Source: an uncultured Bacillota bacterium (GTDB lineage Bacteria; Sysuimicrobiota; Sysuimicrobiia; Sysuimicrobiales; Segetimicrobiaceae). Taken from it: a DNA stretch of 64,000 bases. This document shows, piece after piece, positions 1-64,000 of this stretch; position 1 is the stretch's first letter, and each line of letters begins with the position of its first letter. The notes beneath the pieces are model-generated. The model did no database searches. It saw nothing but the letters and a program-made list of their open reading frames with translations, and was not told where the DNA came from. The position numbers were made by a program, and so were the translations under genes. The stretch covers positions 716,693 to 780,692 of the forward strand of contig CAWDRG010000009.1 in NCBI GenBank assembly GCA_963804645.1, read 5' to 3'.

Positions 1-283
1 CGTACGGGGATCGAACCTGAAGCTTGACGGCCACGTCGCGCAGCCGTCTCAACATGTGGTCGTGCAGCCGCGCGACCTGCGTGACGATCACCTCAGGATC
101 CTCACCGTTTTCTGCCAGACACTCCATCATCGAACAGAAGAGCGCCTGGGGCAGACGCGTCGCGCAATCGAGCGCTTCCTCGACGGTCAGCTTCCCGGAT
201 CGTTCCGCGCCCTTGACCTGCGCCCAGAGCTTGTCGAAGAGCATGTACGCCACCTCGTCTGGGACGTCTGTGTGAGGGTTGCG
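1..283 (-). CDS. hypothetical protein, partial (runs off left edge)
   Basis: Reverse-strand reading from ATG at 283-281 gives a clean ORF (MRNPHTDVPDEVAYMLFDKLWAQVKGAERSGKL...) with coding-like third-position GC. No recognisable family. Confidence 0.45.
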
Positions 284-491
284 CATGCGGCGGTCGCGCG
301 TTGCGTCATTATCCTAAGGGCGGAGGTCGGTTGCGGCAAGCCACGTCGCGAACATGCTCGGTTCACTCCGCTAACGTGCCGCACCATTCGCGCCGGCGGC
401 GCCGATGTCGGCGGCGGCCGTGTAGTGTACTATTAGGCCGGGCCCCGCGTGGGGACGTTCGAGACAGACGTGATGTGAAAGAGGTGCTTGC

Positions 492-1337
492 ATGGATCAC
501 AGCCGCAACCTTGTCACGCCAGCCTGGCTGGCCGCGCACGTGGCGGACCCGGCGGTCGTGATCATCGACTGCCGCTTCGACCTGACGAACCCGCGTGCCG
601 GGCGCGAGGCGTATGACCACGCGCACATCCCCGGGGCCGTTCACTTGGACCTTGAGCGCGATCTTTCCGGACCGAAAGCGCCTCACGGCGGACGGCACCC
701 GCTGCCGGAGATGTCCCGATTCGCCGAGAAGATCGGCCGCGTCGGCATCGACGAGCGGGTGGTGGTGGTGGCGTACGATGCGCAGAACGGGTCCTTCGCT
801 GCGCGGCTGTGGTGGATGCTCCGCTATCTCGGGCACGATCGCGTCCAGGTGCTTAACGGTGGATGGCAGGCGTGGCAGCGGGGCGGCTTTCCGACGACCG
901 CCGATGTCCCGACGACTATGTCGCGCAGGTTCGTGCCGAAGCTCAGGTCCGGCGTGCTGGTGGACATCGATGACCTGCGGGCTCGGCTGAAGCGTCCGGG
1001 CACGCGCCTCGTGGACTCGCGCACGCCCGAGCGCTACCGCGGGGACGTCGAACCGCTCGATCCGGTCGCCGGACACATTCCCGGGGCCGTCAACCTCCCG
1101 TGGACGGACAACCAGGACGAGACGGGCGCGATGAAACCGGTGGAGGATCTGCGGCGGCGCTTCGCGGGCCTTCGAGAGGGAGACGCCCAGCCGATCGTCT
1201 ACTGCGGATCGGGCGTCACCGCCTGCGCGAACCTGCTCGCGATGGAGGAGGCGGGTCTTGCCGATGCCGTGCTCTATGTCGGCGGCTGGAGCGATTGGTG
1301 TTCCTATCCGGATAACCCGGTCGCGACGCGCGACTAG
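492..1337 (+). CDS. thiosulfate/3-mercaptopyruvate sulfurtransferase (tandem rhodanese domains)
   Basis: 281 aa with two rhodanese modules. The active-site Cys sits in CGSGVTAC, plus GHIPGA motifs typical of SseA/TST-type sulfurtransferases. Confidence 0.85.
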   Translation: MDHSRNLVTPAWLAAHVADPAVVIIDCRFDLTNPRAGREAYDHAHIPGAVHLDLERDLSGPKAPHGGRHPLPEMSRFAEKIGRVGIDERVVVVAYDAQNGSFAARLWWMLRYLGHDRVQVLNGGWQAWQRGGFPTTADVPTTMSRRFVPKLRSGVLVDIDDLRARLKRPGTRLVDSRTPERYRGDVEPLDPVAGHIPGAVNLPWTDNQDETGAMKPVEDLRRRFAGLREGDAQPIVYCGSGVTACANLLAMEEAGLADAVLYVGGWSDWCSYPDNPVATRD

Positions 1338-1555
1338 CGCGGCACGCCGGCCCGCACCGCGCAGCGATGGGGGCGGGACCACTCGGTGGCCCCATCCCGG
1401 TGACTGAGTGTATTCTCTCCTGACTTCTTGCGCTCGGCCGAGAGGGGTTGTCTCCGTTGATTCCGGCGCTCCGCGCCTCGCGGCCCCGAGCTGTCGGGCC
1501 AGGTCCGGATCTATTTAGTGGCGCTCGTTCGTTCGACAGCAGAGTAAAGTTCTGT

Positions 1556-1582
1556 TTGACAACATGACCGGGTGAATATAAA
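1556..1582 (+). promoter_or_regulatory. putative sigma70-like promoter of the XRE/TPR regulator gene
   Basis: TTGACA followed 14-15 nt later by TATAAA/ATATAA, about 35 nt upstream of the GTG start at 1618, in a locally AT-richer stretch. Confidence 0.3.
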
Positions 1583-1617
1583 CTCGTGCAAGAGTCTGAG
1601 CGCCGGGGGGCGCACCC

Positions 1618-2916
1618 GTGGTGTTGACGCTCGGGGAGAAGATCCGAACCGCGCGGCTCGATTGCAGGCTTACGCAGGAGCAACTGGCCGGCCGAGAGTT
1701 CACAAAATCCTACGTCTCCGAACTTGAACGCGGCACCCGAACTCCTCGCTTGACGACTCTCAAGGTGCTTGCCAGGCGGCTCAATCGTCCCTTGTCCTAT
1801 TTTCTCGATGGCGTGCTCGAGGACCGCGAGCCTGAAGCGTTTCTTGAGATCGGCGTCGCCCACATGCACGCGGGAGCGCTGTCAGAGGCGCAGGCCTCCT
1901 TCGATCGAGCGCTCGAGCTCGCGGCGCAGCACGATGACGAGGTGCTCGAGATTCGGATCGAGCTCTCGATGACGGTTGTCGAGCGCCAGTTGGGACGCGC
2001 CGGGGCGGCATGGAAGCGGGTCAACCGGTGCATTCAGGCGCTCGGCCAGAGCGGCGACCGGGCCCTGCTGGCCCAGGCCCAGGCGCTCCTTGGGTGGCTG
2101 CGCCTCGACGCCGGCGATGCATCCTCGGCGCTGTGGGCGTTCGAGGCGGCGCTCCAACTCGTGAAACTGCTGCCCCCCGACCCGGCCGTGCTGGCCGACC
2201 TTCACGCGGGACTCGGAGAAGCGCATCTGCAGCTCGGTCGCGGCGACGAATCCGAGCGAGCGTTCCGTGCCGCGCTCTCCACCGCGGAGCCGTACCGCGA
2301 CCCGTCCCACGTCGCATCATGGCATCTCGACCGCGCGGTCGTGGCGTCGCAGAGTGGTCACTTTGACGACGCGACCGAACAGGCCATGCGGGCCCTGGCC
2401 GTCTACCACACGATGGCCCACAAGCGCCGTCTGGCTGGAATCCATCAAGCGCTAGGGCGGGCCGAGGCCGCGAGCGGGCGGTGGGCCGAGGCGGAACATC
2501 ACTACAGGTCGAGCGTGGCGCTGCAGTGCGCGGCGGCGAACTGGCCAAAGGCGGCGGAGATTCTCGGCGTGATGGCGGAGACCGTGCTCGCCCGTACCTG
2601 GCCTGACGGCGCCCGGGCGATCGGAGAGACCGCGCTGGCGCTTCTGTCCTACGACGAAGGACACCGCGATCGGGCCGACTACCTGCGCGTGCGCGGGATG
2701 CTCTGTCGTTTGCTCGGGAAGGCCGATGAGGCGCGCACTGCGCTCGACGAGAGCCTGCGCTTGCTCGAAGCGACGGAGCGTGACCGCGAGATTGGAGTGA
2801 TCCGGCTCGAGCTCGCGCTGCTGGCGATCGAGACGCGGGATCTTGACGCGGCGCGCCATCAGCTCAAGATGCTTCGCGACAGCGCGCCGCCGCACCACCC
2901 GTCGAGTGGGTTCTAA
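1618..2916 (+). CDS. XRE-family HTH transcriptional regulator with C-terminal TPR-like repeats
   Basis: N-terminal Cro/C1-type HTH (LGEKIRTARLDCRLTQEQLAG...SYVSELERG) followed by ~350 aa of Ala/Leu-rich helical repeats. GTG start. Confidence 0.8.
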   Translation: MVLTLGEKIRTARLDCRLTQEQLAGREFTKSYVSELERGTRTPRLTTLKVLARRLNRPLSYFLDGVLEDREPEAFLEIGVAHMHAGALSEAQASFDRALELAAQHDDEVLEIRIELSMTVVERQLGRAGAAWKRVNRCIQALGQSGDRALLAQAQALLGWLRLDAGDASSALWAFEAALQLVKLLPPDPAVLADLHAGLGEAHLQLGRGDESERAFRAALSTAEPYRDPSHVASWHLDRAVVASQSGHFDDATEQAMRALAVYHTMAHKRRLAGIHQALGRAEAASGRWAEAEHHYRSSVALQCAAANWPKAAEILGVMAETVLARTWPDGARAIGETALALLSYDEGHRDRADYLRVRGMLCRLLGKADEARTALDESLRLLEATERDREIGVIRLELALLAIETRDLDAARHQLKMLRDSAPPHHPSSGF

Positions 2917-3467
2917 CTTCCGCCGCCCCTTCGGGGCGGTGATCTCTCGCCCCGCGGCAGGTGCGCCGTCACGGCGCGCGCGCGGTCGTCTCAGAAGAAC
3001 CTCCACTCCCCGTAGAGGAAGTAATAGGCGAGGACGCGAGTCAAATAGACGATCAGCCGCATGAGGACGTAGCTGATCGCCAGCAGTCCTAGAAAGAACC
3101 AAATCCGAAACTTCCACTCGGGCGCGGGGCGCCTGATCGACCGTCACCCAACCTTTCTTCGCGCTGGTGCCCGTACGTCAGGGTGGGCCGCGTCTCTGCG
3201 TCCGGGTGCCGATCGTTCGCGGACCGGCCGCCGGGGCTCCACGACACGGCTCTTCTGGCTCTTCGCGCGCGTTCCTGTCCGGCGCGCTGCGCCCGAGACA
3301 GGGGCGGACCTCCACAACTTCTTCGCAGGGTCCACGTGAGTTTTGCATGAGTTTGTCGCGGGAACTTCACGGGCAGTCGCTATCGTGGTGGGCGAGGCGC
3401 AGGAGACGGTTCGCCACAGTATCCGAGGCCGCAGCCGTCGACCCGCCCCCTGAAAGGAGATGGCGTC

Positions 3468-3653
3468 ATGTTGCGGGTACGCTGCCCTGAGTGCGGAGCT
3501 GAATCCGAGGTCATGCCACAGTATGGGCACGAAGTCGTGTCGGTGTACTGCCTCAAGCATACCGGCGGAGCCGAATGCCACACCCGCCCGGTGTACATGA
3601 CGCCGATCCCCGCGGTCCAGGGGGCAGCCGCGCGCGAGCCGGTGGCCGCCTAA
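3468..3653 (+). CDS. small zinc-ribbon protein (61 aa)
   Basis: Strong SD (AAAGGAGA) 7 nt upstream of the ATG. CPECG...C..H...CH arrangement suggests a Zn ribbon. Confidence 0.45.
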   Translation: MLRVRCPECGAESEVMPQYGHEVVSVYCLKHTGGAECHTRPVYMTPIPAVQGAAAREPVAA

Positions 3654-3754
3654 CCCCGGATGCGGCGTCCGGGGCTTGGTGACGGCGCGACACGAATGCG
3701 AAGCGGCCGGCCGACCAGGTGCGCCCCGGTGGCCGGCCGCCGTGGGCGAGGACT

Positions 3755-3783
3755 TTGACAGGCGATGCTGATCTTGGGATAAT
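3755..3783 (+). promoter_or_regulatory. promoter of tRNA-Val
   Basis: Consensus -35 TTGACA, 17-nt spacer, -10 GATAAT, about 28 nt upstream of the mature tRNA 5' end. Confidence 0.55.
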
Positions 3784-3811
3784 GTTGGGTGCTCGCGATC
3801 GCGGCGTCTGG

Positions 3812-3886
3812 GGGCGGTTAGCTCAGGGGTAGAGCGCATCCTTCACACGGATGAGGCCGCAGGTTCAAGACCTGCACCGCCCACCA
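3812..3886 (+). tRNA. tRNA-Val (anticodon CAC)
   Basis: Manual cloverleaf: acceptor GGGCGGT/ACCGCCC, D-arm GCTC-AGGGGTA-GAGC, anticodon arm CATCC-TTCACAC-GGATG, T-arm GCAGG-TTCAAGA-CCTGC, discriminator A, encoded CCA. Confidence 0.9.
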
Positions 3887-3924
3887 CACACCTCTTTGCA
3901 CCGGACATGACACGTGGAGCGACA

Positions 3925-4140
3925 ATGATCGTCCGATACGATAGCGACGCCGATGTGCTTCTTGTCAAATTGCGAGACGAGCCTCCGACCGACACTGTCG
4001 AAGAAGAAGGCGGGGTCATCATCAGCTACGGGGACAAAGGGCTCCCTGTGAGCGTGGAGTTCCTTAACGCTTCGCGGCACGGCTTTGTTCAGCGCCGGGA
4101 CCCAACTGTCACGTTGGCCGGTCTAAAGGCGTCAGCGTAG
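3925..4140 (+). CDS. DUF2283 family small protein
   Basis: MIVRYDSDADVLLVKL...GLPVSVEFLNAS matches the DUF2283 pattern (YDxxxDxLxIxL ... GxxVxxExxxAS). Sits directly downstream of tRNA-Val. Confidence 0.6.
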   Translation: MIVRYDSDADVLLVKLRDEPPTDTVEEEGGVIISYGDKGLPVSVEFLNASRHGFVQRRDPTVTLAGLKASA

Positions 4141-4149
4141 GCAACTCTT

Positions 4150-5830
4150 GATCTAATTTAGTTCGCCATGAAAAACGTGGGCGCAAACCCTTGTAAAATC
4201 TGGGTTTCCATGCGCGGTGCGAGCGCAAAATGATAGGATTCCCGACCCGAAGATCGAACTGATGCAACGGCCAAGCAACACCGATTCGACGCTCCTGGGA
4301 GGGAATCCCAATGCCGCTTCTTCGCGCTCCGGTTCCCGGCTCCTGCTCCCGAGGCCGGCCATGTTGAGGCTGCGGGACCCGCAAGGCTCGCTGTGGGATC
4401 AACTCCTCCCCGTCCAAGCGCGGACGCTGAGTGCCGAGTTGACCGCCGTGGATACGTGCTTGGCCGATGAGCGGTTCTTCGAGCCCTACCTGCAGCGCTT
4501 CAACACGCTGATCGGCCGGCCGACCGTCCGGTCGAGACGTACCTGCGCTTGATGTATCTGAAGCATCGGTACCGCCTCGGCTATGAGTCCCTGGTCAAGG
4601 AAGTCACGGACAGCCTGCACTGGCGCCGATTCTGCCATCTGGCGTTGGACGCGCCGGTGCCCGCACGCGACCACGCTGAGCAAGCTGACCCGGAAGTACG
4701 GGCCCGACGTCGTGCACGACTTGAATCGGGCCCTGGTCCAGCGCGCTCGCGAGCACAAGCTCATGCGGTGCCGCAAACTGCGCATGGATACGACGGTGGT
4801 GCAAGCGCCCATCGACTATCCGACGGACATCGGGCTGCTGGCCGACAGTGCGCGGGTCGTGACGCGAACGGTGCGCCAGCTCCAGGCCGCGGGCGTGGCG
4901 GTGCGGACGGGCTTGCGCTCCCGGGCCCGCAGCATCAAGCGCGCGCTGGCCACCGTCGGCCGCAGTTTGCGCATGCGGACGGACGAGGCGAAGCAGGCCG
5001 TGCTCAAGCAGACGGCCCGCGTGCTCACGGGCACGAAACAAATCGGCCGGCAGGCGGAGCGGGTGCTGCGCAACAGTCGGCACGTCGGGCAGCACATCGA
5101 CGCGAAGACGGCCGCGATGGTGAAGCGGACGCGCGTCCGGCTGCGGCGCCAACTCGAGTTGACGGCGCCGGGTCGTCACGCCAAACGCGGACGCGTCTCA
5201 AGGGGACGACGACGATTCCGGATCGGATCGTCAGCGTGTTTGATCCCGAAGCCCGTCCCATCCGCCGCGGCAAGCTGAGCGCGAAGACGGAGTTCGGCTA
5301 CAAGGCGCTGCTCACCGAGACCGAAGATCGGCTGATCACGCACTACGAAGTCCATATGCGAAATCCGGAAGACGGCAGTCTGCTGCCTGCGGCGTATGCG
5401 GGACACACCGAGACGGTGCCGGGGACGCCACACGTCGTCGCCACCGATCGCGGGTTTGGCACCAAAGACAATGAGGCATTTCTTGAACAAGGCCGGCGTG
5501 AAGCAGCATCAGCCTTCCCATAAAGGAAGGACGAGCGCGGCGCGCGCCGCGCATGAACGCCAACGATGGTTCCGTCGACAACAACGATGGCGCAGTGGGC
5601 AGGAAGCGACGATCAGCCTGGGCAGCCGCAAGTATGGATGGCGATACAGTCGATTGCGCGGTCGCAGCTGGTGCCGATACGTGGATCGGGTTCGGAATTC
5701 TGGCCCACAATCTGGACCGAATCGTGGTGTTGGGGACAACGACGATGAGCTTCAGCGCAAACGATCACTTCCACACTGGCCGCGCGAGCGCGTGCAGGCA
5801 CGATCTCGTGTTCGCCACCATTTAAGCCTC
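4150..5830 (+). mobile_element. degenerate IS5/IS1182-family insertion sequence
   Basis: About 1.6 kb carrying an IS5/IS1182-type transposase split over at least three reading frames. Boundaries are approximate; terminal inverted repeats could not be defined by eye. Confidence 0.6.
4361..5830 (+). pseudogene. IS5/IS1182-family DDE transposase, frameshifted pseudogene
   Basis: Hallmarks are spread over frames 2/1/2/1: N-terminal SLWDQLLP...FFEPYLQRF...GRPTV then YLRLMYLKHRYRLGYESLVKEV; mid PHATTLSKLTRKYGPDVVHDLNRAL...MDTTVVQAPIDYPTDIGLL; C-terminal IVSVFDPEARPIRRGK...EFGYKALLTE...ITHYEV...ATDRGFG...ILAHNLDRI. Confidence 0.7.
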
Positions 5831-5939
5831 TCGGCAGAACCGTGTCGACCGGAGCACCCGAGCACGCGGGCGGATCACGTCAGCGGAATGGCTTCCGCAG
5901 TCACCGTTTGCTCGGATCCTAACATGCGGTGGAGCGGCA

Positions 5940-6729
5940 GCAGCTCGTTCACGCCGCGCAGGGTACGGATGTACTGGATACGCGGCGCAGTGGATCACGG
6001 CGCGTGAACTCGCTGAACTGGAACCGGACATCGACCCAAACGTGATCGGCGACGGGCCCGTCATGTTTTTCCGCAACGAAGGGTGGCTTGACCCGGTTCC
6101 GCACACGCACGCAATGCTCTCTGCGGCGATCCGTACGGGTGCTGCGCTCCATACTGGCTCGCGGGTGATCGAAACGCGCATTGAGTGCGGACGCGTGGTG
6201 CAGGTGAAGACCGCGTCTGGCGCGACCTTCAATACCGAGGTCGCAGTGCGCTACGCCGGACGGTGGGTCAGTGACGTGGCCCGTCTCGCCGGGGTGACGA
6301 TCCCACTGGCACCGACCGTCGGGTTGCTCGTCACGACGACTCCGGCTCCCACGTGCCTCCGCCGCATCGTGCTCGTGCCCGATTGCGATCTTCGGCCCGA
6401 CGGCGCCGGCCGGCTGAGGCTGCACATGGAAGACACAGACGCCGATGCTTCCGCCGGCTCAAGACCTCGTTCGCCGGGCCGCCCGGGTGCTGCAGGGGTT
6501 CGACGGAGTCAAGGCGGAAGCGGCCAGAAGCGGCATACGACCAATGCCGGTAGACCGTCACTCGGTGGTCGGGCCGATTCCGGGTGTCGACGGATACTAT
6601 GTGGTGGTGACGCACAGCGCAGTGACACTGGCCGCCTTCCTCGGCCAAGCGGTGGCCGAGGAGATCGCGCATGGCCGTGTCGACGTTCACCTGACGCCCT
6701 TCCGACCGGCGAGGTTCTTTGTGGCGTAG
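5940..6729 (+). pseudogene. FAD-dependent oxidoreductase (DAO family) C-terminal fragment, truncated and frameshifted
   Basis: ELAELEPDIDPNVIGDGPVMFFRNEGWLDPVPHTHAMLSAAIRTGAALHTGSRVIE...VQVKTASGATFNTEVAVRYAGRWVSDVARLAGVTIPLAPTVGLLVTT is typical of the DAO C-terminal half. The C-terminus continues in another frame (GIRPMPVDRHSVVGPIPGVDGYYVVVTHSAVTL...), the N-terminal FAD-binding half is absent, and the fragment abuts the IS. Confidence 0.6.
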
Positions 6730-6970
6730 GAGGGACAGCGATCCGCTCGGAGCCGTGATCGTCGTTCGCAGTTTCAGAAGCGCAGGGACGTCACACCGCA
6801 CGCGCGAAGGAACGCCTAGGCTGCCGTCCCCACCGGGACGTCCTTGCTCGTGGGGCTCGGTTGTGATTGGCGAGATGAGGAGCCCGTCGATATGACGTAC
6901 GAACCTGTCCGGCCAAAGAGTTTTGCGGACCGACGTTCGATCGTCCCGGACCCGGGAGCCCACCGATCCC

Positions 6971-8710
6971 ATGGAATCTAATGAGTCTCATCCATCGACG
7001 AGTCTGGCACCGACATTTCGAGTCCGCGCGCTGGAGATCCACAGTGACTACGCATGGAATTTCGAATGGGTGCAAAAGGCGCTCGCCTTCATGGAACGGC
7101 GGGCGCTCAACGCACTAATCCTCCATCGGAACGACATCGTGGACAATGTCGTGTATCCGGGGCGATATTTCGGGGCCGATCGTCGTCCCTACCGGAACAT
7201 CGTGGAGCGCTACCAGGACAGCTTCAGGACATTGTACCGGTACACGCCGACGCGGCGAAGCCGGCCGCTTCAACATCGGGACTATCTGGTGCGGGTCATC
7301 GAGCAGGCCCGGCGGCGTGGCATCGACGTGTATCTCCAAAATAAGGAGCTGTGGTTTCCGGACATCCTGCTGGAACTCCACCCCGAAGTGTGGATCGACG
7401 GGACCGTCTGCGCCACGCACCCGTTTTGGTGGGAGTTCGTCGAGACGAAATACACCGAGCTGCTGGAGGACTTTCCGGGACTCGCCGGCATCATCACCTC
7501 GCCGGGCACGGGGGAGAGCCGGGTGTCGATCGCCGCGAATCGCTGCGCGTGCGATCGTTGTCGAGCTACCGCACCGCGCGACTGGTATCGCCGGCTGCTG
7601 GACGCCATGCGCGGCCCGATCGTACGCGCCGGGAAGCGCCTCGTGGTTCGAGACTTCGTATTCGACGCCGCGGCGCAGGGCGAATTGGCCGCGGCCATGG
7701 AAACGTTCCCACCAGACGTGGTCGTCTCCCTGAAGAACACGCCCCACGACTACTATCCAACGTTTCCCCACAATCCCCGCATCGGACGCGTTGGGGACCA
7801 TGCGCAGTGGGTCGAGTTTGACGTGATGGGTCAATACTTCGGCTGGGGGCTGGGGATCAGCGTGATGACCGACGACCTGCGCGCGCGGATGCGCTACGGG
7901 CGCGCCCGTGGGGTCTCCGGTGTGATCTTTCGGACCGATTGGGAAGGGCTCGAAGCGCACACGGCGTTCCACACACCGAATCTCCTCAGCCTGTACGCGG
8001 GATCGGCCCTGGCGGTGAATCTCGACACGCCCGCCGCGACGATCGCCGGCGACTGGCTCGACGGAGAAGATCTCCTCCGCCCCGATTTGGACGCCGCCTC
8101 TCGTACCGCCACCGCCGCGCGGGTCGCCGATGCCTTCGGGCGTACCTGGGACATCGTCCGGCGCAGCCTCTATCTCAACGATTGCGTCTTTTCCGACTCC
8201 AGCCTGTACCCCGTCAGCCTCGAACACGCGTGGTGGCTGGCGGAAGAGAAGAACAGTTTGCGCAACTGGGATCCGTCGAAATCGGACGCGCTCTCGGTCG
8301 TCGACGAGGCGCACGTTCGTGCGCTGCTCGAGGAGAAGGACGAGGCCGTCCGGTTGGTCGCCTGGCTGGCCGATGCGGTGGGCGAGCTTCAGGACGTGCT
8401 GACCGACGCCGCGTGGCGCGACCTCCAGTGGCGCGTTGATGTCTTTCGACGTTACGTCTTGGGATTTCGCACGATCGCGCACGCCTGCGTCCTGACGAAG
8501 TACCTCGCCGACGAGGCGGGGCGCGCCCGAGTCCCATTTGCCGACACGGCGGATGCGTTGTGGCAGGCGCGGCTCGGCGACCTCCGGGCGCTCGCCGCCG
8601 AATTCGACGAGTTCGCGGCGGCGACGTCGCTGCCGTACACGGTCTATCTGGTTCTGAATCCCGAACGCCTGCGAGCGCTCGCGAACGACCTCGAGGCTCG
8701 GCGAAGGTAG
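6971..8710 (+). CDS. uncharacterised ~580-aa protein, paralog A (putative TIM-barrel glycosidase-like; conserved C...CxCxxC)
   Basis: Long ORF, about 70% identical to paralog C and about 35-40% to paralog B in this window. Shared motifs HRNDIVD, GRYFG, NKELWFPD, SPGTGESR-x9-CACDRC, RLVVRDFVFD, KNTPHDYYPTFP, GQYFGWG, RGVSGVIFRTDWE. Start is taken at MESNESHP by alignment with paralog C; the alternative ATG at 6923 cannot be excluded. Confidence 0.7.
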   Translation: MESNESHPSTSLAPTFRVRALEIHSDYAWNFEWVQKALAFMERRALNALILHRNDIVDNVVYPGRYFGADRRPYRNIVERYQDSFRTLYRYTPTRRSRPLQHRDYLVRVIEQARRRGIDVYLQNKELWFPDILLELHPEVWIDGTVCATHPFWWEFVETKYTELLEDFPGLAGIITSPGTGESRVSIAANRCACDRCRATAPRDWYRRLLDAMRGPIVRAGKRLVVRDFVFDAAAQGELAAAMETFPPDVVVSLKNTPHDYYPTFPHNPRIGRVGDHAQWVEFDVMGQYFGWGLGISVMTDDLRARMRYGRARGVSGVIFRTDWEGLEAHTAFHTPNLLSLYAGSALAVNLDTPAATIAGDWLDGEDLLRPDLDAASRTATAARVADAFGRTWDIVRRSLYLNDCVFSDSSLYPVSLEHAWWLAEEKNSLRNWDPSKSDALSVVDEAHVRALLEEKDEAVRLVAWLADAVGELQDVLTDAAWRDLQWRVDVFRRYVLGFRTIAHACVLTKYLADEAGRARVPFADTADALWQARLGDLRALAAEFDEFAAATSLPYTVYLVLNPERLRALANDLEARRR

Positions 8711-8756
8711 GGGTCCCGCCGTCGCGGCGTTCGCGGCGCGCGGCGGCCGACGTATC

Positions 8757-10379
8757 CTATGGGGCGCGGTACACCGCGAGGCCGTCCTCCAACACGGTGC
8801 GGGCACGGCCCAGACTCAGCAACATCCTGAACTGATGCGGGTACTGGTGACGCTCGAGCGTTGGGGCCAGGCCCGTGAGATACTCGTCGAGGGCCCGCAG
8901 GCTCGCTGCCAGCGCGGTGTCCACGCTCGCGCGCGTCAGCGCTCCTTGACGCAACCCCTCGACGTAGAGGCTCACCTCCGTCAGCGCACGGAACCCGGCG
9001 ATGTACTGGACATACCATCCGAAACACTCCCGCAGCCATGCGTGAAACTCGGCCGGAATCGCACCCGACGAATGCTCCACCTCGCGGCGGAGCGCCGTGA
9101 TCTCCGACATGGCCTCGTCCTTCTCCGCCAACGCCGCGTCGATCCCGGAGGCATCCATTCGAAGATCGTTCGCTCTGGCCGGGTCCCAATCGACCAGCGA
9201 GTGCTTCCGCTCCATCGTCCACCATGCCTTACGCACGCTCAGCGGAAACTGACTGCTGTCGTGAAACACAAAATCTCGAAGGTAGATTCCTTTGCGGATC
9301 ACCGCCCAGGTGCGGTCCCACACCCCGGCCACGAAGCTGGCGGTATCCGCGTCAGCGGGCCACCCAGCTTCCTCCAGCCACGTCCGCAGGATCGATGCCG
9401 CGGGGGCGTCGTCGCCGCCCGCCAGTCGTGCCGCGGCGATCAGGTTCGCGCGGTTGGGCGTCTCGAGACACCACCAGTCGTTGACGCGCTCCCATTCGGT
9501 GCGGAAGAGGGCGCCGCTCACGCCCCTGGACTGAGCGTGGCGGAGGCGCTGCGCGAGATCGTCGCGCATGAAGACCGGAAAGACCCCCCATCCGTAGAAC
9601 TGCCCGTACACATCGTATTCCACCCACTGCTCGCGGCGCAGGGCGCCGATCGCCGGGTTGTCGGGAAACGTCGGGTAGAAATCGTGCGGGGTCACCTTCA
9701 TGCAGAAGATGACGTCGGCGGGGGCACGATTGACCGCCTCCGTGAGGGGACGGTGATCGGCCGGTCGGTAGGCGAAGTCCCGCACCGCCAAGCGGAGCCC
9801 CGCGTGCGCCAACGGGGCGTACACGCTGGCGATGATCTGCTCATACCAATCCGCGAGGGTCGTGTGCTCGCAGAGCGGACATCGACACTTGTGCTGCGCT
9901 CTCGAGGCGCGCCCCTCCGGGGAGCCGGGGCTCATGATCACGCCCGCCAACTGCGGGAAGTCCTCGGCCAGCTCGGTGAACTTCGCCCCGAGAAACTCGA
10001 ACCACACCGGCTCCGACGGGCAGATGCGTCCGTCTTTCAGCAGATGCGGGAAGCGCTCGAGCACCTCGTCGGGGAACGTCAGCTCCTTCAGTTCGAGCCA
10101 CACCGGGATGTCCTGGCGCGCCGCCAGTTCGAGAATCGACGTCAAGTAGGCGCGATTGTTGTGGATCGCGTTCTCGCCGCGACGCACTGGGGTGCTGTCC
10201 CATTCCGTGTACGGGTCGAAGTAGCGCTTCGGGAAGATAAGGCGTGGCCCGAGATCGGTATCGTGGAGGACGAGCGCGTTGAGATCGTGGCGCTTGGCGA
10301 AGGTGAGCGCTTCCACGATCCGCGGCCGCTCCCACATCCTCGTCCCGCAGAGCTCAAGACCCCGAAACTTCAGCGGCAC
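8757..10379 (-). CDS. uncharacterised ~540-aa protein, paralog B (same family as 6971-8710 and 12118-13839)
   Basis: GTG start with AGGAGG 6 nt upstream. Conserved NALVLHDTDL, KRYF, LKELTFPDEV, SPGSPEGR-x9-CRCPLC, LRLAVRDFAY, KVTPHDFYPTFP, GQFYGWG, RGVSGALFRTEWE. Convergent with paralog A. Confidence 0.7.
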   Translation of the reverse strand: MPLKFRGLELCGTRMWERPRIVEALTFAKRHDLNALVLHDTDLGPRLIFPKRYFDPYTEWDSTPVRRGENAIHNNRAYLTSILELAARQDIPVWLELKELTFPDEVLERFPHLLKDGRICPSEPVWFEFLGAKFTELAEDFPQLAGVIMSPGSPEGRASRAQHKCRCPLCEHTTLADWYEQIIASVYAPLAHAGLRLAVRDFAYRPADHRPLTEAVNRAPADVIFCMKVTPHDFYPTFPDNPAIGALRREQWVEYDVYGQFYGWGVFPVFMRDDLAQRLRHAQSRGVSGALFRTEWERVNDWWCLETPNRANLIAAARLAGGDDAPAASILRTWLEEAGWPADADTASFVAGVWDRTWAVIRKGIYLRDFVFHDSSQFPLSVRKAWWTMERKHSLVDWDPARANDLRMDASGIDAALAEKDEAMSEITALRREVEHSSGAIPAEFHAWLRECFGWYVQYIAGFRALTEVSLYVEGLRQGALTRASVDTALAASLRALDEYLTGLAPTLERHQYPHQFRMLLSLGRARTVLEDGLAVYRAP

Positions 10380-10389
10380 ACCGCGCCTC

Positions 10390-11226
10390 CTATCTCAGCG
10401 TCCCGACGGTAAAGCCGTGCAGCATGTACCGGCGCAGCAGCAGGGCAAAGGTCAGGACCGGCAGGATGGTCAGGCACCCGGCGGCCGCGACGATGCCCCA
10501 ATTGAGCTGCTCTTCCATCTCCATGAACGAGAGGATGGAGACCGGCGCGGTCACCGCGTTGAAGTTCGTCAGGACCAGCGCCGCGAGAAACGAGTTCCAG
10601 ATGTCGATGAACGACAGGATCGCCACCGCGACCAACCCCGGAGTGGCGAGGGGCATGACGATCCGGAAGAACGCGCCGATGAGGCCGCATCCGTCCACTT
10701 CGGCGGCGTCGATCAGTTCGCCGGGCACGGTCCGAAAGAACCCCAGCATGATCCAGATTACGAACGGGAGCCGCACCGCGACCTCGAACGCGGTCAGGGT
10801 CGAGACCCGGTCGATCAGGCCGAGCGCCCGCACGGCGAAATAGACCGGAATGATCGTGGCAACCGGCGGAAACCCATTCGGTATCAGTACCGCCAGCAGC
10901 AGCCACCACCGTTTGCCCCGGAACGGCAGGCGGGCGAACGCGAAGGCGACCATCGCGCCCAGCACGACCGCGGCGGCCGTGCCCCACACGGAGACGTTGA
11001 TGCTGTTCAGATAGTAGCGGCCGAACCCCGACTGGATCAGCTGCACGTAGTTCGTGAGCGTCGGCGGGAACCAGAACCGCGGCGGCTGCAGGAGGAGCAC
11101 CCGGTCGGGTTTCAACGACGTGAGTAGCATGTAGTAGATCGGGAACAGCGTGACGAGGACCACGAGGACCACGAGCCCGATCACCCCGGCGCCACGGAAC
11201 GTCCACCGCCGCCCGCGCCGCGTCAC
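10390..11226 (-). CDS. carbohydrate ABC transporter permease (MalG-like)
   Basis: Six-TM permease with the EAA-like loop (IDAAEVDGCGLIGAFFRIVMPL). GTG start with GAGGG SD, 11 nt after the upstream permease stop. Confidence 0.8.
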   Translation of the reverse strand: MTRRGRRWTFRGAGVIGLVVLVVLVTLFPIYYMLLTSLKPDRVLLLQPPRFWFPPTLTNYVQLIQSGFGRYYLNSINVSVWGTAAAVVLGAMVAFAFARLPFRGKRWWLLLAVLIPNGFPPVATIIPVYFAVRALGLIDRVSTLTAFEVAVRLPFVIWIMLGFFRTVPGELIDAAEVDGCGLIGAFFRIVMPLATPGLVAVAILSFIDIWNSFLAALVLTNFNAVTAPVSILSFMEMEEQLNWGIVAAAGCLTILPVLTFALLLRRYMLHGFTVGTLR

Positions 11227-11236
11227 CGCCGGACCC

Positions 11237-12121
11237 TCATTCGGCCTCGACCAGCCGCAGGTATAGAACATACAGCAGCACGAGCACGCCGAGCGATACC
11301 ACGACCATCGCCGCGGCGCTCCCCATCTGGAAGAACTGGAACGCCGCTTTGAAGATGTGCACGCTGAGCATGTCCGTCGCGTTTCCGGGCCCGCCCCCGG
11401 TCATCACAAAGGGCTCGGCGAACAGGCGAAACGCCTCCATCGCGCGCAACAGCGCGGCGACCAGCAGCGTGTCGAAGATCACCGGCACCGTCACGCGGGT
11501 AAAGCACCCCCACCGCGAGGCCCCGTCGAGCTGCGCCGCCTCGTAGAGTGCGCCCGGCACGGTTTCGAGCGCGGACAGGCTCAGCAGAAACGTGAACGGC
11601 GTCCAGTGCCAGACGTCCATCAGCATCACCGAAACGAGCGCCAGCCGCGTGCTGGTCAGCCAGGCCACGCCCGGCAGCCCGAGTAGCCGCAGGCCGGCGT
11701 TGATTGGACCGAGGGTGTCGTTGAAGAGGATGTACCAGATGAGTCCGACCACTGCCGGCGTGATTACCATCGGGGAGATCACGACCGTCTTCAGCAGGTC
11801 GTTGGCGCGCGCGCCCCCGTGAACGAAGACGGCGAGCGCGAGCCCCAGGGTGACCTCGACCACCGTGACGACGACCATGAAGCCCAGCGTGCGGCCGATC
11901 GAGCCGACAAACGCGGGATCGGCCGCCAGTTGGAGGTAGTTCTGCACGCCGGCGAACACCGGCGACGACTGCTCTTGCAGGTTCCAGGTCGTCAGGCTGA
12001 GGTAAATCGTGTACAGCGCCGGCAGGATGCGCCCAACGACCAGGTACGCCATCCCGGGTACGAGGAAAAACCACAGCGCGAGATCTCGCCGCCGCCGGAC
12101 CGAGACCGCCGGCGCAATCAC
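11237..12121 (-). CDS. carbohydrate ABC transporter permease (MalF-like)
   Basis: TM-rich with the ABC permease signature (YEAAQLDGASRWGCFTRVTVPVI). GTG start overlaps the stop of the upstream paralog C gene (GTGA), indicating translational coupling. Confidence 0.8.
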   Translation of the reverse strand: MIAPAVSVRRRRDLALWFFLVPGMAYLVVGRILPALYTIYLSLTTWNLQEQSSPVFAGVQNYLQLAADPAFVGSIGRTLGFMVVVTVVEVTLGLALAVFVHGGARANDLLKTVVISPMVITPAVVGLIWYILFNDTLGPINAGLRLLGLPGVAWLTSTRLALVSVMLMDVWHWTPFTFLLSLSALETVPGALYEAAQLDGASRWGCFTRVTVPVIFDTLLVAALLRAMEAFRLFAEPFVMTGGGPGNATDMLSVHIFKAAFQFFQMGSAAAMVVVSLGVLVLLYVLYLRLVEAE

Positions 12122-13839
12122 CGAAGGCGCGCCCGCAGGTCGTCCGCCAGCGCCCGGAGGCGCTCCGGGCTGAGCAGGATGTAGACTACGTGGGACAAGG
12201 ACGTGGATTGCGCCAACGCGTCGAACTCGGCCGCGAGCGCCTCGAGGTCGCTGAGCCGCGCATCGAGGGTCTTCCGCGCCTCGTGGACCCACTGTACGCG
12301 GTCGCCGGCGCCGTCCTCAGTGACCGCCTTGGTCAGGACGCAGGCGTGTCCGGCGGCGCGAAACGCGGCCGTATACCGGCGGAACACGTCGAAGCGGGTC
12401 ACGAGATCCCCGTGCGCGCTGTCGCTCAAGACGTCACCGAGGTCCGCGACCTCCGCGCAGAGCCTCTCAACCAGGCGCAGCGCGTCATCCTTCTCCTCGA
12501 GCAGGCGGCGGACGTTGTCGGGGTCGTCGACCCGGAGCGCGCCCGCCCGGGATGGATCCCAGTCCTTCAGGCTGTTCTTTTCTTCCGCCAGCCACCACGC
12601 GTGGTCCAGGCTGACCGGCAGGTTGCTGGAGTCCGAGAAGACGCAGTCGTTCATGTACAGGCTCCGCCGCACAATCTCCCAGGTTTGATCGAGCACGCGC
12701 GCGACGCGGTCCGCCGCGGCCAGCCGGACCGCGGGCGCCAGGCCCGGGCGCAGGAGGTTCTCCTGGTCGAGCCATTGCCCGACAACCGCGGCCCCGGGCG
12801 TTTCCAGATCCTGGGCGAGCGCGGCACCGGCATAGAGGCTGACCACGTTCGGGCTATGAAACGTCGTGTGCGCTTCGAGCCCTTCCCAGTCGGTGCGGAA
12901 CACCACGCCGCTGGCTCCGCAGGCGCGCGCATGGCGGAAGCGCACGCGGAGATCCTCCGTCATCACGGCGATCCCGATGCCCCAACCGAAATACTGACCC
13001 AACACGTCGAACTCGATCCACTGTTCGTGGGCGCCCACCCGTCCGATCCGGGGATTGTTGGGGAACGTCGGGTAGTAGTCGTGGGGTGTGTTCTTGAGTT
13101 CGATGACCACGTCTGCCGGCAGCGCCTCCATGGCGGCTACGATCTCGGCCTGTGCCGCCGCGTCGAAGACGAAGTCCCGCACTACGAGGCGCTTGCCCAC
13201 CCGCGCGATCGGCTCGTACATCGCTTCGAGCAGCTGCCGATACCATTCCCGGGGCGTGGTGGAGCGGCACCGTGCGCAGGTGCACCGGTTCGCCGAGATC
13301 GAAACGCGGCTCTCCCCGGTTGCGGGCGAGGTAATGATCCCTGCCAGCCCGGGCAGGTCTTCAAACAACTCCGTGTACTTCGTCCGGACGAACTCCCACC
13401 AAAACGGGGCAGTCGCGCACACCGTGCCGTTCTTCCAGAGGTCCGAGTGCAGTTCGAGCAGGATCTCCGGGAACCATAACTCTTTATTCTGGAGATACAC
13501 GTCGATGCCGTAGCGGTGGGCTTCGTGGACGACCCGCCGCAGATAGTCGCGCCGCTGCAACGGTCCACTGCGCCGCGTCGGCGTATACCGGTACAACGTG
13601 CGGTACATGTCTTGATACCGCTCGAAGATGTTGCGATACGTCCGCCGGTCCGCGCCGAAATATCGCCCCGGGAACACCACCTGATCGATGATGTCGTTCC
13701 GCTGCAGGGCTAGCGCGTTGAGGCCGTGCGCCTGCGCGAATCGGAGTGCTCGCTGCACCCAGGGAAAATCCCATACGTACTCGCTGTTGATTTCGAGCAG
13801 CCGGGTACGAAACACGGGCTCCGTTTCGCTGGTTTCCAT
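12118..13839 (-). CDS. uncharacterised ~575-aa protein, paralog C (same family)
   Basis: METSETEP start. LQRNDIIDQ, GRYFGADRR, NKELWFPE, SPATGESR-x9-CTCARC, RLVVRDFVFD, KNTPHDYYPTFPNNP, GQYFGWG, RACGASGVVFRTDWE. First gene after the solute-binding protein in the operon. Confidence 0.75.
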   Translation of the reverse strand: METSETEPVFRTRLLEINSEYVWDFPWVQRALRFAQAHGLNALALQRNDIIDQVVFPGRYFGADRRTYRNIFERYQDMYRTLYRYTPTRRSGPLQRRDYLRRVVHEAHRYGIDVYLQNKELWFPEILLELHSDLWKNGTVCATAPFWWEFVRTKYTELFEDLPGLAGIITSPATGESRVSISANRCTCARCRSTTPREWYRQLLEAMYEPIARVGKRLVVRDFVFDAAAQAEIVAAMEALPADVVIELKNTPHDYYPTFPNNPRIGRVGAHEQWIEFDVLGQYFGWGIGIAVMTEDLRVRFRHARACGASGVVFRTDWEGLEAHTTFHSPNVVSLYAGAALAQDLETPGAAVVGQWLDQENLLRPGLAPAVRLAAADRVARVLDQTWEIVRRSLYMNDCVFSDSSNLPVSLDHAWWLAEEKNSLKDWDPSRAGALRVDDPDNVRRLLEEKDDALRLVERLCAEVADLGDVLSDSAHGDLVTRFDVFRRYTAAFRAAGHACVLTKAVTEDGAGDRVQWVHEARKTLDARLSDLEALAAEFDALAQSTSLSHVVYILLSPERLRALADDLRARLR

Positions 13840-13867
13840 GTGCGTTCGACGCGCCAACCGCGCGTCC

Positions 13868-15271
13868 TTAGGAGAGCTTGATCGTATCCAGAGTGGTTTG
13901 AATCTGCCGCTGCGCGGTGCTCAAGGCGCTCTGGATGTTACCGCCGGTTAGCACCGACGAAATCGCCGTGCTGACCTGGTCGGCGATTTCCTGCGCGCGG
14001 AGGATGCTCGGATACGGCAGGACGCCCACGTCGGTTTGGGCGCCTGGATCGGCTTCCGCCCGGAGCACGTATCCGGCCGCAGGGTACTGCGCGATGGTCG
14101 CCTCGATCGCACGCGCGCGGCTCGGCATGTACCCGGGATGCTTCTTGGCCATGTCCACCTGTGCCTCCGTGGTCGAGGCCGCGATCAGCAGCTGCAGGGC
14201 GGCGGCTTTGTGCTCGGACCGCGACGACACGGCAATCACGCCCGGGCCGTCCCGGAAGGCATGCTTCCATCCCCGAGGGTGGTTCGGCTCCGCAGGGGGC
14301 AGCGCGTAGCCGATTTTCCCGTATACGGGCACGTCCGGCTTGATCGTGTTGAGCACCACGCGGTCAAAGTACTGCACGATCATCGCGGCGTGACCGCTCG
14401 CGAACAGGGCCGTGGATTCCGCGCTGCTGTCGTTGAGGTTGCTCGACGGCTGGATGGCCAGCAGGGCCTTGTACATCTGGGCGGCCGCGAGGCCGTTCGG
14501 CCCGTCAAACTCAGCCTTGCGGGTGCGCGGATTGTACAGATTGATCCCGTACGCGAGGATCATGTTCTCGTAACTGTGCCACAGATATACGCCCTTCTTG
14601 TTCGGGAACGCGCTCCCGTAGAAATCGGCATCGAGCGGCTTCCCCGCGAGCAGCTCGCCCCGCTTGCGGGTGAAGAACTGACCGATTTCCAGGAACTGCT
14701 GGTAGCTATTGGGCGGGGCGAGATCGTACCCGAAGCGTGCTTTGAACGCGGCTCGTTCGCGGGGATCCTCAAACAGATCCAGCCGATACGCCACCGCCGG
14801 CGTGCTCGTGGTCGTCGGGATTCCCAGGGTCCTATTCTGGAATCTGACCGCTCGCTGCGCCGCCTGCGTGAATTCGGGCCACGCAAGCGTGCTTTGGCTC
14901 CCGGTGCTCGCGATCAGGCCGTCCAGCACGTCGATCATCCCGCGATTGTAGAACTCGTACATGTTCTGAACGCCGAGGGTATAGATCAGATCCCAGGTGT
15001 TCGCGCCGCTGACAAAGTCGAGGACCACCTTTTGCGTCAGTTCGTCGCCGTTGAGGAATCGGGCCTGCAGGATCATCCCCAAGGTCTTCGCAATCTCGCT
15101 CATCTTATCGGCGAGCGCGACCTCGTGGACCTCAGGCGACGTGATGAAGTTGATCGTGACGCCTTGGAACTGTCCTTTCGGCTGTGCCGTAACCGGCCCA
15201 GGGGTCACCCCTGCGACCACGGCGGCCCCGCTCGCGCCGACTGCAAGCTTCAAGAGCGTCCGTCGGTCCAT
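13868..15271 (-). CDS. ABC transporter substrate-binding protein (family 1, sugar-type) with Tat-like signal
   Basis: MDRRTLLKLAVGASGAAVVAG twin-arginine-type signal peptide, followed by a family-1 extracellular solute-binding domain. Confidence 0.8.
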   Translation of the reverse strand: MDRRTLLKLAVGASGAAVVAGVTPGPVTAQPKGQFQGVTINFITSPEVHEVALADKMSEIAKTLGMILQARFLNGDELTQKVVLDFVSGANTWDLIYTLGVQNMYEFYNRGMIDVLDGLIASTGSQSTLAWPEFTQAAQRAVRFQNRTLGIPTTTSTPAVAYRLDLFEDPRERAAFKARFGYDLAPPNSYQQFLEIGQFFTRKRGELLAGKPLDADFYGSAFPNKKGVYLWHSYENMILAYGINLYNPRTRKAEFDGPNGLAAAQMYKALLAIQPSSNLNDSSAESTALFASGHAAMIVQYFDRVVLNTIKPDVPVYGKIGYALPPAEPNHPRGWKHAFRDGPGVIAVSSRSEHKAAALQLLIAASTTEAQVDMAKKHPGYMPSRARAIEATIAQYPAAGYVLRAEADPGAQTDVGVLPYPSILRAQEIADQVSTAISSVLTGGNIQSALSTAQRQIQTTLDTIKLS

Positions 15272-15599
15272 TGTCCGCGTCGCCACTGCCTTCACCCCAT
15301 TCATCGGCAGGTCTGCACGCCACTTAAAAACATGCTACCGGGTGCCGTTGGAACCTCATATCGGATCGCGACCTGATTTGCCCGTACGATGCCCGCCCCA
15401 TGCCATGCTCGGCCGGGATCGTGTCCAATCGTGTCCATTAGAAGCGCCCACCGCAGGCCACAACGATTCCAGAGACCGAGGCAATCGTCGAGCGTGCCCG
15501 GCGGATCTTGCGGTGGCTACTCTGATGCTGATATTCTGAATTAGGAAGCTGCAAGATCAGCCCGGGGGGCCCGCCGCCATTTACCTGGATCTGCAGGTT

Positions 15600-16175
15600 C
15601 CTGCGTCGCACGTCAAGGCGTACTGCCGTACACGTCGGCTGGAGCTCGGTGACAATCGAGGACCTCGATTCGGTCACAGCTCACGTGGCGCAGGGACCGG
15701 TCCCGACGAGCTCGGTGAGGGGCTTCGCCCCGGCGCCGTCGACGAGCTCGTTGGGCATCATCGCGGAGGCCCCGGCCGGCGGCGGCATCAGCGACAGCAG
15801 CGGGGCGAACGGTGTCTTGAGCTTCAGCACCACCGTGTCGCTGCCGGAGGCCGTGACCGACTCGACCGACTGCTACACGAACGTGCCGTACGAGTTGACC
15901 CGGCCCCACCGATTCAGCGAGGCGATCACATCGTCCGGCCCCATCGTCTTGCCGTTGTGGAACGGGACGTTCCGCCGGAGCGTGAACGCGTACGTCAACC
16001 CGCCCTTGCTGACCTCGTAGCCGGAGACGAGCGAGGGCTGCACGCGCCAATTGGCATCGAACGCGAACAGTTCCTCGAATACGCCGAGCGTCATGTTCGC
16101 CGTGAGCGAGGCCGGCTGGACGATCACGTCGAGCGTGAGCGGTTCGCCGACCGCGTCGATGCCTCTCAGACTCAC
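15600..16175 (-). pseudogene. ABC substrate-binding protein family 5 (Dpp/Opp-type) remnant
   Basis: N-terminal family-5 SBP motifs (FEELFAFDANWRVQPSLVSGYEVSKGGLTYAFTLRRNVPFHNGKTMGPDDV) terminate prematurely. A downstream piece with LVGTGP lies in another frame and about 60 aa too close, indicating deletion plus frameshift. Confidence 0.5.
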
Positions 16176-16211
16176 TCGGCGTCTGCCCGCCTCCGTTCGC
16201 GGTCGGCGCCA

Positions 16212-16946
16212 CTACAGATGCAGGGAGCGTTCCATGTTGAACTTGTAGCGGTCTCCCCGATACACCGCCTGGCGGTACTCGACTCTGTCGCCGTCGGGAC
16301 CATAGATGAGCGACGTTACGTTGAAGACGGCCGTCGGCGCGACCAGGTCCAGCATGTCGGCCTCCTCCGCGGTCGCCATGCGGGCCTCAAACGTCTGCTC
16401 CGCTTTGAGCTCGCGCACGCCGGCCCGCAGCGCGTAGTGCTCCGACGGCGCCGCCACGTCGCAGAACGCGACCAAGACCTCGTGCATCTTCGGCGCGGAG
16501 AAATAACTCTTGTAGAGGACGAGCGGTTCGCGGTCGCCAAGCCCGAGCCACACGAGCCGAATGAGCATGGCATTTGGCGGCACCGAGAGCAGGCGGCCGA
16601 GCACGAAATCGGCGGGCTCCTGCGTGCGCGCGATTACCCGCAGCGCGGGCGCCATGTCCTGGGCCGCCACCGTCTCGCGGAAGACGGTCGCATGCGCGAG
16701 CGGCTGATTGATCGGTCCGTGCCCGGTGACGAAGGTGCCGCGTCCCTGGACCTTCTTCAACATCCCGACCCGGGCGAGTCCGTCGAGAGCTTGGCGGACC
16801 GTGGAGCGGCTCACGCCGAACTGCTCGGACAACTCCCGTTCCGAGGGCAGTTGAGCGCCCGTCTCCCAATCCCCCCGCTGGATCCGGGTATTGATCGACC
16901 CGACGAGCTGCCGGTAGAGCGGCTGCTGGTCTTTGCTGTCGATCAC
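16212..16946 (-). CDS. GntR/HutC-family transcriptional regulator (wHTH + UTRA domain)
   Basis: PLYRQLVGSINTRIQRGDWETGAQLPSERELSEQFGVSRSTVRQALDGL is a GntR HTH. The C-terminal UTRA-like effector domain puts it in the HutC subfamily. Confidence 0.85.
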   Translation of the reverse strand: MIDSKDQQPLYRQLVGSINTRIQRGDWETGAQLPSERELSEQFGVSRSTVRQALDGLARVGMLKKVQGRGTFVTGHGPINQPLAHATVFRETVAAQDMAPALRVIARTQEPADFVLGRLLSVPPNAMLIRLVWLGLGDREPLVLYKSYFSAPKMHEVLVAFCDVAAPSEHYALRAGVRELKAEQTFEARMATAEEADMLDLVAPTAVFNVTSLIYGPDGDRVEYRQAVYRGDRYKFNMERSLHL

Positions 16947-16989
16947 GATGGCAGGGGCACCTCGGGCAATGGGTTAAAAGTGGGTCATC

Positions 16990-17011
16990 TGGTACGTACC
17001 AATGGATACCA
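16990..17011. promoter_or_regulatory. candidate GntR/HutC operator (perfect 12-bp palindrome plus adjacent half-palindrome)
   Basis: TGGTACGTACCA (16990-17001) is immediately followed by TGGATACCA, about 45 bp upstream of the regulator start codon in a locally AT-richer intergenic region. HutC-type operators typically have GT...AC cores. Confidence 0.4.
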
Positions 17012-17128
17012 CGTATACAACAGACTTTTCTCGATTCCTTTTCTGCGCTCTGACAGCTGGTTTAAGCCGCGCTCGAACCTGTGTTCGATATGTGTCCGCA
17101 TGTTTCTCCGTCAAGTCACGATCCGCAC

Positions 17129-17518
17129 TTAGGACGGACTCTCCAGATGCTCCGGATCCTCGACGGGGACAAAATCGTTTCCGGCTGGCGCGAAAATTTC
17201 GACCAGACATAGAGTGTCTGATCCCGCAGCGCTGAGCGCATGGCGTGTGTGCGGAGGAATGAAGACGACATCGTCTTTGTCGACGAAGCGCTCCTCCCCC
17301 TCCACCGTGAGCCGGCCCCGACCTGATAGAATCCAGTAAATGTTCTCAGAGTGATCGTGCGAATGGTATGGTCCTGGAGGTCCGGAGGGTGCAAGGCGTA
17401 CGATGCGCACATCAACGTGCCGCGCCCCGATGGCGTCTGTCGCCAAGAGGATCGCCGTCCCGCGGTTGTTCCTCAGCGGCACCGTCCCGCACTGCGAAAC
17501 GTTCATCACCCGGTACAT
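17129..17518 (-). CDS. cupin-domain protein
   Basis: GPYHSHDHSENIYWILSGRGRLTVEGEE...DVVFIPPHTRHAL contains both conserved cupin motifs. Confidence 0.7.
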   Translation of the reverse strand: MYRVMNVSQCGTVPLRNNRGTAILLATDAIGARHVDVRIVRLAPSGPPGPYHSHDHSENIYWILSGRGRLTVEGEERFVDKDDVVFIPPHTRHALSAAGSDTLCLVEIFAPAGNDFVPVEDPEHLESPS

Positions 17519-17605
17519 GCTCGGCCTCCCCTGTTCATACACGCAGCGGGACCCGCGCGCAGCGTCGCGACGCGGACCGCGCTTCATGCCGGCGCGACGT
17601 CCGTC

Positions 17606-18295
17606 TCAACCGGCGCTGATGAACTCGCATCCCTGCTCGCGCAGCCCGCGTTCGATGTTGGCAATATTGGTGACGTCGCCGCGTCGCAACACATCTTGGA
17701 CGCCGGCATAGTGTCCCAGCAACTTCTGCGTCTCCTCGGCGATCTGTGCCGCGTCGGCAGCCCGCACGGCCACGATGCCGTCGAGGTCGGCCACGATGAT
17801 ATCCCCGGGATGGACGACCACGTGTCCGCACGCGATCGGTACGTTCACCTCACCCGGACCGTCGATTGGTCCCATCATCGCCGACACGCCCCGGGCGAAG
17901 ACTGGGAGTCCGTCCTCCTGAATTTCCGTGACGTCGCGCACGGCGCCGTCCATGACAACCCCGGCCAGCCCCCGGTGCAGTAATCCCCGGCAGACGTTCC
18001 CGCCGATGAGCGCTCCGCGAAGGCTTCCGCGGGCGTTGATGACAAGCACGTCGCCGCGGCGGGTCTGCTGCATTGCGGCTTTGATCACATTGAAGGCTCC
18101 GGTTGGCACCGAGACCGTGACGGCGGACCCAATCACCCGCCCCATCGGGCGGTAGGCCGCTTGAATTCCGTTGTCCATGGTGCCAGCCCGATTCATCGCG
18201 TCCGAAATATCCGGCGTGCGCAGTCCGGCAAACTTCGCCAAGAGCGTCGGCTCGGCGCGCAGCGCGGTCGCGTACACACGAAATCCTACTGGCAT
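17606..18295 (-). CDS. RraA-family protein (4-hydroxy-4-methyl-2-oxoglutarate aldolase / oxaloacetate decarboxylase-like)
   Basis: RraA/MenG-like fold signature. Start is at MPVGFRV (codon 54 of the 17606-18454 ORF). Confidence 0.7.
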   Translation of the reverse strand: MPVGFRVYATALRAEPTLLAKFAGLRTPDISDAMNRAGTMDNGIQAAYRPMGRVIGSAVTVSVPTGAFNVIKAAMQQTRRGDVLVINARGSLRGALIGGNVCRGLLHRGLAGVVMDGAVRDVTEIQEDGLPVFARGVSAMMGPIDGPGEVNVPIACGHVVVHPGDIIVADLDGIVAVRAADAAQIAEETQKLLGHYAGVQDVLRRGDVTNIANIERGLREQGCEFISAG

Positions 18296-18450
18296 CTCAG
18301 CCTCCTCTACCTCGCAGTTTGGCTCCGTCCGATCCATGCTCGCTCGCGGTGTTGCGCGTCGGTGACGCTGAGGGAGCCTACGGGGGCCTGCAGCGCCGGG
18401 GCAGATTCCGGCGGCGTGGCGGAGTTGTACGACGAACACTCCGTTCCATG

Positions 18451-19332
18451 TCATCCACTCCGCTTCAAGCGCGGGTCTAGCGCGTCCCGAAGTCCGTCAC
18501 CCATCAAGTTGAAGCTGACGGCCACCACGAGAATGGCGAGCCCCGGAAACGTGATCAGTAACGGTGCGCTCGTAATGAAATTCCTCGCCGTCGACAGCAT
18601 CGCGCCCCACTCCGGCGTGGGAGGCTGTGGACCGAGGCCGAGAAAGCTCAAACTCGAGGCCGTGAGCATTGCCGTGGCAAGCAACAGGGTGGTCTGGACG
18701 ATTAAGGGAGGGACGATGTTCGGGGCCACGTGACGCAGCATAATGCGCCCGGGTCCCGCACCCATGGCCGTGGCGGCGAGCGTATACTCCTCTGCTTTGA
18801 CGACCAAGGTAGAGCCGCGGGCAACCCGGGCGAACGCCGGAATCGAATACATGCCGACGGCGATCATGACGTTGGTCGTGCCGACGCCCAGCGCTGCGAT
18901 GATGCCGATGGCCAGCAGAAAGCCCGGGAGCGCCATGAGGATATCGAGCACGCGGGACAGCACCGCATCCACCGCGCGCCCGAAGTACCCGGCTGCAAGC
19001 CCCGCGAGTGCGCCGATCGGCAGGGCTAACGCCACGGCTCCAATGGTGATGAACAACGTCTCGCGAGACCCCACGATGATCCGCGAAAGAAGATCACGTC
19101 CCAATTCGTCGGTCCCGAGCCAATGGCTGCGCGAGGGCCACTGGAGCTGATGTCCGAGACTGATCGACGTCGTCGAGTAGGGAGCGAGCGAGGTGGCAAA
19201 GCATGCGGTCAGCAGAACCACTCCGATCACGATCATCCCGGCTGCGGCCGGGCGATGGCGCAGAAATTGCCGCGCTGCGATCCTCGCATACGAGGTGGGC
19301 GGCGCGGGCGGCGTGCCGTAGGTGCCGATCAT
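18451..19332 (-). CDS. ABC transporter permease, DppC/OppC-like
   Basis: TM-rich with the binding-protein-dependent transport signature. N-terminal start is uncertain. Confidence 0.75.
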   Translation of the reverse strand: MIGTYGTPPAPPTSYARIAARQFLRHRPAAAGMIVIGVVLLTACFATSLAPYSTTSISLGHQLQWPSRSHWLGTDELGRDLLSRIIVGSRETLFITIGAVALALPIGALAGLAAGYFGRAVDAVLSRVLDILMALPGFLLAIGIIAALGVGTTNVMIAVGMYSIPAFARVARGSTLVVKAEEYTLAATAMGAGPGRIMLRHVAPNIVPPLIVQTTLLLATAMLTASSLSFLGLGPQPPTPEWGAMLSTARNFITSAPLLITFPGLAILVVAVSFNLMGDGLRDALDPRLKRSG

Positions 19333-19443
19333 GGGCCGCGGCGGCTGCGGCCCAACCGCGCGCCGAACCTGACCCGACGCGGGAGTGTTCCCGCGCCCGG
19401 CGGGACGGCCCGCGGGGGGCAGCTCGTTCCGTCCCGCATCGGA

Positions 19444-20364
19444 CTAGTCGTAGCGGACACGGGGATCGAGGTACGCGTACAAGACGTCGACGGCGGCGTT
19501 CATCACCACAAAGGCTGCGCCGAGGATCATCAACCCGCCCTGCACCACCGGAAAATCACGCGACCGGATCGCGTCCACGAGCATGCGTCCCAATCCCGGG
19601 CGAGAAAACACGGTCTCGGTCACGACCGCGCCGCCGAGGAGGTATCCAAACTGCAGACTGATCACGGTCACGACCGGGACGAGCGCGTTGCGAAGTGCAT
19701 GCCGGAAAATCACGGCGCGTACCGAAAGGCCTTTGGCGCGCGCCGTGCGTGTGAAGTCCTGCCGGATGACTTCAAGCAGACTCGAGCGCGTCATCCGCGC
19801 AATGATCGCGACGGAGGCTGCGCCGAGCGCCAACGCCGGAAGCACCAGCGCGCGGATGCCAGCCGCACCGCCTGTTGGGAACCAGCGGAGCTCCACGGAG
19901 AACAAGAAGATCATCATCAACCCGACCCAAAAGATCGGCAGCGATACCCCGAGCAGCGCGCCTACCATCGCCACATGATCCACGAACGAATACTGATACG
20001 TCGCAGACACCACCCCGATGATCACCCCGAGCACGGTCGCCAACACCATCGCGGCCGTGGCCAACTCGGTTGTCGGCCAGATCCGGCTGCGAATCTCCGT
20101 AATCACCGGGCGGCGCGTGATGATGGACCGGCCGAGATCGCCCCGAACGACGCGGCTCGCCCACAGTTCGTACTGCACATACAGCGGCTTGTTCAGGCCG
20201 AGATTGACCCGAATTTGTTGGATGTCCGCGGGGGCCGCGTCTTCTCCGGCGAGGACAAACGCCGGATCACCGGGCGCGAGATGCAGCAGCCCGAACACGA
20301 TCAACGAGATCGCCACCATGACCGGAACGACATACAGGAGCCGACGGAGAACGACCCGGTGCAT
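19444..20364 (-). CDS. ABC transporter permease, DppB/OppB-like
   Basis: 306 aa, six TM helices, conserved permease loop (ARAKGLSVRAVIFRHALRNAL). Confidence 0.8.
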   Translation of the reverse strand: MHRVVLRRLLYVVPVMVAISLIVFGLLHLAPGDPAFVLAGEDAAPADIQQIRVNLGLNKPLYVQYELWASRVVRGDLGRSIITRRPVITEIRSRIWPTTELATAAMVLATVLGVIIGVVSATYQYSFVDHVAMVGALLGVSLPIFWVGLMMIFLFSVELRWFPTGGAAGIRALVLPALALGAASVAIIARMTRSSLLEVIRQDFTRTARAKGLSVRAVIFRHALRNALVPVVTVISLQFGYLLGGAVVTETVFSRPGLGRMLVDAIRSRDFPVVQGGLMILGAAFVVMNAAVDVLYAYLDPRVRYD

Positions 20365-20449
20365 CAGCGGGCGCGCGAGACGCCGCCATAGCGTTGCCGG
20401 ACGAGGCCGTATGCCCTCGGCCGGCGGTGGACGGCCATCGCGGAAACGC

Positions 20450-22000
20450 CTATTTGGTGACGTTCGTCAATCGTAAGTCCCCGATCGGCAGATAATCGTA
20501 GCCCTGCACGCCCTTGCGCGTGGCCAGGAGGTTTGCTCGAATGAACACCCAGACGAACGGGGCGTCATCCCAAATCAAGCGCTGCGCCTCGGCGTAGGGT
20601 GGTTTGCGCGCGTTCAAGTCGAACGTGGAACGCCCTTTGGTGATGGCGGCATCGACGCCGGGATCGCAGTAGCCGGACCGCGAGTCACTCTGGGGGATCG
20701 ATGTCGCGGCGCATGTAAACAGCCGGTACAGATGAAAGTCGAGATAGGCGCTCGACCGGATCTGCATACTCGTCCATCCCGCCATCGTATCGGGATCTCG
20801 CTGCAGATAGTCGCCCAGTCCCGGATTGTCCGTCGTACGAAGATTGATCTTAATCCCGACGGCGGCCCAGTTGGCCTGCATCGCCTCAACGACCTGCTCG
20901 TCACCGGCCCACCGTCCGGGGACGTAGAACAGGTTGCCCTCAAAACCGTTCGGATATCCCGCGCCCGCCAAGAGCTGTTTCGCCTTCGCCGGGTCGTACG
21001 TGTAGGGGCTGAACGCCACGTAGCCCCACGCGCCCGGTAGCCCTGGGCCATCCGGCACCCGTCCGGCCCCATGCATGATGTTCTTGATGATGCCTTCCTT
21101 GTCGATCGCGTAGTTCATGGCCTGCCGCACGGCCTTGATGCTGAACGGTGGCTTGGATTGGCGCATCTCCGACGTCACGTGCACGAGCGAGTCCGTCTGA
21201 ATGACGACGATGTTCGGATCCGCCCGCAGGGAGTTGAGGTCCCCCGGCGCCACGTTCATCGCCATGTCAATTTCTCCGGTCTTCAGCATCGCGCTCCGCG
21301 CCGCGTCCTCGGGAACCTGCCGATAGATGATCTGAGGAATCTTGGGCGTCCCGCGCCAGTAGTCGGGATTCGCGACGAATGTCAGATGATCGTTTGGGAC
21401 CCATTCGACAAACCGGTACGGTCCGGTACCGACTGGATGATGTCCAAAGTCGGCCACACCGTATTTCTTGAGCGCCGTCGGGCTGACGATCAACGCGGTC
21501 TGGTCCATCAACAGGAACGGCAGGTCGGGAAACGGCTGCGCCGTGATGATCTGGACGGTGTACGGATCGACCACCCGGACTTCTTTGATGATCAGGAAGA
21601 CCGCCCGCCGGTAGGCTCCGGTGGCCGGGTCGTTGATCGAATCTAGGGTGACTTTGACGGCGTTCGCGTTGAACGGCGTCCCGTCCTGGAATTTGACGTT
21701 TCTCCTGAGGTGAAACGTCCAGGTGACGTTGTCCGGGCCGACCCCCCAGGACGTCGCCAGGCCAAACCTCGGATCGGGTTCCATCTTCGCGTTGAAGCCG
21801 ACCAGCGGATCGTATAAGAGGTAGAAGAGCGAGCCTGGCGGCCCGATGCCAGGAGGCGGATAGAGCCCGATCGGCTCGCTTCCGTCGGCAAAAATGAGGG
21901 TCGATTGGAACAGCGGAGCAGTGGCCCCAACAGCAGTGAGGACCAGCGGGACCAGCATGATCGCGATGACCTTCCACAGCCTCGACACCAGCCGAGACAA
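20450..22000 (-). CDS. ABC transporter substrate-binding protein, family 5 (peptide/nickel/oligosaccharide type)
   Basis: 516 aa with N-terminal signal/TM. Family-5 motifs present (FHLRRNVKFQDGTPFNANAV, HPVGTGPYRFVEW). Confidence 0.85.
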   Translation of the reverse strand: MSRLVSRLWKVIAIMLVPLVLTAVGATAPLFQSTLIFADGSEPIGLYPPPGIGPPGSLFYLLYDPLVGFNAKMEPDPRFGLATSWGVGPDNVTWTFHLRRNVKFQDGTPFNANAVKVTLDSINDPATGAYRRAVFLIIKEVRVVDPYTVQIITAQPFPDLPFLLMDQTALIVSPTALKKYGVADFGHHPVGTGPYRFVEWVPNDHLTFVANPDYWRGTPKIPQIIYRQVPEDAARSAMLKTGEIDMAMNVAPGDLNSLRADPNIVVIQTDSLVHVTSEMRQSKPPFSIKAVRQAMNYAIDKEGIIKNIMHGAGRVPDGPGLPGAWGYVAFSPYTYDPAKAKQLLAGAGYPNGFEGNLFYVPGRWAGDEQVVEAMQANWAAVGIKINLRTTDNPGLGDYLQRDPDTMAGWTSMQIRSSAYLDFHLYRLFTCAATSIPQSDSRSGYCDPGVDAAITKGRSTFDLNARKPPYAEAQRLIWDDAPFVWVFIRANLLATRKGVQGYDYLPIGDLRLTNVTK

Positions 22001-22295
22001 GGGACACAGCCCCCTTTCGATGCCAGTCGCTAGGATTGGTGCAGACGGTTCGCCAGGGCGCCACGTCCTCCTGCCGCGCGATGATCGGCCAGAGATTAGG
22101 TGGGCAGCGCGCGGCGGTTGGCACCGATGATGACTCGTGACTTGGCATTCTCTCGCGCGAGATGCCGTGAGTGCGAAGGGTTCGGCGGACTCCTGTCCCC
22201 GGTGATATTGTCAAACGGTGGGGCCCAGGAGGGCGCGCCAATCTCTGGTCGTGTGCGGGCAGGCTGAGATATTGCAGCGGAGGAGATGCGAATCC

Positions 22296-23183
22296 ATGAA
22301 GATCACACAGCTGGGCAGTGGAACACCGACGCCATCGCTCGTTCGCGCGGGCTCGGGCTACTTGGTGGAGGTGGGCGATGATGTGATCGTCATTGATCAC
22401 GGGCCCGGCGCCCACCACCGGCTGCTGCAGACCGGCAAGCGCGCGGTGGACGTCACGCACCTGTTTTTCAGCCATCTCCACTACGATCACTGCTGCGACT
22501 ACGCGCGTCTGCTGCTCACGCGCTGGGACCAGGGGGCCGATCTCATTCCCGAGCTCAAGGTGTACGGGCCGGCCCATACGCAGCGGATGACCTCGCTCTT
22601 GTTCGAGCCCGGCGGCGTGTTCGGCCCGGATCTGAACGCGCGCATCAACCATCAAGGCAGCATTGACATCTTCGAGAAGCGGGGCGGGAAGCCGCCGCGG
22701 AAGTGGCCGAAGCCGGACGTGACCGTCGTGAAGCCCGGCGCGGTCATCGACGGCGAGCGCTGGCGCGTGACCGTCGCGGAGTCGTCGCACGTGCAGCCTT
22801 ATCTCGAATGCTTCGCATACCGATTTGACACCGAGGAAGGCTCGCTCTGCTACTCCGGCGACAGCGGTGGCGTGTGCCCGAGCGTCGTCAAACTCGCGCA
22901 GGGATGCGACGTCCTGATTCACATGAACCACTACATGAGCGGTACGGAACCGACGGCCGCCTATCGCGCCGCGTGCGGCAATCATCTCGATACGGCTGAG
23001 GTGGCGAAGCAGGCGGGCGTGAAGACCTTGGTGCTGACTCACATGCTCGAGCAGATCGACCATCCGGGCGTACGCGAGCGGATCCTGCGCGAGATGATGG
23101 CCATCTATCCGGGGGACATCATCTGGGGTGCCGACCTCATGGAGTTCACGCTCGCCGGTCCGCGGCTCGGGAACATGGAATAG
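22296..23183 (+). CDS. MBL-fold metallo-hydrolase
   Basis: HxHxDH motif (SHLHYDHCCD) and downstream His/Asp ligands. GGAGGA SD precedes MKITQLGSG. Confidence 0.75.
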   Translation: MKITQLGSGTPTPSLVRAGSGYLVEVGDDVIVIDHGPGAHHRLLQTGKRAVDVTHLFFSHLHYDHCCDYARLLLTRWDQGADLIPELKVYGPAHTQRMTSLLFEPGGVFGPDLNARINHQGSIDIFEKRGGKPPRKWPKPDVTVVKPGAVIDGERWRVTVAESSHVQPYLECFAYRFDTEEGSLCYSGDSGGVCPSVVKLAQGCDVLIHMNHYMSGTEPTAAYRAACGNHLDTAEVAKQAGVKTLVLTHMLEQIDHPGVRERILREMMAIYPGDIIWGADLMEFTLAGPRLGNME

Positions 23184-23249
23184 CGGCGCCCACGGTACAC
23201 GTCCGCGGCCGCCGCTTCACCGCGCCGCGGTCAGGATCCCGCCGGGCCG

Positions 23250-24185
23250 TCAGACCTGAGCCAGCGGGGCCGGGGTGAATCCGATCTCGTCGAGCGCGGT
23301 GCGCAGCCGGAGTCCCACGGCGTCATTCAACTCGACCAGCGGCGGGCGGACGGTCCGCCACCGCGGCTCGTTCTTCCAGACGGCGAGCAGATACTTCTGC
23401 GCGACGATCTGCCCGAACTCTTGAATCTTCAACCGGAGCTTCTTGACGGACTCGTGCAGTTGTTTGGCTTCGGCTTCCCTGCCGCTCCGCTGGAGCTCGA
23501 TCGCCTTCGCGATCTGCGTGGCATTGATGTTGGCGGTCGCGGTGATGCACCCGGCCGCGCCGAGCGCCAGCGCCTCGAACAGCGGCAGTTCCGAGCCCGG
23601 ATAGACGATGAGCCCGGGGACTTCGGTCAGGAGGCGCCGGGTATTGGCCCAGTCGCCCGAGCTATCCTTGATGCCGACGATCTGCGCCGGGAACGCCGAG
23701 TGGAGCCGCTGCACCAGCTCGATCGACAGGCCGACGTGAGCGACCGGCGGAATGTGGTACAGGTAGATGTGGAGGTCATTCGAGCCCACGCGCTCGATGA
23801 GGCGAGCGTAATACGCGAACAAGCCGTCGTCGGTGACATCCTTGATGTAAAACGGGGGCAGCACCATCGCTCCCGCACACCCACGGTCGACCGCATGGCG
23901 GGTCAGCCGCGCCGTGTCGATCAGGTTCGTCAGACCCGTCCCCGGAATCAGCCGCTTCGGATCGACGCCGCGGTCGATCAACCGATCGAGGGCCCCGATG
24001 CGCTCGTCGATGCCGGCCGACAGCGCCTCCCCCGTCGTCCCGAACGGGGCCAGCCCCGCGCATCCCGTCGCGAGCAGGTGCCGCGCGTGGTCGACGTAGA
24101 GGTCCAGCGCGATCGAGAGATCGTCGTTGAACGGGGTCAGGGTCGGTGCGATTACGCCACGAATCGGCTCAACTCGGGCTGCCAT
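23250..24185 (-). CDS. dihydrodipicolinate synthase-family lyase (DapA/KDG-aldolase-like)
   Basis: DapA-family TIM-barrel signature (GVIAPTLTPF, FGTTGE, Schiff-base Lys region IVGIKDSSGD). Confidence 0.8.
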   Translation of the reverse strand: MAARVEPIRGVIAPTLTPFNDDLSIALDLYVDHARHLLATGCAGLAPFGTTGEALSAGIDERIGALDRLIDRGVDPKRLIPGTGLTNLIDTARLTRHAVDRGCAGAMVLPPFYIKDVTDDGLFAYYARLIERVGSNDLHIYLYHIPPVAHVGLSIELVQRLHSAFPAQIVGIKDSSGDWANTRRLLTEVPGLIVYPGSELPLFEALALGAAGCITATANINATQIAKAIELQRSGREAEAKQLHESVKKLRLKIQEFGQIVAQKYLLAVWKNEPRWRTVRPPLVELNDAVGLRLRTALDEIGFTPAPLAQV

Positions 24186-24279
24186 GGACGACTCGCCTCC
24201 GGAGAAAAGTCAGTCGTTGCTCTTCTGTGTTACCTGCTTTCATATTACCACGCGCACGGGCGCCCGCGCATCGTGTGGA

Positions 24280-24702
24280 TCAGGCCAGTCCTTCTCCCTT
24301 CGCCGCGACTGCCAGCCGCGCATCGAAGGAGAGGAGGGCTAGTTCGGGCAGTTCGCCCTGAAGGCTTTTCGCGACGGCTAAGTGCCACAGGTCCGCGCCC
24401 CGCAGGGGCCACTTGAGCGACAGGTCCCGGACGACCTTCCAATCGGGTGCCGCGTTCAGCCGCCGCCAGGGGCCGTCTTCAAGCGCCTCGCGCGATGCGG
24501 CAACAAGGCTCTTGCCCAGAGCGCGCTCACGTTGCAGTCGTGCAATCACCGCATGTACCTCAGACCACGCAAGTGTGGAAAGGAAATGCACCGCAGGGCT
24601 GCGGGCATGACGGCCAGCCTCGTCACTGTGCTCGTCTCGAAAGAGCGCGGACAGGATCGCAGAGCTATCCCAATACAGCGCACTCGTTACCTCGGCGCTC
24701 AC
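24280..24702 (-). CDS. vapC: PIN-domain toxin VapC
   Basis: PIN motifs (LYWDSSAILSALF ... DLWHLAVA ... FD). GTG start shares GTGA with the antitoxin stop codon. Confidence 0.7.
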   Translation of the reverse strand: MSAEVTSALYWDSSAILSALFRDEHSDEAGRHARSPAVHFLSTLAWSEVHAVIARLQRERALGKSLVAASREALEDGPWRRLNAAPDWKVVRDLSLKWPLRGADLWHLAVAKSLQGELPELALLSFDARLAVAAKGEGLA

Positions 24703-24983
24703 GAGCCGCGGTCCTCGCGTAGCCACCTCTGTGCCAGACTACCTTCGAGAGGTAGCGGTGGAGGGAGGTGCCGCGCCTCGCGGCGCGCAGGTTCCACCAA
24801 CCCCGCATCTTCCAGCCGACGGACGCGCTCGGTAAGCGGCAAACTCGGACCCGAGATCGGCACGAGCCGTGCCACGGGATTGCCTCGTTCCGTGATGAGC
24901 CATTCCTGTCCACGTTGCACGTCCCGAAGGAGCCTGCTCAAGTGCGCCTTCGCGTCACGCACCCCGGTCGCTCTCGTCTTCAT
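24699..24983 (-). CDS. Phd/YefM-type antitoxin
   Basis: RDAKAHLSRLLRDVQRGQEWLITERGNPVARLVP is a typical Phd/YefM N-terminus. Lies immediately upstream of, and coupled to, the PIN toxin. Confidence 0.7.
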   Translation of the reverse strand: MKTRATGVRDAKAHLSRLLRDVQRGQEWLITERGNPVARLVPISGPSLPLTERVRRLEDAGLVEPARREARHLPPPLPLEGSLAQRWLREDRGS

Positions 24984-25124
24984 AGAACTTCTCCCTTAAT
25001 TATTGTAGATACTAAGACCACATTGGTAGGATAGTCTTTTGGACCACATGTGTCAAGGTTCCGGGTGGCGTCGCGCCGAGGAGGTCCGTGCGTGCCGGAC
25101 GAAAGCGGGGTCTCAAGGGCAGGC

Positions 25125-25766
25125 ATGATAACGTCTTCCGACACGGAACGCATCCGGAGCGTCTACGAGCGGTTCGCGCCGAGCTACGACCGGTGTGGAT
25201 CGGCCGGCGAACTGCTCGTCCTGCGCGGCCTCCGGCGCAAGCTGATCGCCCGCGTCCGGCGCCAGCACGGGTGCAGAGTGCTCGAGATCGGGATCGGGAC
25301 GGGCATCAACCTCCCGTACTACGATCCCACGTGCGTCGTCACGGGAGTCGACTTGAGCCGTGCCATGCTGGAACGTGCGCTGGCGCGCGCCTATCGGCTC
25401 GGCCGGCAGTTGACCGTCGAGGTGATGGATGCCGAGCAGCTGGCGTTCGGGGACGCCACGTTCGACTCGGTGGTGTCCACGCTGACGTTGTGTACGACCC
25501 CCGACCCGATTCGAGCGCTGCGCGAGATGGGGCGCGTCTGCCGGCCGGGCGGCCGCGTGCTCCTGCTCGAACACGGCCGCAGCCGCCGCCGCCCTGTGAA
25601 CTGGCTCCTCGACCGCCTCGCCCCCGGGCACTTTCGACGGCACGCGTGCCACCTGACCCGGGACGTGGCCGCCCTCCCGGCAGAGGCCGGGCTTCGCGTG
25701 TCCCGCCTGGAGCGGCACGTCTTCGACATGCTTGTGCTGGTCGAGGCCAGCGCCGCGTCGGCATGA
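25125..25766 (+). CDS. class I SAM-dependent methyltransferase
   Basis: Motif I VLEIGIGTGINLPYY, plus post-I and motif II regions of the Methyltransf_11/25 type. Start is assigned at MITSSD. Confidence 0.75.
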   Translation: MITSSDTERIRSVYERFAPSYDRCGSAGELLVLRGLRRKLIARVRRQHGCRVLEIGIGTGINLPYYDPTCVVTGVDLSRAMLERALARAYRLGRQLTVEVMDAEQLAFGDATFDSVVSTLTLCTTPDPIRALREMGRVCRPGGRVLLLEHGRSRRRPVNWLLDRLAPGHFRRHACHLTRDVAALPAEAGLRVSRLERHVFDMLVLVEASAASA

Positions 25767-26908
25767 TCCCCGCAATCGGCAGCGCGCTCCGTCTGGCCTT
25801 CGCGATGCTGTGGGAGATCCTGTGGCCGCTCGTCCTCGGCTTTCTGCTTTCCGCGATCGTGCAGGCGCTCGTGTCCAAGAAAGCGATGGTGCGGCTGCTC
25901 GGCAGTGACTCGCCGCGCTCCATCGCGCTCGCGACGCTGTTCGGGTTCGCGTCGTCGTCCTGCTCGTACGCCGCCGTGGCGCTGGCGCGCGCGCTCTTCC
26001 GGAAGGGCGCGGACTTCACCGCGGCGATCGTCTTCGAGTTCGCCTCCACGAACCTCGTCGTCGAATTGGGCATCATTCTGGCCGTCCTGCTGGGCTGGCA
26101 GTTCACCGCGGCGGAATTCGTCGGCGGGCCGATCATGATTCTGATCCTCTGGGGCGTATTTCGGGTCACGCTGCGCCGCTCTCTGGTGAGCGAGGCGCGG
26201 CGCCAAGCCGGGCGCGGTGCCGTCGGCCGCATGGAAGGTCACGCCGAGATGGACATGTCGGTCGTCGACGGGCGACCCTTTCTTGCACGGTTGATTTCTC
26301 CTGAGGGAATGACGGCGGTCAGCCACTACTTCATCATGGACCTGGCCGCGGTGTGGACGGATATCCTGGGCGGATTGCTGATCGCGGGCGCGATCGGCGC
26401 GTGGGTCCCGGCCACCTTCTGGAAGACGTTCTTCCTGGTCTCTCACCCGACCGCGGCGCTGATCTGGGGACCGCTGGTCGGGCCGCTGATCTCCGTCGTG
26501 TCGTTTGTGTGCTCGGTCGGTAACGTCCCGCTGGCAGCCGTCCTGTGGAACAGCGGCATCAGCTTCGGCGGGGTCGTCGCCTTCATCTTCGCCGATCTGC
26601 TGATTATCCCGATCCTGAACATTTACCGCAAGTACTACGGCGGCCGCATGGCGCTGTATCTGTTCGCCACGTCGTACGCGGCAATGGCCGCGGCCGGGCT
26701 GGCGGTCGAACTGCTGTTCCGCGCGGTGGGCGCGGTGCCCGCCGTGCGCCACGCGATCGTGCCGGAGGCCCATCTCACGCTGAACTACACGACCGTGTTG
26801 AACGTCGTCTTCCTTGCGATCGGTGCCGCGCTGCTGATCCGGTTTCTCAAGACCGGCGGCGCCGAGATGCTGGCGATGATGAACCGGCCGATGGGATCCC
26901 CCGAGTGA
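25763..26908 (+). CDS. DUF318/UPF0718-family permease
   Basis: About 380 aa, multi-TM, with the family-typical LFGFASSSCSYAAV segment. ATG overlaps the methyltransferase stop (ATGA). Confidence 0.7.
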   Translation: MIPAIGSALRLAFAMLWEILWPLVLGFLLSAIVQALVSKKAMVRLLGSDSPRSIALATLFGFASSSCSYAAVALARALFRKGADFTAAIVFEFASTNLVVELGIILAVLLGWQFTAAEFVGGPIMILILWGVFRVTLRRSLVSEARRQAGRGAVGRMEGHAEMDMSVVDGRPFLARLISPEGMTAVSHYFIMDLAAVWTDILGGLLIAGAIGAWVPATFWKTFFLVSHPTAALIWGPLVGPLISVVSFVCSVGNVPLAAVLWNSGISFGGVVAFIFADLLIIPILNIYRKYYGGRMALYLFATSYAAMAAAGLAVELLFRAVGAVPAVRHAIVPEAHLTLNYTTVLNVVFLAIGAALLIRFLKTGGAEMLAMMNRPMGSPE

Positions 26909-26947
26909 CCGCCGCGGCCCCGTCGGAGCCGCTGAGACCCTGCGCGC

Positions 26948-28225
26948 CTACAGCAGCGCGTGGGCCACTTTCCGGGTGGCGCGCACGATATCCGACTCGT
27001 CGCGTTCCGTGAAGAGCGGGTTCAGCTCCAGGAGCAGCACGCGCTTCAACAAGTCATCGCTCTGCGGGAACATCCCCTTCTCGAGCCGCGCCCGGCCCTT
27101 GTAGCGCGGGCACTGCCAGGAGCAGGGGTGCTCCGCGAACATCCGGCGCTCGATGATCTGGTCGAAGTGGTAGTAGACGTGCTGGCCGCTGTCCCACGCG
27201 ACCCCGACGTGCACCCCCTCGGCCGTCAGCGCGGTGCTGAACTCCCGCGCCGACTCCGCGGTCGGCAGGTAGAACATCAGCGTCGCCCCGGTGTCGCCGT
27301 CGGGGTCGGGCAGCCGGCGGATCGTCAGGCCGTCGATGCCGCGCAGCCCGTCGATCATCGCGGCCTTGTGGCCGCGCATCTGCTCGAGGATCCACTCCAT
27401 GCGCGCGAGCTGCACGAGCCCGAGCGCGCCCGTGATCTCGTTCATCCGGAAGTTGATGCCGATCATCAATTCGGTGCCGCCCGGAAACGTCTCGTCCAGC
27501 TCCTCCATCCGGATCGAACCCTGGTCGTGGTAGCGGACGGCCCGCGTCCACAGCTGGGGCGAGTCGGTGACGACGATCCCGCCTTCGCCGGTCGTGATGA
27601 CCTTGTGGTACTGCATGCTGAAGGCGCCGATGTCCCCGATCGTGCCGAGGCGCCGGCCCCGGTAACGCCCGCCGAGCGCCTGGGCGGCGTCCTCGACGAT
27701 GCGCAGGCGGTGGCGCTTGGCGATGTCGAGGATCGGGTCCATGTCCGCCCCGGCCCCGCGCATGTGCACCGGCAGGATGACCTTGGTGTACGGGGTGACC
27801 GCGGCCTCGATCTTGGTGGGGTCGAGGGTCAGCGTCTCGTCGATGTCGACGAACACCGGCACGGCGCCCAAGTGGACCACCGCGTTGATCGTGGCGATCC
27901 ACGTGTACGTGGGGACGATCACCTCGTCCCCCGGGCCGACGCCGAGCGCCGCGAGCGACGTCAGCAGCGCCGCGGTGCCCGAGGTGACCCCGACCGCGTG
28001 CTGCGCGCCCACGGCCTTCGCGAACGCCTGCTCGAACTGGGTCACCTTGTGGAGCGGGCGGGGACCATAGTGACGGAACAGACTCTGGCTGTCCAGCACC
28101 TCGAGCACCGCGGCTTTCTCCGCGTCCCCGATCAAGAGCCCTCCCGGGTACCCGGGCAGCAGCGGTTCCGTTCGAACCGGCGTCCCGCCGTGGACGGCCA
28201 AACGTTCCTCGGTGCCCTTTGGCAT
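26948..28225 (-). CDS. DegT/DnrJ/EryC1/StrS-family PLP-dependent aminotransferase
   Basis: Characteristic fold-type I sugar aminotransferase motifs (GVTSGTAALLTSL, DAAQALGG, FSMQYHKVITTGEGG). Confidence 0.85.
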   Translation of the reverse strand: MPKGTEERLAVHGGTPVRTEPLLPGYPGGLLIGDAEKAAVLEVLDSQSLFRHYGPRPLHKVTQFEQAFAKAVGAQHAVGVTSGTAALLTSLAALGVGPGDEVIVPTYTWIATINAVVHLGAVPVFVDIDETLTLDPTKIEAAVTPYTKVILPVHMRGAGADMDPILDIAKRHRLRIVEDAAQALGGRYRGRRLGTIGDIGAFSMQYHKVITTGEGGIVVTDSPQLWTRAVRYHDQGSIRMEELDETFPGGTELMIGINFRMNEITGALGLVQLARMEWILEQMRGHKAAMIDGLRGIDGLTIRRLPDPDGDTGATLMFYLPTAESAREFSTALTAEGVHVGVAWDSGQHVYYHFDQIIERRMFAEHPCSWQCPRYKGRARLEKGMFPQSDDLLKRVLLLELNPLFTERDESDIVRATRKVAHALL

Positions 28226-28252
28226 CTCTTCCCTCCCGGTTGGTCCGGCGGA

Positions 28253-29068
28253 TCAGCTCGCGTAGTCGGCGATGTGCTTTTTCATGCGGGCGGCGAGGCG
28301 CTCGACGTTGCGCTCGAGCCGCGCCGCGCCCTCTTCACGCGTCGCCAAGCGCGGGTCTTCCTCGGCGGGGAGCATGAAGTCGGGGGTCGGGTGCCCGTCG
28401 AACGCGGCGCCGTTGACGATGCCGAAGTCGCGGTAGCGCAGCGGCGTGCCCTTGGGCGGCAGCGCGCTCAGATCGACGCTGCCCGGCGCCTCCACCATCA
28501 TGAACGCGGTCTCGCCGCGTCCGGCGTGCCCCGGATCCTGGCCGGCCGGGGCGGGGGAGCCGCCCGCCGATTCGTACAGGACGGTGACCCGCGGCGTCTC
28601 GTTCTCCTCCAAGGCGACGCGGCGCAGCGCCCGCTGGTGGTTCGGGGCGCCGTGCCCGTTGATGATGACGATCAGCCGCCAGCTGTCCTGCTTCAGCAGC
28701 CGGACGATCTCGCGCACGACGACGGCGAACGTCCCTTCCTCGATGTAGAGGCTCTTGACGGGGAAGCCCGGGAAGTCCATGCCGACGACCCGCTCGTGCC
28801 CTTCGAAGCCGAGCGGGCGCAGGCCCTGGGGGCCGTCCGGGACGCGCACGGTCTCGGAGCCGAGGTGGTAGGCGGGGAGGACGACCCCGCCGACACGCTT
28901 GGCGACTTCGACGGCGACCCGATGGGCGGCCATCGCGTCCGTGCCCATGGGCATCGCGGGGCCGTGCCACTCGAGCGGCCCGAACGGCACGTACACGACC
29001 GGACAGCGCCGGCGCGCCTCCGCGATCTGCGGGGGGCGCATCAGCTCAAACTCGACCAACTCTGCCAT
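28253..29068 (-). CDS. creatininase-family amidohydrolase
   Basis: Creatinine amidohydrolase family metal-binding motifs (PFGPLEWHGP...GTD, INGHGAPNH). Confidence 0.8.
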   Translation of the reverse strand: MAELVEFELMRPPQIAEARRRCPVVYVPFGPLEWHGPAMPMGTDAMAAHRVAVEVAKRVGGVVLPAYHLGSETVRVPDGPQGLRPLGFEGHERVVGMDFPGFPVKSLYIEEGTFAVVVREIVRLLKQDSWRLIVIINGHGAPNHQRALRRVALEENETPRVTVLYESAGGSPAPAGQDPGHAGRGETAFMMVEAPGSVDLSALPPKGTPLRYRDFGIVNGAAFDGHPTPDFMLPAEEDPRLATREEGAARLERNVERLAARMKKHIADYAS

Positions 29069-29152
29069 GGGATCCTCCTCTGGAAACGCGGCTGCGCGGC
29101 CGCGCGGCGCGTCCGGACGGCTCCGCGCGGCTCACTGCTCCGTACCGGGCGG

Positions 29153-30622
29153 TCACGAAGACGTTTCGTCGTACCCCGCGACGTTCGTGATGATCGGGTG
29201 CCAGTCGAACTTGGTATCGAGCGGGTAGATCGGCCGCGTCACCTGCCGGTACGGCAGCCGCGTGAAGTCCATGTCCGCGTAGCCCGGGGTCAGGGCGAGG
29301 ATTTCCCTCGGCGCGATCGCCCGGATCGGCGCCATGAGGTAGCCGAGCTTGATCACCACCATCTTGTGCTTGAGCGGATCGATGCCCGCCTTCTTGAAGT
29401 CGTCCGGGTGCCGGTAGATGTACCGCCGGTCGGAGAGGATGACCCGGATGCCGTTCGCGTTGAGCGTCGCGAGCCTCGCGTCCCACGCCCCGGCCGCCGG
29501 CTGGTACAGATGCTCCACCGTGCCGGTCAGTTTGACGGGTCCGCCGCGGACCGTGTCGAGCTTGCCGCCGACCTCCACGGTGACCTTGGCGCCCTGCCCC
29601 GCCTTGAAGCACGCGTCGGTCGCGACGGCGTCGGGAAACCCCGCGACGACCGCGTCCGGCACCTTCTTGGCCACGAGCCGCGCCAGGAAGTGCGTCGAGT
29701 CGCCGGGTGCGCCCGCGGTCGGGTTGTCGCCGGAGTCCGCGATGAACACCGTGCGCTCCGACTTGAGCGCCTGGTCGATCGCCTCGTCGGCGGTCGCGGC
29801 GACCTCCTGGTCGAACACGAAGTGCTCGCGCTGATCCCACATCGCCTGCGCCATCCGGCGCGCCTGGCGGCGCGCCAGCGGGAGGGCCGCGTCGTTCTCG
29901 GCGGTCACGAGGACGTTGGCGCCGGCGTGCCAGGTGTCCGCCCACCCGAAGCCGATCAGCACCTCGGCGTTCAGGATGCCCGGCATCTGCTCGATCTCGA
30001 GCGCCATCTTGAGCATCGACTTCATCGGCTCGACCGCCATCGTGGACCGCTCGCCCGGCAGCAGGAGCGGAATGCGGATGAACACCGGCCGGGGCCGCAG
30101 CCGCCCGCGGACGACCTTCGTCAGGATGCCGAGCGTGCGCTGCAGCGTCTCGGGCGCGTCGGCGTGGGGCGCTGTGCGGAAGCACGCCCAGGTGTCGGCC
30201 TTGTTCGCGAACTCCTCGGTCAGGTTCGCGTGGGGATCCAACCGCACGGCGATCGGCAGGTCGCGCCCGACGGCCGCCCGGATCATCCGGACCTGATCGG
30301 TCTCGCCGCTCCAGACGTTCTCGACGAGCATCGCGCCGTGCAGGATCATGCAGATGCCGTCGAGCTTGCCGGCGTCCCGCAGCCGGGCGAGCGTCTCGTC
30401 CCGCAGCTCGAGGTACGTCCGCTCCTGCACCACGCCGGAGGGACAGCGAGCCGACGCGACGAGCAGCGGCACCGGCTCAAACTCGAACTTCTTCGCGGCC
30501 TCCGCCAGTCCGGCGTAGCCGAGGATGTCGGGCTCCCGCAGGACCCGGAAGTCCTCCATCGTCTGCGGGATGGGCGAAAACGTGAGAGCCTCGTGGCTGA
30601 TGCCGGCGATGCCGATGCGCAT
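29153..30622 (-). CDS. M81-family metallopeptidase (MlrC-like; DUF1485 + MlrC C-terminal domain)
   Basis: 489 aa. N-terminal MRIGIAGISHE and an overall architecture matching the microcystinase C (MlrC) family. Confidence 0.75.
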   Translation of the reverse strand: MRIGIAGISHEALTFSPIPQTMEDFRVLREPDILGYAGLAEAAKKFEFEPVPLLVASARCPSGVVQERTYLELRDETLARLRDAGKLDGICMILHGAMLVENVWSGETDQVRMIRAAVGRDLPIAVRLDPHANLTEEFANKADTWACFRTAPHADAPETLQRTLGILTKVVRGRLRPRPVFIRIPLLLPGERSTMAVEPMKSMLKMALEIEQMPGILNAEVLIGFGWADTWHAGANVLVTAENDAALPLARRQARRMAQAMWDQREHFVFDQEVAATADEAIDQALKSERTVFIADSGDNPTAGAPGDSTHFLARLVAKKVPDAVVAGFPDAVATDACFKAGQGAKVTVEVGGKLDTVRGGPVKLTGTVEHLYQPAAGAWDARLATLNANGIRVILSDRRYIYRHPDDFKKAGIDPLKHKMVVIKLGYLMAPIRAIAPREILALTPGYADMDFTRLPYRQVTRPIYPLDTKFDWHPIITNVAGYDETSS

Positions 30623-30632
30623 GCGTTCCCTC

Positions 30633-31502
30633 CTATTTGATCGCGCCGCTTCCCAGTCCCTGGACCACCCACCGCTGCAGGAGCACGAAGATGACCACGA
30701 GCGGGAGGCTGGACATGGTGGTGAGCGCCATGATGCCGTTCCAGTCGCGCACGTACTCGCCGAAGAACGAGGACATGCCGACGGTCAGCGTCTGCGAGTG
30801 CGTGGTCTCCGTGAGCACGACGGCGAGGAGATACTCGTTCCAGGCGCCGATGAAGATGAACGCGGCGACCCCTACGACCCCCGGCACGGCGAGCGGCGCC
30901 ACCACCTTCCAGAGCGTCTGGAGCCGCGTGCACCCGTCGATGAGCGCCGCTTCGTCGAGCTCGTGCGGAATCGAATCCAGGTAGGCCTTGATGAGCCAGG
31001 TCGACAGCGGCAGGAGAAACGCGGTGTTGGCCACGATCAGGCCGGGCACCGTGTCGTACAGCCCGACGACGTGGGCGAGGCGGAAGTACGGGATGATCAG
31101 GACGACCCGTGGCAGCATGAGGAGGCTCAGGATCGCCATCAGCATGACCTGGCCGCCGGGCAGCCGGAACCGGGAGAACCCGTAGGCCGCGAGCGAGCCG
31201 AAGAACAGCGCGAGGACGAGCGCGCCGAACGACAGCTCAATGCTGTTCTTGAAATAGGACTGGTACGTGGGGTTGTTGAGGATCTTTTCGAAGTACACGA
31301 GCGTGATCGATCTCGGCCACAGGACCGGCGGGTAGTTGAGCACTTCCCGGATCGGCCGCACGGCCGCGCTCACCATCCACGCGACCGGCACCAGGATCAG
31401 CACGGTCGAGAGGACCGTGAGGCCGACGACCCAGATCTGCCGGGAGACCTCCGCACGGCGGCGGCGCGAGCCCGCGGCGGACGCGACCGTGGAGGCTACC
31501 AT
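30633..31502 (-). CDS. carbohydrate ABC transporter permease (MalG-like)
   Basis: 289 aa, six TM, EAA loop (LDEAALIDGCTRLQTLWKVVAPL). The tool ORF is N-terminally over-extended. Confidence 0.8.
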   Translation of the reverse strand: MVASTVASAAGSRRRRAEVSRQIWVVGLTVLSTVLILVPVAWMVSAAVRPIREVLNYPPVLWPRSITLVYFEKILNNPTYQSYFKNSIELSFGALVLALFFGSLAAYGFSRFRLPGGQVMLMAILSLLMLPRVVLIIPYFRLAHVVGLYDTVPGLIVANTAFLLPLSTWLIKAYLDSIPHELDEAALIDGCTRLQTLWKVVAPLAVPGVVGVAAFIFIGAWNEYLLAVVLTETTHSQTLTVGMSSFFGEYVRDWNGIMALTTMSSLPLVVIFVLLQRWVVQGLGSGAIK

Positions 31503-32428
31503 GATTCCTGCTGCCGGCGCTGGAGGACGCGCAGGTAGACTTGGGTGATCACGGTAAGCAGCAGCAGCATGATCGTGCTGGCCGCGGCCCCTTCGGTCAG
31601 GTTCCCGTCCATCAGCCCCGTTCGGTAGATGTAAAACGCGACCGTTTCGGTCGCGCGGCCGGGCCCGCCCTGCGTGAGCATGTTGACGAGGTCGACGTGC
31701 CCGAACGTGGTGATGATGTCGAGCGTCGAGAGGGCCACGAGCACCCCCCTGAGCTGCGGCAGCGTGACCGCCCAGAACCGCTGCCACCCGTTCGCCCCGT
31801 CGACCTTCGCGGCGTCGTACAGCTCCGGCGGGATGTTCTGCAGACCGCCGAGCAGGGCGATCATGTAAAAGGGATAGCTCTTCCAGGTGTTGACGAAGAT
31901 GATCGAGGCGAGCGCGAGGTTCGGGTTGCCCAGGAAGTCGATCGGGCGGGTGATGTGCAGGACGCCCGTCGCGATGTAGTTGAACAGGCCGTACGGGTCG
32001 TACAGCAGCGACCACATGAGCGCCGCGGCCGCGGTGGAGAAGACCCACGGCAGGATGAGCGCGCCCCGCATGACGTTGCGCAGCGAGTGGCTGAACCACA
32101 CCTCGTGCAGCAGGAGCGCAAACGCGAGGCCGATCGACAGCTGCAGGACGACGGACGCCACGGTAAAGATCGACGTGTTCCAGACCGCGTTCCACCAGAT
32201 ATAGTCGCCCAGGATCTTGGTGTAGTGGGCCACGCCGACGAAGTGCCACACGCCGTTGTTCACGTCCTGCAGCCCCATGCCGATGACCGTGACGATCGGG
32301 TAGATCGCCGTCACGATCAGGTAGAGGATCACCGGCCCGACAAAGAGGTACCCGGTGGCATAGGCGGGCAGCCGGCGCCGGGACGGCGCCGTTGCGGCCG
32401 CGCGGGCCGGAGCTATCGCTCGTGCCAC
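31496..32428 (-). CDS. carbohydrate ABC transporter permease (MalF-like)
   Basis: 310 aa, TM-rich, permease signature (YDAAKVDGANGWQRFWAVTLP). Confidence 0.8.
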   Translation of the reverse strand: MARAIAPARAAATAPSRRRLPAYATGYLFVGPVILYLIVTAIYPIVTVIGMGLQDVNNGVWHFVGVAHYTKILGDYIWWNAVWNTSIFTVASVVLQLSIGLAFALLLHEVWFSHSLRNVMRGALILPWVFSTAAAALMWSLLYDPYGLFNYIATGVLHITRPIDFLGNPNLALASIIFVNTWKSYPFYMIALLGGLQNIPPELYDAAKVDGANGWQRFWAVTLPQLRGVLVALSTLDIITTFGHVDLVNMLTQGGPGRATETVAFYIYRTGLMDGNLTEGAAASTIMLLLLTVITQVYLRVLQRRQQESW

Positions 32429-32500
32429 GTGGGAGTCACCCGCTCTCGGAGACGCGCGCCCCGGCGCCCGTATCGGGCGCCGGGGCGGCGTCTGCGCGCG

Positions 32501-33772
32501 CTACTTGGACTGGTCGATCGCCTGCTGCCAGCCCGCGGCGATCTTGTCGAGGCCCTGCTGCGCCGTCTCCTTGCCGCTCATCATGTCCTGCCAGTCGCTC
32601 TTGAAGCTGTCGAACAGCCCGCCGGTGGCCGGCAGGATCGGCAGCGTGATGTTCGCCTTCGGGTCCTGATTCGCCATCTGCCCCGCGTACTTGAGCATCG
32701 GATCCGTGCTGCTCGACAGCGAGTCCATCGAGAACTTGTCCGCCCACGGGAGGCTGACGGCCTTGGTCATCATGATCGACGCCGGCTGGGAGTAGAGGTA
32801 CTTGAGGAACGTCCACGCCGCGTCCTTGTTCGGCGACTTGGCGCTCATCGCCACACCGCTGCAGCTCCACAGGTAGCCGCCCGTCCGAGCGTGCCACGGC
32901 GGCGCGTACGCGATCTTGATGTTGGGGTCGATCTGCTTGGCCTTGCTCCAGATGAAGGGCCCGTCGATGATGCTGTCGACCTGCCCGCTCGCGAGGTACT
33001 CGAGCATGCGGGTCTGGTCCTCGCCCATCGATCCGGGAACGGCCAGGCCCATGTCGTAGAAGCTCTTCCACCAGTTGACCGCTCGGACGCCGGCCGCGCT
33101 GTTCAGCGTGATGTGGCCGCTGGCGTCCATGAACTGACCGCCCTCCTGCGCGAGGCGGAAGCCGAAGTACCGGGTGGCGACAAACCCGCCGTCGCCGAAC
33201 GTGAGGCTCATGCCGTACCGGCTGCTGGAGGTGTGCATCGCCTTCTCGACCGAGACGAACTGGTCCCAGCTGGTCGGGGGCGACAGGTGCGCCTGCTGGA
33301 AGAAGTCGACGTTGTACGCGAACTGGTACGGGATCAGGTACAGGCAGAACGACAGGGTGTCGCCGTTGATCTTGCGCAGCGTGGTCGGCAGCAGCGTCTG
33401 GGCGAACGGCTTGTCCTTCGCCAGCCACGGATCCAGGTTCTCCACGTAGCCGAGCTTCTTCAGGCCGATCAGCCACGCGCCCTCGGTGCCGAAGACGTCG
33501 TAGTTCTCGCCCGCGGCGGCCGCGGCGTTCAGCTTGGTCGGCATCTCGGGGTAGGGGGTGTCGACGACGTCGACTTTGATGTTGGGGTTATCCTTCGCAA
33601 AGCCGGCCATCAGGGCGTTGAAGTTGTTGGGCCCCCACTCGTTGACCCACCACTCCATCCATTTGATCGTGACCTGCGAGGTGGCGGCGGTGGCGAACGT
33701 GGAGATCGACAGACTCAGGATCGTCGCAACGGCGACCAGGACGGCGGTACGCAGAACCGGTTTGTGCCGCAT
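32501..33772 (-). CDS. ABC transporter substrate-binding protein, family 1 (sugar-type)
   Basis: Signal peptide (MRHKPVLRTAVLVAVATILSLSISTFATAA) followed by a family-1 SBP domain. Confidence 0.8.
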   Translation of the reverse strand: MRHKPVLRTAVLVAVATILSLSISTFATAATSQVTIKWMEWWVNEWGPNNFNALMAGFAKDNPNIKVDVVDTPYPEMPTKLNAAAAAGENYDVFGTEGAWLIGLKKLGYVENLDPWLAKDKPFAQTLLPTTLRKINGDTLSFCLYLIPYQFAYNVDFFQQAHLSPPTSWDQFVSVEKAMHTSSSRYGMSLTFGDGGFVATRYFGFRLAQEGGQFMDASGHITLNSAAGVRAVNWWKSFYDMGLAVPGSMGEDQTRMLEYLASGQVDSIIDGPFIWSKAKQIDPNIKIAYAPPWHARTGGYLWSCSGVAMSAKSPNKDAAWTFLKYLYSQPASIMMTKAVSLPWADKFSMDSLSSSTDPMLKYAGQMANQDPKANITLPILPATGGLFDSFKSDWQDMMSGKETAQQGLDKIAAGWQQAIDQSK

Positions 33773-33893
33773 CGCGCTTCCCTCCCGAAGTGACGCCTTC
33801 GTGCGGGACACGCGGAGGAGCGCTGCCTCCCCCGCGTGCTTTCGCGTGGGATTAGGCGTTGGGGCGGCCGGTTCCTCCCTGCGGGGCGGGGGG

Positions 33894-34817
33894 TTATTTC
33901 CAGACGTGCACGTAGCTCGGGGGGAGGGTGAAGGTCTGCCGGCTGGCCTGGGCCGCCACCGTCAGGGCCGCCCCGGCCGCGCCCGCGGGCGTCTGATCCC
34001 AGACCCCGATGTCGAGCCGGGGGAGCCGGGCCGGGTCCGCGTGCCGTCCGACCGTCCAGCCGATCGTGGTGAAGAGGTAGTGATACCCGGCGGTGTTGGC
34101 GAGCGCGATCAATTCCGGGGTGTACTGGCCGTACGGGTACACCATGGCGTCGACGGGTTGTCCCGTTTCCTGTTCGACGATGGTGCGCGCCTTCACGAGA
34201 TCGGACGAGACCCGCGCGCGGTACTCGGCGTCGGTCTCGCGGCGCCCGTCCGGCAGGACGGCGATCCCCACCGTGGCGGCCGTGGTCGCGCCTCCCCCGA
34301 TGCCGATCCCGCGGTGCAGGTCGTAGGTCTCGGTGTAGAAGCGGACGAGGCCGGTCTGGCTCATCGCCTTGATCTCGTCCCAGGTGAAGTCGTGCGCGAT
34401 GCGGCCCACGTTGGCGACGATCAGGAACACCGCCGCGGGGATGCGGTCGTGCTCGAGGACCGGCAGCGCGTAGCGATAGATGCCCGCATACCCGTTGTCG
34501 AAAACGACGCAGACCGCGTTGGGCGGCACCGGCGCGCCGGCCGACACGAACCGCTCGAGGTCCGGGACGGACACGAAGTGAAATCCTTCGCTGAGCAGCA
34601 GGTTCATCTCCGCGGCGAACTCCTGCGGCGAGACCGTGTCCGTGTCGCGGGGTACCGTCGGCGAGACGTCGTGGTAGGTCAGAACGGCGATCTGGTCTTG
34701 ATAGTGGACGGGCGCCTCCGGCGCTGCGCCCGCGGGGGTGCCGGGCGCCGCGAGCAGCGCGGCGGCGCCGAGTACGAGCAGCGTGCCCCGTGCCCATCCG
34801 AGCCGCATGCGCTCCAC
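33894..34817 (-). CDS. polysaccharide deacetylase (NodB-homology, CE4) with signal peptide
   Basis: Secreted. NodB motifs VLTYHDV and VVFDNGY, plus downstream His motifs. Confidence 0.75.
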   Translation of the reverse strand: MERMRLGWARGTLLVLGAAALLAAPGTPAGAAPEAPVHYQDQIAVLTYHDVSPTVPRDTDTVSPQEFAAEMNLLLSEGFHFVSVPDLERFVSAGAPVPPNAVCVVFDNGYAGIYRYALPVLEHDRIPAAVFLIVANVGRIAHDFTWDEIKAMSQTGLVRFYTETYDLHRGIGIGGGATTAATVGIAVLPDGRRETDAEYRARVSSDLVKARTIVEQETGQPVDAMVYPYGQYTPELIALANTAGYHYLFTTIGWTVGRHADPARLPRLDIGVWDQTPAGAAGAALTVAAQASRQTFTLPPSYVHVWK

Positions 34818-34938
34818 CTCTCGTGCTGTCGCGCGAATTCGATCGTGACAGTTATAGCAGTGGACGCGCGGGGCCGCAAGCGGAGGCGCGCGCGCTCCCG
34901 GCGTTGCGGGCGCGCCCGGGGCGCGCTATGCTGGACCC

Positions 34939-35454
34939 GTGACCCGCCGCCGTCGCACCGCCGGCCGCAGTGACCGCGGATTTTCGCTGGTCGAGCTCGT
35001 GATCGCGCTCGCGGTCCTGGCGCTGATCCTCGGCATCGCGGTGCCGGCGTACCTGGGCAGCCTCGGAGGCGGCAAGCCCGGCACGAGCGTCGTCAACACC
35101 AAGAGCAACAAGGCGGCGGTCGACGAGGCCGCCGCCACGGCGGATGCCTGGCGTACGACCGCGTATACCTGCTACCTCCAGAGCCAGAACGCGACCTCGT
35201 GCAGCAGCAACGAGGCGATCGGATTCACGCAGCCGGCCGGCAAGTACTGGAACTGGACGTCGCAGCCGCAGAACGGGGTGGCGGGGGCAACGTACACCGT
35301 CGTCAACGCGGAGGGGGAGCCGGCCGCGCTGACCGTCTCCTGGCCGTCCAACAACGCCGGCCTCGAGAACGGCGAGACGTACGTTGTCAGTCTCTTCATC
35401 TCCGGGACGAGCCGGGGCCAAACGACCGCGACCTGCCTTCCGATCAGCTGCTGA
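34939..35454 (+). CDS. prepilin-type N-terminal cleavage/methylation domain protein (type IV pilin / pseudopilin-like)
   Basis: Class III signal (RGFSLVELVIALAVLALILGIAVP), with the Cys pair near the C-terminus typical of pilins. Confidence 0.75.
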   Translation: MTRRRRTAGRSDRGFSLVELVIALAVLALILGIAVPAYLGSLGGGKPGTSVVNTKSNKAAVDEAAATADAWRTTAYTCYLQSQNATSCSSNEAIGFTQPAGKYWNWTSQPQNGVAGATYTVVNAEGEPAALTVSWPSNNAGLENGETYVVSLFISGTSRGQTTATCLPISC

Positions 35455-35602
35455 CGATCGTCCGCCGGCGCACCCCGGCGGACGATCTGCATCAGATCTT
35501 TACTCCGCATTCACAGCTCCTTCGATGGATCTTCAAGCCGTGATTTTACCGTATTTCTGAGGCGTCCATTCCGCAGTTCGGTGGCGTCCAGGAGGTTCGA
35601 AG

Positions 35603-36337
35603 ATGTTCAAGCAGTGGAGATGGATGATCGGGATCGCGCTGGTGAGCCTGGTGGGGCTGGTCGGCGCGCAGGCGTGGGGGCAGGCTCCGCCGCCCTCCCA
35701 GCCGCAGGGTCCGGGCCAGCGGCCGCAGGGTCGGCCGCAGGGCGCGGGCCAGCGCCCCGCGTTCCGCGGGCACGCGCGTCCGGTGATCGGGACGATCGCG
35801 TCCGTGTCCGGAAGTTCGTTCGTAGTCACGACGTGGGCGAACCGCCCGGTGACGGTGCAGACGACGTCCACGACGCGCGTGCTGACCCAGCAGCAGGGTA
35901 CTGTGGCCGACCTGCAGTCTGGCGATCTGGTGCGCATTATGGCAACCAAGGCCGCGAATAACGGGGTGGTCGCGGTCCGCCTGAGCGACACACCGGCCGC
36001 GCTCGCGATGGCGCGGGGCGGGCGTCCCGGGGGCGGCCCCGGCGGTCCGCAGGCCGGCGCGCCGCGGAGTGGTTTGTGGGGCGGCCGCGGGACGATGGTC
36101 ATGATCGACGGGCCGCTGGCCGGGGCCCCGTCGGGCGGCGCCGTGATGGTCGCGCTCCCGGTCGGGGCGCCGCTGGCGGTGGCCGTGCCCTCGACCACGC
36201 GCATCTCGCGGACCGTCTCGCTGCCGGTATCGGGGCTCGCCGTGGGCACCCACGTCGCGGTGGTCGGCACTCCGGCGGCGGCCGGCGGCGGCCTCACGGC
36301 CGTGACGATCTACGTCCCGGGCGCGCCGACGCGGTAA
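35603..36337 (+). CDS. secreted protein with Pro/Gln/Gly-rich linker and two DUF5666-like beta repeats
   Basis: Signal peptide, then PPPSQPQGPGQRPQGRPQGAGQRP low-complexity stretch, then two repeats of the pattern GTIASVSGSSFVVTT...VTVQTTSTTRV and SLPVSGLAVGTHVAVVGT. SD GGAGG is present. Confidence 0.6.
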   Translation: MFKQWRWMIGIALVSLVGLVGAQAWGQAPPPSQPQGPGQRPQGRPQGAGQRPAFRGHARPVIGTIASVSGSSFVVTTWANRPVTVQTTSTTRVLTQQQGTVADLQSGDLVRIMATKAANNGVVAVRLSDTPAALAMARGGRPGGGPGGPQAGAPRSGLWGGRGTMVMIDGPLAGAPSGGAVMVALPVGAPLAVAVPSTTRISRTVSLPVSGLAVGTHVAVVGTPAAAGGGLTAVTIYVPGAPTR

Positions 36338-36416
36338 GCGGTGCGGGCCGAACGGATCGGGTGATCGCCGTGCAGGGGGCGGCGTCGGCGCGAGCCGAAC
36401 GCCGTCCCTCTGCGTC

Positions 36417-38003
36417 TTACTCCTCGGCGGCCGCGCGATCGGCCGCCGTGCCGCGGCGCATCAGGAGCACGAGCGGCAGGCAGAGGAGCGAGATCCAGCC
36501 GATCACCGCGAACGCGTAGTCGTATCCCACCACCGTCGACTGCTGCTGGATCAGCGTCCGCAGCCAGCCGAGCGCCTGCCAGTGCGCGGTGGTCGGGTCG
36601 CTGCCGCGGGTGATGAACATGTGCTGGTACATGTTCCACCAGCGCATGAAGTTCGGATTGGACGTCGACGCGTAGCGGACGAGGTTCGCGCTGGAGGTCG
36701 TCGTCTTGTGGTCGGCGACGGTGATGACGAGCGCCGTGCCGAGGCTGCTGCCGAGCTGCCGCAGGAGGCTGTTCATCCCGGTCGCGCTCTGCATCTGCGC
36801 GCGGGGAATCGTCGAGAGCGAGGTCGTCGTCAGCGACACCCAGACAAACGACGAGCCGAGGCCCTGGATGAACTGCGGGAGCAGGAGCTGCGCCGGCCCG
36901 CTCGCCAGGGTGAAGCCGGCCATCATGAAGCAGGAGACGGCGCTTAAAATAATCCCGATCGGCAGCATGATGTACACGCCCAATCGGTTGTAGAGGTTGC
37001 CCAGGATCGGCATCGTGAACACCATCGTGAGCGTGCGGGGCATGACGGTGAGCCCCGCCTGCGTCGCGCTGTAGCCGAGGCTCTGCTGCAGGAACAGCGG
37101 CAGCAGGATGAAGCTGCCGAACCGCGTCATGCTCACGATCCCCCCGACGAACGTGCCCGCGGCGAACGACACGTTGCGGAGAATCCGGACGTTGACCGCC
37201 GGCTCCGGCACGCGCAGCTCCCAGAACACGAACGCGGTCAGCGACACCACCGCGAGCACGATGAGCGTCAGGATGAAGTCGCTCTGAAACCACCCGTTCC
37301 GCTCACCCTCCTCGAGGACGACCTGCAGCGACGCCAGCCCGACCGCGAGCAGGCCGATGCCGACGCCGTCGATCTTCCGGATCTTTCGCCCCCGCATGTA
37401 CGGCGGATCGACGATGTACCGCAGTCCCATGATCAGGCCCAGCACGCCGACGGGGACGTTGACGAAGAAGATCCACGGCCAGGAGAACGTGTCGGTGAGC
37501 CAGCCGCCGAGCGTCGGGCCGATCGCCGGGCCGAGCAGGACAATCACGCCGTAGTATGCCATCGCCTGGCCCTGCTCTTCCACCGGAAACGTCTCGCGCA
37601 TGATCGCCTGCGCGGTCGGCTGCAGCGCGCCGCCGCCGATCCCCTGGAGCACGCGGAACGCGATGAGCTCGCCGAGCGTGCGCGAGAGGCCGCACAGGAG
37701 CGAGGCGACGGAGAAGATGGCGATCGCCGCGAGAAACATCCGCTTCCGGCCGAGGATCGACGCGACCCAGTTCGTGAGCGGCAGCGTGATGACGAGGGTG
37801 ATCAGGTAGGACGTGGTGACCCAGGTCACTTCCTGCGTGGTGACGCCGTAGGACGCTTCGATGTGGGCGAGGGAGACGTTGACGATGTTGGTGTCGATGG
37901 CGGACATCATCGATCCCGCCAACACCGACGCGGCGACGATCCATTTGCCGTGCTGCGCAAACTGATTGTCGCTGCGTGCCGCCAGCGTGATTCCCGCCGC
38001 CAC
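36417..38003 (-). CDS. MFS transporter, DHA2 (EmrB/QacA) family, 14 TMS
   Basis: 528 aa. Motifs LDTNIVNVSL, GRKRMFL, and 14 predicted TM segments. Confidence 0.85.
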   Translation of the reverse strand: MAAGITLAARSDNQFAQHGKWIVAASVLAGSMMSAIDTNIVNVSLAHIEASYGVTTQEVTWVTTSYLITLVITLPLTNWVASILGRKRMFLAAIAIFSVASLLCGLSRTLGELIAFRVLQGIGGGALQPTAQAIMRETFPVEEQGQAMAYYGVIVLLGPAIGPTLGGWLTDTFSWPWIFFVNVPVGVLGLIMGLRYIVDPPYMRGRKIRKIDGVGIGLLAVGLASLQVVLEEGERNGWFQSDFILTLIVLAVVSLTAFVFWELRVPEPAVNVRILRNVSFAAGTFVGGIVSMTRFGSFILLPLFLQQSLGYSATQAGLTVMPRTLTMVFTMPILGNLYNRLGVYIMLPIGIILSAVSCFMMAGFTLASGPAQLLLPQFIQGLGSSFVWVSLTTTSLSTIPRAQMQSATGMNSLLRQLGSSLGTALVITVADHKTTTSSANLVRYASTSNPNFMRWWNMYQHMFITRGSDPTTAHWQALGWLRTLIQQQSTVVGYDYAFAVIGWISLLCLPLVLLMRRGTAADRAAAEE

Positions 38004-38145
38004 GGCCTACCCCCCGCTGGGGAGCGAATCGACCGGCGGCGGCCGGTCCGCGGCCGCCGCCGGGGTGAGCGACGATGAATTCACCGGATGACGCGCCGGC
38101 GCCTTCAGGCGCCGGCGCGGTCCCGCGGTCCGTCGGAGTCGGCGG

Positions 38146-38913
38146 CTAGCGGGATCCCCTCGAGCGGCCCGTGTACCGGTAGGCACGCTCCAGGAACTCG
38201 CGATCACCGCCGCGTCCCGGAAACCGGAGATGCGCCCGCGGGGTGTCCGGGGTGATGACGGTGCCGTTGATCCGCCAGTGGCGCTTGATCATCGCCGCGA
38301 TCTTTTCGAGGACGGGCTCGGCGCCGTGCAGGACCACGCCGTTGCGCCGTCCCCCGGGCGGCGCCGGCCAGTTGCCGTCGAGGTAGCCGCGCAGAAACGG
38401 CGCGGCGAGGTCCGACGGGACGTCGTCGAGCAGGGCCGGATCGTCGCCGTGGATATCCGAGGAGATGCCCCATGGGAGCAGCGCCTTGCACAGCGTTTGG
38501 TCCCGGATGTAGAGCTGCCACCCGAGCAGGCTGCTCTGGCAGAACTCGTGCCGGACGTGCGGCTCCGTGAGGTCGGCCATCAGCGTGTCCACGTACGCCT
38601 GCGACCGGCCGCCGAGCGTGATGATCAGCGCGAAGGACGTGCCCTGTCCGCAGATGCGCGCCGCGGCGGTCAGGAATCCGACCCAGTACACCTGCACGTC
38701 GGCCGGCGGCAGTCCGGGCTCGGCGACGCGCGTGCGGAGCAGCGGCACCGGATCCGACAGGCGGGCATCGGCCACCGGCGACAGGATCTGCTGCACCATC
38801 TTCAGCGGCAGGTGCTGGTTGTCGGCGATCTCGCTCGGGCTGCGGCCCTTCCGCGCTGCCCCGCGGATCTGCGTGACGTGCACGCGCCGTTCGAGTTCAG
38901 CTGCGCTTCGCAT
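38146..38913 (-). CDS. hypothetical protein with N-terminal HTH-like segment
   Basis: Start at MRSAAELERR. HTH-like RGAARKGRSPSEIADNQHLPLKMVQQIL. C-terminal domain has two weakly LAGLIDADG-like segments (YWVGFLTAAARI and FLRGYLDGNW) about 100 aa apart. Confidence 0.45.
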   Translation of the reverse strand: MRSAAELERRVHVTQIRGAARKGRSPSEIADNQHLPLKMVQQILSPVADARLSDPVPLLRTRVAEPGLPPADVQVYWVGFLTAAARICGQGTSFALIITLGGRSQAYVDTLMADLTEPHVRHEFCQSSLLGWQLYIRDQTLCKALLPWGISSDIHGDDPALLDDVPSDLAAPFLRGYLDGNWPAPPGGRRNGVVLHGAEPVLEKIAAMIKRHWRINGTVITPDTPRAHLRFPGRGGDREFLERAYRYTGRSRGSR

Positions 38914-38938
38914 GCGCCCGCGAATCACCACGGGCGGC

Positions 38939-39148
38939 CTACGACTCGTTCCCGGGCAGCGACTCTTGCTGAGGCGCGGCCGGGTCCGTCGGGATGGGGG
39001 CTGCGGGGACGCCCGATTCTGACGCCGGAGCCTCGTCGGTCGGGGCCGTGTGGCCGCGAGACTGCCGCCGCGCGAGCTTGGCGTCGCGCTTCGCCTTCTG
39101 CTTGAGTTCGCGCGCACGCTTGGCCGCGTTGTAGTTTGGACGACTCAC
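38939..39148 (-). CDS. small basic protein (about 69 aa)
   Basis: VSRPNYNAAKRARELKQKAKRDAKLARRQSRG... with AGGAGCG SD before a GTG; an alternative ATG lies 11 codons upstream. Co-directional with the HTH protein, 25 nt upstream of it. Confidence 0.35.
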   Translation of the reverse strand: MSRPNYNAAKRARELKQKAKRDAKLARRQSRGHTAPTDEAPASESGVPAAPIPTDPAAPQQESLPGNES

Positions 39149-39510
39149 CCAGCACGCTCCTGCGAATCCGAAGTACATCATAGTATACCACTCGGGCGCG
39201 CGCTTCCCGGAAGTCTGCGCGGTCCGCGGGCCCGCGCGGGGCGCCGCGCCGCACTCGTGAACCGGGCCCGGACTCGCCCACCCGTACGCGTGTTTGACGC
39301 CGCAGGCCCGTCTTGGTACAATAATCGTGTCGTCATACATGCGTTCGGCGGGGGATGTTGACACCGTCCCTCGCGGTGTGTCGCAGGCCTTCTTCGTGGC
39401 GAGTTGGTCCCGGCGAGACACGCGCAGGATGCCGGCACTAACTTGAGCGGCTCAGCCGCACCCGGCCCTTCAGGCCGGATCACGAGGAGGCGATTTGTAT
39501 TAGTACTGTA

Positions 39511-40686
39511 GTGACAGACACCGTTGTGACAGACGTGGAAGTGACCGATCCCCTGAGTTCGTTCGACAGCCTCGCACTTCGCCCGGAGACTTCCCGGGCC
39601 ATTCACGCGTTGGGCTGGACCACGCCCACGCCGATTCAGGCCAAGATCATCCCGATCATGACCTCGGGCCGGGACGTCGTCGGGCAGGCCCAGACCGGAT
39701 CGGGCAAGACCGGCGCGTACGGCATCCCGCTCGTCGAGCGCCTCGATCCCGCGAAGCGCACCATCCAAGCCCTGGTCCTGGTGCCGACGCGGGAACTCGC
39801 CCTGCAGGTGGCGGGCGACGTGCGGGCGCTCGGCCGCGGGCGCGGGCTTCGGGTCGTCGCGCTGTACGGCGGGCAGTCGATCGACCGGCAGTTCGCGGAC
39901 TTGAAGCGGCATCCCCACATTGCGATCGCGACCCCGGGCCGCCTCTTGGACCACATGGAGCGGCGCACCGTGAACATCGGGACGGCGGAGATCGTCATCC
40001 TCGACGAGGCGGACCGCATGCTGGACATGGGGTTCCTGCCGGACGTGTCCCGCATCCTCGGCAAGACGCCGAGCTCGCGCCAGACGGCGCTGTTCTCGGC
40101 GACGATCCCGATGGAGATCCGGTCGATCGCCTCGCAGCACATGCGGCTGCCGGAGTGGGTGGCGATCGAGGCCCGGGCACGGACCGTCGAAACCGTCGAG
40201 CAGTTCTATCTCGAGGTGGCGGAAGAGGACAAGGTGAAAGCGCTGCGCCGGCTGATGCGGGACGAGCCGATCACGTCCGGCCTCGTGTTCCGCCGGACGC
40301 GGCACCGTGCCGACCGGCTCGAGCGGGCGTTCGCCCGCGAGGGCGGGGTGGGCGTGATCCACGGCGGGATGCGCGAAACGGCGCGCCTTCGGGCGCTGCG
40401 CGACTTCGAGGAGAAGCGCGTGCGCCTGTTGATCGCCACCAATGTCGCGTCGCGCGGGCTCGATCTTCCCGAAGTCTCCCACGTCATCAACTACGATATC
40501 CCCGAGGACGTCGACACGTATATCCACCGCATCGGCCGGACGGCGCGCGCGGGACGGCGCGGCGTCGCGATCACGTTCGTCGGCCAGTACGACATCGATC
40601 TGTTCGATCAGCTGCAGCGCGGCATCGGGTCCGCACTGCGGCGCCACTCCCTCAATATCTACGAGAGCGGCCACCGGGCGCGTTAG
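39511..40686 (+). CDS. DEAD-box ATP-dependent RNA helicase
   Basis: Q motif, Walker A AQTGSGKT, PTRELA, DEAD (ILDEAD), SAT, and HRIGRTAR motif VI. Confidence 0.9.
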   Translation: MTDTVVTDVEVTDPLSSFDSLALRPETSRAIHALGWTTPTPIQAKIIPIMTSGRDVVGQAQTGSGKTGAYGIPLVERLDPAKRTIQALVLVPTRELALQVAGDVRALGRGRGLRVVALYGGQSIDRQFADLKRHPHIAIATPGRLLDHMERRTVNIGTAEIVILDEADRMLDMGFLPDVSRILGKTPSSRQTALFSATIPMEIRSIASQHMRLPEWVAIEARARTVETVEQFYLEVAEEDKVKALRRLMRDEPITSGLVFRRTRHRADRLERAFAREGGVGVIHGGMRETARLRALRDFEEKRVRLLIATNVASRGLDLPEVSHVINYDIPEDVDTYIHRIGRTARAGRRGVAITFVGQYDIDLFDQLQRGIGSALRRHSLNIYESGHRAR

Positions 40687-41245
40687 CCTCGCCGGGTCGC
40701 GAACGGATCGGGCCCCGACGGCGCATCGCGCGCCGCCGGGGCTCTTCGTGTGTGCGCCCGGTGCGCCGGGGCGGCCCCTCCGCTCATCGCGCGCGAGGTC
40801 GGTCGAGAGGTCGCCGCGCACGTGCACGTCCCCGCGTGCCGGGGCACGGCTCATGTGAGACATCACACCACTCCGTTCGTCTGTATACATGTAGTGATCA
40901 TGCGCGGCGATGTCCGTGCCGCGCGCCGCTCCCCAGGCGGGGGAGCCGTGAGAACGTGTCTCATCGACCGGCCACACACGAGCCCGATCGGATGAGACCG
41001 CGTTCTTGATGGGCGGGGTAGGACGGGTGTTCTGTATGGGGTCAGCGGCGGATCTTGCAACCTATCGCCGCGCCGCGATTCGGGCGAATTCTGGGGCTGC
41101 TCGACGGAGGCCTCTGGTTCTCTCAAAATCTTTCAAGATTCCTCCGAGTTCCAGGAGGAAAAAAGCAAGTAGTGTCGTATGTAGGGTATGCGAGGGCCAA
41201 AATAGGCCCCCCTGGACACCAAATATCGAAAGGAGGGCCCAATTC

Positions 41246-41290
41246 GTGGCAACCAAGAAGAAGGCAGCCAAGAAGGGTAAGAAGCGCTAA
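41246..41290 (+). CDS. 14-aa lysine-rich mini-ORF (candidate leader peptide)
   Basis: GTG start 9 nt after a GGAGG SD. Peptide VATKKKAAKKGKKR carries 7 AAG Lys codons. A GC-rich hairpin lies 24 nt downstream. Confidence 0.3.
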   Translation: MATKKKAAKKGKKR

Positions 41291-41313
41291 ATCGCAATTA
41301 GGTACGGCTTTTC

Positions 41314-41350
41314 CCGGGGGGTGCTGCCCGAATGAGGCAGGGCCCCCCGG
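41314..41350 (+). terminator. GC-rich hairpin (terminator/attenuator-like)
   Basis: CCGGGGGG-(TGCTGCCCGAATGAGGCAGGG)-CCCCCCGG with an inner CTGCC/GGCAG pairing, followed by ACGTTTTCC. Confidence 0.4.
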
Positions 41351-41431
41351 ACGTTTTCCCGGGCGGCGCGCGCATCGCGGCGCGCCGAGGCGGCGGAGGA
41401 TGATGTCCGCTCCGGGCGAAACCTTCGCCGT

Positions 41432-42538
41432 ATGACGGATCCCAGGATCGAGAAGCTCGCCCGCGTCCTGATCCACTACGCGCTCCGCCTGGAACCCGGC
41501 CAGCTCCTGCGCATCCGCGGGCCCGCGCTCGCCGCGCCGCAGATTCTCGCCGCGTATCGTGAGGCGCTGGTCGCCGGCGCGCATCCGACGGTGCGGATCA
41601 GCGTCGAGGGCCTCGACGACATCTACTACCGCACGGCCACGGACGACCAGTTGCGCTACGTCTCGGCGCTCGACCGGCACGAGGTCGAGACGCTCGACGC
41701 GGAGCTGTCGTTTCTCGGCGCCTACAACACCCGGGCGATGACGCGGGTCGATCCCGGCCGGATGCGGATGCGCCGCGAGGCGACGCGGGAGCTGAGCCAG
41801 CGGTTCATGGAGCGGGCCGGCGCGGGCACGCTGCGGTGGTGCCTCACGCAGGCGCCGACCCAGGCCGACGCCCAGGAAGCGGAGATGTCGTTCGGCGAGT
41901 ACGAGGCGTTTGTATACGGCGCGGGGCATCTCGATGAAGACGATCCGGTCGCGGCGTGGGAGCACGTCGCGCGCGAGCAGGCGGCCGTCTGCGAGCGGCT
42001 CGCGCGCATGCGGACCCTGCGCATCGTCGCGCCGGACACCGATCTGACCGTGCACGTCGCCGGCCGCAAGTGGATCAGCGCGGCCGGGACGCACAACTTC
42101 CCGGACGGCGAGGTCTTCACGGGGCCGGCGGAGGACGCGACGCGCGGCACCGTCCGCTTCAGCTTCCCGGCGCTGTACGGCGGGCGCGAGGTCACCGACG
42201 TGCGCCTCGTGTTCGACGGCGGACGCGTCGTCTCGGCGACCGCGGCGAAGGGCGAGCAGCTCCTCCAGGCGATGCTCGACGTCGACGCGGGCGCCCGGGT
42301 CCTGGGCGAGTTCGCGTTCGGCCTCAACTACGGCATCCAGCAGTTTACGCGCAACATCCTGTTCGACGAGAAGATCGGCGGGACGCTCCACATGGCGCTC
42401 GGGGCCGCGTACCCGGAGACCGGCGGGAAGAACACGTCCGGCCTGCACTGGGATATGATCCTGGATCTGCGGGAGAACGGCGCGGAAGTCTTCGCCGACG
42501 GCGAGGTCGTCTACCGGAACGGCCGCTTCCTCACGTAG
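41432..42538 (+). CDS. aminopeptidase, M29 family (AmpS/PepS/aminopeptidase T-like)
   Basis: 368 aa with M29 family hallmarks (LARVLIHYAL, GTHNFPDGEVFTGP, FDEKIGGTLHMALG). Confidence 0.8.
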   Translation: MTDPRIEKLARVLIHYALRLEPGQLLRIRGPALAAPQILAAYREALVAGAHPTVRISVEGLDDIYYRTATDDQLRYVSALDRHEVETLDAELSFLGAYNTRAMTRVDPGRMRMRREATRELSQRFMERAGAGTLRWCLTQAPTQADAQEAEMSFGEYEAFVYGAGHLDEDDPVAAWEHVAREQAAVCERLARMRTLRIVAPDTDLTVHVAGRKWISAAGTHNFPDGEVFTGPAEDATRGTVRFSFPALYGGREVTDVRLVFDGGRVVSATAAKGEQLLQAMLDVDAGARVLGEFAFGLNYGIQQFTRNILFDEKIGGTLHMALGAAYPETGGKNTSGLHWDMILDLRENGAEVFADGEVVYRNGRFLT

Positions 42539-42827
42539 GCCGCTCCCCGCCGCGCGCGCGCTCGACGCGCTCGAAGAGGGCGGCGAACTCGGCCTCGGTG
42601 CGCTCGGTCACCTCCTCCGCCATCTCGGCGTAGCGGCGTCCCTCACCCGCCTTGATCTGGATGTTGGAGAGGACGCGGCCCTCGAGCTCGCGGAGGAGTG
42701 CGAGCACGTCGTCGGCCGGGACGCTCCCCCAGTCGCCCGCGAGCACGCGGTCCACGAACTCGTCGAGCGGGCGGGCGTCGTCTTCGCACACCTGCGCGTA
42801 CAGCTCCCACAGGCGCGCGCTCATTCG
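42531..42827 (-). CDS. hypothetical acidic small protein (98 aa)
   Basis: ATG overlaps the upstream debranching-enzyme stop (ATGA). Acidic, helical sequence. Confidence 0.45.
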   Translation of the reverse strand, partial: RMSARLWELYAQVCEDDARPLDEFVDRVLAGDWGSVPADDVLALLRELEGRVLSNIQIKAGEGRRYAEMAEEVTERTEAEFAALFERVERARGGERPT

Positions 42828-44809
42828 CCTGCGCCCCCGAGTTCCCACGCCTCGAGCAGCGCGGCGACGCTCCACGCCTGGGCGATGCATCCGGCCGCGC
42901 CGTACGGGGACGCTCCCTCGAAGATCTCGCTCACGGTGCCGAGTCCCGCCTCCAGCAGGTGCGCCCGGAACGGCTCGATGAGGCGGCGCGCCGCCGCGCG
43001 GTCGCCGGTCGCGCGCACGAGCGCCGTCGCGTACGGGCCGAGCCACCACGCCCAGACCGTGCCCTGGTGGTACGCCTCGTCCCGGGAGACGACCCCGCCC
43101 CGGTACCGGCCGCGGTAGGCCGGGTCGTCGGGGGCGAGCGACCGCAGGCCGAACGGCGTCAGCAGCTTCGCTCCCACCGCGCCAAGTACCGCGCGGGCCG
43201 CCGGCCCGTCGACCAGCGCGTGGGGCAGCGAGAGCGCGAGCAGCTGGTTCGGGCGGAGCGACCGGTCGGGCGTGCCGTCCGGCGCGATGACGTCGTACAG
43301 GTAGCCGCCGGCGTCGTAGAAGAACGCGCCCGAGAACGCGCGGCGAACCGCGGCCGCGCCGCTGGCGTACGCGGTGCCGTCCCGGCCGAGCATCTCCGAC
43401 CAGCGCGCCGCGACACACAGCAGTTCGTGCCAGAGCGCGTTCAGGTCGACCGCTTTGCCCATGCGCGGCGTGATCGCGCGGCCGTTCACGCGGGCATCCA
43501 TCCAGGTCAGGGCGAGCCCGGGCTCGCCCGCGGTCAGCAGGCCGTCGGCCGGATCGACGCGGATGCCGTGGCGCGTGCCGGACCGGTACCGTTCCGCGAT
43601 CTCCCGGATCGCCGGGTACACTCGCTCGAGGAGCTCGCGGTCCCACACGCGCGCGAGGTACCGGTCGAGCGCGTGCGCGTACCACAACGCCGAATCCGCG
43701 CTCGTGTACTCCGGAGGGGCGCCGTCGTCCGGGAACCGGTTCGGCAGCATGCCCTCGCTCACCACGTCGGCGAAGGAGCGGAGGATCTCGCGCGCGTCGT
43801 CGAGCCGGCCGGTGGCGAGCGTAAGCCCGGGCAGCGAGATCATGGCGTCGCGCCCCCAGTCCTCGAACCAGTGGTAGCCGGCGATCACCGAGTGCCGGCC
43901 GGCGCCCTGGACGAGGAACGCGTCCGCGGCGAGGACGAGCGCGTCGCGGAGCCCGCCGGGCCCCGGCAGCGTCGTGGGATCGCGCGGGAGCGCGCCGGCG
44001 CGGTCGATCAGCGTCTGCTGCCGGCGGCGCTCGTCTTCGTAGGTGGTGCCGGCCGCGGACGCGTCCGGCTCCGCGGAGACGCGCAGGGTGAGGTCCTCTC
44101 CCGGCTCGAGCGACGCCTCGAACACGCCGGGCACGTAGAGGTCTTCGATCGCGTCGAGCCCGCGGTCGCGCTCGACGCGGTGCAGGACGCGCCAGTACCA
44201 CGCCGGGGAGTCCGCGAAGCGGCCGCGGTCCACCGTGAGCGTGTACGGGACGGCGCCGGGCCAGGGCGTGACGCGGATGCCGCCCGGGATCGGCGCGACG
44301 TCGAACTGCCACCCGGGGTCGCCGTAGGTGTGCGTGTGGTGATCGCGCTCGGTCAGGTAGGGCCGGATCGCCATGCGCAGCGCCGGGCCGCCCGGGAGCA
44401 GCCGGTACCGGACGCAGGCGGTGTTCCGTCCGCGCGGCATCCAGACCGCCTTCTCGAGCACGGCGCCGGAGACCGCGAACGTCCAGACGGGAATCGAGCC
44501 GTCGAGCCGGAAGCCCGCGAGCGAGCGGTACCCCTCCGGGTCGATCGTCCCGTCGGCGTACTCGTTCGTCCCGAGCTCGACGAGGCGGCCGCGTCCATCG
44601 CGGAGATCGATCGTCTCGTCGACCTTCGCGACCAGCACGGTGCGGCGGACGGGCGGGGCGAGCGCGGCGACGAGGAGGCCGTGATAGCGGCGGGTGGTCG
44701 CGCCGGACACGGTCCCGGACGCGTAGCCGCCGATGCCGTTCGTGACGAGCCACTCGCGGCGGAGCGCCGCGTCGAGAAACGAGAGGAGGGAGTCCGGCAG
44801 GCTCAGCAT
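42821..44809 (-). CDS. glycogen debranching enzyme family protein (amylo-alpha-1,6-glucosidase, GDE N- and C-terminal domains)
   Basis: 662 aa. N-terminal GDE_N-like region (TNGIGGYASGTVSGATTRRYHGLL) and C-terminal (alpha/alpha)6-barrel region with GYHWFEDWGRD, typical of archaeal-type GDE/GH133. Confidence 0.8.
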   Translation of the reverse strand: MLSLPDSLLSFLDAALRREWLVTNGIGGYASGTVSGATTRRYHGLLVAALAPPVRRTVLVAKVDETIDLRDGRGRLVELGTNEYADGTIDPEGYRSLAGFRLDGSIPVWTFAVSGAVLEKAVWMPRGRNTACVRYRLLPGGPALRMAIRPYLTERDHHTHTYGDPGWQFDVAPIPGGIRVTPWPGAVPYTLTVDRGRFADSPAWYWRVLHRVERDRGLDAIEDLYVPGVFEASLEPGEDLTLRVSAEPDASAAGTTYEDERRRQQTLIDRAGALPRDPTTLPGPGGLRDALVLAADAFLVQGAGRHSVIAGYHWFEDWGRDAMISLPGLTLATGRLDDAREILRSFADVVSEGMLPNRFPDDGAPPEYTSADSALWYAHALDRYLARVWDRELLERVYPAIREIAERYRSGTRHGIRVDPADGLLTAGEPGLALTWMDARVNGRAITPRMGKAVDLNALWHELLCVAARWSEMLGRDGTAYASGAAAVRRAFSGAFFYDAGGYLYDVIAPDGTPDRSLRPNQLLALSLPHALVDGPAARAVLGAVGAKLLTPFGLRSLAPDDPAYRGRYRGGVVSRDEAYHQGTVWAWWLGPYATALVRATGDRAAARRLIEPFRAHLLEAGLGTVSEIFEGASPYGAAGCIAQAWSVAALLEAWELGGAGE

Positions 44810-44846
44810 CGCGCGCCGCGCGGCCGCCGGGACCCGCGGCGTCGCG

Positions 44847-45767
44847 CTAGTGGCCCTCGAGATAGCGCTCGACGTCCATCGCGGCCATGCAGCCCCAGCC
44901 CGCGGCCGTCACCGCCTGGCGGTACCGCTGGTCGTGCACGTCGCCCGCGGCGAACACCCCCGTGATGTTGGTCATCGTGTGCTCGCGAAGCCGCACGTAC
45001 CCCTGCTCGTCCAGTTCGACCTGGCCGCGGAACAGCTCGGTGTTCGGATGGTGGCCGATCGCGAGGAACAGCCCGTCCACGGGAAACTGCTCGACCGCGT
45101 TCGTGCGGAGGTCGCGCAGTGCGAGGCCCGTGACCTTGTCGTCCCCCAGCACGTCCTCGATGACCGTGTTCCAGCGCACACGGATCTTGCCGTGGTTGAG
45201 CGCGCGCTCGGCCATGATTTTGCTCGCCCGGAACGCCTCGCGGCGGTGGAGAATCGTCACGCGGGTCGCGAACTTCGTGAGTACCAGTGCCTCCTCCATT
45301 GCCGAGTCCCCGCCGCCGACGACCGCGACCTCCTTGTTGCGGAAGAAGAACGCGTCGCACGGCGCGCACGAGGAGACGCCGTGGCCGATCAGGCGCTGCT
45401 CGTTCGGCAGCCCGAGCCAGTTGGTGCCCGCCCCGGTCGCGATGATCACCGACTCGCTGGTGAGCGTCCGGCCCCCCACGGCGATCTCGAACGGGCGCCG
45501 GCGCAGCTCGACCGCGGTCGCGTCCTCGTCGATGAAGTCGACTTCGAAGCGCTCCGCCTGCCGGCGCATGACCTCCATCAGCTCCGGCCCCTGGATGCCG
45601 TCCGCGAACCCCGGGAAGTTCTCGACGTCGGTCGTCATCGTGAGCTGCCCGCCGCGCTGGCTGCCCGAGATCACGAGCGGCCGCAGCTGCGCGCGGGCGG
45701 CGTAGACGGCCGCGGTCAGTCCCGCGGCGCCCGACCCGATGATGACCACCTTGAGCGTGTCCGCCAT
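44847..45767 (-). CDS. trxB: thioredoxin-disulfide reductase
   Basis: FAD motif GSGAAG, redox-active CAPC (SSCAPCD), NADPH motif GGGDSA. GGAGGTG SD. Confidence 0.9.
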   Translation of the reverse strand: MADTLKVVIIGSGAAGLTAAVYAARAQLRPLVISGSQRGGQLTMTTDVENFPGFADGIQGPELMEVMRRQAERFEVDFIDEDATAVELRRRPFEIAVGGRTLTSESVIIATGAGTNWLGLPNEQRLIGHGVSSCAPCDAFFFRNKEVAVVGGGDSAMEEALVLTKFATRVTILHRREAFRASKIMAERALNHGKIRVRWNTVIEDVLGDDKVTGLALRDLRTNAVEQFPVDGLFLAIGHHPNTELFRGQVELDEQGYVRLREHTMTNITGVFAAGDVHDQRYRQAVTAAGWGCMAAMDVERYLEGH

Positions 45768-45862
45768 GCCGTGCACCTCCCGGCGGGGGTGGTCCCGCCG
45801 CCTGCTTTCACAACGTGTCCGGCCCGCGAATTCTTCCCCGCCCGGGGAGGCCCGCCGCGCGA

Positions 45863-47311
45863 TCAGGCGCGGGCGGCGAGCACGCGGTGGTGCTGGACGA
45901 AGTTCGTCCGGCCCCGCGCTACGATCGGGACCGAGCCCATGATCACCACGGCGTCGCCGGGGCGCGCGAGGTGCCGGTGGAGCAGCTCCCGGTCGACCGC
46001 CCGGATCATCGCCTCCGTGCTGTGCTGGAACGGCACGACGAGCGGCCGGACGCCCCAGCAGACGCTCAGGAGGCGCGCCACGCGCTCGTCCTCCGTGCAC
46101 GCGAGGGCGGGGACCGAGGGGCGGAGGCGCGAGATCGCCCGGGCCGCCCGGCCGGTCGTCGTCAGCACGACGATCATGCGCACCCGGCAGTCCTCGGCGA
46201 TCTCCTGCGCGGCGGACGCGATCGACTGTAAGAGTGTCGGGCGCGCGAGCGGGCCGGGACCGTCGAAGCGCGTGCCGGCCTCGACCGCCTGCGCGATCCG
46301 CACCATCGTCGCGACGGCCTGCACGGGGTACCGGCCCACCGCGGTCTCGGCCGAGAGCATCACCGCGTCGGTGCCGTCGAGGATCGCGTTCGCAACGTCG
46401 GAGGTCTCGGCGCGCGTCGGGCGCTCGTCCCGCACCATCGACTCGAGCATCTGCGTCGCGGTGATCACCGGGACGCCCCGGTCGTTCGAGACGCGGATGA
46501 TCCGCTTCTGGAGCAGCGGGACCTGCTCCGGCGGCAGCTCGACGCCGAGGTCGCCGCGGGCGACCATCACGGCGTCGGACGCGGCGACGATCTCCTCGAG
46601 GTTGCCGATCGCCTCGAAGCGCTCGAGCTTCGAGACGATCGGGACCGACCGCCCGAGCCGGCGCATCACGCGCCGGGCGTTCTGGAGGTCCCGGGCCGAG
46701 CGGACGAAGCTCAGCGCCACGAAGTCGACGCCCGCGCGCAGTCCGTAGCGAAGGTCCGCGAGGTCCTTCGGCGTGAGCGACGGGCCGCGCAGCGGCACCC
46801 CCGGCAGGTTGACGCCCTGGTGGCTGTCCAGCACGCCGCCCTCGACGACGCGGCACCGGACCTCCTGGCCTGCGCGGCCGAGTGCGAGGAGCTCGATCAT
46901 CCCATCGCGCAGCAGGATGCGCTGGCCGCGGCGGACGAGGCCGGTGAATCGGGGAAACGCGATCGGGATCCGCTCCGCGCCGCCGATCACGCGCCGCGTG
47001 GTCAGGATCACCTCGTGGCCCGGGACGAGGTGCACGGGATGCGCGAGGCGGCCCACCCGGATCTTCGGGCCCTGCAGGTCTTGCAGGATCGCGAGCGGCG
47101 CGTCGGCGCGGCGGGCGACGCTCCGGAGGCGCGCGATCAGGCGTCCGTGGTCGGTGCGTGCGCCGTGGGAGAAGTTGATCCGCGCGACGTCCATCCCGGC
47201 CGCGAGCAGGCGCTCGAGCACCTTCTCGCTGTCGCTCGCGGGGCCGATCGTCGCGACGACTTTCGTCCCGTGGGAAGTGATGGGGCGCGGTACCGCGTGC
47301 GCGCTCGGCAT
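45863..47311 (-). CDS. pyk: pyruvate kinase
   Basis: TKVVATIGPAS, MVARGDLGVE, and the C-terminal allosteric domain. GGAGGAG SD. Confidence 0.9.
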   Translation of the reverse strand: MPSAHAVPRPITSHGTKVVATIGPASDSEKVLERLLAAGMDVARINFSHGARTDHGRLIARLRSVARRADAPLAILQDLQGPKIRVGRLAHPVHLVPGHEVILTTRRVIGGAERIPIAFPRFTGLVRRGQRILLRDGMIELLALGRAGQEVRCRVVEGGVLDSHQGVNLPGVPLRGPSLTPKDLADLRYGLRAGVDFVALSFVRSARDLQNARRVMRRLGRSVPIVSKLERFEAIGNLEEIVAASDAVMVARGDLGVELPPEQVPLLQKRIIRVSNDRGVPVITATQMLESMVRDERPTRAETSDVANAILDGTDAVMLSAETAVGRYPVQAVATMVRIAQAVEAGTRFDGPGPLARPTLLQSIASAAQEIAEDCRVRMIVVLTTTGRAARAISRLRPSVPALACTEDERVARLLSVCWGVRPLVVPFQHSTEAMIRAVDRELLHRHLARPGDAVVIMGSVPIVARGRTNFVQHHRVLAARA

Positions 47312-47551
47312 CAGGAACCACTCCTCCCCGCGGCCGTCCGGGCTCGCGGGACGCGGACCCGCATCGTGCCGTTCCTGCGTGACGGTCCGGGCATGTGCCA
47401 TCGTCCCCACGACAGGTCTTCGCCGCGGGACCGCCCATTCCCGACCAGGCGGCGAATATTGTTGGCGCGGGTCGGGGGAGGAGCGCGGCGCGGGCGGATG
47501 CAATTGCAGGAAGGGCCGCGGTACGGCGCGTTCGGCGGCCGGGAGATGGGC

Positions 47552-47857
47552 ATGGCGATCATGGCGATCAGCGTCACCCCGGTGGGGACGGGGTCCCCGA
47601 GCGTGGGGGCCTACGTGGCGGAAGCGGTGCGGGTGCTCGAGGAGAGCGGCCTCCGGTACGAGCTGCGCGCGATGCACACCGAGGTCGAAGGGGATCTGGA
47701 ACGGCTGCTCGCGCTCGTGCCCGAGATCCACCGCGCGTGCTTCGCGCTCGGGGCCCAGCGCGTGTCCACCGTGATCAAGATCGACGAGCGCCGGGACGCC
47801 CCGTCGTCGATCGCGGGCAAAGTGCGGTCGGTCGAGCACCGCCGCCGGCGCGCGTAG
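47552..47857 (+). CDS. MTH1187/YkoF-family (DUF77) protein
   Basis: MAIMAISVTPVG...YELRAMHTEVEGDLERLLALV fits the DUF77 thiamine-binding/ion-tolerance fold. Start is chosen at the ATG with the best SD spacing. Confidence 0.6.
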   Translation: MAIMAISVTPVGTGSPSVGAYVAEAVRVLEESGLRYELRAMHTEVEGDLERLLALVPEIHRACFALGAQRVSTVIKIDERRDAPSSIAGKVRSVEHRRRRA

Positions 47858-47871
47858 GCGGCACCCGGGCG

Positions 47872-48483
47872 ATGGGCGGATTCGCCTCCGGGTGGCTCGA
47901 GCGCTGGTTCGAGCGCACCTACAAGATTCAGCCGATCGGCTCGGGCGGGTATATCCTGCGCATCGGGTTGATCCGTTATCGCGGTCCTCGCGTGGAGCTC
48001 GCCGACGGGACGGTCGTCACCGCGGGCGATACCGTGGGCGAGCTTCACATGGACAACGCGCGGGCGCAGGCCCTGCACCAGGAAGGGCACGGCGGCCTCA
48101 AATTCCGCCGCGAGGTCTTCCGGGCGCTGCCCGCGCTCGGGGCCGAGCTCTCGATGAAGCCGGAGTACGGACCGGTGCAGGCGTTCTGCGGTGCGAGCTT
48201 GTTCTGGCACGGGGCCGCCCGGGCCGGATTCGAGGACCGGCCGCTCCCGGCGTTCGAGCGGTGGTGGCTCACGTGGTGGGAGCGCCACTTGATGGCGAGA
48301 TACCATCCCGAGGGTCGACAGCGCCTCGACGAAGGAAATCGGACGGAACTGCGCCAGATCTGGATCAGCCGGAAGACGCTGCTGCGCTACGCGGAGGCGG
48401 CGGCGCGGCGCGGCGGGGCCGCGGACGGCGCGGCTGCCCCACAGAGTTCCGCGGAGGCCGGCGCGGACGACCGGGGCGGGTGA
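47872..48483 (+). CDS. hypothetical protein (Trp-rich, WW-ERH motifs)
   Basis: Clean ORF following the DUF77 gene. No confident family assignment. Confidence 0.45.
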   Translation: MGGFASGWLERWFERTYKIQPIGSGGYILRIGLIRYRGPRVELADGTVVTAGDTVGELHMDNARAQALHQEGHGGLKFRREVFRALPALGAELSMKPEYGPVQAFCGASLFWHGAARAGFEDRPLPAFERWWLTWWERHLMARYHPEGRQRLDEGNRTELRQIWISRKTLLRYAEAAARRGGAADGAAAPQSSAEAGADDRGG

Positions 48484-48535
48484 GCCGGCGGCGACGGTGT
48501 CGCCGGCCGCGGTGTGACGGGGACGGGCCGCTGCG

Positions 48536-49882
48536 CTACGCGGGGGCCGGTGCTTCGACCGGACGCGGCGGCGCAGCCGGCCGTGCCGTGGGGTGGCCGA
48601 TGCGCAGCGCCAGCCCGGCCGCGAGCAGGCAGAGCAGTCCGGAGCCGGTAAACGCCATCTGATAGCTCCCGAGCCAGGTGTGGACTAGCCCCGCGCCGTA
48701 CGCCGCGGTCGCGGCGCCCAGCTGGTGCGCGGCGAAGATCCATCCGTACATCACCGCGGCGTTCTCGCGGCCGAACAGATCCGCGGTGAGGCGCACGGTG
48801 GGCGGGACCGTCGCGACCCAGTCGAGCCCGTAGAAGACGGCGAACACGGCGAGCCCGATGACGCTCGGGCCGAACGAGTTCAGCCCGAACGGTAGGAACA
48901 CGAGCTGGGCGCCGAAGGCGACCGGAAGAAATACGAGCGACAGCCCCCGCAGCCCGTAGTACCAGCACAGGAGATAGCGGCTGTTCAGGCGGTCGGACAG
49001 CCATCCCGAGAACGTCGTGCCGAACATGTCGAAGACGCCGATCGCGGCGAGCAGGCCCGCGGCGGTGACCTCGGGGATGCCGACGTCCATGCACGCCGGG
49101 ATCAGGTGCGTCCCGATCAACCCGTTGGTGCTCGCGCCGCAGATGTAGAAGGTGCCGGCCAGCAGCCAGAAATCCCGCGAGCGCAGCCCCGTGCGGAGCG
49201 CACCGAACGCGGCGCCGGCCGCGCGGCGCGGCGGCGGGGGCGGCTCGGGACCGTCCGTCGGCGCGCCGAACGGCCGCAGGCCGACGTCGCGGGGGGCGTT
49301 GCGCATGAAGATCGCGACGAGCGGGATCGCGACGAGGGCCGCCGCCATGACGACCAGCGCCGCGGTGCGCCATCCGCTGGTCACGACGAGCCGGGCCAGT
49401 CCGGGGAGGAACACCAGCTGCCCGGTCGCGCCGCTCGCCGTGAGCATGCCCAGTACGAGGCCGCGGCGCTTGTCGAACCAGCGGTTCGAGATCCACGCGC
49501 CCAGCACGCCCGCGACGGCTCCCGCGCCTGTCCCGACGACGAGGCCCCAGAGGAGATAGAGCTGCCACGCCGCGTGCATCTGCGTCGTGAGTCCCACGCC
49601 GATCGCGAGCAGGGACAGCGCGCCGAGCGCGACGTACCGGGCGCCGAAGCGATCCATCAGCGCCGCCGCGAACGGCCCCAGGAATCCGTACAGCAGCAGG
49701 TTGATCGAGACGGCGAGCGACACGGTGGCCCGGCTCCAGCCGAACTCCCGCTGGAGCGGGACGATGAGCACCCCGGGCGTCGAGCGGACCCCCGCGGCGA
49801 CGAGCAGCGTGAGGAACGTCGCGCCGAAGACGATCCACCCGTAGTGGATCCGGCCGCGGGCGATCGCGGGCGCGTTGATCAT
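48536..49882 (-). CDS. MFS transporter (oxalate/formate antiporter-like, 12 TMS)
   Basis: 448 aa. MFS motifs (GPFAAALMDRFGARY), 12 TM. Confidence 0.8.
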   Translation of the reverse strand: MINAPAIARGRIHYGWIVFGATFLTLLVAAGVRSTPGVLIVPLQREFGWSRATVSLAVSINLLLYGFLGPFAAALMDRFGARYVALGALSLLAIGVGLTTQMHAAWQLYLLWGLVVGTGAGAVAGVLGAWISNRWFDKRRGLVLGMLTASGATGQLVFLPGLARLVVTSGWRTAALVVMAAALVAIPLVAIFMRNAPRDVGLRPFGAPTDGPEPPPPPRRAAGAAFGALRTGLRSRDFWLLAGTFYICGASTNGLIGTHLIPACMDVGIPEVTAAGLLAAIGVFDMFGTTFSGWLSDRLNSRYLLCWYYGLRGLSLVFLPVAFGAQLVFLPFGLNSFGPSVIGLAVFAVFYGLDWVATVPPTVRLTADLFGRENAAVMYGWIFAAHQLGAATAAYGAGLVHTWLGSYQMAFTGSGLLCLLAAGLALRIGHPTARPAAPPRPVEAPAPA

Positions 49883-49907
49883 GCCGCCGCCGTCCTCGCC
49901 GCGTCCA

Positions 49908-50522
49908 TCACGCGCCCTCCAGGGCGGCCAGCCCGAATGCCGCGACGATCCCGCCGGAGACCACGTTGATCCAGCGCATCAGCGGGGCGCCGATCCGTCG
50001 GTGGAGCGCGCCGACCGCCGTGCTGAGGCACAGCCACCACGCGGCCGACCCGAGGAACGTCCCGGCGGTCAGCAGCGCCGCGTAGGCGGCGTTGGGACCG
50101 TTCGCCGGCGCGATCGCCGTGAAGATCGCCGCGAACATGAAGATCGTCATCGGGTTGGTGATCGTCAGGAGCACCGTGGACGCGTACGCGCCGAACCGGC
50201 TGTCCGCCGGCGCCGCGCCCGCCGCCTCGGACGGGCGCGGCGCGAACGCGGTGCGCGCGCCGAGATAGAGAAGCAGCAGGCCGCCGATGAGATGGAGCGG
50301 GCGGGCGTGGTGCACGAAGAACTGCGACAGCGCGGTCAGCCCGAATCCCGCGACGGCCGCGTAGAACGCGTCCGCGGTCGCCGCTCCGAGCCCCGAGACG
50401 AACCCGATGAGGCGCCCCTGCGTCAGGCTGCGGCGGATGCACAGCACCCCGATCGGCCCGACGGGCGCCGCGATGGAGGCGCCGACCAGGAACCCCTTCA
50501 CGAGCGTGGTCAGTTCGTGCAC
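49908..50522 (-). CDS. LysE/RhtB-family amino-acid exporter
   Basis: 204 aa, six TM, family N-terminus (LVKGFLVGASIAAPVGPIGVLCI). Confidence 0.8.
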   Translation of the reverse strand: MHELTTLVKGFLVGASIAAPVGPIGVLCIRRSLTQGRLIGFVSGLGAATADAFYAAVAGFGLTALSQFFVHHARPLHLIGGLLLLYLGARTAFAPRPSEAAGAAPADSRFGAYASTVLLTITNPMTIFMFAAIFTAIAPANGPNAAYAALLTAGTFLGSAAWWLCLSTAVGALHRRIGAPLMRWINVVSGGIVAAFGLAALEGA

Positions 50523-50552
50523 GCGCGCATCCCCGGACGATGACGTACCGCG

Positions 50553-51323
50553 CTAAACGCGCGGGGTGAGGCCGGGATTCCTCGTGTCGCCGCGCGGCGC
50601 GGGATCCAGCAGCTCGCGCAGCGGCACGACCTCGAACCCGCGGGCGCGCAGCCCGGCGATCATCTCGGGGAGCGCGTGCCGCGTGTTCTCCGGCGTCGAG
50701 GGGTGTCCGCCGCGGTCGTGCAGATTCACGATCGCGCCTTCGTGCGCCGCTCGGACGACGTGCACGGTCATCCGCGCGGCGGACGCCGCCGCGGCCCAGC
50801 CCTCGGAGCGCACGGACCAGAGCACCCGCGTCTCGCCGAGCTGCCCCGCCCGCACGTAGGCCGCCCAGTTGAAGGTGCCCCACGGCGGCCGGAAGTAGTG
50901 CGGGGCGGCGCCGACCGCATCGGCGATCTCCTGGGCGCCGCGGTCCACCGCGGCGATCGACGCGCCGGGGGTGAGCGTCCACAGGTGCCGGTGGTCGAAC
51001 GTGTGGTTTCCGACGTCGTGCCCGGCCGCGGCCACGCGCCGCGCGAGCGCGGGGTGCGACGCGACCTGGCGTCCCACCATGAAAAATGCCGCGCGGACGC
51101 CGGACGCCGCCAGCACGTCGAGGATCCGGGGCGTGTGCTCCGGGTCGGGGCCGTCGTCGAAGGTGAGCGATACCTGCGCGCGGCGCGGGCCGCGTTTGAC
51201 GACGCCGACCCTCAACCCGCCGGCGAGCGTCTGGGTGCCGATCGTGTACGCGAGCGCTCCCGCCGCGAGGACGGCGGCGGCGTCGAGGCCGAGCTGGACG
51301 GGGTCGCGAAGCGTGCGGGGCAC
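50553..51323 (-). CDS. polysaccharide deacetylase (NodB/CE4)
   Basis: TFDDGP, HTFDH, RPPWG motifs. Confidence 0.85.
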   Translation of the reverse strand: MPRTLRDPVQLGLDAAAVLAAGALAYTIGTQTLAGGLRVGVVKRGPRRAQVSLTFDDGPDPEHTPRILDVLAASGVRAAFFMVGRQVASHPALARRVAAAGHDVGNHTFDHRHLWTLTPGASIAAVDRGAQEIADAVGAAPHYFRPPWGTFNWAAYVRAGQLGETRVLWSVRSEGWAAAASAARMTVHVVRAAHEGAIVNLHDRGGHPSTPENTRHALPEMIAGLRARGFEVVPLRELLDPAPRGDTRNPGLTPRV

Positions 51324-51336
51324 GCGGTTCCGCCCG

Positions 51337-52491
51337 CTAGCCCTCGACGGCTTCCATGCGCCAGCGCGTGGACGTGCCCGCGGCCAGCAACAGCAGCCCG
51401 CCGCTCAGGTAAAACGGCGAGGAGGGGTTGGCCCACTGCCACAGGTAGCCGCCGACGAGGGGACCGATCACCCCGCCCATCCCCTCGATGGTCATCGCGA
51501 TCCCGAGTCCGGCGCCGCGGACGTCGTCCGGCAGGAGGCGCAGCAGGATGCTGTTCCAGGCGGGGAGGACGAACGCGTACGCGATGCCGATCCCCAAGAA
51601 ATCGAGCAGCAGCAGCGGCAGCGACTGGCAGAACGGCAGGGCGATCAGCAGCAGCGCGACCGCGGCCAGCCCGAGGCTGTAGGTCCGCCGCCGGCCGAAG
51701 CGGTCGCCGATCCGGCCGGCGCGCGCCATCAACGCGAGCGCGGTCCCCACGCTGAGGAGCAGGAGAAGAAACAACTCGCGCTCCTCGAGCCCGCGCACGT
51801 CCTCCAGGTACGGGACGATGATCGGGATCAGCACGCCGGCCGCGATGATCTGCGGGATGATGCTGGTCGCGAGCGCCGCGAGCGCCCGCATGACGGATGG
51901 CACCAGATGGCGGATGCTGGGGGTCGCGAGCCCTTTCGGCTCCGGCGCGCGCTTCGGCACCCGGAAGCCGAGCAGGGCCGCGGCGAGCAGCGGGATGATG
52001 AATACGCCGAGCGAGATCGGATGGGCGGCCCGGCTGATGAGCGTCGCGAGCCCGATGCCGGCCCCGCCCCCGAAGAACCACGTCGAGAACACGCGCCCGA
52101 GCGCGCCGCCGACCCCGGCGCCCGCGCCTTTGGTCAGGCGGGTGAGCGCGGCCGGCCATAGCGGTGCGGCCGCCGCCCCCATGACCGCGAGCGACACGAA
52201 CACCTGCCAGGTGGCCTGCGCGAGGACGAGGGCGACGAACGCGAAGAGGTACAGCCAGAGACCCCACAGCAGCATCGAGCGGGTCCCGACCCGGTCGACC
52301 GCCCATCCCGCGGCGAGCTTGAGCGCGACCTCGGCGAAGAAGTAGGTGGAGACCGCGGCCCCGGTCGTGCCCATCGGCCATCCGAACCGGATCGTCAGGA
52401 TCGTGGGGAGGAGGACGAACAGCAGCGCGCCGTGGACGAACTCCACCATGGCGATCGTAACCGCCAGGAGATCGGTTTCGCTTCGCAGCAT
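51337..52491 (-). CDS. MFS transporter
   Basis: 384 aa, 12 TM. Start ATG overlaps the upstream glycosyltransferase stop (TGATG). Confidence 0.75.
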   Translation of the reverse strand: MLRSETDLLAVTIAMVEFVHGALLFVLLPTILTIRFGWPMGTTGAAVSTYFFAEVALKLAAGWAVDRVGTRSMLLWGLWLYLFAFVALVLAQATWQVFVSLAVMGAAAAPLWPAALTRLTKGAGAGVGGALGRVFSTWFFGGGAGIGLATLISRAAHPISLGVFIIPLLAAALLGFRVPKRAPEPKGLATPSIRHLVPSVMRALAALATSIIPQIIAAGVLIPIIVPYLEDVRGLEERELFLLLLLSVGTALALMARAGRIGDRFGRRRTYSLGLAAVALLLIALPFCQSLPLLLLDFLGIGIAYAFVLPAWNSILLRLLPDDVRGAGLGIAMTIEGMGGVIGPLVGGYLWQWANPSSPFYLSGGLLLLAAGTSTRWRMEAVEG

Positions 52492-53667
52492 CAGGGGGTC
52501 GCGGACGGCAGCGCGAGCGGCTCGTGAGACGCCACCCCGCTGCGGTTCGCGATCCGGGCGAGTTGGGCGAGTTCGTCGACGACCACTTCCGCGGCATCCG
52601 GCCGGCCGAGCCCGGCGGCCGCCTGCCGCATCGCGGCCAGACGCTCAGGATGCGTCAGCAGCGTTTCGAGCTGGACGCGCAGCGCTCGTGGGCTGGCCGC
52701 GGCGAGCGCCGCGCCGCGCTCCACGAGGAACTGGGTGTTGCCCTCCTCCTGTCCGGGAATCGGCCGGAAGATCAGCATCGGCAGCTGCTTGGCGAGCGCC
52801 TCGCTGATCGTGACCCCCCCGGCCTTCGTGATGAGCAGGTCGCTCACCGTCATCAATTCCTCGACGTTGTCGATGTAGCCAAACACCTGGACGCGGTTGT
52901 CGGACCGCGCCATTTTCGCGCGCACATCGTCCTCGAGACGCCGGTCGTAGCCGCAGACGACGAGCGCCTGCACCGGGCGCGGGAACCGGCTGAGCATGCG
53001 CACGACGTCCCCGACCCCGCCGAGCATCGCGTACGCGCCGGCCATCACGAGGATCACCGGTACATCGGGCGCGAGGCCGAACTTTGCCATCAGCCGTCCG
53101 CGGTCGAGCGGGCGGATGAATTTCCGCTCGATCGGGAGCCCGGACACGACGATGTGGTCCGCCGGGATGCCGCGCTCGATGAGGCCGTCCCGCACCAGCC
53201 CGTTCGGCACGCAGTACCGCTCCACGCACGGGTGGATCCACTGGCTGTGGGTTACATAGTCGGTGATCACGGTGAGGCAGGGGACGGACGTCCGCCCCGC
53301 GATCTTGAGGTCGGACATCGAGCCCGCGGGCGTGCAGTGGACGCAGCAGACGGCGGCGGGCTGCTCCTCGTCGAGATACCGAGCGAGGCGGTCCATCCCC
53401 ATGCGGTTGATCGCGCGCTGCACGAACGAGTCCGGACGGATGTCGCCGGTCAGCTTGTAGAACATGCCGTACATCATGGGCGCGCGCCGGACGCTCGTGA
53501 TGTACGAGAACTTGGTGACCGCGTCGAATACCGGGTGCACGAAGCGGGCGAAGTAGTCCACCATCTCCGCGCGGCCGCCGGTCCGGGCTTCCCACTCCGC
53601 GGCGATGGCTTCCCCTGCGCGCTTGTGCCCGCCGCCGTAGTTGCAGGACAGGATCGAGAGCAGCATG
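52491..53667 (-). CDS. diacylglycerol glycosyltransferase (MGDG synthase / UgtP-like, GT28)
   Basis: N-terminal MLLSILSCNYGGGH (MGDG_synth domain) and a C-terminal GT-B domain (KAGGVTISEA). Confidence 0.8.
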
Positions 53668-53671
53668 CGGC

Positions 53672-54643
53672 TCACCCGCGCGCGCGTCCCTCGTCCGTGG
53701 TGGCCGGATCGGCGCGGCGGCGGCCGGCTCCGGCGAGCGCCGGCGGCGCTGGGTGGATCACCCGGATGCGCCGCGGCAGGATCGAGAGCGTGAACACCTG
53801 GCTGGCGTCGAGGAGGCTGCCGTCGACCTGCGCCTCGCGCTTCTGATCGAGGGTGATCGTGGCTTCGGCGCACCGCTGCACGCTGAGCTCGGGAACCGGG
53901 AGGCGCCGCAGGAGGCGGGCGGTCTTCCGGAATCGGCGGCCGCCGAGCTCCTGCAAGAGGTACAGGTCGAGCAGGCCGTCCGAGAGGCTGGGGGCCGGCA
54001 GCGCCTGCAGGCGCTCCCCGTACATCCGACCGTTCGCGGCCGCGATCATGGTCGCGCCGCCGCTGTACACTTGGTCGCCCACCCGGATCTCGACCTCGAA
54101 CGGATCGAAGCCGGACGACAGGAGCGCGAGCGCCGCGACGTAGTACACGGACCGGTTGCGCGCGAGCCGGTAGCGGGCGCGCAGCGTGTTCACCATCTTT
54201 ACGACCTGCACGTCGGCGCCGAGGCCGAAAATGTGCAGGAAGTGGCGGCCGTTCACGACGCCGACGTCGATCGCGCACTCCCGGCCGCGCCGCAGGACGG
54301 CGATCGCCTTCTCCGGATCCTTCGGGATGCCGAGGGAGCGGACCATTTCGTTGCCGGTCCCGCACGGGATGATGCCGAGCGGGAGCGCCGAGCCGCTTTG
54401 GATGATCCCGTTCACGGCGCCGTTGATCGTCCCGTCGCCGCCGAGCACGACGACGCGGTCGAACTTCGACCCGTCGCGCCTGAGCGCCGCGGCGAGGAGG
54501 GTCGCCGTCGCCTCGCCCGTCGGGGACACGACGAGGTCGTAGTCATGCCCGGCCCGCTTGAGCGCGTTGGTGAGGAGCGGGAGCGCGTCGCGCGAGCGTC
54601 CCCCACCCGAACGGAGATTCGCGACGACTAATGTGGCCGGCAT
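53672..54643 (-). CDS. diacylglycerol kinase-family lipid kinase (DAGK_cat; YegS/BmrU-like)
   Basis: GGDGT motif (VVLGGDGTINGAV), GTGN. AAGGAG SD. Five nt upstream of the ugtP-like gene. Confidence 0.8.
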   Translation of the reverse strand: MPATLVVANLRSGGGRSRDALPLLTNALKRAGHDYDLVVSPTGEATATLLAAALRRDGSKFDRVVVLGGDGTINGAVNGIIQSGSALPLGIIPCGTGNEMVRSLGIPKDPEKAIAVLRRGRECAIDVGVVNGRHFLHIFGLGADVQVVKMVNTLRARYRLARNRSVYYVAALALLSSGFDPFEVEIRVGDQVYSGGATMIAAANGRMYGERLQALPAPSLSDGLLDLYLLQELGGRRFRKTARLLRRLPVPELSVQRCAEATITLDQKREAQVDGSLLDASQVFTLSILPRRIRVIHPAPPALAGAGRRRADPATTDEGRARG

Positions 54644-54948
54644 CGCATCACTCCTTCACGATGCCCGCGGGGAGACACGGCGTGGTCGAACGGGAGGCGG
54701 TCATAACCGCGCTCATTATGTTCCAGAGTGGCACGGAGTGTCAAACCACACATGCTTTATCATTCGCGCCGCACCGCGCAATCCCCCCTCAGCGCACGAG
54801 CGCCCCGCCGAGGGAAACGCAGGCGGCACGTAGAACGGGAAACACGTTGCGCGGCGCCGTTCGTCGGCACCGCATTCGAGTCGAGGCGCGGAGGTGCGGT
54901 GTGGCGTACGCAGGAGGCGCGTCCGAGTTCGGGCCGCGGCCGGTCGCG

Positions 54949-56640
54949 ATGGGGCGCCGCGGCATGGTCGCGTCCGCCAACCCGCTCGCGACGCAGGCCG
55001 GGCTGCGCATGTTCGCGCAGGGCGGGAACGCCGTGGACGCCACAGTGGCGACCGCGGCCGCCGTCACCGTCGTGGAACCGTACTTTTCATCGGCCGGCGG
55101 CATCGGGATCGCGGTGCTGTCGCTGCCGGACGGTAGTACGCGCACGCTGAACTTCATGGGCCCCAGCCCGCGCGCGGCACGCCCGGAGCAGTTCAACGTC
55201 AAGACGCAGGACAGCGGGATCCTCGCGCCCATGATCCCGGGCAACGTCGCCGGGTGGGGCCGGCTGCTCGATGAGTTTGGCAGCCTGCCGTTGGCCCAGG
55301 TGCTTGAGCCCGCGATCGAGCTGGCGGAGCGCGGGATGCCGGTGACGCTGTTCGACTATGTGCGGACGACGCAGGCGCTGGACCGGCTGACGTGGCCGGA
55401 TGCCGCGCGCACGTTTCTCCGCGACGGCCAGCCGTACCAGCCCGGGGAGATTCTGCGGCAGCCGGGCCTGGCGAGGACGCTTCGCACGCTCGCGTCGGAG
55501 GGCTGGATGGCGTTCTATCGCGGCAGCCTGGCCCGTACGATCGGCGCGTACTTCGCCGGCCACGGGGGCCTGATCACCGAAGAGGATCTGCGTACCTATC
55601 CGGACGCGATCACCTGGGAAGCGCCGGTCACGGCCCGGTACCGCGGCTTCGAGATACGGACGACGCCGCCCCCGACCAGCGCCGTGCAGGTGCTGCAGAC
55701 GCTTCGGATCCTCGAGGCGTTCGATCTCCATGACGAGGACCCGCTCGGCCCCGACGCGCTCGCGACGATCGCCGAGGCGATCCGCCTCGCGCGGATGGAC
55801 TGTCACAAATACGTCGCCGATCCCCGGTTTGTGGACGTGCCCCTCGCCTGGATGATCTCGGATGAGCGGATCGATGAGCTGCGGGCGGAGGTCGTGAAGC
55901 GTGTGAAGGCGGCGCGCCGCCGCGGCGCGCGCAACGGGAACGCCGGCCGCCGCCCTGCCGCGCGCATCCGCCGCGCCCGCCGGGCGCCGGAGCGTTCGAC
56001 GACGCATCTCGGCGCCGCGGATGCCAGCGGGCTCGCCGTCAACATCACGCAGACGGTCGGGAGCTCCTTCGGGTCGGGCGTCGTGGTCGGGGACACGGGG
56101 ATCACCATGAACAACGGGCACCATTGGTGCACGCTCATTCCCGGGGACCCGCGCGTGCTCGCGCCGGATAAGCGCCGGGAGTCGCCGACGTCGCCGGTCC
56201 ACGGGTTCGCGGTCCACGAGGCTCCGGTGGCGCCGACCCACTCGTTCAACGTCGACCCGCACGGGCCGGCGCAGGGGTCGCGGGGTCCACGCCTCGCGTT
56301 TCTGGTCGGCACGCCCGGCTCCTACAGCATTCCGCAGACCACCGCCCAGGTCATCGTCGGGCTCGTCGAGTACGGCCGGAACATTCAGGACGCCATCGCG
56401 GCGCCGAGGTTTAGATGGAAGGACGACGTCGGGGATCCGCTGCCTCCGGACACGCTGCTCTTCGAAGGACGGTTCGCGCCGGCGACCAGGCGCGCGCTGG
56501 CGGCCCGTGGGTACAAGATCGAGGTGCTCGAGGATTGGTCGATGCGGGTCGGCGGCGCCCAGGGGATCGTGTTTCGTGATGACGGTTGGCTGCAGGGCGG
56601 CGCCGATCCCAGACGCAACGGGTATGCGATGGGCTGGTAG
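54949..56640 (+). CDS. ggt: gamma-glutamyltransferase
   Basis: GGT family. Thr nucleophile context ERSTTHLGAADASGLAVNITQTVGSSFGSG. No signal peptide detected. Start is uncertain (54949 or 54964). Confidence 0.8.
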   Translation: MGRRGMVASANPLATQAGLRMFAQGGNAVDATVATAAAVTVVEPYFSSAGGIGIAVLSLPDGSTRTLNFMGPSPRAARPEQFNVKTQDSGILAPMIPGNVAGWGRLLDEFGSLPLAQVLEPAIELAERGMPVTLFDYVRTTQALDRLTWPDAARTFLRDGQPYQPGEILRQPGLARTLRTLASEGWMAFYRGSLARTIGAYFAGHGGLITEEDLRTYPDAITWEAPVTARYRGFEIRTTPPPTSAVQVLQTLRILEAFDLHDEDPLGPDALATIAEAIRLARMDCHKYVADPRFVDVPLAWMISDERIDELRAEVVKRVKAARRRGARNGNAGRRPAARIRRARRAPERSTTHLGAADASGLAVNITQTVGSSFGSGVVVGDTGITMNNGHHWCTLIPGDPRVLAPDKRRESPTSPVHGFAVHEAPVAPTHSFNVDPHGPAQGSRGPRLAFLVGTPGSYSIPQTTAQVIVGLVEYGRNIQDAIAAPRFRWKDDVGDPLPPDTLLFEGRFAPATRRALAARGYKIEVLEDWSMRVGGAQGIVFRDDGWLQGGADPRRNGYAMGW

Positions 56641-56697
56641 ACGAAGAGCGCGGCGAGGCGCTCTCGGGCACTGCACTACGCGGGCGGGGGGGCGACC

Positions 56698-56862
56698 GTG
56701 CGAGGGAACTGGGGTTTCATCGTGCTTGCCATCTACTTGATTCTGAGCGCGTTCAGAGAGTTTGGCATGTTCTTATACGTGGGCAGGTTGTTCGGCGTCC
56801 TCGCGTTTTTCGCGGGTGTCCTGATCCTGTACGAGCAGGCGCAGCAAGCACAGCAGAAGTAG
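56698..56862 (+). CDS. small hydrophobic membrane protein (54 aa, two predicted TM)
   Basis: GTG start after a G-rich SD: VRGNWGFIVLAIYLILSAFREFGMFLYVGRLFGVLAFFAGVLILYEQAQQAQQK. Below the 60-aa cut-off of the ORF track. Confidence 0.4.
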   Translation: MRGNWGFIVLAIYLILSAFREFGMFLYVGRLFGVLAFFAGVLILYEQAQQAQQK

Positions 56863-57082
56863 GGCGTCCTGCCCGGTACAACCGCGAGCGGGCCGAGATC
56901 ACCAGCGGATGTCTTCCCACGGGCCGTCCGCGCGGTGTTTGCCGGGCGGTCCGTGGGCAATCCGAAAGGGGTTCCCTTACGAAGGGATAATATGGTGCGG
57001 TATCTCTGTTCCCTGAGATCGCCCGCATCGGCTCGGAGCGGTAGCACGCGGGACCACATTCGCCATACGGGGGGGACACTGA

Positions 57083-57535
57083 ATGCAGAAGTCGATCACG
57101 AGGCTCGTCGTGTGCGTCCTACTGGTCTTTGCTACGGCAAGCATGAGCTCGGCGGCCACAATGCAGCCCTCGCTGTACGATCGTTTGGGCGGCCTGACGG
57201 CCATCAAGGCCGTGGTCGACCAGTTTGTCACGAACGTGGGTGCCGACAACAAGATCAACAAGTTTTTCACGGCGACCGTCGCGGATCCGCAGCGCCTCGC
57301 CACCTTCAAGACGAACCTCGTGAACCTGATCTGCCAGGGCACCGGCGGCCCGTGCAAGTACACCGGCAAGACCATGAAGGCTGCGCACGAGGGCATGGGA
57401 ATCACCGACGCGGACTTCAACGCGCTCGTCGGCGATCTCGTCGCCGCGCTGAACAAGTTCAAGGTGAGCGCCCAGAACCAGAAGGACCTGCTCGCGCTGC
57501 TTGGTCCCATGAAGGGCGACATCGTCGGACAGTAA
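57083..57535 (+). CDS. group I truncated hemoglobin (trHbN-like) with N-terminal signal peptide
   Basis: LYDRLGG...AIKAVVDQFVTNVGADNKINKFF...QGTGGPCKYTGKTMKAAHEGMGI matches 2/2 hemoglobin group I. Preceded by the hydrophobic signal MQKSITRLVVCVLLVFATASMSSAA. Confidence 0.8.
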   Translation: MQKSITRLVVCVLLVFATASMSSAATMQPSLYDRLGGLTAIKAVVDQFVTNVGADNKINKFFTATVADPQRLATFKTNLVNLICQGTGGPCKYTGKTMKAAHEGMGITDADFNALVGDLVAALNKFKVSAQNQKDLLALLGPMKGDIVGQ

Positions 57536-57616
57536 CCGTATCCTGGAATTCAGAGGGATGAGGCGTCCTGAGTTCCGCCCACGCGGCTCGGGGCGCCTCT
57601 CTGTTGGGCGGGCGAG

Positions 57617-58357
57617 ATGACCGGGCTGCTCGGAACCGGGGCAACGCGCGCCGCCGATCTCAACCTGCTGGCGCAGCTCGCGATGGCGGCGGCCCTGACG
57701 GTGGGGATGTTTCTCGCGCGAGCCGGGCGCTTTCGCGCGCACGCTTGGACCCAGTCGACGGTGCTGCTGCTGAACCTCGTCGCGATCGGCAGCGTCATGC
57801 TGCCGTCGTTCCGCCGGCAGGTCGCGCCCTCAGTGCCGTCGGGCCTGCACGATCCGTATTACGTGGTGGCGACGATCCACGCGGGGCTCGGGACCGTGGC
57901 AGAGCTGCTGGGACTCTACGTCATACTCGTGGCGGGGACCAAGATGTTGCCGAGCCGTTTGCGCTTCCGGAACTACAAGTTGTGGATGCGGACGACGTTG
58001 GGTCTTTGGTGGGCGGTTGTGCTCCTTGGCATCGGTGTGTACACCCTCTGGTATGTGGTGCCGTCGCCTGCCGCGACGCCCCAGGCTTCGCAGCCGGCGA
58101 TGATGATGGTGTCATTGAAGAACTTTGAGTTCACCCCCACGCAGATCACGGTTGCTGTCGGGACCACGGTGCAGTGGACGGATACCGGCGGACGTCATCA
58201 AATCGTCGCGGATGACGGTTCGTTCAAGTCCGACGTGCTGTTGTCGGGCGCCACGTTTCAGCAGAAGTTCGACAAGGCCGGCACATACCTGTACTACTGC
58301 CAGTTTCACGGCGGACCGAAGGGCCAGGACATGTCCGGGTCGGTTGTGGTGAAATAG
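57617..58357 (+). CDS. membrane-anchored cupredoxin (DUF420-like 4-TM domain fused to a plastocyanin/azurin-like domain)
   Basis: Four N-terminal TM helices. C-terminal type-1 copper ligand set (GRHQIV ... YYCQFHGGPKGQDMSG: His, Cys, His, Met). Confidence 0.75.
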   Translation: MTGLLGTGATRAADLNLLAQLAMAAALTVGMFLARAGRFRAHAWTQSTVLLLNLVAIGSVMLPSFRRQVAPSVPSGLHDPYYVVATIHAGLGTVAELLGLYVILVAGTKMLPSRLRFRNYKLWMRTTLGLWWAVVLLGIGVYTLWYVVPSPAATPQASQPAMMMVSLKNFEFTPTQITVAVGTTVQWTDTGGRHQIVADDGSFKSDVLLSGATFQQKFDKAGTYLYYCQFHGGPKGQDMSGSVVVK

Positions 58358-58601
58358 GCCTGCCACTTAACGCGAGAACGCCTGGTCGGCCAACACGGCG
58401 AAGCGGTCGCGCGCGGGTGGGTCGCCCTATCCATGGCCGTGTCTCCTGTTGTGGGTATTTGTCCCTTATTGGGCTGTACGGCTTGGGCGCACCCTGATTG
58501 GGACCGCGTCGGTTGCGCTTGAGTCCCGACTCGGATCTCAGTAAATGTCTTCTCGAAGACCTGCTAGAGTCGTTCGAAGCCGCGACGTGCCAATCTCTTA
58601 T

Positions 58602-58629
58602 TGTTGCTGGTCCGGATCTCTTGTATACT
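58602..58629 (+). promoter_or_regulatory. promoter of tRNA-Thr
   Basis: -35 TTGTTG, 17-nt spacer ending in TG, -10 TATACT, about 18 nt upstream of the tRNA 5' end. Confidence 0.5.
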
Positions 58630-58646
58630 GACACCTGGCTCGACGA

Positions 58647-58721
58647 GCCGGCGTAGCTCAGCGGTAGAGCAGCTCATTCGTAATGAGCAGGTCATCGGTT
58701 CAAATCCGATCGCCGGCTCCA
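58647..58721 (+). tRNA. tRNA-Thr (anticodon CGT)
   Basis: Manual cloverleaf: acceptor GCCGGCG/CGCCGGC, D-arm GCTC-AGCGGTA-GAGC, anticodon arm GCTCA-TTCGTAA-TGAGC, T-arm ATCGG-TTCAAAT-CCGAT, discriminator T, encoded CCA. Confidence 0.9.
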
Positions 58722-58860
58722 CGTATTTCCCGTAGATTCCGCGTTTTCTGCACCGCTTCCGAGGCTTCGCCGAGCCACGTTCGCGTGAGATCTTGAGAAT
58801 ACATTGCTTCTCCCAACCGGACAGTGGTATCGTCAAAGCAACACCCCCCAGGAGGACATC

Positions 58861-59349
58861 GTGAAGCTTCTGATCATACGCCACGCGATTGCCGTCGCTC
58901 GGGACACGGCGCAGGTGCCGGACGAGGATCGTCCGCTCACCGAATACGGGAAGCGACGCTTCAAAACGGCGGCGCGCGGTTTGGTCCGAATCTGCGGGCG
59001 TCCAGACCTGCTGCTGACGAGCCCGCTCCTCCGTGCCGTAGCCACGGCTGAGATAGTCGCCGAAGCATGGGGCGGGATCACCCCGACCCATGAACCAATT
59101 CTCGCCCACGGCAGCCCGCAGGACCTCATCAACGTACTGTCGCAGCATACGGCACACCAGAAGATCGCCATCGTGGGGCACGAACCGTTGCTTTCGGGGT
59201 TGCTGGCCCGGTTGTTGGGTAGCGGGGAGCACCGAAGCCTTACCCTTCGAAAAGGCGGGGTCGCCCTCGTCGACATACCAGGCCCGCCCTCGGAGGGAGG
59301 ACGACTCGACTGGTTGCTGCGTCCGAGGATCCTCCGCGAGCTCGCATAG
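58861..59349 (+). CDS. histidine phosphatase-family protein (SixA-like phosphohistidine phosphatase)
   Basis: GTG start 5 nt after AGGAGG. LLIIRHAIA (RHG motif) and the conserved His in IVGHEP. Confidence 0.75.
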   Translation: MKLLIIRHAIAVARDTAQVPDEDRPLTEYGKRRFKTAARGLVRICGRPDLLLTSPLLRAVATAEIVAEAWGGITPTHEPILAHGSPQDLINVLSQHTAHQKIAIVGHEPLLSGLLARLLGSGEHRSLTLRKGGVALVDIPGPPSEGGRLDWLLRPRILRELA

Positions 59350-59465
59350 ACCTCTGCAGCGTACCGCTGCGCGCTCGTGCACCTTCCCGGCGCTTCCTTT
59401 GCTGAAAAGACAACCTGGACTTTGTCGGGATACTGTCAGAGCAGCGCACTCAGAAGGCGCGGGTC

Positions 59466-59490
59466 ACGAGTTCGAATCTCGTCGGCGGCT
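59466..59490 (+). other. orphan tRNA 3'-half (T-arm + acceptor 3' strand) without a matching 5' half
   Basis: ACGAG-TTCGAAT-CTCGT followed by CGGCGGC-T. No complementary GCCGCCG within 120 nt upstream. Differs from both tRNAs in the window. Confidence 0.4.
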
Positions 59491-60040
59491 CTAGTGTTTA
59501 GCAAGGGTTTCCGCACGTTCCATCCAGCCGTCCCCCGCGCTTTGCGTAATCTTACTAATCCGCGCGTCGGAGCCCGACCCCAGCATCCGTTCAGCCACGA
59601 GTGCTGCCGGCCGTGCATCTGCTGGTGATGTGGGCGCCACCGGATCCACGGACCGAGCGTCCATTCGGGACTGCTGGACCCGTCCGTCGGGTGTTCATCG
59701 CCTGTGGATGTTGAGCAGTGCCAGTGTGCTCGATGCGGCCGGCACCTGCGAACACCTTCGCACCAGAACCGTCGGGCGCGGTGAGCCGTGGTCGGTCACG
59801 GCGCGCACGCTCGAAGTGCGCGCCGGCGACGGGCTGGCGCCCGATGCCGTGCAGGCGCTGCGGCGGACCGTCCACAAGGAATAGGTTCTGAGATGGGGCC
59901 AGACCATCGAGTGTGCAACTCTGCACAGTGGGCCAATTCGTGCCGTGCTACACTCAACACAAAGGGGTGCTTGCTGAATCGGCAGGCGGTACCTCTTGCG
60001 TCAGCCGACGAATCTCAGAGAGGGAAAGGGAGGAACGGCC

Positions 60041-60274
60041 ATGGCGCTCGACAACGATCGGAACCGTGTGTTGGCCTCGCTACGAGATCGATCGGAAAGC
60101 GTCGACTGCGCTGCTTTGGCCCAGATCGTTGGGCTCGCCCAACAAGCGGTGGAGCGTCATGTCCTCTACTGCGCGGACTACGGTCTGGCCACATGGAAGC
60201 GGCAGCGCGATGGCTTGGGGCGGGTGGCGATTACTGCCAGGGGCCTCGACTATTTGGGCCGGCAGAGCCTGTAG
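60041..60274 (+). CDS. small winged-helix-like DNA-binding protein (77 aa)
   Basis: SD AAAGGGAGGA 6 nt upstream. MALDNDRNRVLASLRDRSESVDCAALAQIVGLAQQAVERHVLYCADYGL is wHTH-like. Sits in a lower-GC block. Confidence 0.45.
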   Translation: MALDNDRNRVLASLRDRSESVDCAALAQIVGLAQQAVERHVLYCADYGLATWKRQRDGLGRVAITARGLDYLGRQSL

Positions 60275-61018
60275 GACGCCCGATCGGATGCCCATCGAAC
60301 TTGGTGGCGCGTTCGGTCACCCACATCCATGTTCACCGCGCCTTTACGCAAATCATGGACATCTGGCCTTAGGACACAATCTGTGGCGAGGTGCCCCGTG
60401 GGCAAATACATCCGGGCGAAGTCTGGGTTACCGTGGCCCGTGAGCGGAACGTATGTCTGCGATAAGTGCCACGCGCGCACACGAGCCGCATCGGTGTCAT
60501 CGCACCGCGATGTCCCACCCCTCGTGGAGACCAGCGTGCGTGTAATTGTGCCTACTTCGTGTTGAGTGAAGATGCTCGCCGCCAAGATGACACGTCGCAA
60601 AGCCTCAAGGTGACTGCATCACGTGATGCGGCGCCACCGATGCCCGGTACTGTCCTGATAGGATACTTCCCAACGAAGCACGTGCGTCGCGTCGTCAAGG
60701 GAGGCAAGCAAGCACTCCACGCCTGAACCGCCAGTGCCACCGCTGCCGTGGTAGCGGATACAGCGGACGGCAGCATACGAACAAGACGCAGCCGCCGGTA
60801 ACGTAGATCCAGCACCAATCTGAGCTTACATCTTGGCGTGTGCCTCTGGAGTGAGCGAGATGTCGTCCACGACCATGCGTATCGAGGACTACGGACAATA
60901 AGCGTCTCTACACACACCAGTTGGCAGACGTTTGCTCGCCGAGTCGATGGTCTAAGATTAGGGGCGGTTCAATCGGGCAAGGTTATGCGGGCCGCGAGGC
61001 GCTGCGCGGGAGGGACCG

Positions 61019-62062
61019 TTGATGAAAGCTGTGAGGAAGCTCGCTCCCGGATTTGGACATGTGGATTATGTTGACGTTGCGAAACCGGAACTTACACGTG
61101 GATATGTGACGTTGCAGGTGGAGGCAGCCGGGATCTGTGGTACGGACCTGCATATTCACGATGGCGAGTATGCAAGTCAGCCACCTGTCACGATGGGTCA
61201 CGAGGTATCTGGAACCGTATTCGAAGTCGGTGAAGGGGTGACTGGATGGCGGCCGGGCGATCGTGTCACCACAGAGACTTTCTTTTCCGTGTGCGGCCGA
61301 TGCCGATACTGTCGAGGTGGGCAGCCCAATCTCTGCCCGGAGCGCCACTCGATCGGATCTGGGGCCAATGGAGGGTTTGCAAGGTACCTTATGGTGCCCG
61401 CGAGTAACCTTCACTTGCTTCCCAATGAAGTGTCATTTGCGGCGGGGGCTCTCACGGAACCCCTCGCTTGCTGCGTGCATGCCGTTCAACGCGCGGGCGT
61501 TGTTGTTGGGGATGTGGTTCTCGTCTCAGGCCCTGGCCCGATTGGACTCCTATGCGTGCAACTCGCCCGTATCGCAGGGGCGCACGTGGTCGTTACGGGA
61601 ACCGACGCGGATGCGATCCGGTTGAAAAAGGCCGCCGCTTTAGGAGCGCACACGGTGCTGAACACTCAGCATGACCCCGAGAAACTCAGGCCCGTAGTTG
61701 GGGAACTCACGGATGGGGCCGGGTTTGATGTCGTGATGGAGTGCGCCGGCGCACCGGCGTCAGCAGCCAGTTGTCTCGCCTTCGTACGCCGTGGCGGCCG
61801 CTACGCGCAGCTGGGTCTCTACGGAAAAACGATCCCGATTGACCTCGACGCAGTGTGTTTCAAGGAGCTGACGGCCACAGGGACATTTGCTCAAATTCCG
61901 TCGGCGTGGCAGACGGCGATAAGGCTGATGGCTTCGGGCCAAGTAAGCACGGAATCCTTGATTTCCGAAATGGTCCCGCTATCACAGTGGGACAGGGCAT
62001 TCGACAGTCTCCGTCGGAAGAACGCGATCAAGATCTGCCTCTTCCCAGACGCTGACAATTGA
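61019..62062 (+). CDS. zinc-dependent alcohol dehydrogenase (MDR family; threonine/sorbitol dehydrogenase-like)
   Basis: Catalytic Zn ligands (C..GTDLHIHDGE...GHEVSG), structural Zn CGRCRYC...C, Rossmann motif GPGPIGL. Noticeably lower GC and atypical codons. Confidence 0.85.
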   Translation: MMKAVRKLAPGFGHVDYVDVAKPELTRGYVTLQVEAAGICGTDLHIHDGEYASQPPVTMGHEVSGTVFEVGEGVTGWRPGDRVTTETFFSVCGRCRYCRGGQPNLCPERHSIGSGANGGFARYLMVPASNLHLLPNEVSFAAGALTEPLACCVHAVQRAGVVVGDVVLVSGPGPIGLLCVQLARIAGAHVVVTGTDADAIRLKKAAALGAHTVLNTQHDPEKLRPVVGELTDGAGFDVVMECAGAPASAASCLAFVRRGGRYAQLGLYGKTIPIDLDAVCFKELTATGTFAQIPSAWQTAIRLMASGQVSTESLISEMVPLSQWDRAFDSLRRKNAIKICLFPDADN

Positions 62063-62324
62063 GCGGTCCACCCGGCGTCGTGGCGCCATAGATCCTTGTC
62101 CGAGTCCAGAGTGACGTGCTGATTCCGTGAATCTCGCGGGCGACCTCTCTACATCGCACGTCAGATGGGGCGGTTGTGGGAGATTCCCCGAAAACGCACT
62201 CGGAATACGCACGCCAGTGGCCGGATCTCCATGTCCACTCCGGATTTCCGCACCAAGCTGACGGATTCCGCTCGGGACTCCTTCGTATACGGTGGTCGTG
62301 TCTTCCCCACGGTGTCGCCCACTT

Positions 62325-62420
62325 CTCGCGATCGAGACGCGGGATCTCGACTCGGCGTGCCACCACCTCAAGATGCTTCGCGACAGTGCCCCGCCGCGCC
62401 ACCAGTCGGGCGGGCTCTGA
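62325..62420 (+). pseudogene. fragment duplicating the 3' end of the XRE/TPR regulator gene (compare 2821-2916)
   Basis: About 85% nucleotide identity over ~96 bp, by hand alignment, to the last 32 codons of the 1618-2916 gene. Reads IETRDLDSACHHLKMLRDSAPPRHQSGGL* versus AIETRDLDAARHQLKMLRDSAPPHHPSSGF*. No upstream coding continuation. Confidence 0.6.
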
Positions 62421-62542
62421 GTTCCGGAATGCGCCGCGGCACGGCGCCGACGGGTCGCGCAGAGACGCCGCTCCACCGGCAGGATCGTTCTTACGCGCCT
62501 CCGAAGGGTGCCCACGCCGACGGGCTGAATCGGGGAGGCGGT

Positions 62543-63922
62543 ATGTTCGATCTGGTGATTCGGGGCGGCACCCTCGTCACGGCGGGGCAGACCGGCGTGG
62601 CCGACGTTGGCATTGAAGAGCAGCATGTGGTGCAGATTGGCGGCGAGATGCGCGGACGGCGGGAGATCGCCGCGGCGGGCCTGTACGTATTTCCTGGCGG
62701 TGTCGACGCGCACGTGCACCTGAGCCAGCCCGCGCCGCCCGCGCCCGGGCGTGAGTTGTGGGTAGATGACTTCTTCAGCGGCTCCCTCGCCGCGATCGCT
62801 GGCGGGGTGACCACCGTTGGCAACATGACGTTCCAGTGGCCGGGCGAAACCCTCGTGGACGCCCTCGAGCGGGATCTCAAGGCGGCCGCCCGCGAAGCCG
62901 CGGTGGATGTCATTCTGCACCCGGTTCTCACGGAACCAACCGACGCCGTGATCGCCCAGATCCCCGCGCTCGCGGATTCCGGCCACACGAGCCTTAAGAT
63001 CTTCATGACCCGCTCCAACTTCGAGCCCCAGCTTGAGCGGTATCTCGAGGCGATGCGCCAGGCCGGGATGGCGAAGATGCTGACCCTGGTGCACTGTGAG
63101 GATGGGGCGGTGATGCGGTTCGTCCACCAGCGGCTCGCGGCCGAGGGGCGCGATGCTGTCCGCTACTATCCGGACAGCCGGCCGGTGTACACCGAGGCGA
63201 GCGCGACGGAACGTGCGATCGCGATGGCCCAGGCAGCAGGCGCTCCGATCTACGTCGTGCACCTTTCATCGGCGGCGGCGCTCGCACACTGCAGACGCGC
63301 CCGCGCCGCGGGCGAGCGGGTGTACGTCGAGACGCGGCCACTCTACCTATACCTGACGCGGGAGCGGTTCGAGGAGCCGGATGGCGCGAAGTACGTGGGC
63401 GCCCCGGCCCTTCGGGAGCCGGCCGACGTGGCGGCGCTCTGGGGCGGCCTCGAAAGCGGCGACATTCAGTGCGTCTGCACCGATCATGCACCGTGGAACC
63501 TTCGCCAGAAGCTCGACCCCACGCTGACCGTCGCGAACGCGCGACAGGGGGTCGCGGACCTCGAAACCCTGATGCCGATGCTGTTTTCGGAGGGGGTCGT
63601 GAAGCGGGGCCTGTCCCTCAGCCGGTTCGTGGAGCTCACGAGCACGAACGCCGCCAAACTCTTCGGCCTGTACCCGCAGAAAGGCACGATCGCCGTCGGC
63701 GCCGACGCCGATCTCGTGGTATGGGACGCCAAGCAGCGCCGCAGGATCGACGGTGCGTTGATGCAGTCCCGTGCGGGTTATTCCGTGTACGACGGGCTCG
63801 ATGTGCAGGGATGGCCAGCGTACACGATCAGCAGGGGAGAAGTCGTGCTGGACCATGGAACCATCTCTGCGCCGCGGGGCCGCGGCCGGTGGGTGAGGCG
63901 GGGCCCGACAGCAGCGCTCTAA
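62543..63922 (+). CDS. dihydropyrimidinase/D-hydantoinase-family cyclic amidohydrolase
   Basis: Metal-binding motifs GGVDAHVHL, carboxylated-Lys region SLKIFM, HCED, CTDHAP. GGGGAGG SD precedes MFDLVIRGG. Confidence 0.85.
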   Translation: MFDLVIRGGTLVTAGQTGVADVGIEEQHVVQIGGEMRGRREIAAAGLYVFPGGVDAHVHLSQPAPPAPGRELWVDDFFSGSLAAIAGGVTTVGNMTFQWPGETLVDALERDLKAAAREAAVDVILHPVLTEPTDAVIAQIPALADSGHTSLKIFMTRSNFEPQLERYLEAMRQAGMAKMLTLVHCEDGAVMRFVHQRLAAEGRDAVRYYPDSRPVYTEASATERAIAMAQAAGAPIYVVHLSSAAALAHCRRARAAGERVYVETRPLYLYLTRERFEEPDGAKYVGAPALREPADVAALWGGLESGDIQCVCTDHAPWNLRQKLDPTLTVANARQGVADLETLMPMLFSEGVVKRGLSLSRFVELTSTNAAKLFGLYPQKGTIAVGADADLVVWDAKQRRRIDGALMQSRAGYSVYDGLDVQGWPAYTISRGEVVLDHGTISAPRGRGRWVRRGPTAAL

Positions 63923-64000
63923 CCGCCTCGACCACGGCCTATTGCTGGTGCCCGGCTCCCCGGGGACAGATTGGATAGAGCGAATTTAGGTTTGCACACT

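Follow-up and report, generated by a model that had tools for sequence, protein, structure and literature searches.

A probable layered mobile-DNA scar 3' of a tRNA-Val(CAC) gene

An insertion sequence (IS) that lies against a truncated gene invites the reading that the IS caused the truncation. At the locus described here, the question is whether an IS removed the start of a neighboring FAD-dependent oxidoreductase gene or arrived beside a gene that had already been shortened, and how a solitary DUF2283 gene came to lie between that IS and a tRNA-Val gene. The locus belongs to a 64-kb stretch of DNA, called the window below, and all coordinates are positions in it. We consider it likely that the locus is a layered mobile-DNA scar 3' of a working tRNA-Val(CAC) gene, made up of an island relic, a fixed truncated oxidoreductase, and a later IS. 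Its biological weight is small, since this is a textbook pile-up of mobile DNA beside a tRNA gene. An earlier note on this DNA had described four objects (tRNA-Val, a DUF2283 gene, an IS, and a piece of an oxidoreductase), all of which are present about where it had placed them; its observations were confirmed, and its interpretation was borne out in part. The features are as follows.

3755 to 3783, + strand: sigma-70-like promoter upstream of tRNA-Val (TTGACA-17 nt-GATAAT with TG extension; 11/12 matches)
3812 to 3886, + strand: tRNA-Val, anticodon CAC (ARAGORN; Rfam tRNA, 67 bits)
3887 to 3911, - strand: putative 3'-end relic of a tyrosine integrase, the last codons of a tRNA-overlapping island integrase (tblastn)
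3925 to 4140, + strand: DUF2283 (YuzE-like) gene, intact, 71 aa (Pfam PF10049; GGAG upstream)
4154 to 4160, no strand: left copy of the 7-bp target-site duplication, TAATTTA (from the empty site in contig L031 and the duplications in contigs L001 and L026)
4161 to 5819, + strand: ISNCY-family IS, variant W, 1.66 kb, with a frame-broken transposase (NF033593, 372 bits)
5820 to 5824, no strand: remnant of the right duplication, ATTTA, 5/7 bases (from comparison with L001)
5825 to 5975, no strand: 151-bp spacer between the IS target and the first oxidoreductase homology, matching no feature
5976 to 6729, + strand: DAO-family FAD oxidoreductase pseudogene, C-terminal two thirds (profile and Pfam; stop codon at 6727 to 6729)

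The insertion sequence and the alleles of its target site

By its transposase, the IS is a member of the ISNCY family. The frame-corrected transposase of the window copy (W) scores 372.1 bits against the NCBIfam ISNCY model NF033593, and intact allelic copies score 402 bits (cutoff, 325); the protein covers model positions 1 to 442 of 444 and has an N-terminal DUF772 domain. The earlier note had called this an IS5/IS1182 element, but the transposase passes only the ISNCY model: scores fall short for both IS5 (NF033578; 155 to 177 bits against a cutoff of 275) and IS1182 (NF033551; 110 to 133 bits against 270). The closest transposase relatives (65 to 93%) are all metagenome sequences.

Near-identical strains carry three alleles of the site: empty, filled by an intact variant termed B, and filled by the window's variant W. 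The empty site that the earlier note had proposed as a check is supplied by contig L031, which aligns to window positions 1590 to 4160 and 5820 to 6553 and reads GATC-TAATTTA-AGCC at the junction, with a single copy of TAATTTA, against two in L001 and L026, where the heptamer stands on both sides of an intact 1,671-bp IS with 19-bp perfect inverted repeats. The intact element encodes a 460-aa transposase, and its insertion point is 13 bp past the stop codon of the DUF2283 gene. No differences among the alleles occur in the flanks from 3810 to 4160 or from 5820 to 6553; because these immediate flanks are identical, the alleles must be young. As judged by this comparison of filled and empty alleles, the IS inserted cleanly, without adjacent deletion, at a point where the DUF2283 gene already abutted the truncated oxidoreductase. 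In the sequence of events that we propose, the ISNCY-family element (1.67 kb) is the third layer, having arrived later than the DUF2283-oxidoreductase junction.

The YTAR motif is typical of IS5 targets, and it is present in the target here. Five other insertion sites of related copies have 7-bp duplications fitting YTAR-N-YTAR; this target and the duplication length were derived here from six insertion sites. Across the 64-kb window there is one YTAR-N-YTAR site, namely, that of the IS. The locus is thereby a clean natural experiment for a nameless ISNCY lineage, in which empty and filled alleles together fix the ends of the element, its 7-bp duplication, and its strict YTAR-N-YTAR target.

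The damaged copy in the window and the site polymorphism

The window copy retains its left inverted repeat, GTTCGCCATGAAAAAC, at 4161 to 4176, and has lost the right one through a 20-bp deletion that took 18 bp from the end of the IS and 2 bp from the start of the right-hand duplication (CACC-ATGTTTTTCATGGCGAACTA-ATTTAAGCC in L001 against CACC-ATTTAAGCC in the window, with a placement that is ambiguous by 2 bp). The ends that the earlier note had expected at about 4150 and 5830 were thus close in position, with the left repeat starting at 4161, but the right repeat is deleted. The transposase region, from 4361 to ~5745, is readable only when seven frame segments are joined. Against three intact relatives, it shows eight 1-bp indels and one 2-bp insertion near the stop codon, which agrees with and exceeds the at least three frameshifts previously noted in an IS of ~1.6 kb. 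The W element is 90.9% identical to the intact copy in L025 and 85% identical to that in L001, and no second copy of the IS was found in the 64-kb window.

This damage is recent. W is grouped with a further variant, A, and the branch private to W is very short (splits 68, 20, and 2); its private substitutions number ~10, 8 of them synonymous, against nine private small indels. Given so few and mostly synonymous private substitutions, together with identical immediate flanks, long decay in place is excluded, and with it the decay of the IS envisaged in the earlier note. A mosaic of variants A and B was also considered for W and rejected, as the site patterns do not form long tracts and are those of a sister of A on a short branch. 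Two readings of the nine indels and the missing right end are left: the damage is very recent, or mixed alleles gave rise to an erroneous consensus.

Of these two, we think an artefact somewhat the likelier, with both the indels and the missing right end produced when a long-read assembly formed a consensus of mixed alleles. Six of the nine indels can be placed unambiguously, and all six lie within 1 column of a difference between variants A and B (P ~0.01); several read as though the A and B bases had been retained side by side. The source contig, which is 1.40 Mb long, alone carries the broken frames; they were found in no other assembly.

Real damage is a possibility to which we give somewhat less credence. 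A related transposase may have mobilized an already defective copy in trans, the right end being lost afterward, or an intact resident copy may have undergone ectopic gene conversion by a defective copy, the right junction being closed via microhomology (AT). The 20-bp deletion is indeed edged by 2 bp of microhomology, and within the left 200 bp of the IS, differences from B begin at base 17, so that a non-B element is truly at the site. Moreover, the window has no 1-bp indels over 12.4 kb of flanks compared with the short-read contig L001, which implies that the assembly is generally accurate. However, ~9 indels to ~10 substitutions (8 synonymous) is far from the ratio of neutral decay, and the positions of the indels at variant-differing sites, where they resemble merged alleles, as well as their absence from every other assembly, weigh against real damage. 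For genome scans, there is a caution here in that a decayed-looking IS in a long metagenome contig may be the consensus of coexisting alleles.

The site is polymorphic for two elements; W and B diverge from element base 17 to the end. The most likely cause is two independent insertions, with B and W representing separate hits on a rare preferred target. Two independent insertions in one heptamer are a coincidence that leans on the rarity of the target. We regard as unlikely the alternative of replacement, in which a single insertion was later swapped through homologous recombination and the empty allele arose by precise excision. It draws on the mosaic flank haplotypes, which indicate a recombining population, and on the presence of variant B on two of these haplotypes (L001/L003 and L002). 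Yet with differences running from base 17 to the end, a swap would require that crossovers fall in the flanks and that the donor already carry the other variant at the same heptamer, and the empty allele and the rare, strict target (1 site per 64 kb) make repeated insertion sufficient. A more novel reading, in which the W indels are real and a burst of single-base indels with almost no substitutions rapidly inactivated a new element, with two IS variants having reached one and the same 9-bp target independently in sister strains, seems to us very improbable; if true, the burst would point to an indel-prone process specific to the element, for example, error-prone repair synthesis linked to transposition.

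The DUF2283 gene and the truncated oxidoreductase

The DUF2283 gene matches PF10049 over profile positions 2 to 49 of 49 (E = 2.3e-12; 47.3 bits against a gathering cutoff of 23) and is identical in all six contigs of the locus. It is probably transcribed from the tRNA-Val promoter, as suggested by its Shine-Dalgarno site and by the lack of a terminator, no terminator-like site having been found between the tRNA and the gene. That promoter is the single promoter-like site found between 3300 and 7100, where shuffled sequences lead one to expect 0.4.

We infer that this gene is the sole survivor of a lost tyrosine-integrase island at tRNA-Val. Homologues that are 73 to 81% identical are found in other genomes within integrase islands at tRNA-Val(CAC), and where contigs are long enough for a judgment, the closest homologues lie within such islands. 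In the L037/L038 islands, tRNA-Val is followed by an overlapping integrase gene, an HTH_17 gene, a 113-aa gene, an 89-aa DUF2283-like gene, the 71-aa DUF2283 gene, an HEPN_Swt1 gene, further genes, and a 38-bp attR. In L037, the 89-aa gene overlaps the 113-aa gene, which has a weak, subthreshold PBECR2 match, and the HEPN_Swt1 gene begins 18 bp after the 71-aa orthologue, whose DNA is 83.7% identical to that of the window gene (dN/dS between them, 0.19). L042 to L044 have a DUF2283 gene together with an integrase 87 to 94% identical to that of L037, and between the two island types the integrases share 87% identity. The last 38 nt of the tRNA (3849 to 3886 in the window) are the attL/attR core of these related islands. 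This 3' end is present twice in L037, at ~1489 to 1526 and at 7460 to 7497 of that contig; at the second of these, 39 bp of L037 (7460 to 7498) match the window. The earlier description of the 3' side of this tRNA as an insertion hotspot is consistent with these islands elsewhere and with the 38-bp direct repeat in L037.

A trace of the integrase itself may persist. L037 integrase residues 396 to 417 align by tblastn with window positions 3911 to 3846 (82% identity; E = 5e-5), so that only the last 22 codons are left, 14 of them inside the tRNA, with ~25 bp kept beyond it. Over the 25 nt that follow the tRNA, the window agrees with the island side of L037 and L042 at 17 to 18 of 25 positions, compared with 4 to 6 of 25 for chromosomal trailers. 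No further integrase matches were found within the 64-kb window, and a search of the same 64 kb for attR (the tRNA 3' end) gave 0 copies at ≤4 mismatches, with blastn-short returning only 8- to 12-mers. A candidate attR at 40988 to 41000, near a synteny boundary, was rejected as chance: it matches at 12/13 positions, a level at which ~2 are expected, and has no tRNA-like Rfam signal. With integrase, excisionase, and attR absent, what is left of the island can no longer excise. The island reading itself rests on an 8-codon integrase relic plus one homologous gene.

As a first layer, then, an island of the family that encodes a tyrosine integrase and attaches at the 3' 38 nt of tRNA-Val would formerly have occupied this position. 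Deletions would have taken the integrase/excisionase module (~2.4 kb in the closest relative) and everything past the DUF2283 gene, attR included. We find it improbable that DUF2283 is instead a native chromosomal gene that happens to follow tRNA-Val, even though the gene is intact, under purifying selection (by the dN/dS given above), and identical across the population strains, and even though the window is without an integrase gene and attR. Against a native origin stand the island setting of its closest homologues, the island-like 25-nt trailer, and a dip in G+C content to 55 to 59% over 3751 to 4350, compared with 63 to 70% just upstream (3151 to 3900). Furthermore, the distant relatives L034 and L035 share the arrangement of XRE-TPR and tRNA-Val, with no DUF2283 gene after the tRNA.

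A second layer, seen directly in the alleles, is the joining of the DUF2283 3' flank to a frameshifted oxidoreductase without its first 108 codons (the FAD-binding end). Of our own 367-position profile, positions 109 to 273 are matched in one frame (from 5976) and 271 to 366 in another, with the frameshift near 6433 to 6446; the joined translation matches Pfam DAO (PF01266) at positions 116 to 352 of 353 (E = 1.3e-23). The domain is thus incomplete, its N-terminal FAD-binding segment missing and the remainder spread over two frames, and profile positions 1 to 108 were absent from the whole 64-kb window. The earlier note was right that the gene starts mid-protein and has its own frameshift, but two thirds of it, not half, is retained. 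An intact oxidoreductase reading through 5830 to 6729, one of the two findings that by that note's account would have overturned it, is absent.

The spacer at 5825 to 5975 is identical in L001 and L031 and gave no DAO profile match in any frame, no similarity to the island loci, and no Rfam match. A peptide, RVDR...SAEWL, read from 5832 to 5915, was tried as the N-terminal region of the oxidoreductase and dropped, having no profile support in any frame. A 29-nt repeat between the tRNA (3845 to 3873) and the oxidoreductase (6439 to 6467), 76% identical, was judged to be chance because it sits in conserved coding sequence (PAQDLVRRA).

The DUF2283-oxidoreductase junction is fixed in every strain sampled and would be explained by a single deletion reaching from the distal island across attR into the start of the oxidoreductase. 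The remnant may derive from either the chromosome or island cargo. The best full-length relatives share only 59% identity with it and come from unrelated contexts; in the best of these (L055 to L058), only a generic sugar-transporter neighborhood is in common. A scan of genome contigs via the 579-aa neighbor gave only relatives at 34 to 61%, mostly from Alphaproteobacteria and with no oxidoreductase nearby, and found no genome close enough to display the ancestral arrangement.

The model of the earlier note, in which the IS entered or landed beside an intact oxidoreductase gene, deleted its 5' half through IS-mediated adjacent deletion, and then decayed along with it, gains something from the position of the IS directly upstream of the truncated gene and from its damaged right end in the window but is extremely unlikely, since the empty allele in L031 already joins the truncated oxidoreductase to the DUF2283 flank at a single TAATTTA, the truncation and frameshift are the same in L001, L026, and L031, with or without the IS, and the L001 and L026 elements are complete at both ends and bounded by a perfect 7-bp duplication that would not have survived an adjacent deletion. 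Adjacency to a truncated gene is no proof that an IS was responsible for the truncation.

Comparison with known systems

DUF2283/YuzE-like proteins are sometimes listed as antitoxin-like partners of BECR-fold toxins, e.g., DUF4258, and the window gene shares the PF10049 match with them; unlike the DUF4258-DUF2283 type II toxin-antitoxin pair, it has no adjacent toxin gene. Inspection of open reading frames and Pfam matches found no toxin-like or DUF4258 reading frame flanking it. The earlier note was correct that the gene stands alone, and the toxin-like neighbors of the closest intact island are lost in the window. The note's view that DUF4258 is the usual partner was not supported: DUF4258 adjoins none of the close homologues whose neighborhoods were inspected, and our literature search found no paper linking the two domains. 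We take the domain of FseA to be DUF2285, although one paper calls FseA “DUF2283,” and we set that paper aside. PADLOC gave no match at the DUF2283 locus, no solved structure in the PDB matched by sequence, and nothing was found in the viral contigs searched. Its conservation across a family of integrase islands at tRNA-Val(CAC) is a better functional lead than a toxin-antitoxin label.

With the tRNA-Val(CAC) islands L037/L038 and L042, the locus shares the same tRNA, 94.7% DNA identity over the tRNA and the next 20 nt, and a homologous DUF2283 gene. It differs from them in having no integrase gene, excisionase, or attR and only one surviving island gene.

With the IS5 and IS1182 families, the element has in common the DUF772 N-terminal domain and a distant similarity over the whole length (IS5_1, E = 4e-45; IS1182, E = 2e-31). 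The nearest named ISNCY element found was ISRjo3 from Rhodococcus, from which it is well separated, with only ~40% protein identity between its transposase and ISRjo3-type transposases found on plasmids. Like other members of the ISNCY family, the IS described here has a single ORF in ~1.7 kb, terminal inverted repeats (as in L001), and a short target duplication.

The tRNA-Val locus and its alleles

The tRNA-Val locus is an ordinary composite of known kinds of element: a tRNA-linked island relic, a polymorphic insertion sequence (IS), and an old pseudogene. An earlier note, made by a model from the sequence alone, had correctly seen the tRNA, the DUF2283 gene, the IS, and the oxidoreductase fragment, all of which are present; where it gave "at least three" transposase frameshifts, there are eight indels of 1 bp and, near the stop codon, an insertion of 2 bp. 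No terminator-like site was found 3' of the tRNA.

Features at the tRNA-Val locus (window positions)
3755-3783: strong sigma-70-like promoter
3812-3886: tRNA-Val(CAC)
3925-4140: DUF2283 gene, 71 aa, with GGAG five bases 5' of the ATG
4161-5819: IS, transposase readable only across seven frame segments
5976-6729: DAO-family FAD oxidoreductase remnant, C-terminal two thirds, in two frames

Using the exact DUF2283 protein and the oxidoreductase fragment, plus the closest listed transposase homologues, we retrieved the locus on five contigs from other samples. Between L001 (17 kb) and the window there are 13 differing positions across 12.4 kb outside the IS, and 216 plus 13 indels inside it; the L001 transposase is intact (460 aa). 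L026 carries an intact IS variant identical in type (variant B), and L002 and L003 have the same left IS junction as L001. An empty site, which the earlier note had proposed seeking in related genomes, was found in L031, which belongs to a metagenome-assembled NCBI genome labeled Candidatus Acidoferrales. This contig aligns to window 1590-4160 and 5820-6553 and carries the sequence ...CTCTTGATC TAATTTA AGCCTCTCGG... without an IS. The L001 element is 1,671 bp long, with 19-bp perfect inverted repeats (GTTCGCCATGAAAAACATG) and TAATTTA on either side. A search for IS ends and duplications, also proposed, succeeded on the left of the window copy (variant W), where the repeat and TAATTTA (4154-4160) are retained; on the right, the inverted repeat is absent: relative to L001, W lacks the terminal 18 bp of the element together with 2 bp of the duplication. 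Flanks at five further insertion sites of related copies (TAGACTA/TAAACTA, TAGACTA, TAGGTTA twice in different contexts, and TAACCTA) all fit YTAR-N-YTAR when flanking bases are included, and exactly one site in the 64-kb window fits, namely, this IS target. By eye, a fold-back can be drawn at each IS end (window 4161-4190; L001 7585-7623) from the terminal GTTCGCCATG, five A or T, and an imperfect complement (CATGCGCGCAAAC left, GTTCGGCACCATG right); the window's 20-bp deletion takes away one arm of the right-hand hairpin.

The proposal that the IS truncated the oxidoreductase by adjacent deletion is refuted. The DUF2283 flank is joined to the truncated remnant already in the empty allele, and the duplication is undisturbed in the filled allele, so the IS inserted cleanly into a pre-existing junction. 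Alleles that carry the IS and the allele that lacks it share the same truncation and frameshift. On a profile of 367 positions built from 111 full-length relatives, the remnant covers positions 109-273 and 271-366, and positions 1-108 were found nowhere in the 64 kb; the 151 bp between the IS target and the first detectable oxidoreductase homology matched neither this profile nor the island loci. The comparison with an intact oxidoreductase that had been suggested yielded full-length relatives at best 59% identical, whose neighbors are another DAO gene, a glycoside hydrolase, and a sugar transporter that is no close relative of the window's.

Age of the alleles and apparent damage in the window copy

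The empty allele, variant B, and variant W share one and the same sequence in their immediate flanks (3810-4160 and 5820-6553), so all three are young; farther left, the population contains mosaic haplotypes. W is 90.9% identical to variant A, the intact copy of contig L025, and 85% identical to B, with A and B at 79.6%; site patterns with a fourth copy as outgroup (O) give ((W,A),(B,O)), with counts of 68, 20, and 2. Because an empty allele exists, we think it more likely that the filled alleles, B and W, arose from independent insertions at a rare preferred target than by allele replacement.

No other assembly carries the broken frames of W. All six of its unambiguously placed indels lie within one column of a site that differs between A and B (P of about 0.01), and several set both variants' bases side by side, e.g., GCCC-G-CAC versus GCCG-CAC and GCCC-CAC. 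The 1.40-Mb source contig suggests a long-read metagenome assembly. A consensus of reads from coexisting alleles would produce this pattern yet leave the unique flanks clean, and we consider it probable, if only just, that the indels are such an artifact. That the damage is instead real and recent, for example, from a defective copy mobilized in trans or from an ectopic conversion, is a nearly even prospect. Slow in-place decay is excluded, since nine indels acquired by long drift would bring many nonsynonymous changes, absent from the very short private branch of W (about 10 substitutions, 8 synonymous). The earlier description of the IS as decayed is doubtful.

The DUF2283 gene and the surrounding variable region

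On the informative contigs, the closest DUF2283 homologues lie inside integrative islands at the same tRNA. In L037/L038 (protein 81% identical), a gene for a 417-aa tyrosine integrase overlaps tRNA-Val(CAC) with its 3' end. After it come genes for an HTH_17 excisionase-like protein, a 113-aa protein (weak PBECR2 match, below threshold), an 89-aa DUF2283-like protein, and the 71-aa DUF2283 protein; a HEPN_Swt1 gene lies 18 bp farther on, with two more genes behind it. The 3' end of the tRNA recurs as a perfect 38-bp direct copy about 6 kb from the tRNA. In L042 to L044, the DUF2283 protein is 73% identical and the integrase 87 to 94% identical to that of L037; L043 and L044 carry a gp49/HTH_37 gene pair and L042 the HTH_37 gene only, with the DUF2283 gene in all three. 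That two island types differing in cargo both carry this gene suggests that it serves the island core and is not itself cargo.

Window 3812-3906 is 94.7% identical to the L037 tRNA plus the next 20 nt, and 3915-4122 is 83.7% identical to the L037 DUF2283 gene. The 25 nt 3' of the window tRNA encode the final residues of the integrase and agree with the island side at 17 to 18 of 25 positions in L037 and L042, versus 4 to 6 of 25 for chromosomal trailers. G+C drops to 55 to 59% across 3751-4350, and neither an integrase gene nor attR, the island's direct repeat of the tRNA 3' end, was found in the window. The simplest reading is that the DUF2283 gene is an island relic: one deletion would have taken out the integrase module, and a second would have cleared all that lay past DUF2283, plausibly extending across attR and into the oxidoreductase. 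In every strain compared, the gene is intact and has the same sequence; its dN/dS against the L037 copy is 0.19.

No DUF4258 gene was seen beside any close DUF2283 homologue, so the lost DUF4258 partner proposed earlier is unsupported as stated; what stands is the loss of toxin-like neighbors. In L037 (3338-5512), the 113-aa gene (its weak match is to a BECR-fold nuclease) overlaps the 89-aa gene, and the HEPN_Swt1 protein has 425 aa; the 113-aa/89-aa and 71-aa/HEPN_Swt1 combinations look like two possible toxin-antitoxin-like pairs using DUF2283 proteins. One paper (PMC4755241) applies the name "DUF2283" to FseA, an ICE regulator, and to the related QseM. For the two candidate L037 pairs, PADLOC has no model. 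We take the FseA/QseM domain to be DUF2285, its link to the window's DUF2283 family being uncertain, and it played no part in the reading above.

Several observations concern the wider window. The XRE-TPR regulator gene has its final 104 bp (2813-2917) repeated 59.4 kb downstream at 62322-62425 (84% identical, same orientation), directly preceding a hydantoinase/dihydropyrimidinase-like gene (to 63922); in the relative L033 (2744-4870; regulator 89% identical), this hydantoinase-like gene directly follows the regulator and precedes the homologue of window 2990-3410. The 59 kb enclosed by this direct repeat, IS locus included, may reflect a large insertion, deletion, or rearrangement. The distant relative L035 (7420-13074) shares the regulator-tRNA-Val arrangement (regulator 46%, tRNA 96% identical), and its distance from the tRNA to the homologue of window 41111-43966 is 2.6 kb versus about 37 kb in the window, so the variable region 3' of tRNA-Val may far exceed the IS/DUF2283 locus. 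Metagenome contig L032 (98% identity to window 1-3886) terminates precisely on the final base of tRNA-Val, where an assembler would be expected to break if strains diverge directly 3' of the tRNA. Two 579-aa genes, at 6971-8710 (+) and 12118-13857 (-), are inverted paralogues (71% identical in DNA) flanking an ABC sugar-transporter cluster, with no Pfam or NCBIfam match; their best genome relatives (49 to 61%) are from Acetobacteraceae, Bosea, and Microvirga, whereas the contig is labeled Acidoferrales, which hints at horizontal acquisition. Compared with L001, which is nearly identical elsewhere, the window has 15 additional bp at 392-406 (GCCGGCGGCGCCGAT), inserted in frame.

Family and relatives of the IS

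Against NCBIfam NF033593 (ISNCY family; cutoff, 325), the W transposase reaches 372 bits once its frame is corrected; the IS5 model gives it 155 bits (cutoff, 275) and the IS1182 model 110 bits (cutoff, 270). The intact allelic transposases reach 402 bits with the ISNCY model and likewise fail the other two. The IS5/IS1182 assignment of the earlier note therefore gives way to ISNCY, the DUF772 domain behind it being common to all three families. More than 4,000 proteins matched the transposase at an E value of ≤1e-20; among the 120 listed, identities are 51 to 93%, nearly all are unnamed metagenome sequences, and the full-length ones have 460 aa. The nearest named plasmid relative is ISRjo3, at about 40% identity.

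Follow-up and report, generated by a model that had tools for sequence, protein, structure and literature searches.

Three divergent paralogs of an uncharacterised, GH67-related protein family, candidate glycosidases, at an ABC importer locus of a Bacillota bacterium

Introduction

The closest described relatives of the proteins reported here are the enzymes of glycoside hydrolase family GH67, alpha-glucuronidases that trim plant xylan and act on aldouronic acids with inversion, such as AguA of Geobacillus stearothermophilus (1k9d/1mqq) and GlcA67A of Cellvibrio japonicus (1gql). These proteins consist of an N-terminal beta domain, a barrel and a C-terminal helical domain, and they dimerise via the helical domain. 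In AguA numbering, Glu285 is the catalytic acid, and Asp364 and Glu392 are the bases. Bacterial GH67 enzymes are intracellular and work after oligosaccharide import. A second family of similar fold is GH138, the alpha-galacturonidases of the BT0997 family (6hze/6hzf), found in a Bacteroides rhamnogalacturonan-II locus. Here, we analysed a stretch of 64,000 nucleotides from an uncultured Bacillota bacterium (the window), in which an earlier note, made from the sequence alone, had pointed out three paralogs of an uncharacterised family within a sugar-uptake locus.

Results and Discussion

Three full-length paralogs accompany a CUT1-type importer

The genes of the locus were as follows.

6971-8710, + strand: paralog A, 579 aa, A-type subfamily; lies outside the transporter operon as an additional copy, convergent with B (ORF and translation)
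8757-10379, - strand: paralog B, 540 aa, B-type subfamily; final gene of the transporter operon (ORF and BLASTP)
10390-11271, - strand: ABC permease 2 (BPD_transp_1, Pfam E 1.3e-10); gene callers on identical contigs start it at 11226
11237-12122, - strand: ABC permease 1 (BPD_transp_1, Pfam E 8e-15 on the longer ORF)
12118-13839, - strand: paralog C, 573 aa, A-type subfamily; in the operon between the solute-binding protein and the permeases (ORF and BLASTP)
13868-15304, - strand: solute-binding protein (SBP) of CUT1 type (SBP_bac_1, Pfam E 2.5e-19); first gene of the operon
16212-16946, - strand: GntR/UTRA (HutC-type) regulator (Pfam GntR 1.8e-20, UTRA 1.9e-20); upstream of the operon

Gene callers set the same ATG starts for A, B and C on metagenome contigs of identical sequence, and the start of permease 1 is uncertain, lying either at the GTG at 12122, which overlaps the stop of C, or at 12052, as called elsewhere (271 aa). 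The genes flanking the paralogs showed the make-up of a CUT1 carbohydrate ABC importer, namely an SBP_bac_1 protein plus two BPD_transp_1 permeases. The SBP has an N-terminal export signal with a hydrophobic stretch after RR, and its comparison with PDB sequences gave only a weak match, to CbpB (8e-5). No ABC ATPase gene was present within 8.7-16.9 kb of the window; the ATPase of CUT1 importers is often encoded elsewhere. Promoter and terminator scans performed no better than on shuffled sequence, and the GntR/UTRA regulator is tied to the operon by position only. The importer and GntR genes are as the earlier note described them; the word "sugar" in its "sugar-uptake locus" was drawn from the transporter class, and the cargo may be acidic. 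Neither a signal peptide nor a transmembrane segment was found in A, B or C, which are predicted to be intracellular, like the GH67 enzymes. The operon has the order SBP-C-permease-permease-B; a small solute would enter through the CUT1 system and be cleaved in the cytoplasm by the enzymes of the operon, with the convergently transcribed A as an additional copy. A transposase fragment and a truncated oxidoreductase gene adjoin A.

Pairwise BLASTP alignments of the three proteins were collinear over the entire length and far beyond chance, with identities of 68% for A and C (579 aa, 784 bits), 38% for A and B (564 aa, E 1e-114) and 37% for C and B (560 aa, E 7e-116), in agreement with three full-length copies and with the roughly 70% and 35-40% estimated beforehand. 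B-type sequences of other phyla, at 11 other loci, were 44-53% identical to B and only 32-39% identical to A or C, indicating that the split between A and B is ancient and predates the phyla. The A/C split is younger than that (dS 1.24). Orthologs of A, B and C are all present in the organism of the related contig L001, so the A/C split is older than the divergence from that organism. These results bear out the suggestion that the copies differ in age and did not arise by a recent duplication. Measured against the L001 orthologs, dN/dS was 0.15 for A, 0.20 for B and 0.13 for C, and all three genes are under purifying selection. The transposase fragment and the truncated oxidoreductase gene beside A might speak for redundant recent duplicates or decaying pseudogenes without functional differentiation, but such a reading is hardly tenable: it is refuted by the pre-phylum A/B split together with the dN/dS values, and the intact reading frames throughout and the conservation of all three copies in the L001 relative also argue against it.

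Remote kinship with the GH67 lineage

Against Pfam-A and NCBIfam, no model reached its cut-off for A, B or C. The best sub-threshold Pfam model was GH67M (A, 13.5 bits; C, 13.0 bits; cut-off, 23.5), which B did not match, and none of the three matched Glyco_hydro_67N or 67C. The single sequences of A, B and C matched no PDB sequence. Among the 240 close homologs listed, all names were "hypothetical" or "uncharacterized" apart from one UniRef label, "DUF4838 domain-containing". A literature search returned no description of this family, and for DUF4838 it returned only GH163/GH185 papers, concerning a domain absent from A, B and C. The profile searches gave no confident assignment to a characterised family, and the family is uncharacterised, as had been claimed. 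The earlier remark that no glycoside hydrolase family could be named with confidence needs a refinement: the proteins are no orphans and form a remote branch of the GH67/GH138 lineage.

This kinship was apparent from the predicted structures and from profile comparison. The AF2 model of A (pLDDT 90.9) consists of a (beta/alpha)8 barrel from residue 18 to about 350 and a helical domain at 355-578; that of B (pLDDT 92.5) shows the same two parts in the same order. Foldseek comparison with the PDB ranked GH67 first and GH138 second for both A (E 4.6e-13 and 4.4e-11) and B (E 1.3e-14 and 6e-14), with TMq of 0.55-0.65; GH67 E285N and E292A mutant entries were among the matches. A profile of the family searched against PDB sequences gave GH67 AguA as its sole match (E 3e-4), spanning the barrel and the helical domain. 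Sub-threshold Pfam matches were obtained for 13 of 45 family members with GH67M and for 5 of 45 with GH67C, and the GH67M gathering score was passed by relatives further away, which matched the family profile at E 1e-30 to 1e-46. Other distant relatives show weak GH67N and GH67C signals or fusions to CE15/AXE-like esterase or DHDPS-family domains.

The barrel and the helical C-terminal domain are shared with GH67 at an identity of 12-14%. However, the first barrel strand begins as early as residue 18 of A and residue 5 of B, indicating that the N-terminal domain of the three-domain GH67 architecture is missing. The likeness to GH138 is in fold alone: 6hze gave no sequence match with the single sequences, nor with the profile at E<=10, and the GH138 protein has about 300 residues more. 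Within the GH67 lineage, the family forms a very distant branch devoid of the N domain, and its link to GH138 is one of fold.

A different affiliation would make A, B and C substrate-assisted beta-N-acetylhexosaminidases of GH20/GH84 type, which would process amino-sugar oligosaccharides after import and be controlled by the GntR/UTRA protein as a NagR-like regulator. We consider this very improbable. GH20 and GH84 trailed GH67/GH138 by 4-5 orders of magnitude in Foldseek (TMq 0.37-0.51) and aligned over only about 300 barrel residues. The loop after strand 4 reads S-P-G-T-G-E-S-R, so that A, B and C lack the adjacent Asp-Glu or Asp-Asp that separates GH20/GH84 and the DUF4838 families GH163 and GH185 from them; the whole-chain fold scores are likewise far weaker for those families. 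Neither PF16126 (DUF4838) nor PF00728 matched A, B or C at E<=1; Glyco_hydro_20 matched 1 of 45 family members, at E 0.3, and DUF4838 gave weak matches only in distant multidomain relatives. We gave up the amino-sugar substrate suggested by the regulator, since the type of regulator varies from locus to locus: LysR, AraC-type response regulators, LacI and IclR occur at related loci, and GntR/UTRA is not conserved.

A conserved centre with an invariant Gln and a Cys motif

In an alignment of 121 family sequences, 36 residues were at least 97% conserved, and in the model of A the polar residues among them are found at the C-terminal end of each of the eight strands. A, B and C share 35 of the 36; the exception is the otherwise conserved His52 position, where C has Gln. 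Two groups of these residues were located in A.

7514-7834, + strand: putative catalytic centre of A, with E182 (7514-7516), K255-N-T-P-H259-D260 (7733-7750), E282 (7814-7816) and Q288 (7832-7834), at least 97% conserved
7409-7561, + strand: invariant Cys motif of A, with C147 (7409-7411) and C192-x-C194-x-x-C197 (7544-7561), in at least 97% of the 121 members; the latter translates as CACDRC

The profile alignment pairs the family's KNtPhD with KNGPMD of AguA, AguA D364 included, so that K-N-x-P-x-D is common to both; the equivalences are K255 to K359, D260 to D364, E282 to E386 and Q288 to E392. Counterpart to the acid E285 of AguA may be E182, by a manual alignment shifted by one residue and drawn through an intermediate sequence. 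In contrast to GH67, the E392 carboxylate is absent, its position being an invariant Gln in the family and Glu in several intermediate relatives. The GH67 mechanism is thus not transferable unchanged. In BhGlcA67, the 4-O-methyl group is recognised by Trp152, Glu160, Asn201-Val202-Asn203 and Lys283 (PMC8056927). The N-V-N position, after strand 2, approximately corresponds to H52-R53-N54-D in the family, and the Lys is missing before E182, both as read from a weakly aligned region through the intermediate P0354.

By analogy with GH67, A, B and C would hydrolyse a glycoside by acid/base chemistry on the C-terminal side of the barrel, with E182 as the acid. The water would be positioned and activated by D260 with the aid of E282 and H259, and Q288 would stand in for the second GH67 base. 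Should such activity be shown, the GH67 catalytic centre would have been rebuilt with one carboxylate fewer.

At 20 positions, many of them beside the catalytic-type residues, A-type and B-type sequences are fixed differently. Taken with the 35 of 36 conserved residues retained in all copies, this agrees with the earlier proposal of diversification, not redundancy. The A/C-type and B-type proteins would share one catalytic centre lined by different fixed residues, and most likely differ in the linkage or aglycone that they recognise within one substrate class.

The Cys4 motif, a further difference from GH67, probably holds a structural zinc. The GH42 beta-galactosidase of Thermus A4 has a structural zinc cluster of Cys106/150/152/155, which we take to resemble the family's spacing (one Cys, about 45 residues, then CxCxxC, after the strand-4 acid). 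GH42 membership was set aside, since GH42 ranked only midway among the fold matches.

Related loci encode importers and regulators beside the family genes

The family comprises 887 clusters at 50% identity and occurs in soil, peat and gut bacteria, among them Alpha- and Betaproteobacteria, Clostridia including Enterocloster and Mediterraneibacter, Spirochaetes, Verrucomicrobia and Acidobacteria. Neighbours within 6 kb were counted at 83 loci with a family ORF. The family usually has CUT1 ABC or TctABC importers as neighbours: CUT1 permeases were found near it in 36 loci, followed by TctA (18/83) and TctC (17/83), regulators, SDR proteins (16/83) and 2-hydroxyacid dehydrogenases (10/83). The TctC partners are Bug-family SBPs, Tct importers being of carboxylate type, and the commonest neighbouring SBP type most resembled UgpB, which binds glycerol-3-phosphate and glycerophosphodiesters. 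We clustered 4178 neighbouring ORFs and took a Pfam census of 123 further neighbours, which recovered importers, regulators, SDR, 2-hydroxyacid dehydrogenase, a few RraA-like aldolases, AKR and MFS proteins; classical uronate-pathway genes and a second glycoside hydrolase family were not recurrent among the surveyed neighbours. GH28 and sulfatases stand near some members. The family thus differs from GH67 in occurring in multi-paralog arrays with Tct or CUT1 importers and not with xylan-utilisation genes.

This context allows for a protein of GH67-like fold that is no glycosidase and instead converts a small anionic metabolite, such as an ester, ether or phosphodiester of a hydroxy-acid or glycerol derivative, with products feeding the SDR, 2-hydroxyacid dehydrogenase and RraA-type aldolase. 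The invariant Gln in place of a catalytic Glu would suit it, as would the many loci with regulator, importer and family genes alone, devoid of a sugar kinase, isomerase or second glycoside hydrolase; the recurrent oxidoreductases and RraA-like aldolases and the Tct importers point the same way, and with UgpB-like SBPs a non-carbohydrate anionic substrate would also fit. We nevertheless regard this reading as possible but unlikely: every detectable homolog of known function is a glycosidase, the conserved acidic residues at strands 4, 6 and 7 suit a glycosidase centre, CUT1 systems carry mostly oligosaccharides, and GH28 and sulfatases lie beside some members.

We favour, with moderate confidence, that A, B and C are functional cytoplasmic glycosidases that cleave an imported small, probably acidic glycoside, the subfamilies differing in linkage or aglycone. 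From the activities of the relatives, the Tct importers at many related loci and the esterase/aldolase fusions in distant relatives, an anionic glycoside of uronic-acid type is the most likely kind of substrate. Against this view stand the invariant Gln at the E392 position, the apparently different residues at the N-V-N position, the UgpB-like SBPs, and the finding that neither classical uronate-catabolic genes nor another glycoside hydrolase family recurred among the neighbours. The family can credibly be proposed as a new glycoside hydrolase family; if activity is shown, it would probably found one in CAZy, with about 900 sequence clusters. A bolder proposal, which we hold to be doubtful, would see here a new enzyme class that uses the GH67 scaffold with a rebuilt centre, Gln taking the place of the second base and a His-Asp and a Cys4 metal site being added. 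Different paralogous subunits, assembled together or working one after another, would handle an anionic small molecule outside the known glycosidase families. This would be a new activity, more than a new specificity and possibly other than simple hydrolysis.

Whatever the chemistry, the paralogs might be subunits of one hetero-oligomeric enzyme instead of independent enzymes with a substrate each. Several copies occurred in 26 retained loci, and multi-copy loci nearly always mix subfamilies (A-type with B-type and/or a third type) and do not hold duplicates. A 4-nt overlap between consecutive family ORFs is frequent (L055, L057, L053, L047, L013 and L022), which suggests coupled translation, and dimerisation of GH67 through the helical domain would offer a precedent. 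However, 57 of the 83 loci are single-copy, indicating that the protein can work alone, and A in the window is transcribed separately and convergently; the full catalytic set in every copy fits independent enzymes equally well. We judge a hetero-oligomer to be rather improbable.

The recurrence of a regulator, an importer and 1-4 paralogs with no other hydrolase suggests a self-contained route for a common, unrecognised nutrient, and naming the imported compound would annotate hundreds of "hypothetical" operons. The gene order of the window, SBP-[A-type]-permease-permease-[B-type], was also observed in an Acetobacteraceae genome and in a 90% relative.

Paralogs A, B and C in the putative sugar-uptake locus

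We analyzed the three paralogs and their locus, which carried the following features.

6971-8710, + strand: paralog A, long ORF, 579 aa
8757-10379, - strand: paralog B, long ORF, 540 aa
10390-11271, - strand: second BPD_transp_1 permease
11237-12122, - strand: first BPD_transp_1 permease
12118-13839, - strand: paralog C, long ORF, 573 aa
13868-15304, - strand: exported SBP_bac_1 binding protein (SBP)
16212-16946, - strand: GntR/UTRA regulator

The ATG starts of A, B and C were those chosen by independent gene callers on identical metagenome contigs. The pairwise alignments, collinear from end to end, showed 68% identity for A and C (579 aa aligned, 784 bits), 38% for A and B (564 aa, E 1e-114) and 37% for C and B (560 aa, E 7e-116). 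These values agree with the approximately 70% (A-C) and 35-40% (B) estimated in the earlier note, and the ABC-transporter/GntR setting was also recovered as described there. On the minus strand, the genes from SBP through C and both permeases to B are closely packed, with gaps of ~10-66 nt, and the first permease may start at a GTG that overlaps the stop codon of C. A is transcribed convergently. On its upstream side come, in order, a tRNA-Val (3812-3886, +), a DUF772 transposase fragment (4549-5523, +) and, immediately before A, a truncated DAO gene for an FAD oxidoreductase (6042-6758, +); 3812-6758 looks scarred by an insertion sequence. The SBP carries an export signal, and A, B and C are cytoplasmic proteins with neither a signal peptide nor a membrane segment.

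The identical arrangement (A, B, permease, permease, C, SBP) was observed in L001, a metagenome contig of a related organism, whose orthologs are 89% (A), 88% (B) and 92% (C) identical to the window copies, with dN/dS of 0.15, 0.20 and 0.13, respectively. A, B and C are paralogs that are functional and under selection, and their family is large and uncharacterised. B shares 44-53% identity with B-type proteins from other phyla, which are only 32-39% identical to A or C (the A-type), indicating that the A/B split is ancient. The A/C split (dS 1.24) is younger, yet older than the divergence of the window from L001. The copies thus differ in age, as had been proposed, and are not a recent duplication.

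Remote homology and predicted fold

Profile HMM searches of Pfam-A and NCBIfam gave no match above cut-off for A, B or C, which bears out their description as members of an uncharacterised family; literature searches also found no description of it. In Pfam-A, the GH67 middle domain (GH67M) matched A (13.5 bits) and C (13.0 bits) below the cut-off of 23.5, and B gave chance-level matches only. No match to NCBIfam or to PDB sequences was obtained with any of the three. When a profile of 45 family sequences was run against all PDB sequences, the sole match was AguA, the GH67 alpha-glucuronidase of Geobacillus stearothermophilus (E 3e-4), in one stretch of the barrel and one of the helical domain; 13 of the 45 members showed weak GH67M matches. 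Of 1.84 billion cluster representatives searched with a profile, 887 matched at E<=1e-3, 570 of them reaching <=1e-10 and 151 reaching <=1e-30. Among the more distant relatives, two exceed the Pfam gathering score of GH67M, one of them fused to a DHDPS-family domain; three show weak GH67N+DUF4838+GH67C signals, and two are fused to AXE1/glucuronoyl-esterase-like domains.

Structure prediction with Foldseek, suggested in the earlier note, was carried out for A and B. In both AlphaFold2 models (pLDDT 90.9 and pTM 0.91 for A; 92.5 and 0.92 for B), a (beta/alpha)8 barrel of eight strands leads into a ~220-residue domain made up entirely of helices. The models matched GH67 alpha-glucuronidases (E 4.6e-13 for A, 1.3e-14 for B; TMq 0.54-0.60) and GH138 alpha-galacturonidase (E 4.4e-11 and 6e-14; TMq 0.58-0.65), and GH20 and GH84 were 4-5 orders weaker in E (TMq 0.36-0.51). 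These results showed that the fold resembles those of GH67 and GH138 and that the proteins are remote homologs of GH67. From the fold, the profiles and the distant relatives together, the family belongs to the GH67 lineage as a remote branch that lacks the N-terminal domain, and its members are very likely GH67-related barrel enzymes without a described function.

Membership of A, B and C in an already characterised family was not found. GH67 itself was rejected because the Pfam scores are sub-threshold, the N-terminal domain is absent, one catalytic carboxylate is missing and, in a rough alignment, the GH67 specificity motif does not appear to be kept; GH138, GH20/GH84 and DUF4838 were likewise rejected. 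The family is probably a new glycoside hydrolase family. It offers CAZyme discovery a good and concrete starting point, though nothing surprising in principle.

The conserved centre

Across 121 aligned members representing all subfamilies, 36 residues were >=97% conserved. In each of the eight barrel strands, the polar ones lie at the C-terminal end or just past it, forming a dense conserved centre on the catalytic face.

Conserved polar residues by barrel strand (A numbering)
Strand 1: E22
Strand 2: H52
Strand 3: K125, E126
Strand 4 (loop): E182
Strand 5: R227
Strand 6: K255, H259, D260
Strand 7: E282, D284, Q288
Strand 8: R321, W324, E325

The HMMER alignment to AguA places K255-N-T-P-H-D260 over K359-N-G-P-M-D364, E282 over E386 and Q288 over E392. 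In GH67, the general bases are D364 and E392 and the acid is E285 (AguA numbering); PDB titles name the mutants E285N and E386Q (AguA) and E292A (Cellvibrio). The E392 position is Glu (GEYYG/GEYFG) in several intermediate relatives of ~520 aa, e.g. P0354, P0367 and P0380, and an invariant Gln in the window family. E182 falls one residue off E285 when aligned through the conserved strand 4 'P-x-x-G-G-(hydrophobic)3'; because this alignment is indirect, their equivalence is only probable. E182 and D260/E282 are putative catalytic residues. C147 and C192-x-C194-x-x-C197 are also invariant. GH42 enzymes have a structural zinc with a similar Cys pattern, and this analogy suggests a putative structural zinc site.

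All conserved residues are present in A, B and C except at the His52 position of C, where codon 46 is Gln ('LALQRND'), as in the L001 ortholog (15171-16910). His occupies this site, at the end of strand 2, in 118 of the 121 members; the change is lineage-specific, at a near-invariant residue of the active-site face. Comparison of 57 A-type with 15 B-type sequences gave twenty positions that are fixed differently in the two, many of them beside catalytic-type residues (R53E, T180S, I187R, Y261F, Y289F, D323E, S326R), a pattern that would be expected of one chemistry with diverged substrate pockets.

Gene neighbourhoods in other genomes

When one genome per species was scanned, 131 relatives were obtained; the 79 loci retrieved belong to Bacillota, gut Clostridia, Alpha- and Betaproteobacteria, Spirochaetes, Actinomycetes, Verrucomicrobia, Acidobacteria and one Bacteroidota. 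ORFs were called in all loci, the 4178 proteins were clustered, and neighbours <=6 kb from a family gene were counted in 83 loci.

Neighbours of family genes (loci of 83)
CUT1 permeases: 36
SBP_bac_1, two clusters: 29 + 7
AraC-type response regulator: 19
Histidine kinase: 19
TctA: 18
TctC: 17
Short-chain dehydrogenase (SDR): 16
LysR: 15
TctB: 11
2-hydroxyacid dehydrogenase (2HADH): 10
LacI: 10

The family is systematically linked to solute importers, and the co-occurrence with sugar ABC transporters that the earlier note wished checked is borne out by the CUT1 permeases. UgpB is the nearest match of the SBP type seen most often (E 6e-39), the window's own SBP matched the PDB only weakly, and the TctC proteins belong to the Bug family of carboxylate binders. 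No second glycoside hydrolase family and no uronate-pathway enzyme turned up in a Pfam census of 123 additional neighbours, which did contain a few genes for MFS, EamA, RraA-like aldolase and aldo-keto reductase proteins.

Two to four family genes occur in 26 retained loci (29 before overlapping ORF artefacts were removed). Apart from the window lineage and locus L028, these are mixes of different subfamilies, not duplicates, showing that ancient subfamilies co-occur. Consecutive family ORFs frequently overlap by 4 nt, including different-subfamily paralogs (L055 6604-11710, L057 6635-11680, L053 17345-20736, L013 9941-13407), which points to coupling of their translation and perhaps to hetero-oligomers. 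An Acetobacteraceae chromosome reads LysR, SBP, A-type, permease, permease, B-type and two further family genes, without other enzymes; the window order SBP-C-permease-permease-B equals its first five genes past LysR. Spirochaete and Bacteroidota loci read SDR-TctBAC, two or three family genes, IclR and 2HADH.

A divergent subgroup (~35% identity to A) occupies 14 loci of several phyla (L058, L063, L064, L067, L070, L072, L073, L075, L076, L078-L080, L082, L083; ~11.7-13.7 kb in each). In 14/14, the next gene encodes an ADP-ribosylglycohydrolase-domain protein of ~650 aa, with PF03747 in its N-terminal half (E 1e-35 to 1e-38) and 350 C-terminal residues that matched no assigned domain; an SGNH esterase often comes next.

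Creatinase_N/M24 peptidase and SDR genes lie near the family gene in Chelatococcus and Paenibacillus thalictri (L003 19520-20704; L004 15935-17125); this shared neighbourhood may be coincidence, because the M24 proteins are only 23% identical.

Proposed activity and substrate

GH67 is nearest in way of working, as an intracellular enzyme of barrel and helical domain that trims imported oligosaccharides. By analogy, the family proteins would act as glycosidases on an imported solute, which we consider somewhat favoured. An acidic, uronic-acid-type substrate is hinted at, independently but not decisively, by the characterised relatives with long alignments, all uronidases (GH67, GH138, GH115), by Tct importers in about a fifth of the loci, by the glucuronoyl-esterase-like or DHDPS-family fusions of distant relatives, and by GH28 near the family in Enterocloster; a uronic acid as the glycone itself is a tentative assignment. 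Alternatively, the activity may be non-canonical, as Gln at the E392 position, neighbourhoods without uronate-catabolic genes and UgpB-like binding proteins would allow.

Other features of the window

A second transport cluster (17129-24185, -, plus 22218-23183, +) encodes a cupin, an RraA-like aldolase, OppC/OppB-like permeases, SBP_bac_5, an MBL-fold hydrolase and a DHDPS-family enzyme. Since RraA-like genes adjoin family genes in five other loci and one distant relative is a DHDPS fusion, a functional link between this cluster and the family is possible. Unrelated to the paralogs, 26948-30622 (-) encodes a DegT/DnrJ-type aminotransferase, a creatininase-family amidohydrolase and an M81/MlrC-type metallopeptidase. 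At 42000-52000 the G+C content reaches 0.73; over the initial 26 kb and the final 8 kb of the window it is 0.60-0.67.

Follow-up and report, generated by a model that had tools for sequence, protein, structure and literature searches.

The glycoside hydrolases of family GH42 provide the structurally documented case of a metal held by four cysteines around a catalytic acid/base. In Gal42 and Bca-β-gal the zinc site is made up of Cys113, Cys153, Cys155 and Cys158, disposed around the acid/base Glu148 (PMC8573354). The metal has a stabilising effect on the catalytic domain, and not all GH42 members have the cysteine cluster (PMC8573354). Structures containing the Zn(Cys)4 site are available for comparison from Thermus A4 (PDB code 1KWG), from Bacillus circulans (3TTS) and for Gal42.

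A second point of reference is provided by the GH67 α-glucuronidases, represented by AguA of Geobacillus stearothermophilus (1K9D, 1K9E and 1MQR) and GlcA67A of Cellvibrio japonicus (1GQL and 1H41). The Geobacillus enzyme is intracellular and its gene lies beside a CUT1 ABC importer in an aldouronate cluster. The GH138 α-galacturonidase (BT0997 homologue, 6HZE and 6HZF) is larger than the proteins described below and has extra domains, but shares with them a barrel followed by a C-terminal helical domain.

Here we describe three paralogous genes, A, B and C, in a 64,000-nucleotide stretch of DNA from an uncultured Bacillota bacterium (the window). A GH42-style cysteine-metal clamp, predicted here, recurs in their products in a different barrel lineage, one that has neither a Pfam or NCBIfam model nor a solved structure. 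The kind of site is already known; what is new is the host family and the occurrence of a GH42-type site outside GH42. Our literature searches turned up no account of this family, nor of a zinc site in any GH67-like family.

Three paralogs with the same cysteine arrangement

Paralogs B (positions 8757..10379, minus strand, 540 aa) and C (12118..13857, minus strand, 579 aa) belong to a minus-strand operon. Its first gene encodes a CUT1-type solute-binding protein (SBP_bac_1; 13868..15304, minus strand) and is followed by C, by a MalF/UgpA/GlcT-like ABC permease (11237..12292, minus strand), by a MalG/UgpE/GlcU-like ABC permease (10390..11271, minus strand) and by B. Paralog A is convergent to the operon, with an open reading frame of 595 aa running from a TTG at 6923 (6923..8710, plus strand). 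The true start is likely to be the ATG at 6971, which has GGGAG ahead of it and gives a protein of 579 aa; P0001, the homologue nearest to A (90% identity), has the same length, and residues 1-20 of paralog A have pLDDT values below 50 in the AlphaFold2 model. Paralogs A and C, which we assign to type 1, are 68% identical, while B, of type 2, is 38% identical to either.

In paralog A the candidate first metal ligand is Cys163 (7409..7411, plus strand), in the sequence DGTVC, where it closes a small hairpin in the β3-α3 loop. The candidate general acid, Glu198 (7514..7516, plus strand), is found in SPGTGESR in the β4-α4 loop, and the triad CACDRC (7544..7561, plus strand), containing Cys208, Cys210 and Cys213, forms a knuckle where helix 211-215 begins. 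The corresponding elements of paralog B, all on the minus strand, are Cys120 (10020..10022; DGRIC), Glu155 (9915..9917; SPGSPEGR) and CRCPLC, residues 165-170, with Cys165, Cys167 and Cys170 (9870..9887). Those of paralog C, again on the minus strand, are Cys147 (13417..13419; NGTVC), Glu182 (13312..13314; SPATGESR) and CTCARC, residues 192-197, with Cys192, Cys194 and Cys197 (13267..13284).

Translation of the open reading frames thus gives Cys-x34-Glu-x9-CxCxxC with identical spacing in all three proteins: 35 residues separate the first cysteine (Cys1) from the Glu, 10 the Glu from the triad and 45 Cys1 from the triad. Although the total number of Cys residues is six in A and eight in each of B and C, only these four columns are common to all three. 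The preliminary description had drawn attention to a 1+3 cysteine pattern with an intervening SPG-associated Glu in every paralog; the local sequences are as it quoted them, and the interval that it delimited, 7350-7580, contains the entire motif of paralog A. Its dismissal of a radical-SAM protein also holds, since CxCxxC is the sole cluster and the CxxxCxxC motif is absent.

Conservation and joint loss of the cysteines

The four columns are 100% Cys in all 123 sequences of an alignment comprising A, B, C and 120 database homologues of 48-90% identity, and all four residues are present in 125 of the 128 full-length family genes encountered at 88 genomic loci. Such a pattern is far beyond chance, and the motif is both real and functionally constrained. 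The family also has an invariant set of its own, namely Glu38, His68/Asp71, Lys141-Glu142, Arg243-Asp244, His275, Asp300 and Arg337-x-Asp/Glu-Trp-Glu341.

More distant relatives were gathered by searching 1.84 billion cluster representatives with a profile, which returned 884 relatives, 568 of them at E<=1e-10 (50%-identity clusters). Among the 86 listed 50%-identity cluster representatives that span the region, 58 have all four cysteines, 24 have none and four, including a fragment, have some. This all-or-none distribution indicates that the cysteines behave as a single dispensable unit, as would a metal site. The same is seen in three paralogs from Acetobacteraceae that belong to the core family: Cys1 is replaced by Asp and a six-residue deletion takes out exactly the CxCxxC segment, while SPGTRESKVSI and all the other invariant residues are retained. 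Cys-less relatives likewise retain Glu142, Arg243, Lys271, Asp276, Glu298 and Arg337, from which it follows that the four cysteines are not catalytic, and we rejected a catalytic cysteine on this ground. The length of the segment from β4 to W221 is 26-31 residues in proteins with the cysteines, compared to 13-41 in those without. These naturally Cys-less paralogs offer a ready comparison for the Cys-bearing proteins.

Direct reading of the N-termini revealed no visible signal sequence. The proteins should therefore be cytoplasmic and their thiols reduced, and extracellular disulfides were rejected as an explanation of the pattern for the same reason.

Predicted fold and position of the site

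AlphaFold2 models of A and B were calculated from a 64-sequence alignment and are of high confidence (pLDDT 90.6 and pTM 0.90 for A; pLDDT 91.7 and pTM 0.91 for B). Both contain eight β/α units followed by an all-helical C-terminal domain of around 220 residues, in agreement with the TIM-barrel fold for which a structure prediction had been suggested as a check. The barrel strands of A are β1 34-40, β2 64-69, β3 135-140, β4 189-192, β5 239-243, β6 267-271, β7 295-300 and β8 333-337.

The motif segments are well modelled, with pLDDT values of 88-95 over the block in A and B. In both models Cys1 is positioned in the β3-α3 loop and the triad in the adjoining β4-α4 loop; in a TIM barrel these two loops lie side by side at the C-terminal, catalytic end. 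In the model of A the triad, at 208-213, runs into the short helix 211-215 ahead of α4. Glu198 is found six residues past β4, so that the anticipated position of this Glu by the fourth strand is borne out; a Glu in the post-β4 segment is present in 81 of 85 superfamily representatives.

Comparison with GH42

The resemblance to the GH42 site is close. Both have one Cys after β3, a CxCxxC triad after β4 and the β4 Glu between them. The separation of Cys1 and Glu is 35 residues in GH42 and in the new family alike, and that of Glu and triad is 5-8 residues in GH42, PDB sequences included, compared to 10 here. The site is dispensable within GH42 and within the new family alike. The proposed likeness of the 1+3 arrangement to the GH42 site is therefore upheld by order, topology, near-identical spacing and the alignment register described next.

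Two GH42 profiles were prepared, one from four PDB barrels and a deeper one of 124 sequences that added 120 database GH42 sequences to these. Comparison of the family with the 124-sequence profile using hhalign yielded a single confident region, residues 120-224 (P 2.5e-4, probability 43%), in which Cys1, the Glu and CxCxxC are in register and a CPNxP consensus follows Cys1 on both sides. When all Cys were masked the register was retained, but with a probability of 1.7% and a P value of 0.03. The signal in the alignment thus rests mainly on the cysteines, and the rest of the barrel aligns to GH42 with zero hhalign confidence. Glu298, on β7 (295-300), lies outside the confident region.

Other GH42 hallmarks were not found. 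GH42 enzymes are trimeric, belong to clan GH-A and have an NEY acid/base motif, an ME nucleophile motif and the PF08532 and PF08533 domains, none of which was recognised here; for the ME motif, at the end of β7 in GH42, the comparison is limited to the presence of Glu298 on β7. PF02449 (Glyco_hydro_42) had no match in the three paralogs at a threshold of E<=1, nor in any of 64 family members, and there was no Pfam match to PF08532 or PF08533, the C-terminal 220 residues being all-helical instead. We found no NE(Y) motif in SPGTGE, SPGSPE or SPATGE, where the Asn before the Glu is absent and the Glu sits six residues beyond the strand.

The kinship with clan GH-A that the preliminary description had entertained is consequently not borne out, given the weak masked signal, the lack of PF02449 and NE(Y), and the fact that the detectable relatives are GH67 and GH138. 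It is conceivable that the site was inherited from an ancestor common with GH42, making the family a remote clan GH-A relative, but we regard this as unlikely.

Comparison with GH67, GH138 and other barrels

The nearest characterised relatives of the family are the GH67 α-glucuronidases, although the family itself is not GH67. The family profile matches Geobacillus AguA with an E value of 4.4e-4, aligning SLK271NTPHD276 with IK359NGPMD364 and Glu298 with Glu386. Foldseek searches with the models of A and B placed GH67 top, followed by GH138, at E values of around 1e-14 to 1e-12, the alignments extending over some 580-630 columns and including the helical domain. GH67 and the family thus have in common a (β/α)8 barrel with a helical domain on its C-terminal side, as well as a Glu 4-6 residues past β4 (the acid Glu285 in GH67). 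A transitive alignment, made through the distant relative P0225 only, puts Glu198 no more than one or two positions away from Glu285. Like the Geobacillus GH67 gene, the family gene encodes a predicted intracellular protein and lies beside a CUT1 ABC importer.

The relationship is nevertheless a remote one. Pfam GH67M scores 13.5 bits for A and 12.9 bits for C, against a gathering cut-off of 23.5, and B has no match. Two distant relatives, P0225 (29.4 bits) and P0217 (25.4 bits), do exceed the cut-off and A, B and C do not, which places the link to GH67 at the level of the superfamily. A further distant relative, P0222, contains GH67N- and GH67C-like pieces. In the paralogs the N-terminal β-sandwich of GH67 (PF03648) is absent, the barrel beginning at residue 34 in A and at residue 5 in B. 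Asp276 aligns with Asp364 of the GH67 base pair Asp364 + Glu392, whereas the position of Glu392 is occupied by Gln304 in all 128 family genes and by Glu in the distant relatives; the GH67-type mechanism cannot therefore be transferred unchanged. Compared to GH67, the invariant Glu142 and the R337-x-D/E-W-E341 motif are found only in the family.

The Cys4 site itself has no counterpart in the GH67 sequences seen, and no site of this type was found in the solved GH67, GH138 and GH115 structures that were matched by sequence. Its sole structural precedent is accordingly in GH42, an unrelated or very remote family.

Searches in other directions were negative. No sequence match to GH138 was obtained, the distant relative P0222 (806 aa) included, and an assignment of the 750-806-aa Cys-bearing distant relatives to GH138 was rejected, P0222 matching GH67 alone, and weakly. 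As regards the DUF4838/GH163/GH185 and GH20/GH84 barrels, PF16126 matched neither the window proteins nor their close homologues. Substrate-assisted hexosaminidases typically have an adjacent D-E or D-D catalytic pair, and a pair of this sort, as in GH20/GH84-type barrels, is not evident after β4 in the family. The DUF4838/GH185 papers that came up in the literature searches say nothing of zinc or cysteine. A single-sequence search of the PDB with paralog A gave nothing meaningful, and none of the three paralogs reached the cut-off of any Pfam or NCBIfam model, leaving the family without one.

Nature of the proposed metal site

We suggest that a single metal is bound by the thiolates of all four invariant cysteines, and that this tetrathiolate site is probably a structural Zn(Cys)4 site. 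The convergence of the four thiolates is suggested by the topology of the models and by the joint presence or loss of the residues, and zinc is favoured since the GH42 zinc site is the only structurally documented precedent of the same topology. The metal would tie the β3-α3 loop (Cys163) to the β4-α4 loop (Cys208, Cys210 and Cys213), within the catalytic face of a cytoplasmic (β/α)8 barrel with a C-terminal helical domain. The tied β4-α4 loop begins with the candidate general acid Glu198, so the metal might preserve the shape of this loop and of one active-site wall while taking no part in the chemistry. The putative catalytic roles are those of acid for Glu198 and, on the base side, of Asp276 together with Glu298 and/or Glu341.

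An iron site, whether [4Fe-4S], [2Fe-2S] or a rubredoxin-like Fe(Cys)4, might adjoin the active site instead, in a structural role or one in redox or oxygen sensing. Four invariant, jointly lost cysteines in a cytoplasmic protein would suit iron as well as zinc, and the family is abundant in anaerobes, for example Clostridia and Spirochaetes. It is, however, as common in strict aerobes (Microvirga, Devosia, Paenibacillus, Alicyclobacillus and Acetobacteraceae), genes for Fe-S assembly or redox partners do not recur in the 88 neighbourhoods, the CxCxxC spacing is very tight and, where it is known from a TIM-barrel glycosidase, the metal is zinc, so that we consider iron rather improbable. The CxxC inside the triad, close to the candidate acid, could also be read as part of a redox switch, in which C210-x-x-C213 and C163/C208 would form reversible disulfides gating the Glu198 loop. 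Yet two cysteines would do for such a switch and here four are lost en bloc; the length of the site is rigidly kept, cytoplasmic proteins are normally reduced and the comparable cysteines of GH42 bind a metal. We therefore hold a switch to be distinctly improbable.

Direct participation of the metal or a thiolate in catalysis has a precedent in the GH127 β-L-arabinofuranosidase, which uses a zinc-activated Cys nucleophile; a Lewis-acid zinc would be a variant of the idea. The cluster is indeed only 10 residues from the candidate acid, at the catalytic end of the barrel. Against this, Cys-less relatives, the three core-family paralogs included, retain every other invariant polar residue, and a full tetrathiolate shell has no free coordination site. 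Participation of this kind is the least probable of the readings, and a very improbable one. A structural zinc thus remains our preferred interpretation, under which the proteins, now annotated as 'hypothetical proteins', could be described as 'GH67-like barrel, probable zinc-binding glycosidase'.

Genomic context and likely substrate

Across the 88 loci the family gene nearly always adjoins an importer. CUT1 ABC permeases are encoded at 42 loci and solute-binding proteins at around 39, while TctC is found at 22 and TctA at 18, usually in the order LysR-FAM-TctB-TctA-TctC in Alphaproteobacteria (FAM being the family gene). A short-chain dehydrogenase (SDR) gene lies directly downstream at 23 loci; a 690-aa ADP-ribosylglycohydrolase-like protein is encoded at 15, a D-2-hydroxyacid dehydrogenase at nine and a GDSL esterase at six. 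No polysaccharide-degrading partner recurs across the 88 loci. The combination of an importer with one to five paralogs, often accompanied by the SDR, the 2-hydroxyacid dehydrogenase or the ADP-ribosylglycohydrolase-like gene, suggests that a small acidic glycoside is broken down by a pathway yet to be characterised.

The family members are most likely glycosidases that act on a small imported glycoside, and their substrate probably bears a carboxylate. Several observations suggest the latter: the presence of transporters of the tricarboxylate type; the fact that the closest folds, GH67, GH138 and GH115, have uronidase specificity; the basic invariant residues, among which Lys271 aligns with Lys359/360 of GH67, a ligand of the carboxylate in that family; and the fusion of distant relatives to a CE15/AXE-like esterase or a DHDPS-family lyase. 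In a broader joint reading, the family would be a new GH family, or a barrel enzyme with a chemistry other than hydrolysis, whose substrate is a small acidic glycoside brought in by sugar-type ABC or tripartite tricarboxylate import. The Cys4 site would then do more than clamp passively through zinc, and could provide metal- or redox-responsive control of the acid loop; or it could survive as a relic of an ancestor, common to the GH42 (clan GH-A) and GH67-like barrels, that already had it. To that combination as a whole we would give only a small chance.

Family members occur in bacteria from soil, gut and hot environments, which represent at least eight phyla. Two to five paralogs are present at 30 of the 88 loci; they represent three or more subfamilies, with A and C in type 1, B in type 2 and others in a type 3, and the full residue set is retained in all.

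Cysteine ligands in GH42

The CxCxxC motif proves variable in an alignment of 124 GH42 sequences that includes 120 retrieved homologues: its final Cys is replaced by Ser in 96 of the sequences. A Cys positioned three residues beyond the acid/base Glu is conserved in 112 of the 124. Taken together, these sequence patterns indicate that the fourth ligand may differ in many GH42 enzymes.

Paralog A and its surroundings

For paralog A, one of the three members in the window of the GH67-like barrel family bearing the four-cysteine site, the listed TTG start (window 6923-6973) is probably wrong. The ATG at 6971 is favoured since it is preceded by GGGAG and yields a protein of 579 residues, similar in length to the 90% identical database relative P0001, while the first 20 residues of the longer form are disordered in the model. 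Directly 5' of paralog A lie fragments, in two frames, of a DAO-like FAD-dependent oxidoreductase gene (window 6042-6758), probably truncated or frameshifted. These adjoin an insertion-sequence remnant (window 4217-5523) whose ISNCY/IS5-like transposase pieces are split between the ORFs at 4549-5523 and 4583-5278, which overlap in different frames; this suggests that the element is frameshifted or degenerate. Downstream genes, at window 17606-24185, encode among others an RraA-like aldolase and a DHDPS-family lyase, together with a peptide-type ABC importer comprising OppB/C-like permeases and SBP_bac_5. Further along, G+C content rises from around 0.64-0.68 to around 0.73 at window 42000-52000.

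Family members at other loci

Elsewhere, the more divergent family members are directly followed, at 15 loci, by a gene for a 690-residue ADP-ribosylglycohydrolase-like protein, of which PF03747 forms the N-terminal half, the C-terminal half having no domain assignment (loci named for this gene: L072, at 7689-9758 in its own coordinates, L063, L068, L069, L074, L076, L078 and L080-L088); a GDSL esterase often comes next. Alphaproteobacteria have compact units that consist of LysR, the family gene and TctB-TctA-TctC, in that order (loci L003, L005, L017, L018, L024 and others), and such a combination of tripartite tricarboxylate transporter and glycosidase-like barrel is an unusual pairing. Some operons contain four or five consecutive paralogs (L007, locus positions 8001-16352; L042, L016 and L025), which represent three subfamilies, each retaining the whole set of invariant residues. 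Such neighbouring paralogs might either work one after another or assemble into hetero-oligomers.

Fusions were seen in two database proteins. P0201 (1367 residues) carries an alpha/beta-hydrolase similar to glucuronoyl or acetyl-xylan esterases, whereas the fusion partner in P0217 (843 residues) is a DHDPS-family lyase. Both are distant relatives, Cys-bearing or Cys-less.

Follow-up and report, generated by a model that had tools for sequence, protein, structure and literature searches.

What does a cluster do in which three paralogous enzymes, A, B and C, none of which has a Pfam or NCBIfam match, are encoded alongside an ABC importer, and does the insertion of one enzyme gene between those for the binding protein (SBP) and the permeases have a meaning of its own? 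In this study, we analyzed such a cluster within a 64-kb stretch of DNA (the window), together with 80 related loci that carry genes of the same enzyme family. An earlier note on this DNA had described an operon of five genes under a divergent GntR/HutC regulator, with the third paralog (A) left out of the architecture.

Coordinates and Pfam matches placed the five genes on the minus strand in the order SBP, paralog C, MalF-like permease, MalG-like permease and paralog B, as had been claimed (Table 1), whereas paralog A lies on the plus strand in convergent orientation to B, their stop codons being separated by 46 nt. The gaps within the operon were 10, −4, 10 and 10 nt in order, a start/stop spacing compatible with translational coupling. 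The first of these values depends on the TTG start of paralog C at 13857, where the closest relative, locus L001, has an ATG; some gene callers use an alternative ATG at 13839, giving a protein of 573 aa. At the second junction, the GTG of the MalF-like gene (12121-12119) overlaps the TGA of paralog C (12120-12118) in a 4-nt GTGA, just as described before, and the L001 gene call had the same overlap and an identical length of 294 aa. Between the TGA of the MalF-like gene and the GTG of the MalG-like gene at 11226, the previously noted Shine-Dalgarno sequence was present (GAGGG upstream of the GTG), but the gap was 10 rather than 11 nt. The 278-aa MalG-like gene was also called in L001, L085 and L086. 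Its TAG is separated by the expected 10 nt from the GTG of paralog B at 10379, and the AGGAGG ahead of paralog B, also correctly noted, overlaps the MalG-like stop codon. All operon ORFs read as coding by codon-position GC, and dN/dS values of 0.05-0.20 for all six genes, with the 90%-identical L001 as reference, indicated purifying selection. Judging from their sequence, the five minus-strand genes probably form one tightly packed, co-transcribed and translationally coupled unit. As operon design, the six-gene layout is ordinary; SBP-dependent sugar importers that combine cytoplasmic glycosidases with the lack of an own ATPase gene are a well-known type.

Table 1. Features of the cluster and its upstream region (window coordinates).
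Feature	Position	Strand	Remarks
SBP, family-1 extracellular	13868..15304	-	478 aa from first ATG; first operon gene
Paralog C, type 1 GH67-like	12118..13857	-	579 aa from TTG 13857
MalF/UgpA-like permease	11237..12121	-	294 aa; BPD_transp_1 8e-15
MalG-like permease	10390..11226	-	278 aa; BPD_transp_1 1.3e-10
Paralog B, type 2 GH67-like	8757..10379	-	540 aa
Paralog A, type 1	6971..8710	+	579-aa gene call in L085/L086
Upstream patch conserved with L001	15332..15420	-	blastn and alignment
Truncated family-5 SBP pseudogene fragment	about 15680-16208	-	in-frame stop; SBP_bac_5 4.5e-21
GntR/HutC-type regulator (HTH + UTRA)	16212..16946	-	Pfam GntR 1.8e-20, UTRA 1.9e-20

The transporter genes showed the features of a CUT1-type importer, namely a family-1 SBP and two MalF/MalG-like permeases with BPD_transp_1 domains. 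The SBP matched SBP_bac_1 (2.5e-19) and SBP_bac_8 (4.3e-16), both above the gathering scores, and had a dN/dS of 0.09 against L001; no informative characterized relative of it was found. Its N-terminus reads MDRRTLLKLAVGASGAAVVAGV...VTAQP, apparently a twin-arginine motif (DRRTLLK) followed by a hydrophobic stretch, which is consistent with the Tat signal proposed earlier; a lipobox Cys was absent. In NCBIfam, the permeases were most similar to GlcT/UgpA/MalF and GlcU/MalG, and no match reached its equivalog cut-off, that of the MalG-like permease to the MalG equivalog (4e-26) included.

No Walker A or LSGGQ signature of an ABC ATPase was detected in a plausible ORF in any frame of the whole 64 kb, so that the reported absence of an ATPase gene at the locus extends to the entire window. 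Two other ABC importers in the window likewise have no ATPase genes, suggesting that nucleotide-binding subunits (NBDs) encoded at other sites are the rule in this genome. Among the 39 CUT1-linked loci of the enzyme family, a MalK-like gene within 10 kb was present in only one (L022, Chelatococcus), directly upstream of the SBP gene. By analogy with standard cases, we infer that the importer relies on a shared ATPase of the MalK/MsiK/MsmX type. Multitask NBDs are documented, with MsmX serving CUT1 importers in Bacillus and MsiK in Streptomyces (PMC7658222), and the combination of an SBP and two permeases without an NBD gene is common to those importers and the locus analyzed here, as well as to 38 of the 39 CUT1-linked loci. 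In contrast with the hosts of MsmX and MsiK, the host here is a MAG lineage that belongs to neither Bacillota nor Actinomycetota. The designation of the missing ATPase as MsiK-like presumed an actinomycete, whereas the closest phylum- or family-named relatives of the host's pyruvate kinase pointed elsewhere (Armatimonadota/GAL15 and Ktedonobacteraceae, 52-58% identity).

With regard to the enzymes, paralogs A and C were 68% identical (dN/dS of 0.15 for A against L001), and on sequence comparison A is a recent duplicate of C. Paralog B shared 38% identity with C and lacks an insert of ~16 aa found in both A and C. No signal peptide was found in paralog C. The N, M and C domains of GH67 in Pfam were absent from the paralogs at E<=0.01; among 36 family members, sub-threshold matches to GH67M occurred in 11 and to GH67C in 4, and two distant relatives (P0352 and P0361) reached the gathering score of Glyco_hydro_67M. 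The AF2 model of paralog C (pLDDT 90.5, pTM 0.91) predicted a (beta/alpha)8 TIM barrel of the GH type followed by a helical domain at the C-terminus, which can be superposed on GH67 structures; the N-terminal domain of GH67 would be missing, and the protein would begin at the barrel. In a Foldseek search against the PDB, ranks 1-11 were all GH67 (E 5e-13, TM 0.54-0.58), followed by GH138 (8.6e-11), and the solved structural neighbors listed above the significance cut-offs were all glycoside hydrolases or glycosidase-like. The closest solved relatives of the paralogs are GH67 alpha-glucuronidases, and then GH138.

The family profile also matched the GH67 enzyme AguA of Geobacillus stearothermophilus (E 6.3e-5), with an identity of about 12% between the family and GH67. 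The profile alignment equated D260 of the family with D364 of AguA, E282 with E386 and the invariant Q288 with E392, and E182 was placed as the equivalent of E285 by spacing alone (78 vs 79 residues). In AguA, we take Glu285 to be the catalytic acid and Asp364/Glu392 to be the base. Residues E126, E182, R227, D260, E282, Q288, W324 and E325 were invariant in 131 sequences. Four Cys residues (CxCxxC and one distal) were kept in 128 of the 131 and lost together in the other three, which are otherwise intact, suggesting a structural rather than a catalytic site. The family shares a broad GH20-like TIM-barrel fold class with the DUF4838 glycosidases GH163 and GH185, of which GH185 is likewise a cytoplasmic enzyme with an anionic sugar as its substrate (PMC10570127). 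Membership in DUF4838 itself was rejected, as Pfam PF16126 was absent among 36 members even at E up to 10. One UniRef record names a family member 'DUF4838 domain-containing'.

We consider it reasonably likely that the locus is a catabolic module by which an acidic oligosaccharide bearing uronic acid is imported and then hydrolyzed in the cytoplasm, with the energy supplied by a shared ATPase whose gene lies elsewhere. The SBP would capture an anionic oligosaccharide or glycoside bearing uronic acid, the MalF-like and MalG-like permeases would import it with energy from the multitask ATPase, and the type 1 (C and A) and type 2 (B) enzymes would then cleave it in the cytoplasm at different linkages. 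Transcription of all five minus-strand genes would start from a promoter in the conserved patch just ahead of the SBP gene and yield a single mRNA, on which translation of C and of the MalF-like gene would be coupled. Counting against this reading are the failure to reach the Pfam GH67 thresholds, the missing GH67 N-terminal domain, the low identity, the invariant Gln at the E392 site and the placement of the general acid by spacing. The uninformative relatives of the SBP, the absence of uronate-catabolism genes beside the operon and the decayed flanks of the locus also weigh against it.

The genomic context of the family bears on the substrate. Members are 50-58% identical across phyla, occur in at least six phyla and are almost always found in a transport operon, with up to four enzyme subtypes together per locus. 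The linked transporter was of the CUT1 type in 39 of the 80 loci and TctABC in 25, and this alternation of partners hints at a carboxylated glycoside as the substrate. Among solved relatives of the linked TctC, those named for a substrate are binders of terephthalate, which is a carboxylate. Genes for an SDR, a 2-hydroxyacid dehydrogenase and an RraA-like aldolase were frequent neighbors, and an adjacent SDR resembled the KduD, gluconate-5-dehydrogenase and glucose-1-dehydrogenase subfamilies. Among distant relatives, P0339 is fused with a domain resembling glucuronoyl/acetyl-xylan esterases, P0361 with a DHDPS-family domain, and a fusion with a GH127-like domain also occurred. TctABC systems are known as transporters of small carboxylates and not of glycosides, and the paralogs might not be glycoside hydrolases at all: barrel and four-Cys site might act on a small imported carboxylate, as an isomerase, a lyase or a redox-linked enzyme, with the paralogs assembled into hetero-oligomers. 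The co-occurring subtypes, the neighboring dehydrogenase and aldolase genes and the Gln at the E392 position could be read in this way, as could the conserved four-Cys site, which GH67-like enzymes do not usually have and in which Fe-S or Zn could be bound, although its joint loss in three members favors a structural role. We regard this alternative as unlikely, given that the listed solved neighbors were all glycosidases or glycosidase-like, that invariant acidic residues appear to occupy the catalytic carboxylate positions of GH67, that half of the loci carry carbohydrate-type CUT1 importers, and that distant relatives are fused with carbohydrate esterase-like and GH127-like domains.

Comparison of gene order among the related loci addressed the position of the enzyme genes. 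L001 showed 90% nucleotide identity over window positions 15312-6877, exactly the six genes, and beyond 15312 it shared only a patch of 89 nt. The order SBP-enzyme-permease-permease-enzyme was also present in seven loci, which were L001 and six alphaproteobacterial ones (L021, L028, L030, L031, L034 and L037). In a neighbor-joining tree, paralog C clustered with enzymes sited between SBP and permease, and B with those encoded after the second permease (L021, L028, L030 and L037). On this sequence comparison, the recurrent order and the grouping of enzymes by position are more than chance. A −4 overlap between enzyme and permease genes occurred in six of the seven loci analyzed, the window included (the others named are L001, L021, L028, L030 and L037), and its conservation across phyla, together with the recurrent order, could indicate that the insertion serves stoichiometric co-production or association of enzyme and importer, with the GntR/HutC protein as a dedicated regulator. 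However, −4 overlaps were general in these loci, with permease/permease and enzyme/enzyme junctions among them, and thus reflect the usual close packing of operon genes and not a special tie. In addition, an enzyme between SBP and permeases was confined to one sub-lineage; in most other lineages its gene preceded that of the SBP, followed those of the permeases (the commonest arrangement in the 39 CUT1-linked loci) or neighbored the genes of a TctABC carboxylate transporter. Because the position of the enzyme varies between lineages, the earlier suggestion of co-translation stoichiometry with the importer is unsupported.

The regulatory part of that alternative fared no better. The GntR gene is the regulator gene nearest to the operon, and the gap between them contained no convincing terminator, so that read-through into the operon is conceivable. 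However, it is not divergent, because it lies on the same minus strand, as shown by Pfam, GC3 and independent L085 gene calls, 907 bp upstream of the SBP start. It is separated from the operon by the SBP_bac_5 pseudogene, which covers profile positions 2-120 of 368 and was called as a 100-aa fragment in L085. A GntR/UTRA homologue at >=100 bits was found in none of the 80 related loci, where divergent LysR (16) or LacI (14) regulators occurred instead, nor was a GntR gene present in the 1.2 kb upstream of the L001 SBP, where the L001 contig ends, which also speaks against placing the operon under its control. Taken as a whole, the combination of a dedicated GntR regulator with a stoichiometric role for the insertion appears quite improbable. 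The GntR gene probably goes with the Dpp-like/RraA/cupin cluster upstream of it and is most likely a leftover neighbor that belongs there. The patch conserved with L001 holds an imperfect palindrome (15360-15377, ATCGGATCGCGACCTGAT) that is unique in the window and a −10-like hexamer, TAGCAT, which makes it a candidate promoter/operator. The corrected assignment of the GntR regulator averts a wrong regulon annotation.

The flanks of the cluster contain decayed genes and an IS, including the SBP5 fragment, a DAO fragment and a DUF772 transposase, so that a recent acquisition without a matching ATPase is possible. Synteny with the nearest relative ends at the cluster borders, the closest architecture is alphaproteobacterial, and GC here (0.64-0.67) is below the 0.67-0.74 found at 28-56 kb of the window. 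Nevertheless, it seems very improbable that the cluster represents a recently acquired island without function in its host, as the six ORFs are intact under strong purifying selection, the copies of the locus were identical in three independent assemblies, and the window's other importers also lack ATPase genes.

The closest systems known are the aldouronate systems of G. stearothermophilus and Paenibacillus sp. JDR-2, in which an aguEFG CUT1 transporter is combined with the intracellular GH67 enzyme AguA (PMC4194401). Unlike AguA, the enzymes here lack the GH67 N-terminal domain, fall below the GH67 Pfam thresholds at the low identity given above, and carry the four-Cys site and Gln at the E392 equivalent. 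Moreover, there are three paralogs instead of one enzyme, one of them is encoded between the SBP and permease genes, and xylanase, xylosidase and uronate-pathway genes are missing alongside; no uronate-catabolism genes were found next to the operon in the window. The GH138 alpha-galacturonidase (BP0997/BT0997 type, PDB 6hze) has ~860 aa and targets pectin rhamnogalacturonan II; identity to it was 10-11%, and no sequence-level match was found.

The interesting part of this locus is the enzyme family rather than the operon design. This uncharacterized group, with its full set of invariant acidic residues, makes a well-defined candidate for a new family related to GH67. More tentatively, as a possibility to which we give less weight than to the general reading of the locus, the paralogs may represent a so-far-unclassified GH67-related family of cytoplasmic uronidases, devoid of the N-terminal domain and equipped with a conserved four-Cys metal site, that act on imported acidic glycosides. 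Their strict pairing with CUT1 or TctABC would then imply that TctABC can import glycosides, and the conserved insertion of an enzyme gene between SBP and permease genes could be the sign of a metabolon of enzyme and importer.

The GC content of the window was 0.60-0.74, and the minus-strand gene run at 8.7-15.3 kb that makes up the operon was picked out by codon-position GC (see the table below). All junctions of the operon were read directly. First, the TGA stop codon of paralog C is overlapped by the GTG start of the MalF-like permease (GTGA). Second, 10 nt separate the TGA of this permease from the GTG of the MalG-like permease, with GAGGG upstream; the earlier note had correctly placed such a gap here, but had counted 11 nt. 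Finally, the TAG of the MalG-like permease, overlapped by AGGAGG, lies 10 nt before the GTG of paralog B. Both this gap with AGGAGG and the GTGA overlap had been claimed before and were confirmed. Paralog C has two possible starts, TTG at 13857 (leaving a 10-nt gap) and ATG at 13839, and the former is favoured because L001, a related locus with 90% identity, has ATG at the TTG position. The start of the MalF-like permease differed between gene callers (294 aa with the overlap in L001, 271 aa in the related loci L085 and L086); since the 271-aa version would begin within the first hydrophobic segment (LALWFFLVPGMAYLV), the overlapping GTG was kept. The SBP contains a twin-arginine motif (DRRTLLK) and no lipobox Cys.

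Positions of the features discussed in the text
Feature	Position	Strand	Remarks
DAO fragment (truncated FAD-oxidoreductase)	6042-6758
Flank with DAO fragment and DUF772 transposase	4549-6758
Paralog A	6971-8710	+	Third paralog, converges on paralog B
Paralog B	8757-10379	-	Fifth in transcription order
MalG-like permease	10390-11226	-	Fourth in transcription order
MalF/UgpA-like permease	11237-12121	-	Third in transcription order
Paralog C	12118-13857	-	Second in transcription order
Family-1 solute-binding protein (SBP)	13868-15304	-	SBP_bac_1, 2.5e-19; first in transcription order
Upstream patch shared with L001	15332-15420
Imperfect palindrome	15360-15377
Tandem direct repeat	15418-15437
Family-5 SBP (SBP5) gene fragment (pseudogene)	about 15680-16208	-	About 530 bp; in-frame stop; profile positions 2-120 of 368 only
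GntR-HTH/UTRA regulator	16212-16946	-	Pfam, GC3 and independent gene calls in L085; same strand as operon
RraA-like gene	17606-18454
Dpp/Opp-like set (SBP5, DppB-like, DppC-like)	18451-22000		No ATPase gene
Cluster containing second CUT1 set	26948-34925	-
Second CUT1 set (SBP and permeases)	about 30636-33961		No ATPase gene
Pyruvate kinase	45863-47290

One conserved unit under selection, which lacks an ATPase, encodes a binding-protein-dependent importer together with cytoplasmic enzymes that are GH67-like. The 40.8-kb metagenome contig L001 shared 90% DNA identity with the window over exactly 15312-6877, which comprises the SBP, paralog C, the two permeases and paralogs B and A; outside this stretch the two were unrelated except for a patch of ~89 nt. 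The dN/dS values against L001 were 0.05-0.20 for all six genes, indicating purifying selection, and identical copies of the locus were found in two other assemblies. Thus, the six genes are real and maintained. Both flanks of the unit have decayed: one contains the SBP5 fragment, and the other, on the paralog A side, contains the DAO fragment together with a DUF772 transposase. The latter flank, together with the lower GC content of the first ~26 kb (0.62-0.68 vs 0.67-0.74 further on), hints that the cluster is part of an acquired or rearranged island.

To place the operon among its relatives, 450 homologues and then 77 genomic loci were collected, neighbourhoods were classed with phmmer seeds, and counts were made on 80 non-redundant loci. 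Almost half of the loci (39/80) were CUT1-linked, 25 were linked to TctABC or TctC, and 16 had neither within reach. At least two family genes were present in 28 loci and at least three in 14, and an SDR adjoined a family gene in 18. The exact order SBP-enzyme-permease-permease-enzyme was found in L001 and in six alphaproteobacterial, mainly Acetobacteraceae, loci (L021, L028, L030, L031, L034 and L037). In an NJ tree of 131 family sequences, paralog C (with A) grouped with the enzymes located between SBP and permease, and paralog B with those placed after the second permease; therefore, the order is that of an inherited or transferred module rather than chance. The Acetobacteraceae-type loci L014, L021, L028, L034 and L037 each carry four distinct enzyme subtypes, and the extra-subtype position is occupied in the window by paralog A, which arose from C by a recent duplication. 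Most other lineages have a different gene order: Clostridia and Spirochaetes have SBP-permease-permease-enzyme(-SDR), Paenibacillus has LacI<-enzyme-SBP-permease-permease, and Bosea, Microvirga, Devosia and Chelatococcus have LysR<-enzyme-TctB-TctA-TctC. A -4 overlap between enzyme and first permease was present in six of the seven loci analysed, window included, and such overlaps also occur at permease/permease and enzyme/enzyme junctions of related loci. Co-expression of the operon genes is supported; however, the special stoichiometric link between enzyme and importer proposed earlier is not supported, given that the position of the enzyme varies and -4 overlaps are found at other junctions as well.

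The regulator had been described as divergent GntR/HutC. However, the GntR gene lies on the same strand as the operon, its stop is 907 bp from the SBP start, and the SBP5 fragment lies between them. This fragment, directly after the GntR gene, shows that the junction is rearranged. On its other side, the GntR gene is preceded by co-directional SBP5, DppB-like, DppC-like, RraA-like and cupin genes, and it looks part of this neighbouring Dpp-like/RraA/cupin unit because it continues the run. Among the 80 related loci there was no GntR/UTRA homologue; LysR was found in 16 and LacI in 14. We also considered the RraA-like gene of the window as an orthologue of the RraA-like genes adjacent to family members elsewhere, and rejected it (35% identity over 94 residues).

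The ~89-nt patch common to the window and L001 lies upstream of the SBP. It includes a TAGCAT hexamer and an imperfect palindrome (ATCGGATCGCGACCTGAT) that has no second copy anywhere in the window, for example before paralog A. The patch is taken to be the candidate promoter/operator. L001 has an insertion of ~300 nt between the patch and the SBP start codon (L001 887-1209 vs window 15312-15332), and should the patch act as the promoter, the two loci would have leaders of very different length. A direct repeat of two perfect tandem copies, ATCGTGTCCA x2 (or TGGACACGAT x2 when read on the operon strand), lies at the distal edge of the patch; it is not conserved in L001 and could be a regulator site. 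An Rfam scan of 6500-17400 at E<=0.1 gave no match, and thus no riboswitch or known leader RNA in that region. Scans for sigma-70 promoters and intrinsic terminators gave nothing beyond chance and no site at an intergenic position of the operon, and in the 46-nt spacer between the convergent stops of B and A the hairpin was no stabler than shuffled sequence (z +1.29) and had no U-tract.

A six-frame motif search of the whole 64 kb revealed no Walker A or LSGGQ motif in a plausible ATPase ORF, which confirmed the claim that the locus has no ATPase gene. Two further ABC importer gene sets in the window, one Dpp/Opp-like and one CUT1, also lack ATPase genes. The missing ATPase gene is unusual for Dpp-type systems, and these two sets suggest that the source genome generally carries its NBD genes at other sites. 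A MalK-like gene was present in only one of the 39 CUT1-linked loci, L022 from Chelatococcus. The importer would be powered by a multitask MalK-type ATPase whose gene lies outside the window, for which there is a precedent (PMC7658222). The closest relatives of the pyruvate kinase with a phylum or family name were from Armatimonadota, GAL15 and Ktedonobacteraceae (52-58% identity); therefore, the source is not an actinomycete, contrary to the MsiK framing, and "MsiK-like" can be taken only as an analogy. The cluster around the second CUT1 set also includes genes for a peptidase (M81/MlrC-like), an amidohydrolase (creatininase family), an aminotransferase (DegT/DnrJ-type) and a polysaccharide deacetylase; this combination is unusual and suggests uptake of an amino-sugar or peptide conjugate. 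Taken as a whole, the earlier observation was largely right except for the orientation and assignment of the regulator, and of its interpretation the operon and the shared ATPase are retained, whereas the regulator and the stoichiometry are not.

Paralogs A and C are 68% identical, and B, which lacks a ~16-residue insert, is 38% identical to both. None of the three has a signal peptide or a match in Pfam or NCBIfam. In the AF2 model, which was confident (36-sequence alignment; pLDDT 90.5, pTM 0.91), a long helical domain comes after a (beta/alpha)8 barrel. Foldseek against the PDB placed eleven GH67 alpha-glucuronidase chains on top (E about 5e-13, TM 0.54-0.58), then GH138 alpha-galacturonidase (8.6e-11), with GH20, GH84 and GH115 far behind. 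The family profile matched G. stearothermophilus AguA in two collinear segments (E 6.3e-5), aligning D260 with the catalytic D364, E282 with E386 and the invariant Q288 with E392, and sub-threshold matches to GH67M were seen in 11 of the 36 members. Structure and profile searches thus all point to GH67; membership in DUF4838, taken from one UniRef name, was rejected when the 36 members were tested for Pfam matches. When 1.84 billion representatives were searched in full with an HMM, 881 relatives were found at E<=1e-3, 154 of them at E<=1e-30. Among distant relatives, P0352 and P0361 reached the Pfam GH67M gathering score, and fused domains were found in P0339 (glucuronoyl/acetyl-xylan-esterase-like), P0361 (DHDPS-family) and P0405 (GH127-like and PcRGLX-like), which point to uronic-acid or pectin-type substrates. 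E126, E182, R227, D260, E282, Q288, W324 and E325 were invariant in all 131 sequences, and four Cys (C147, C192, C194 and C197) were present in 128. The other three, encoded next to TctC in L029, L033 and L048, have C147 replaced by D, C192 and C194 deleted and C197 replaced by A/S, and keep every invariant acidic residue, making them a natural metal-site-free variant. This joint loss is the signature of a single metal site, probably structural.

We infer that the system takes up an anionic glycoside or oligosaccharide that bears uronic acid, because all of the enzyme families nearest to the paralogs act on uronic acids by cleaving them, TctABC is the alternative transport partner, adjacent SDRs resemble KduD and gluconate-5-dehydrogenase, and domains related to uronates are fused to distant family members. 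Those solved relatives of the TctC in question that are named for a substrate bind a carboxylate, terephthalate. Among solved structures the SBP matched only CbpB, and so weakly (8e-5) that it gives no substrate clue. After import, the paralogs would split different linkages. The closest described system is Geobacillus aguEFG with the intracellular GH67 AguA (PMC4194401). However, AguA has E392 where the enzyme family has Gln, and the putative general acid is placed by spacing only; the enzymes could equally be specific for another sugar, or their chemistry may be other than hydrolysis. The operon is a variation on a well-known architecture, and the part that deserves follow-up is the uncharacterised GH67-related enzyme family.
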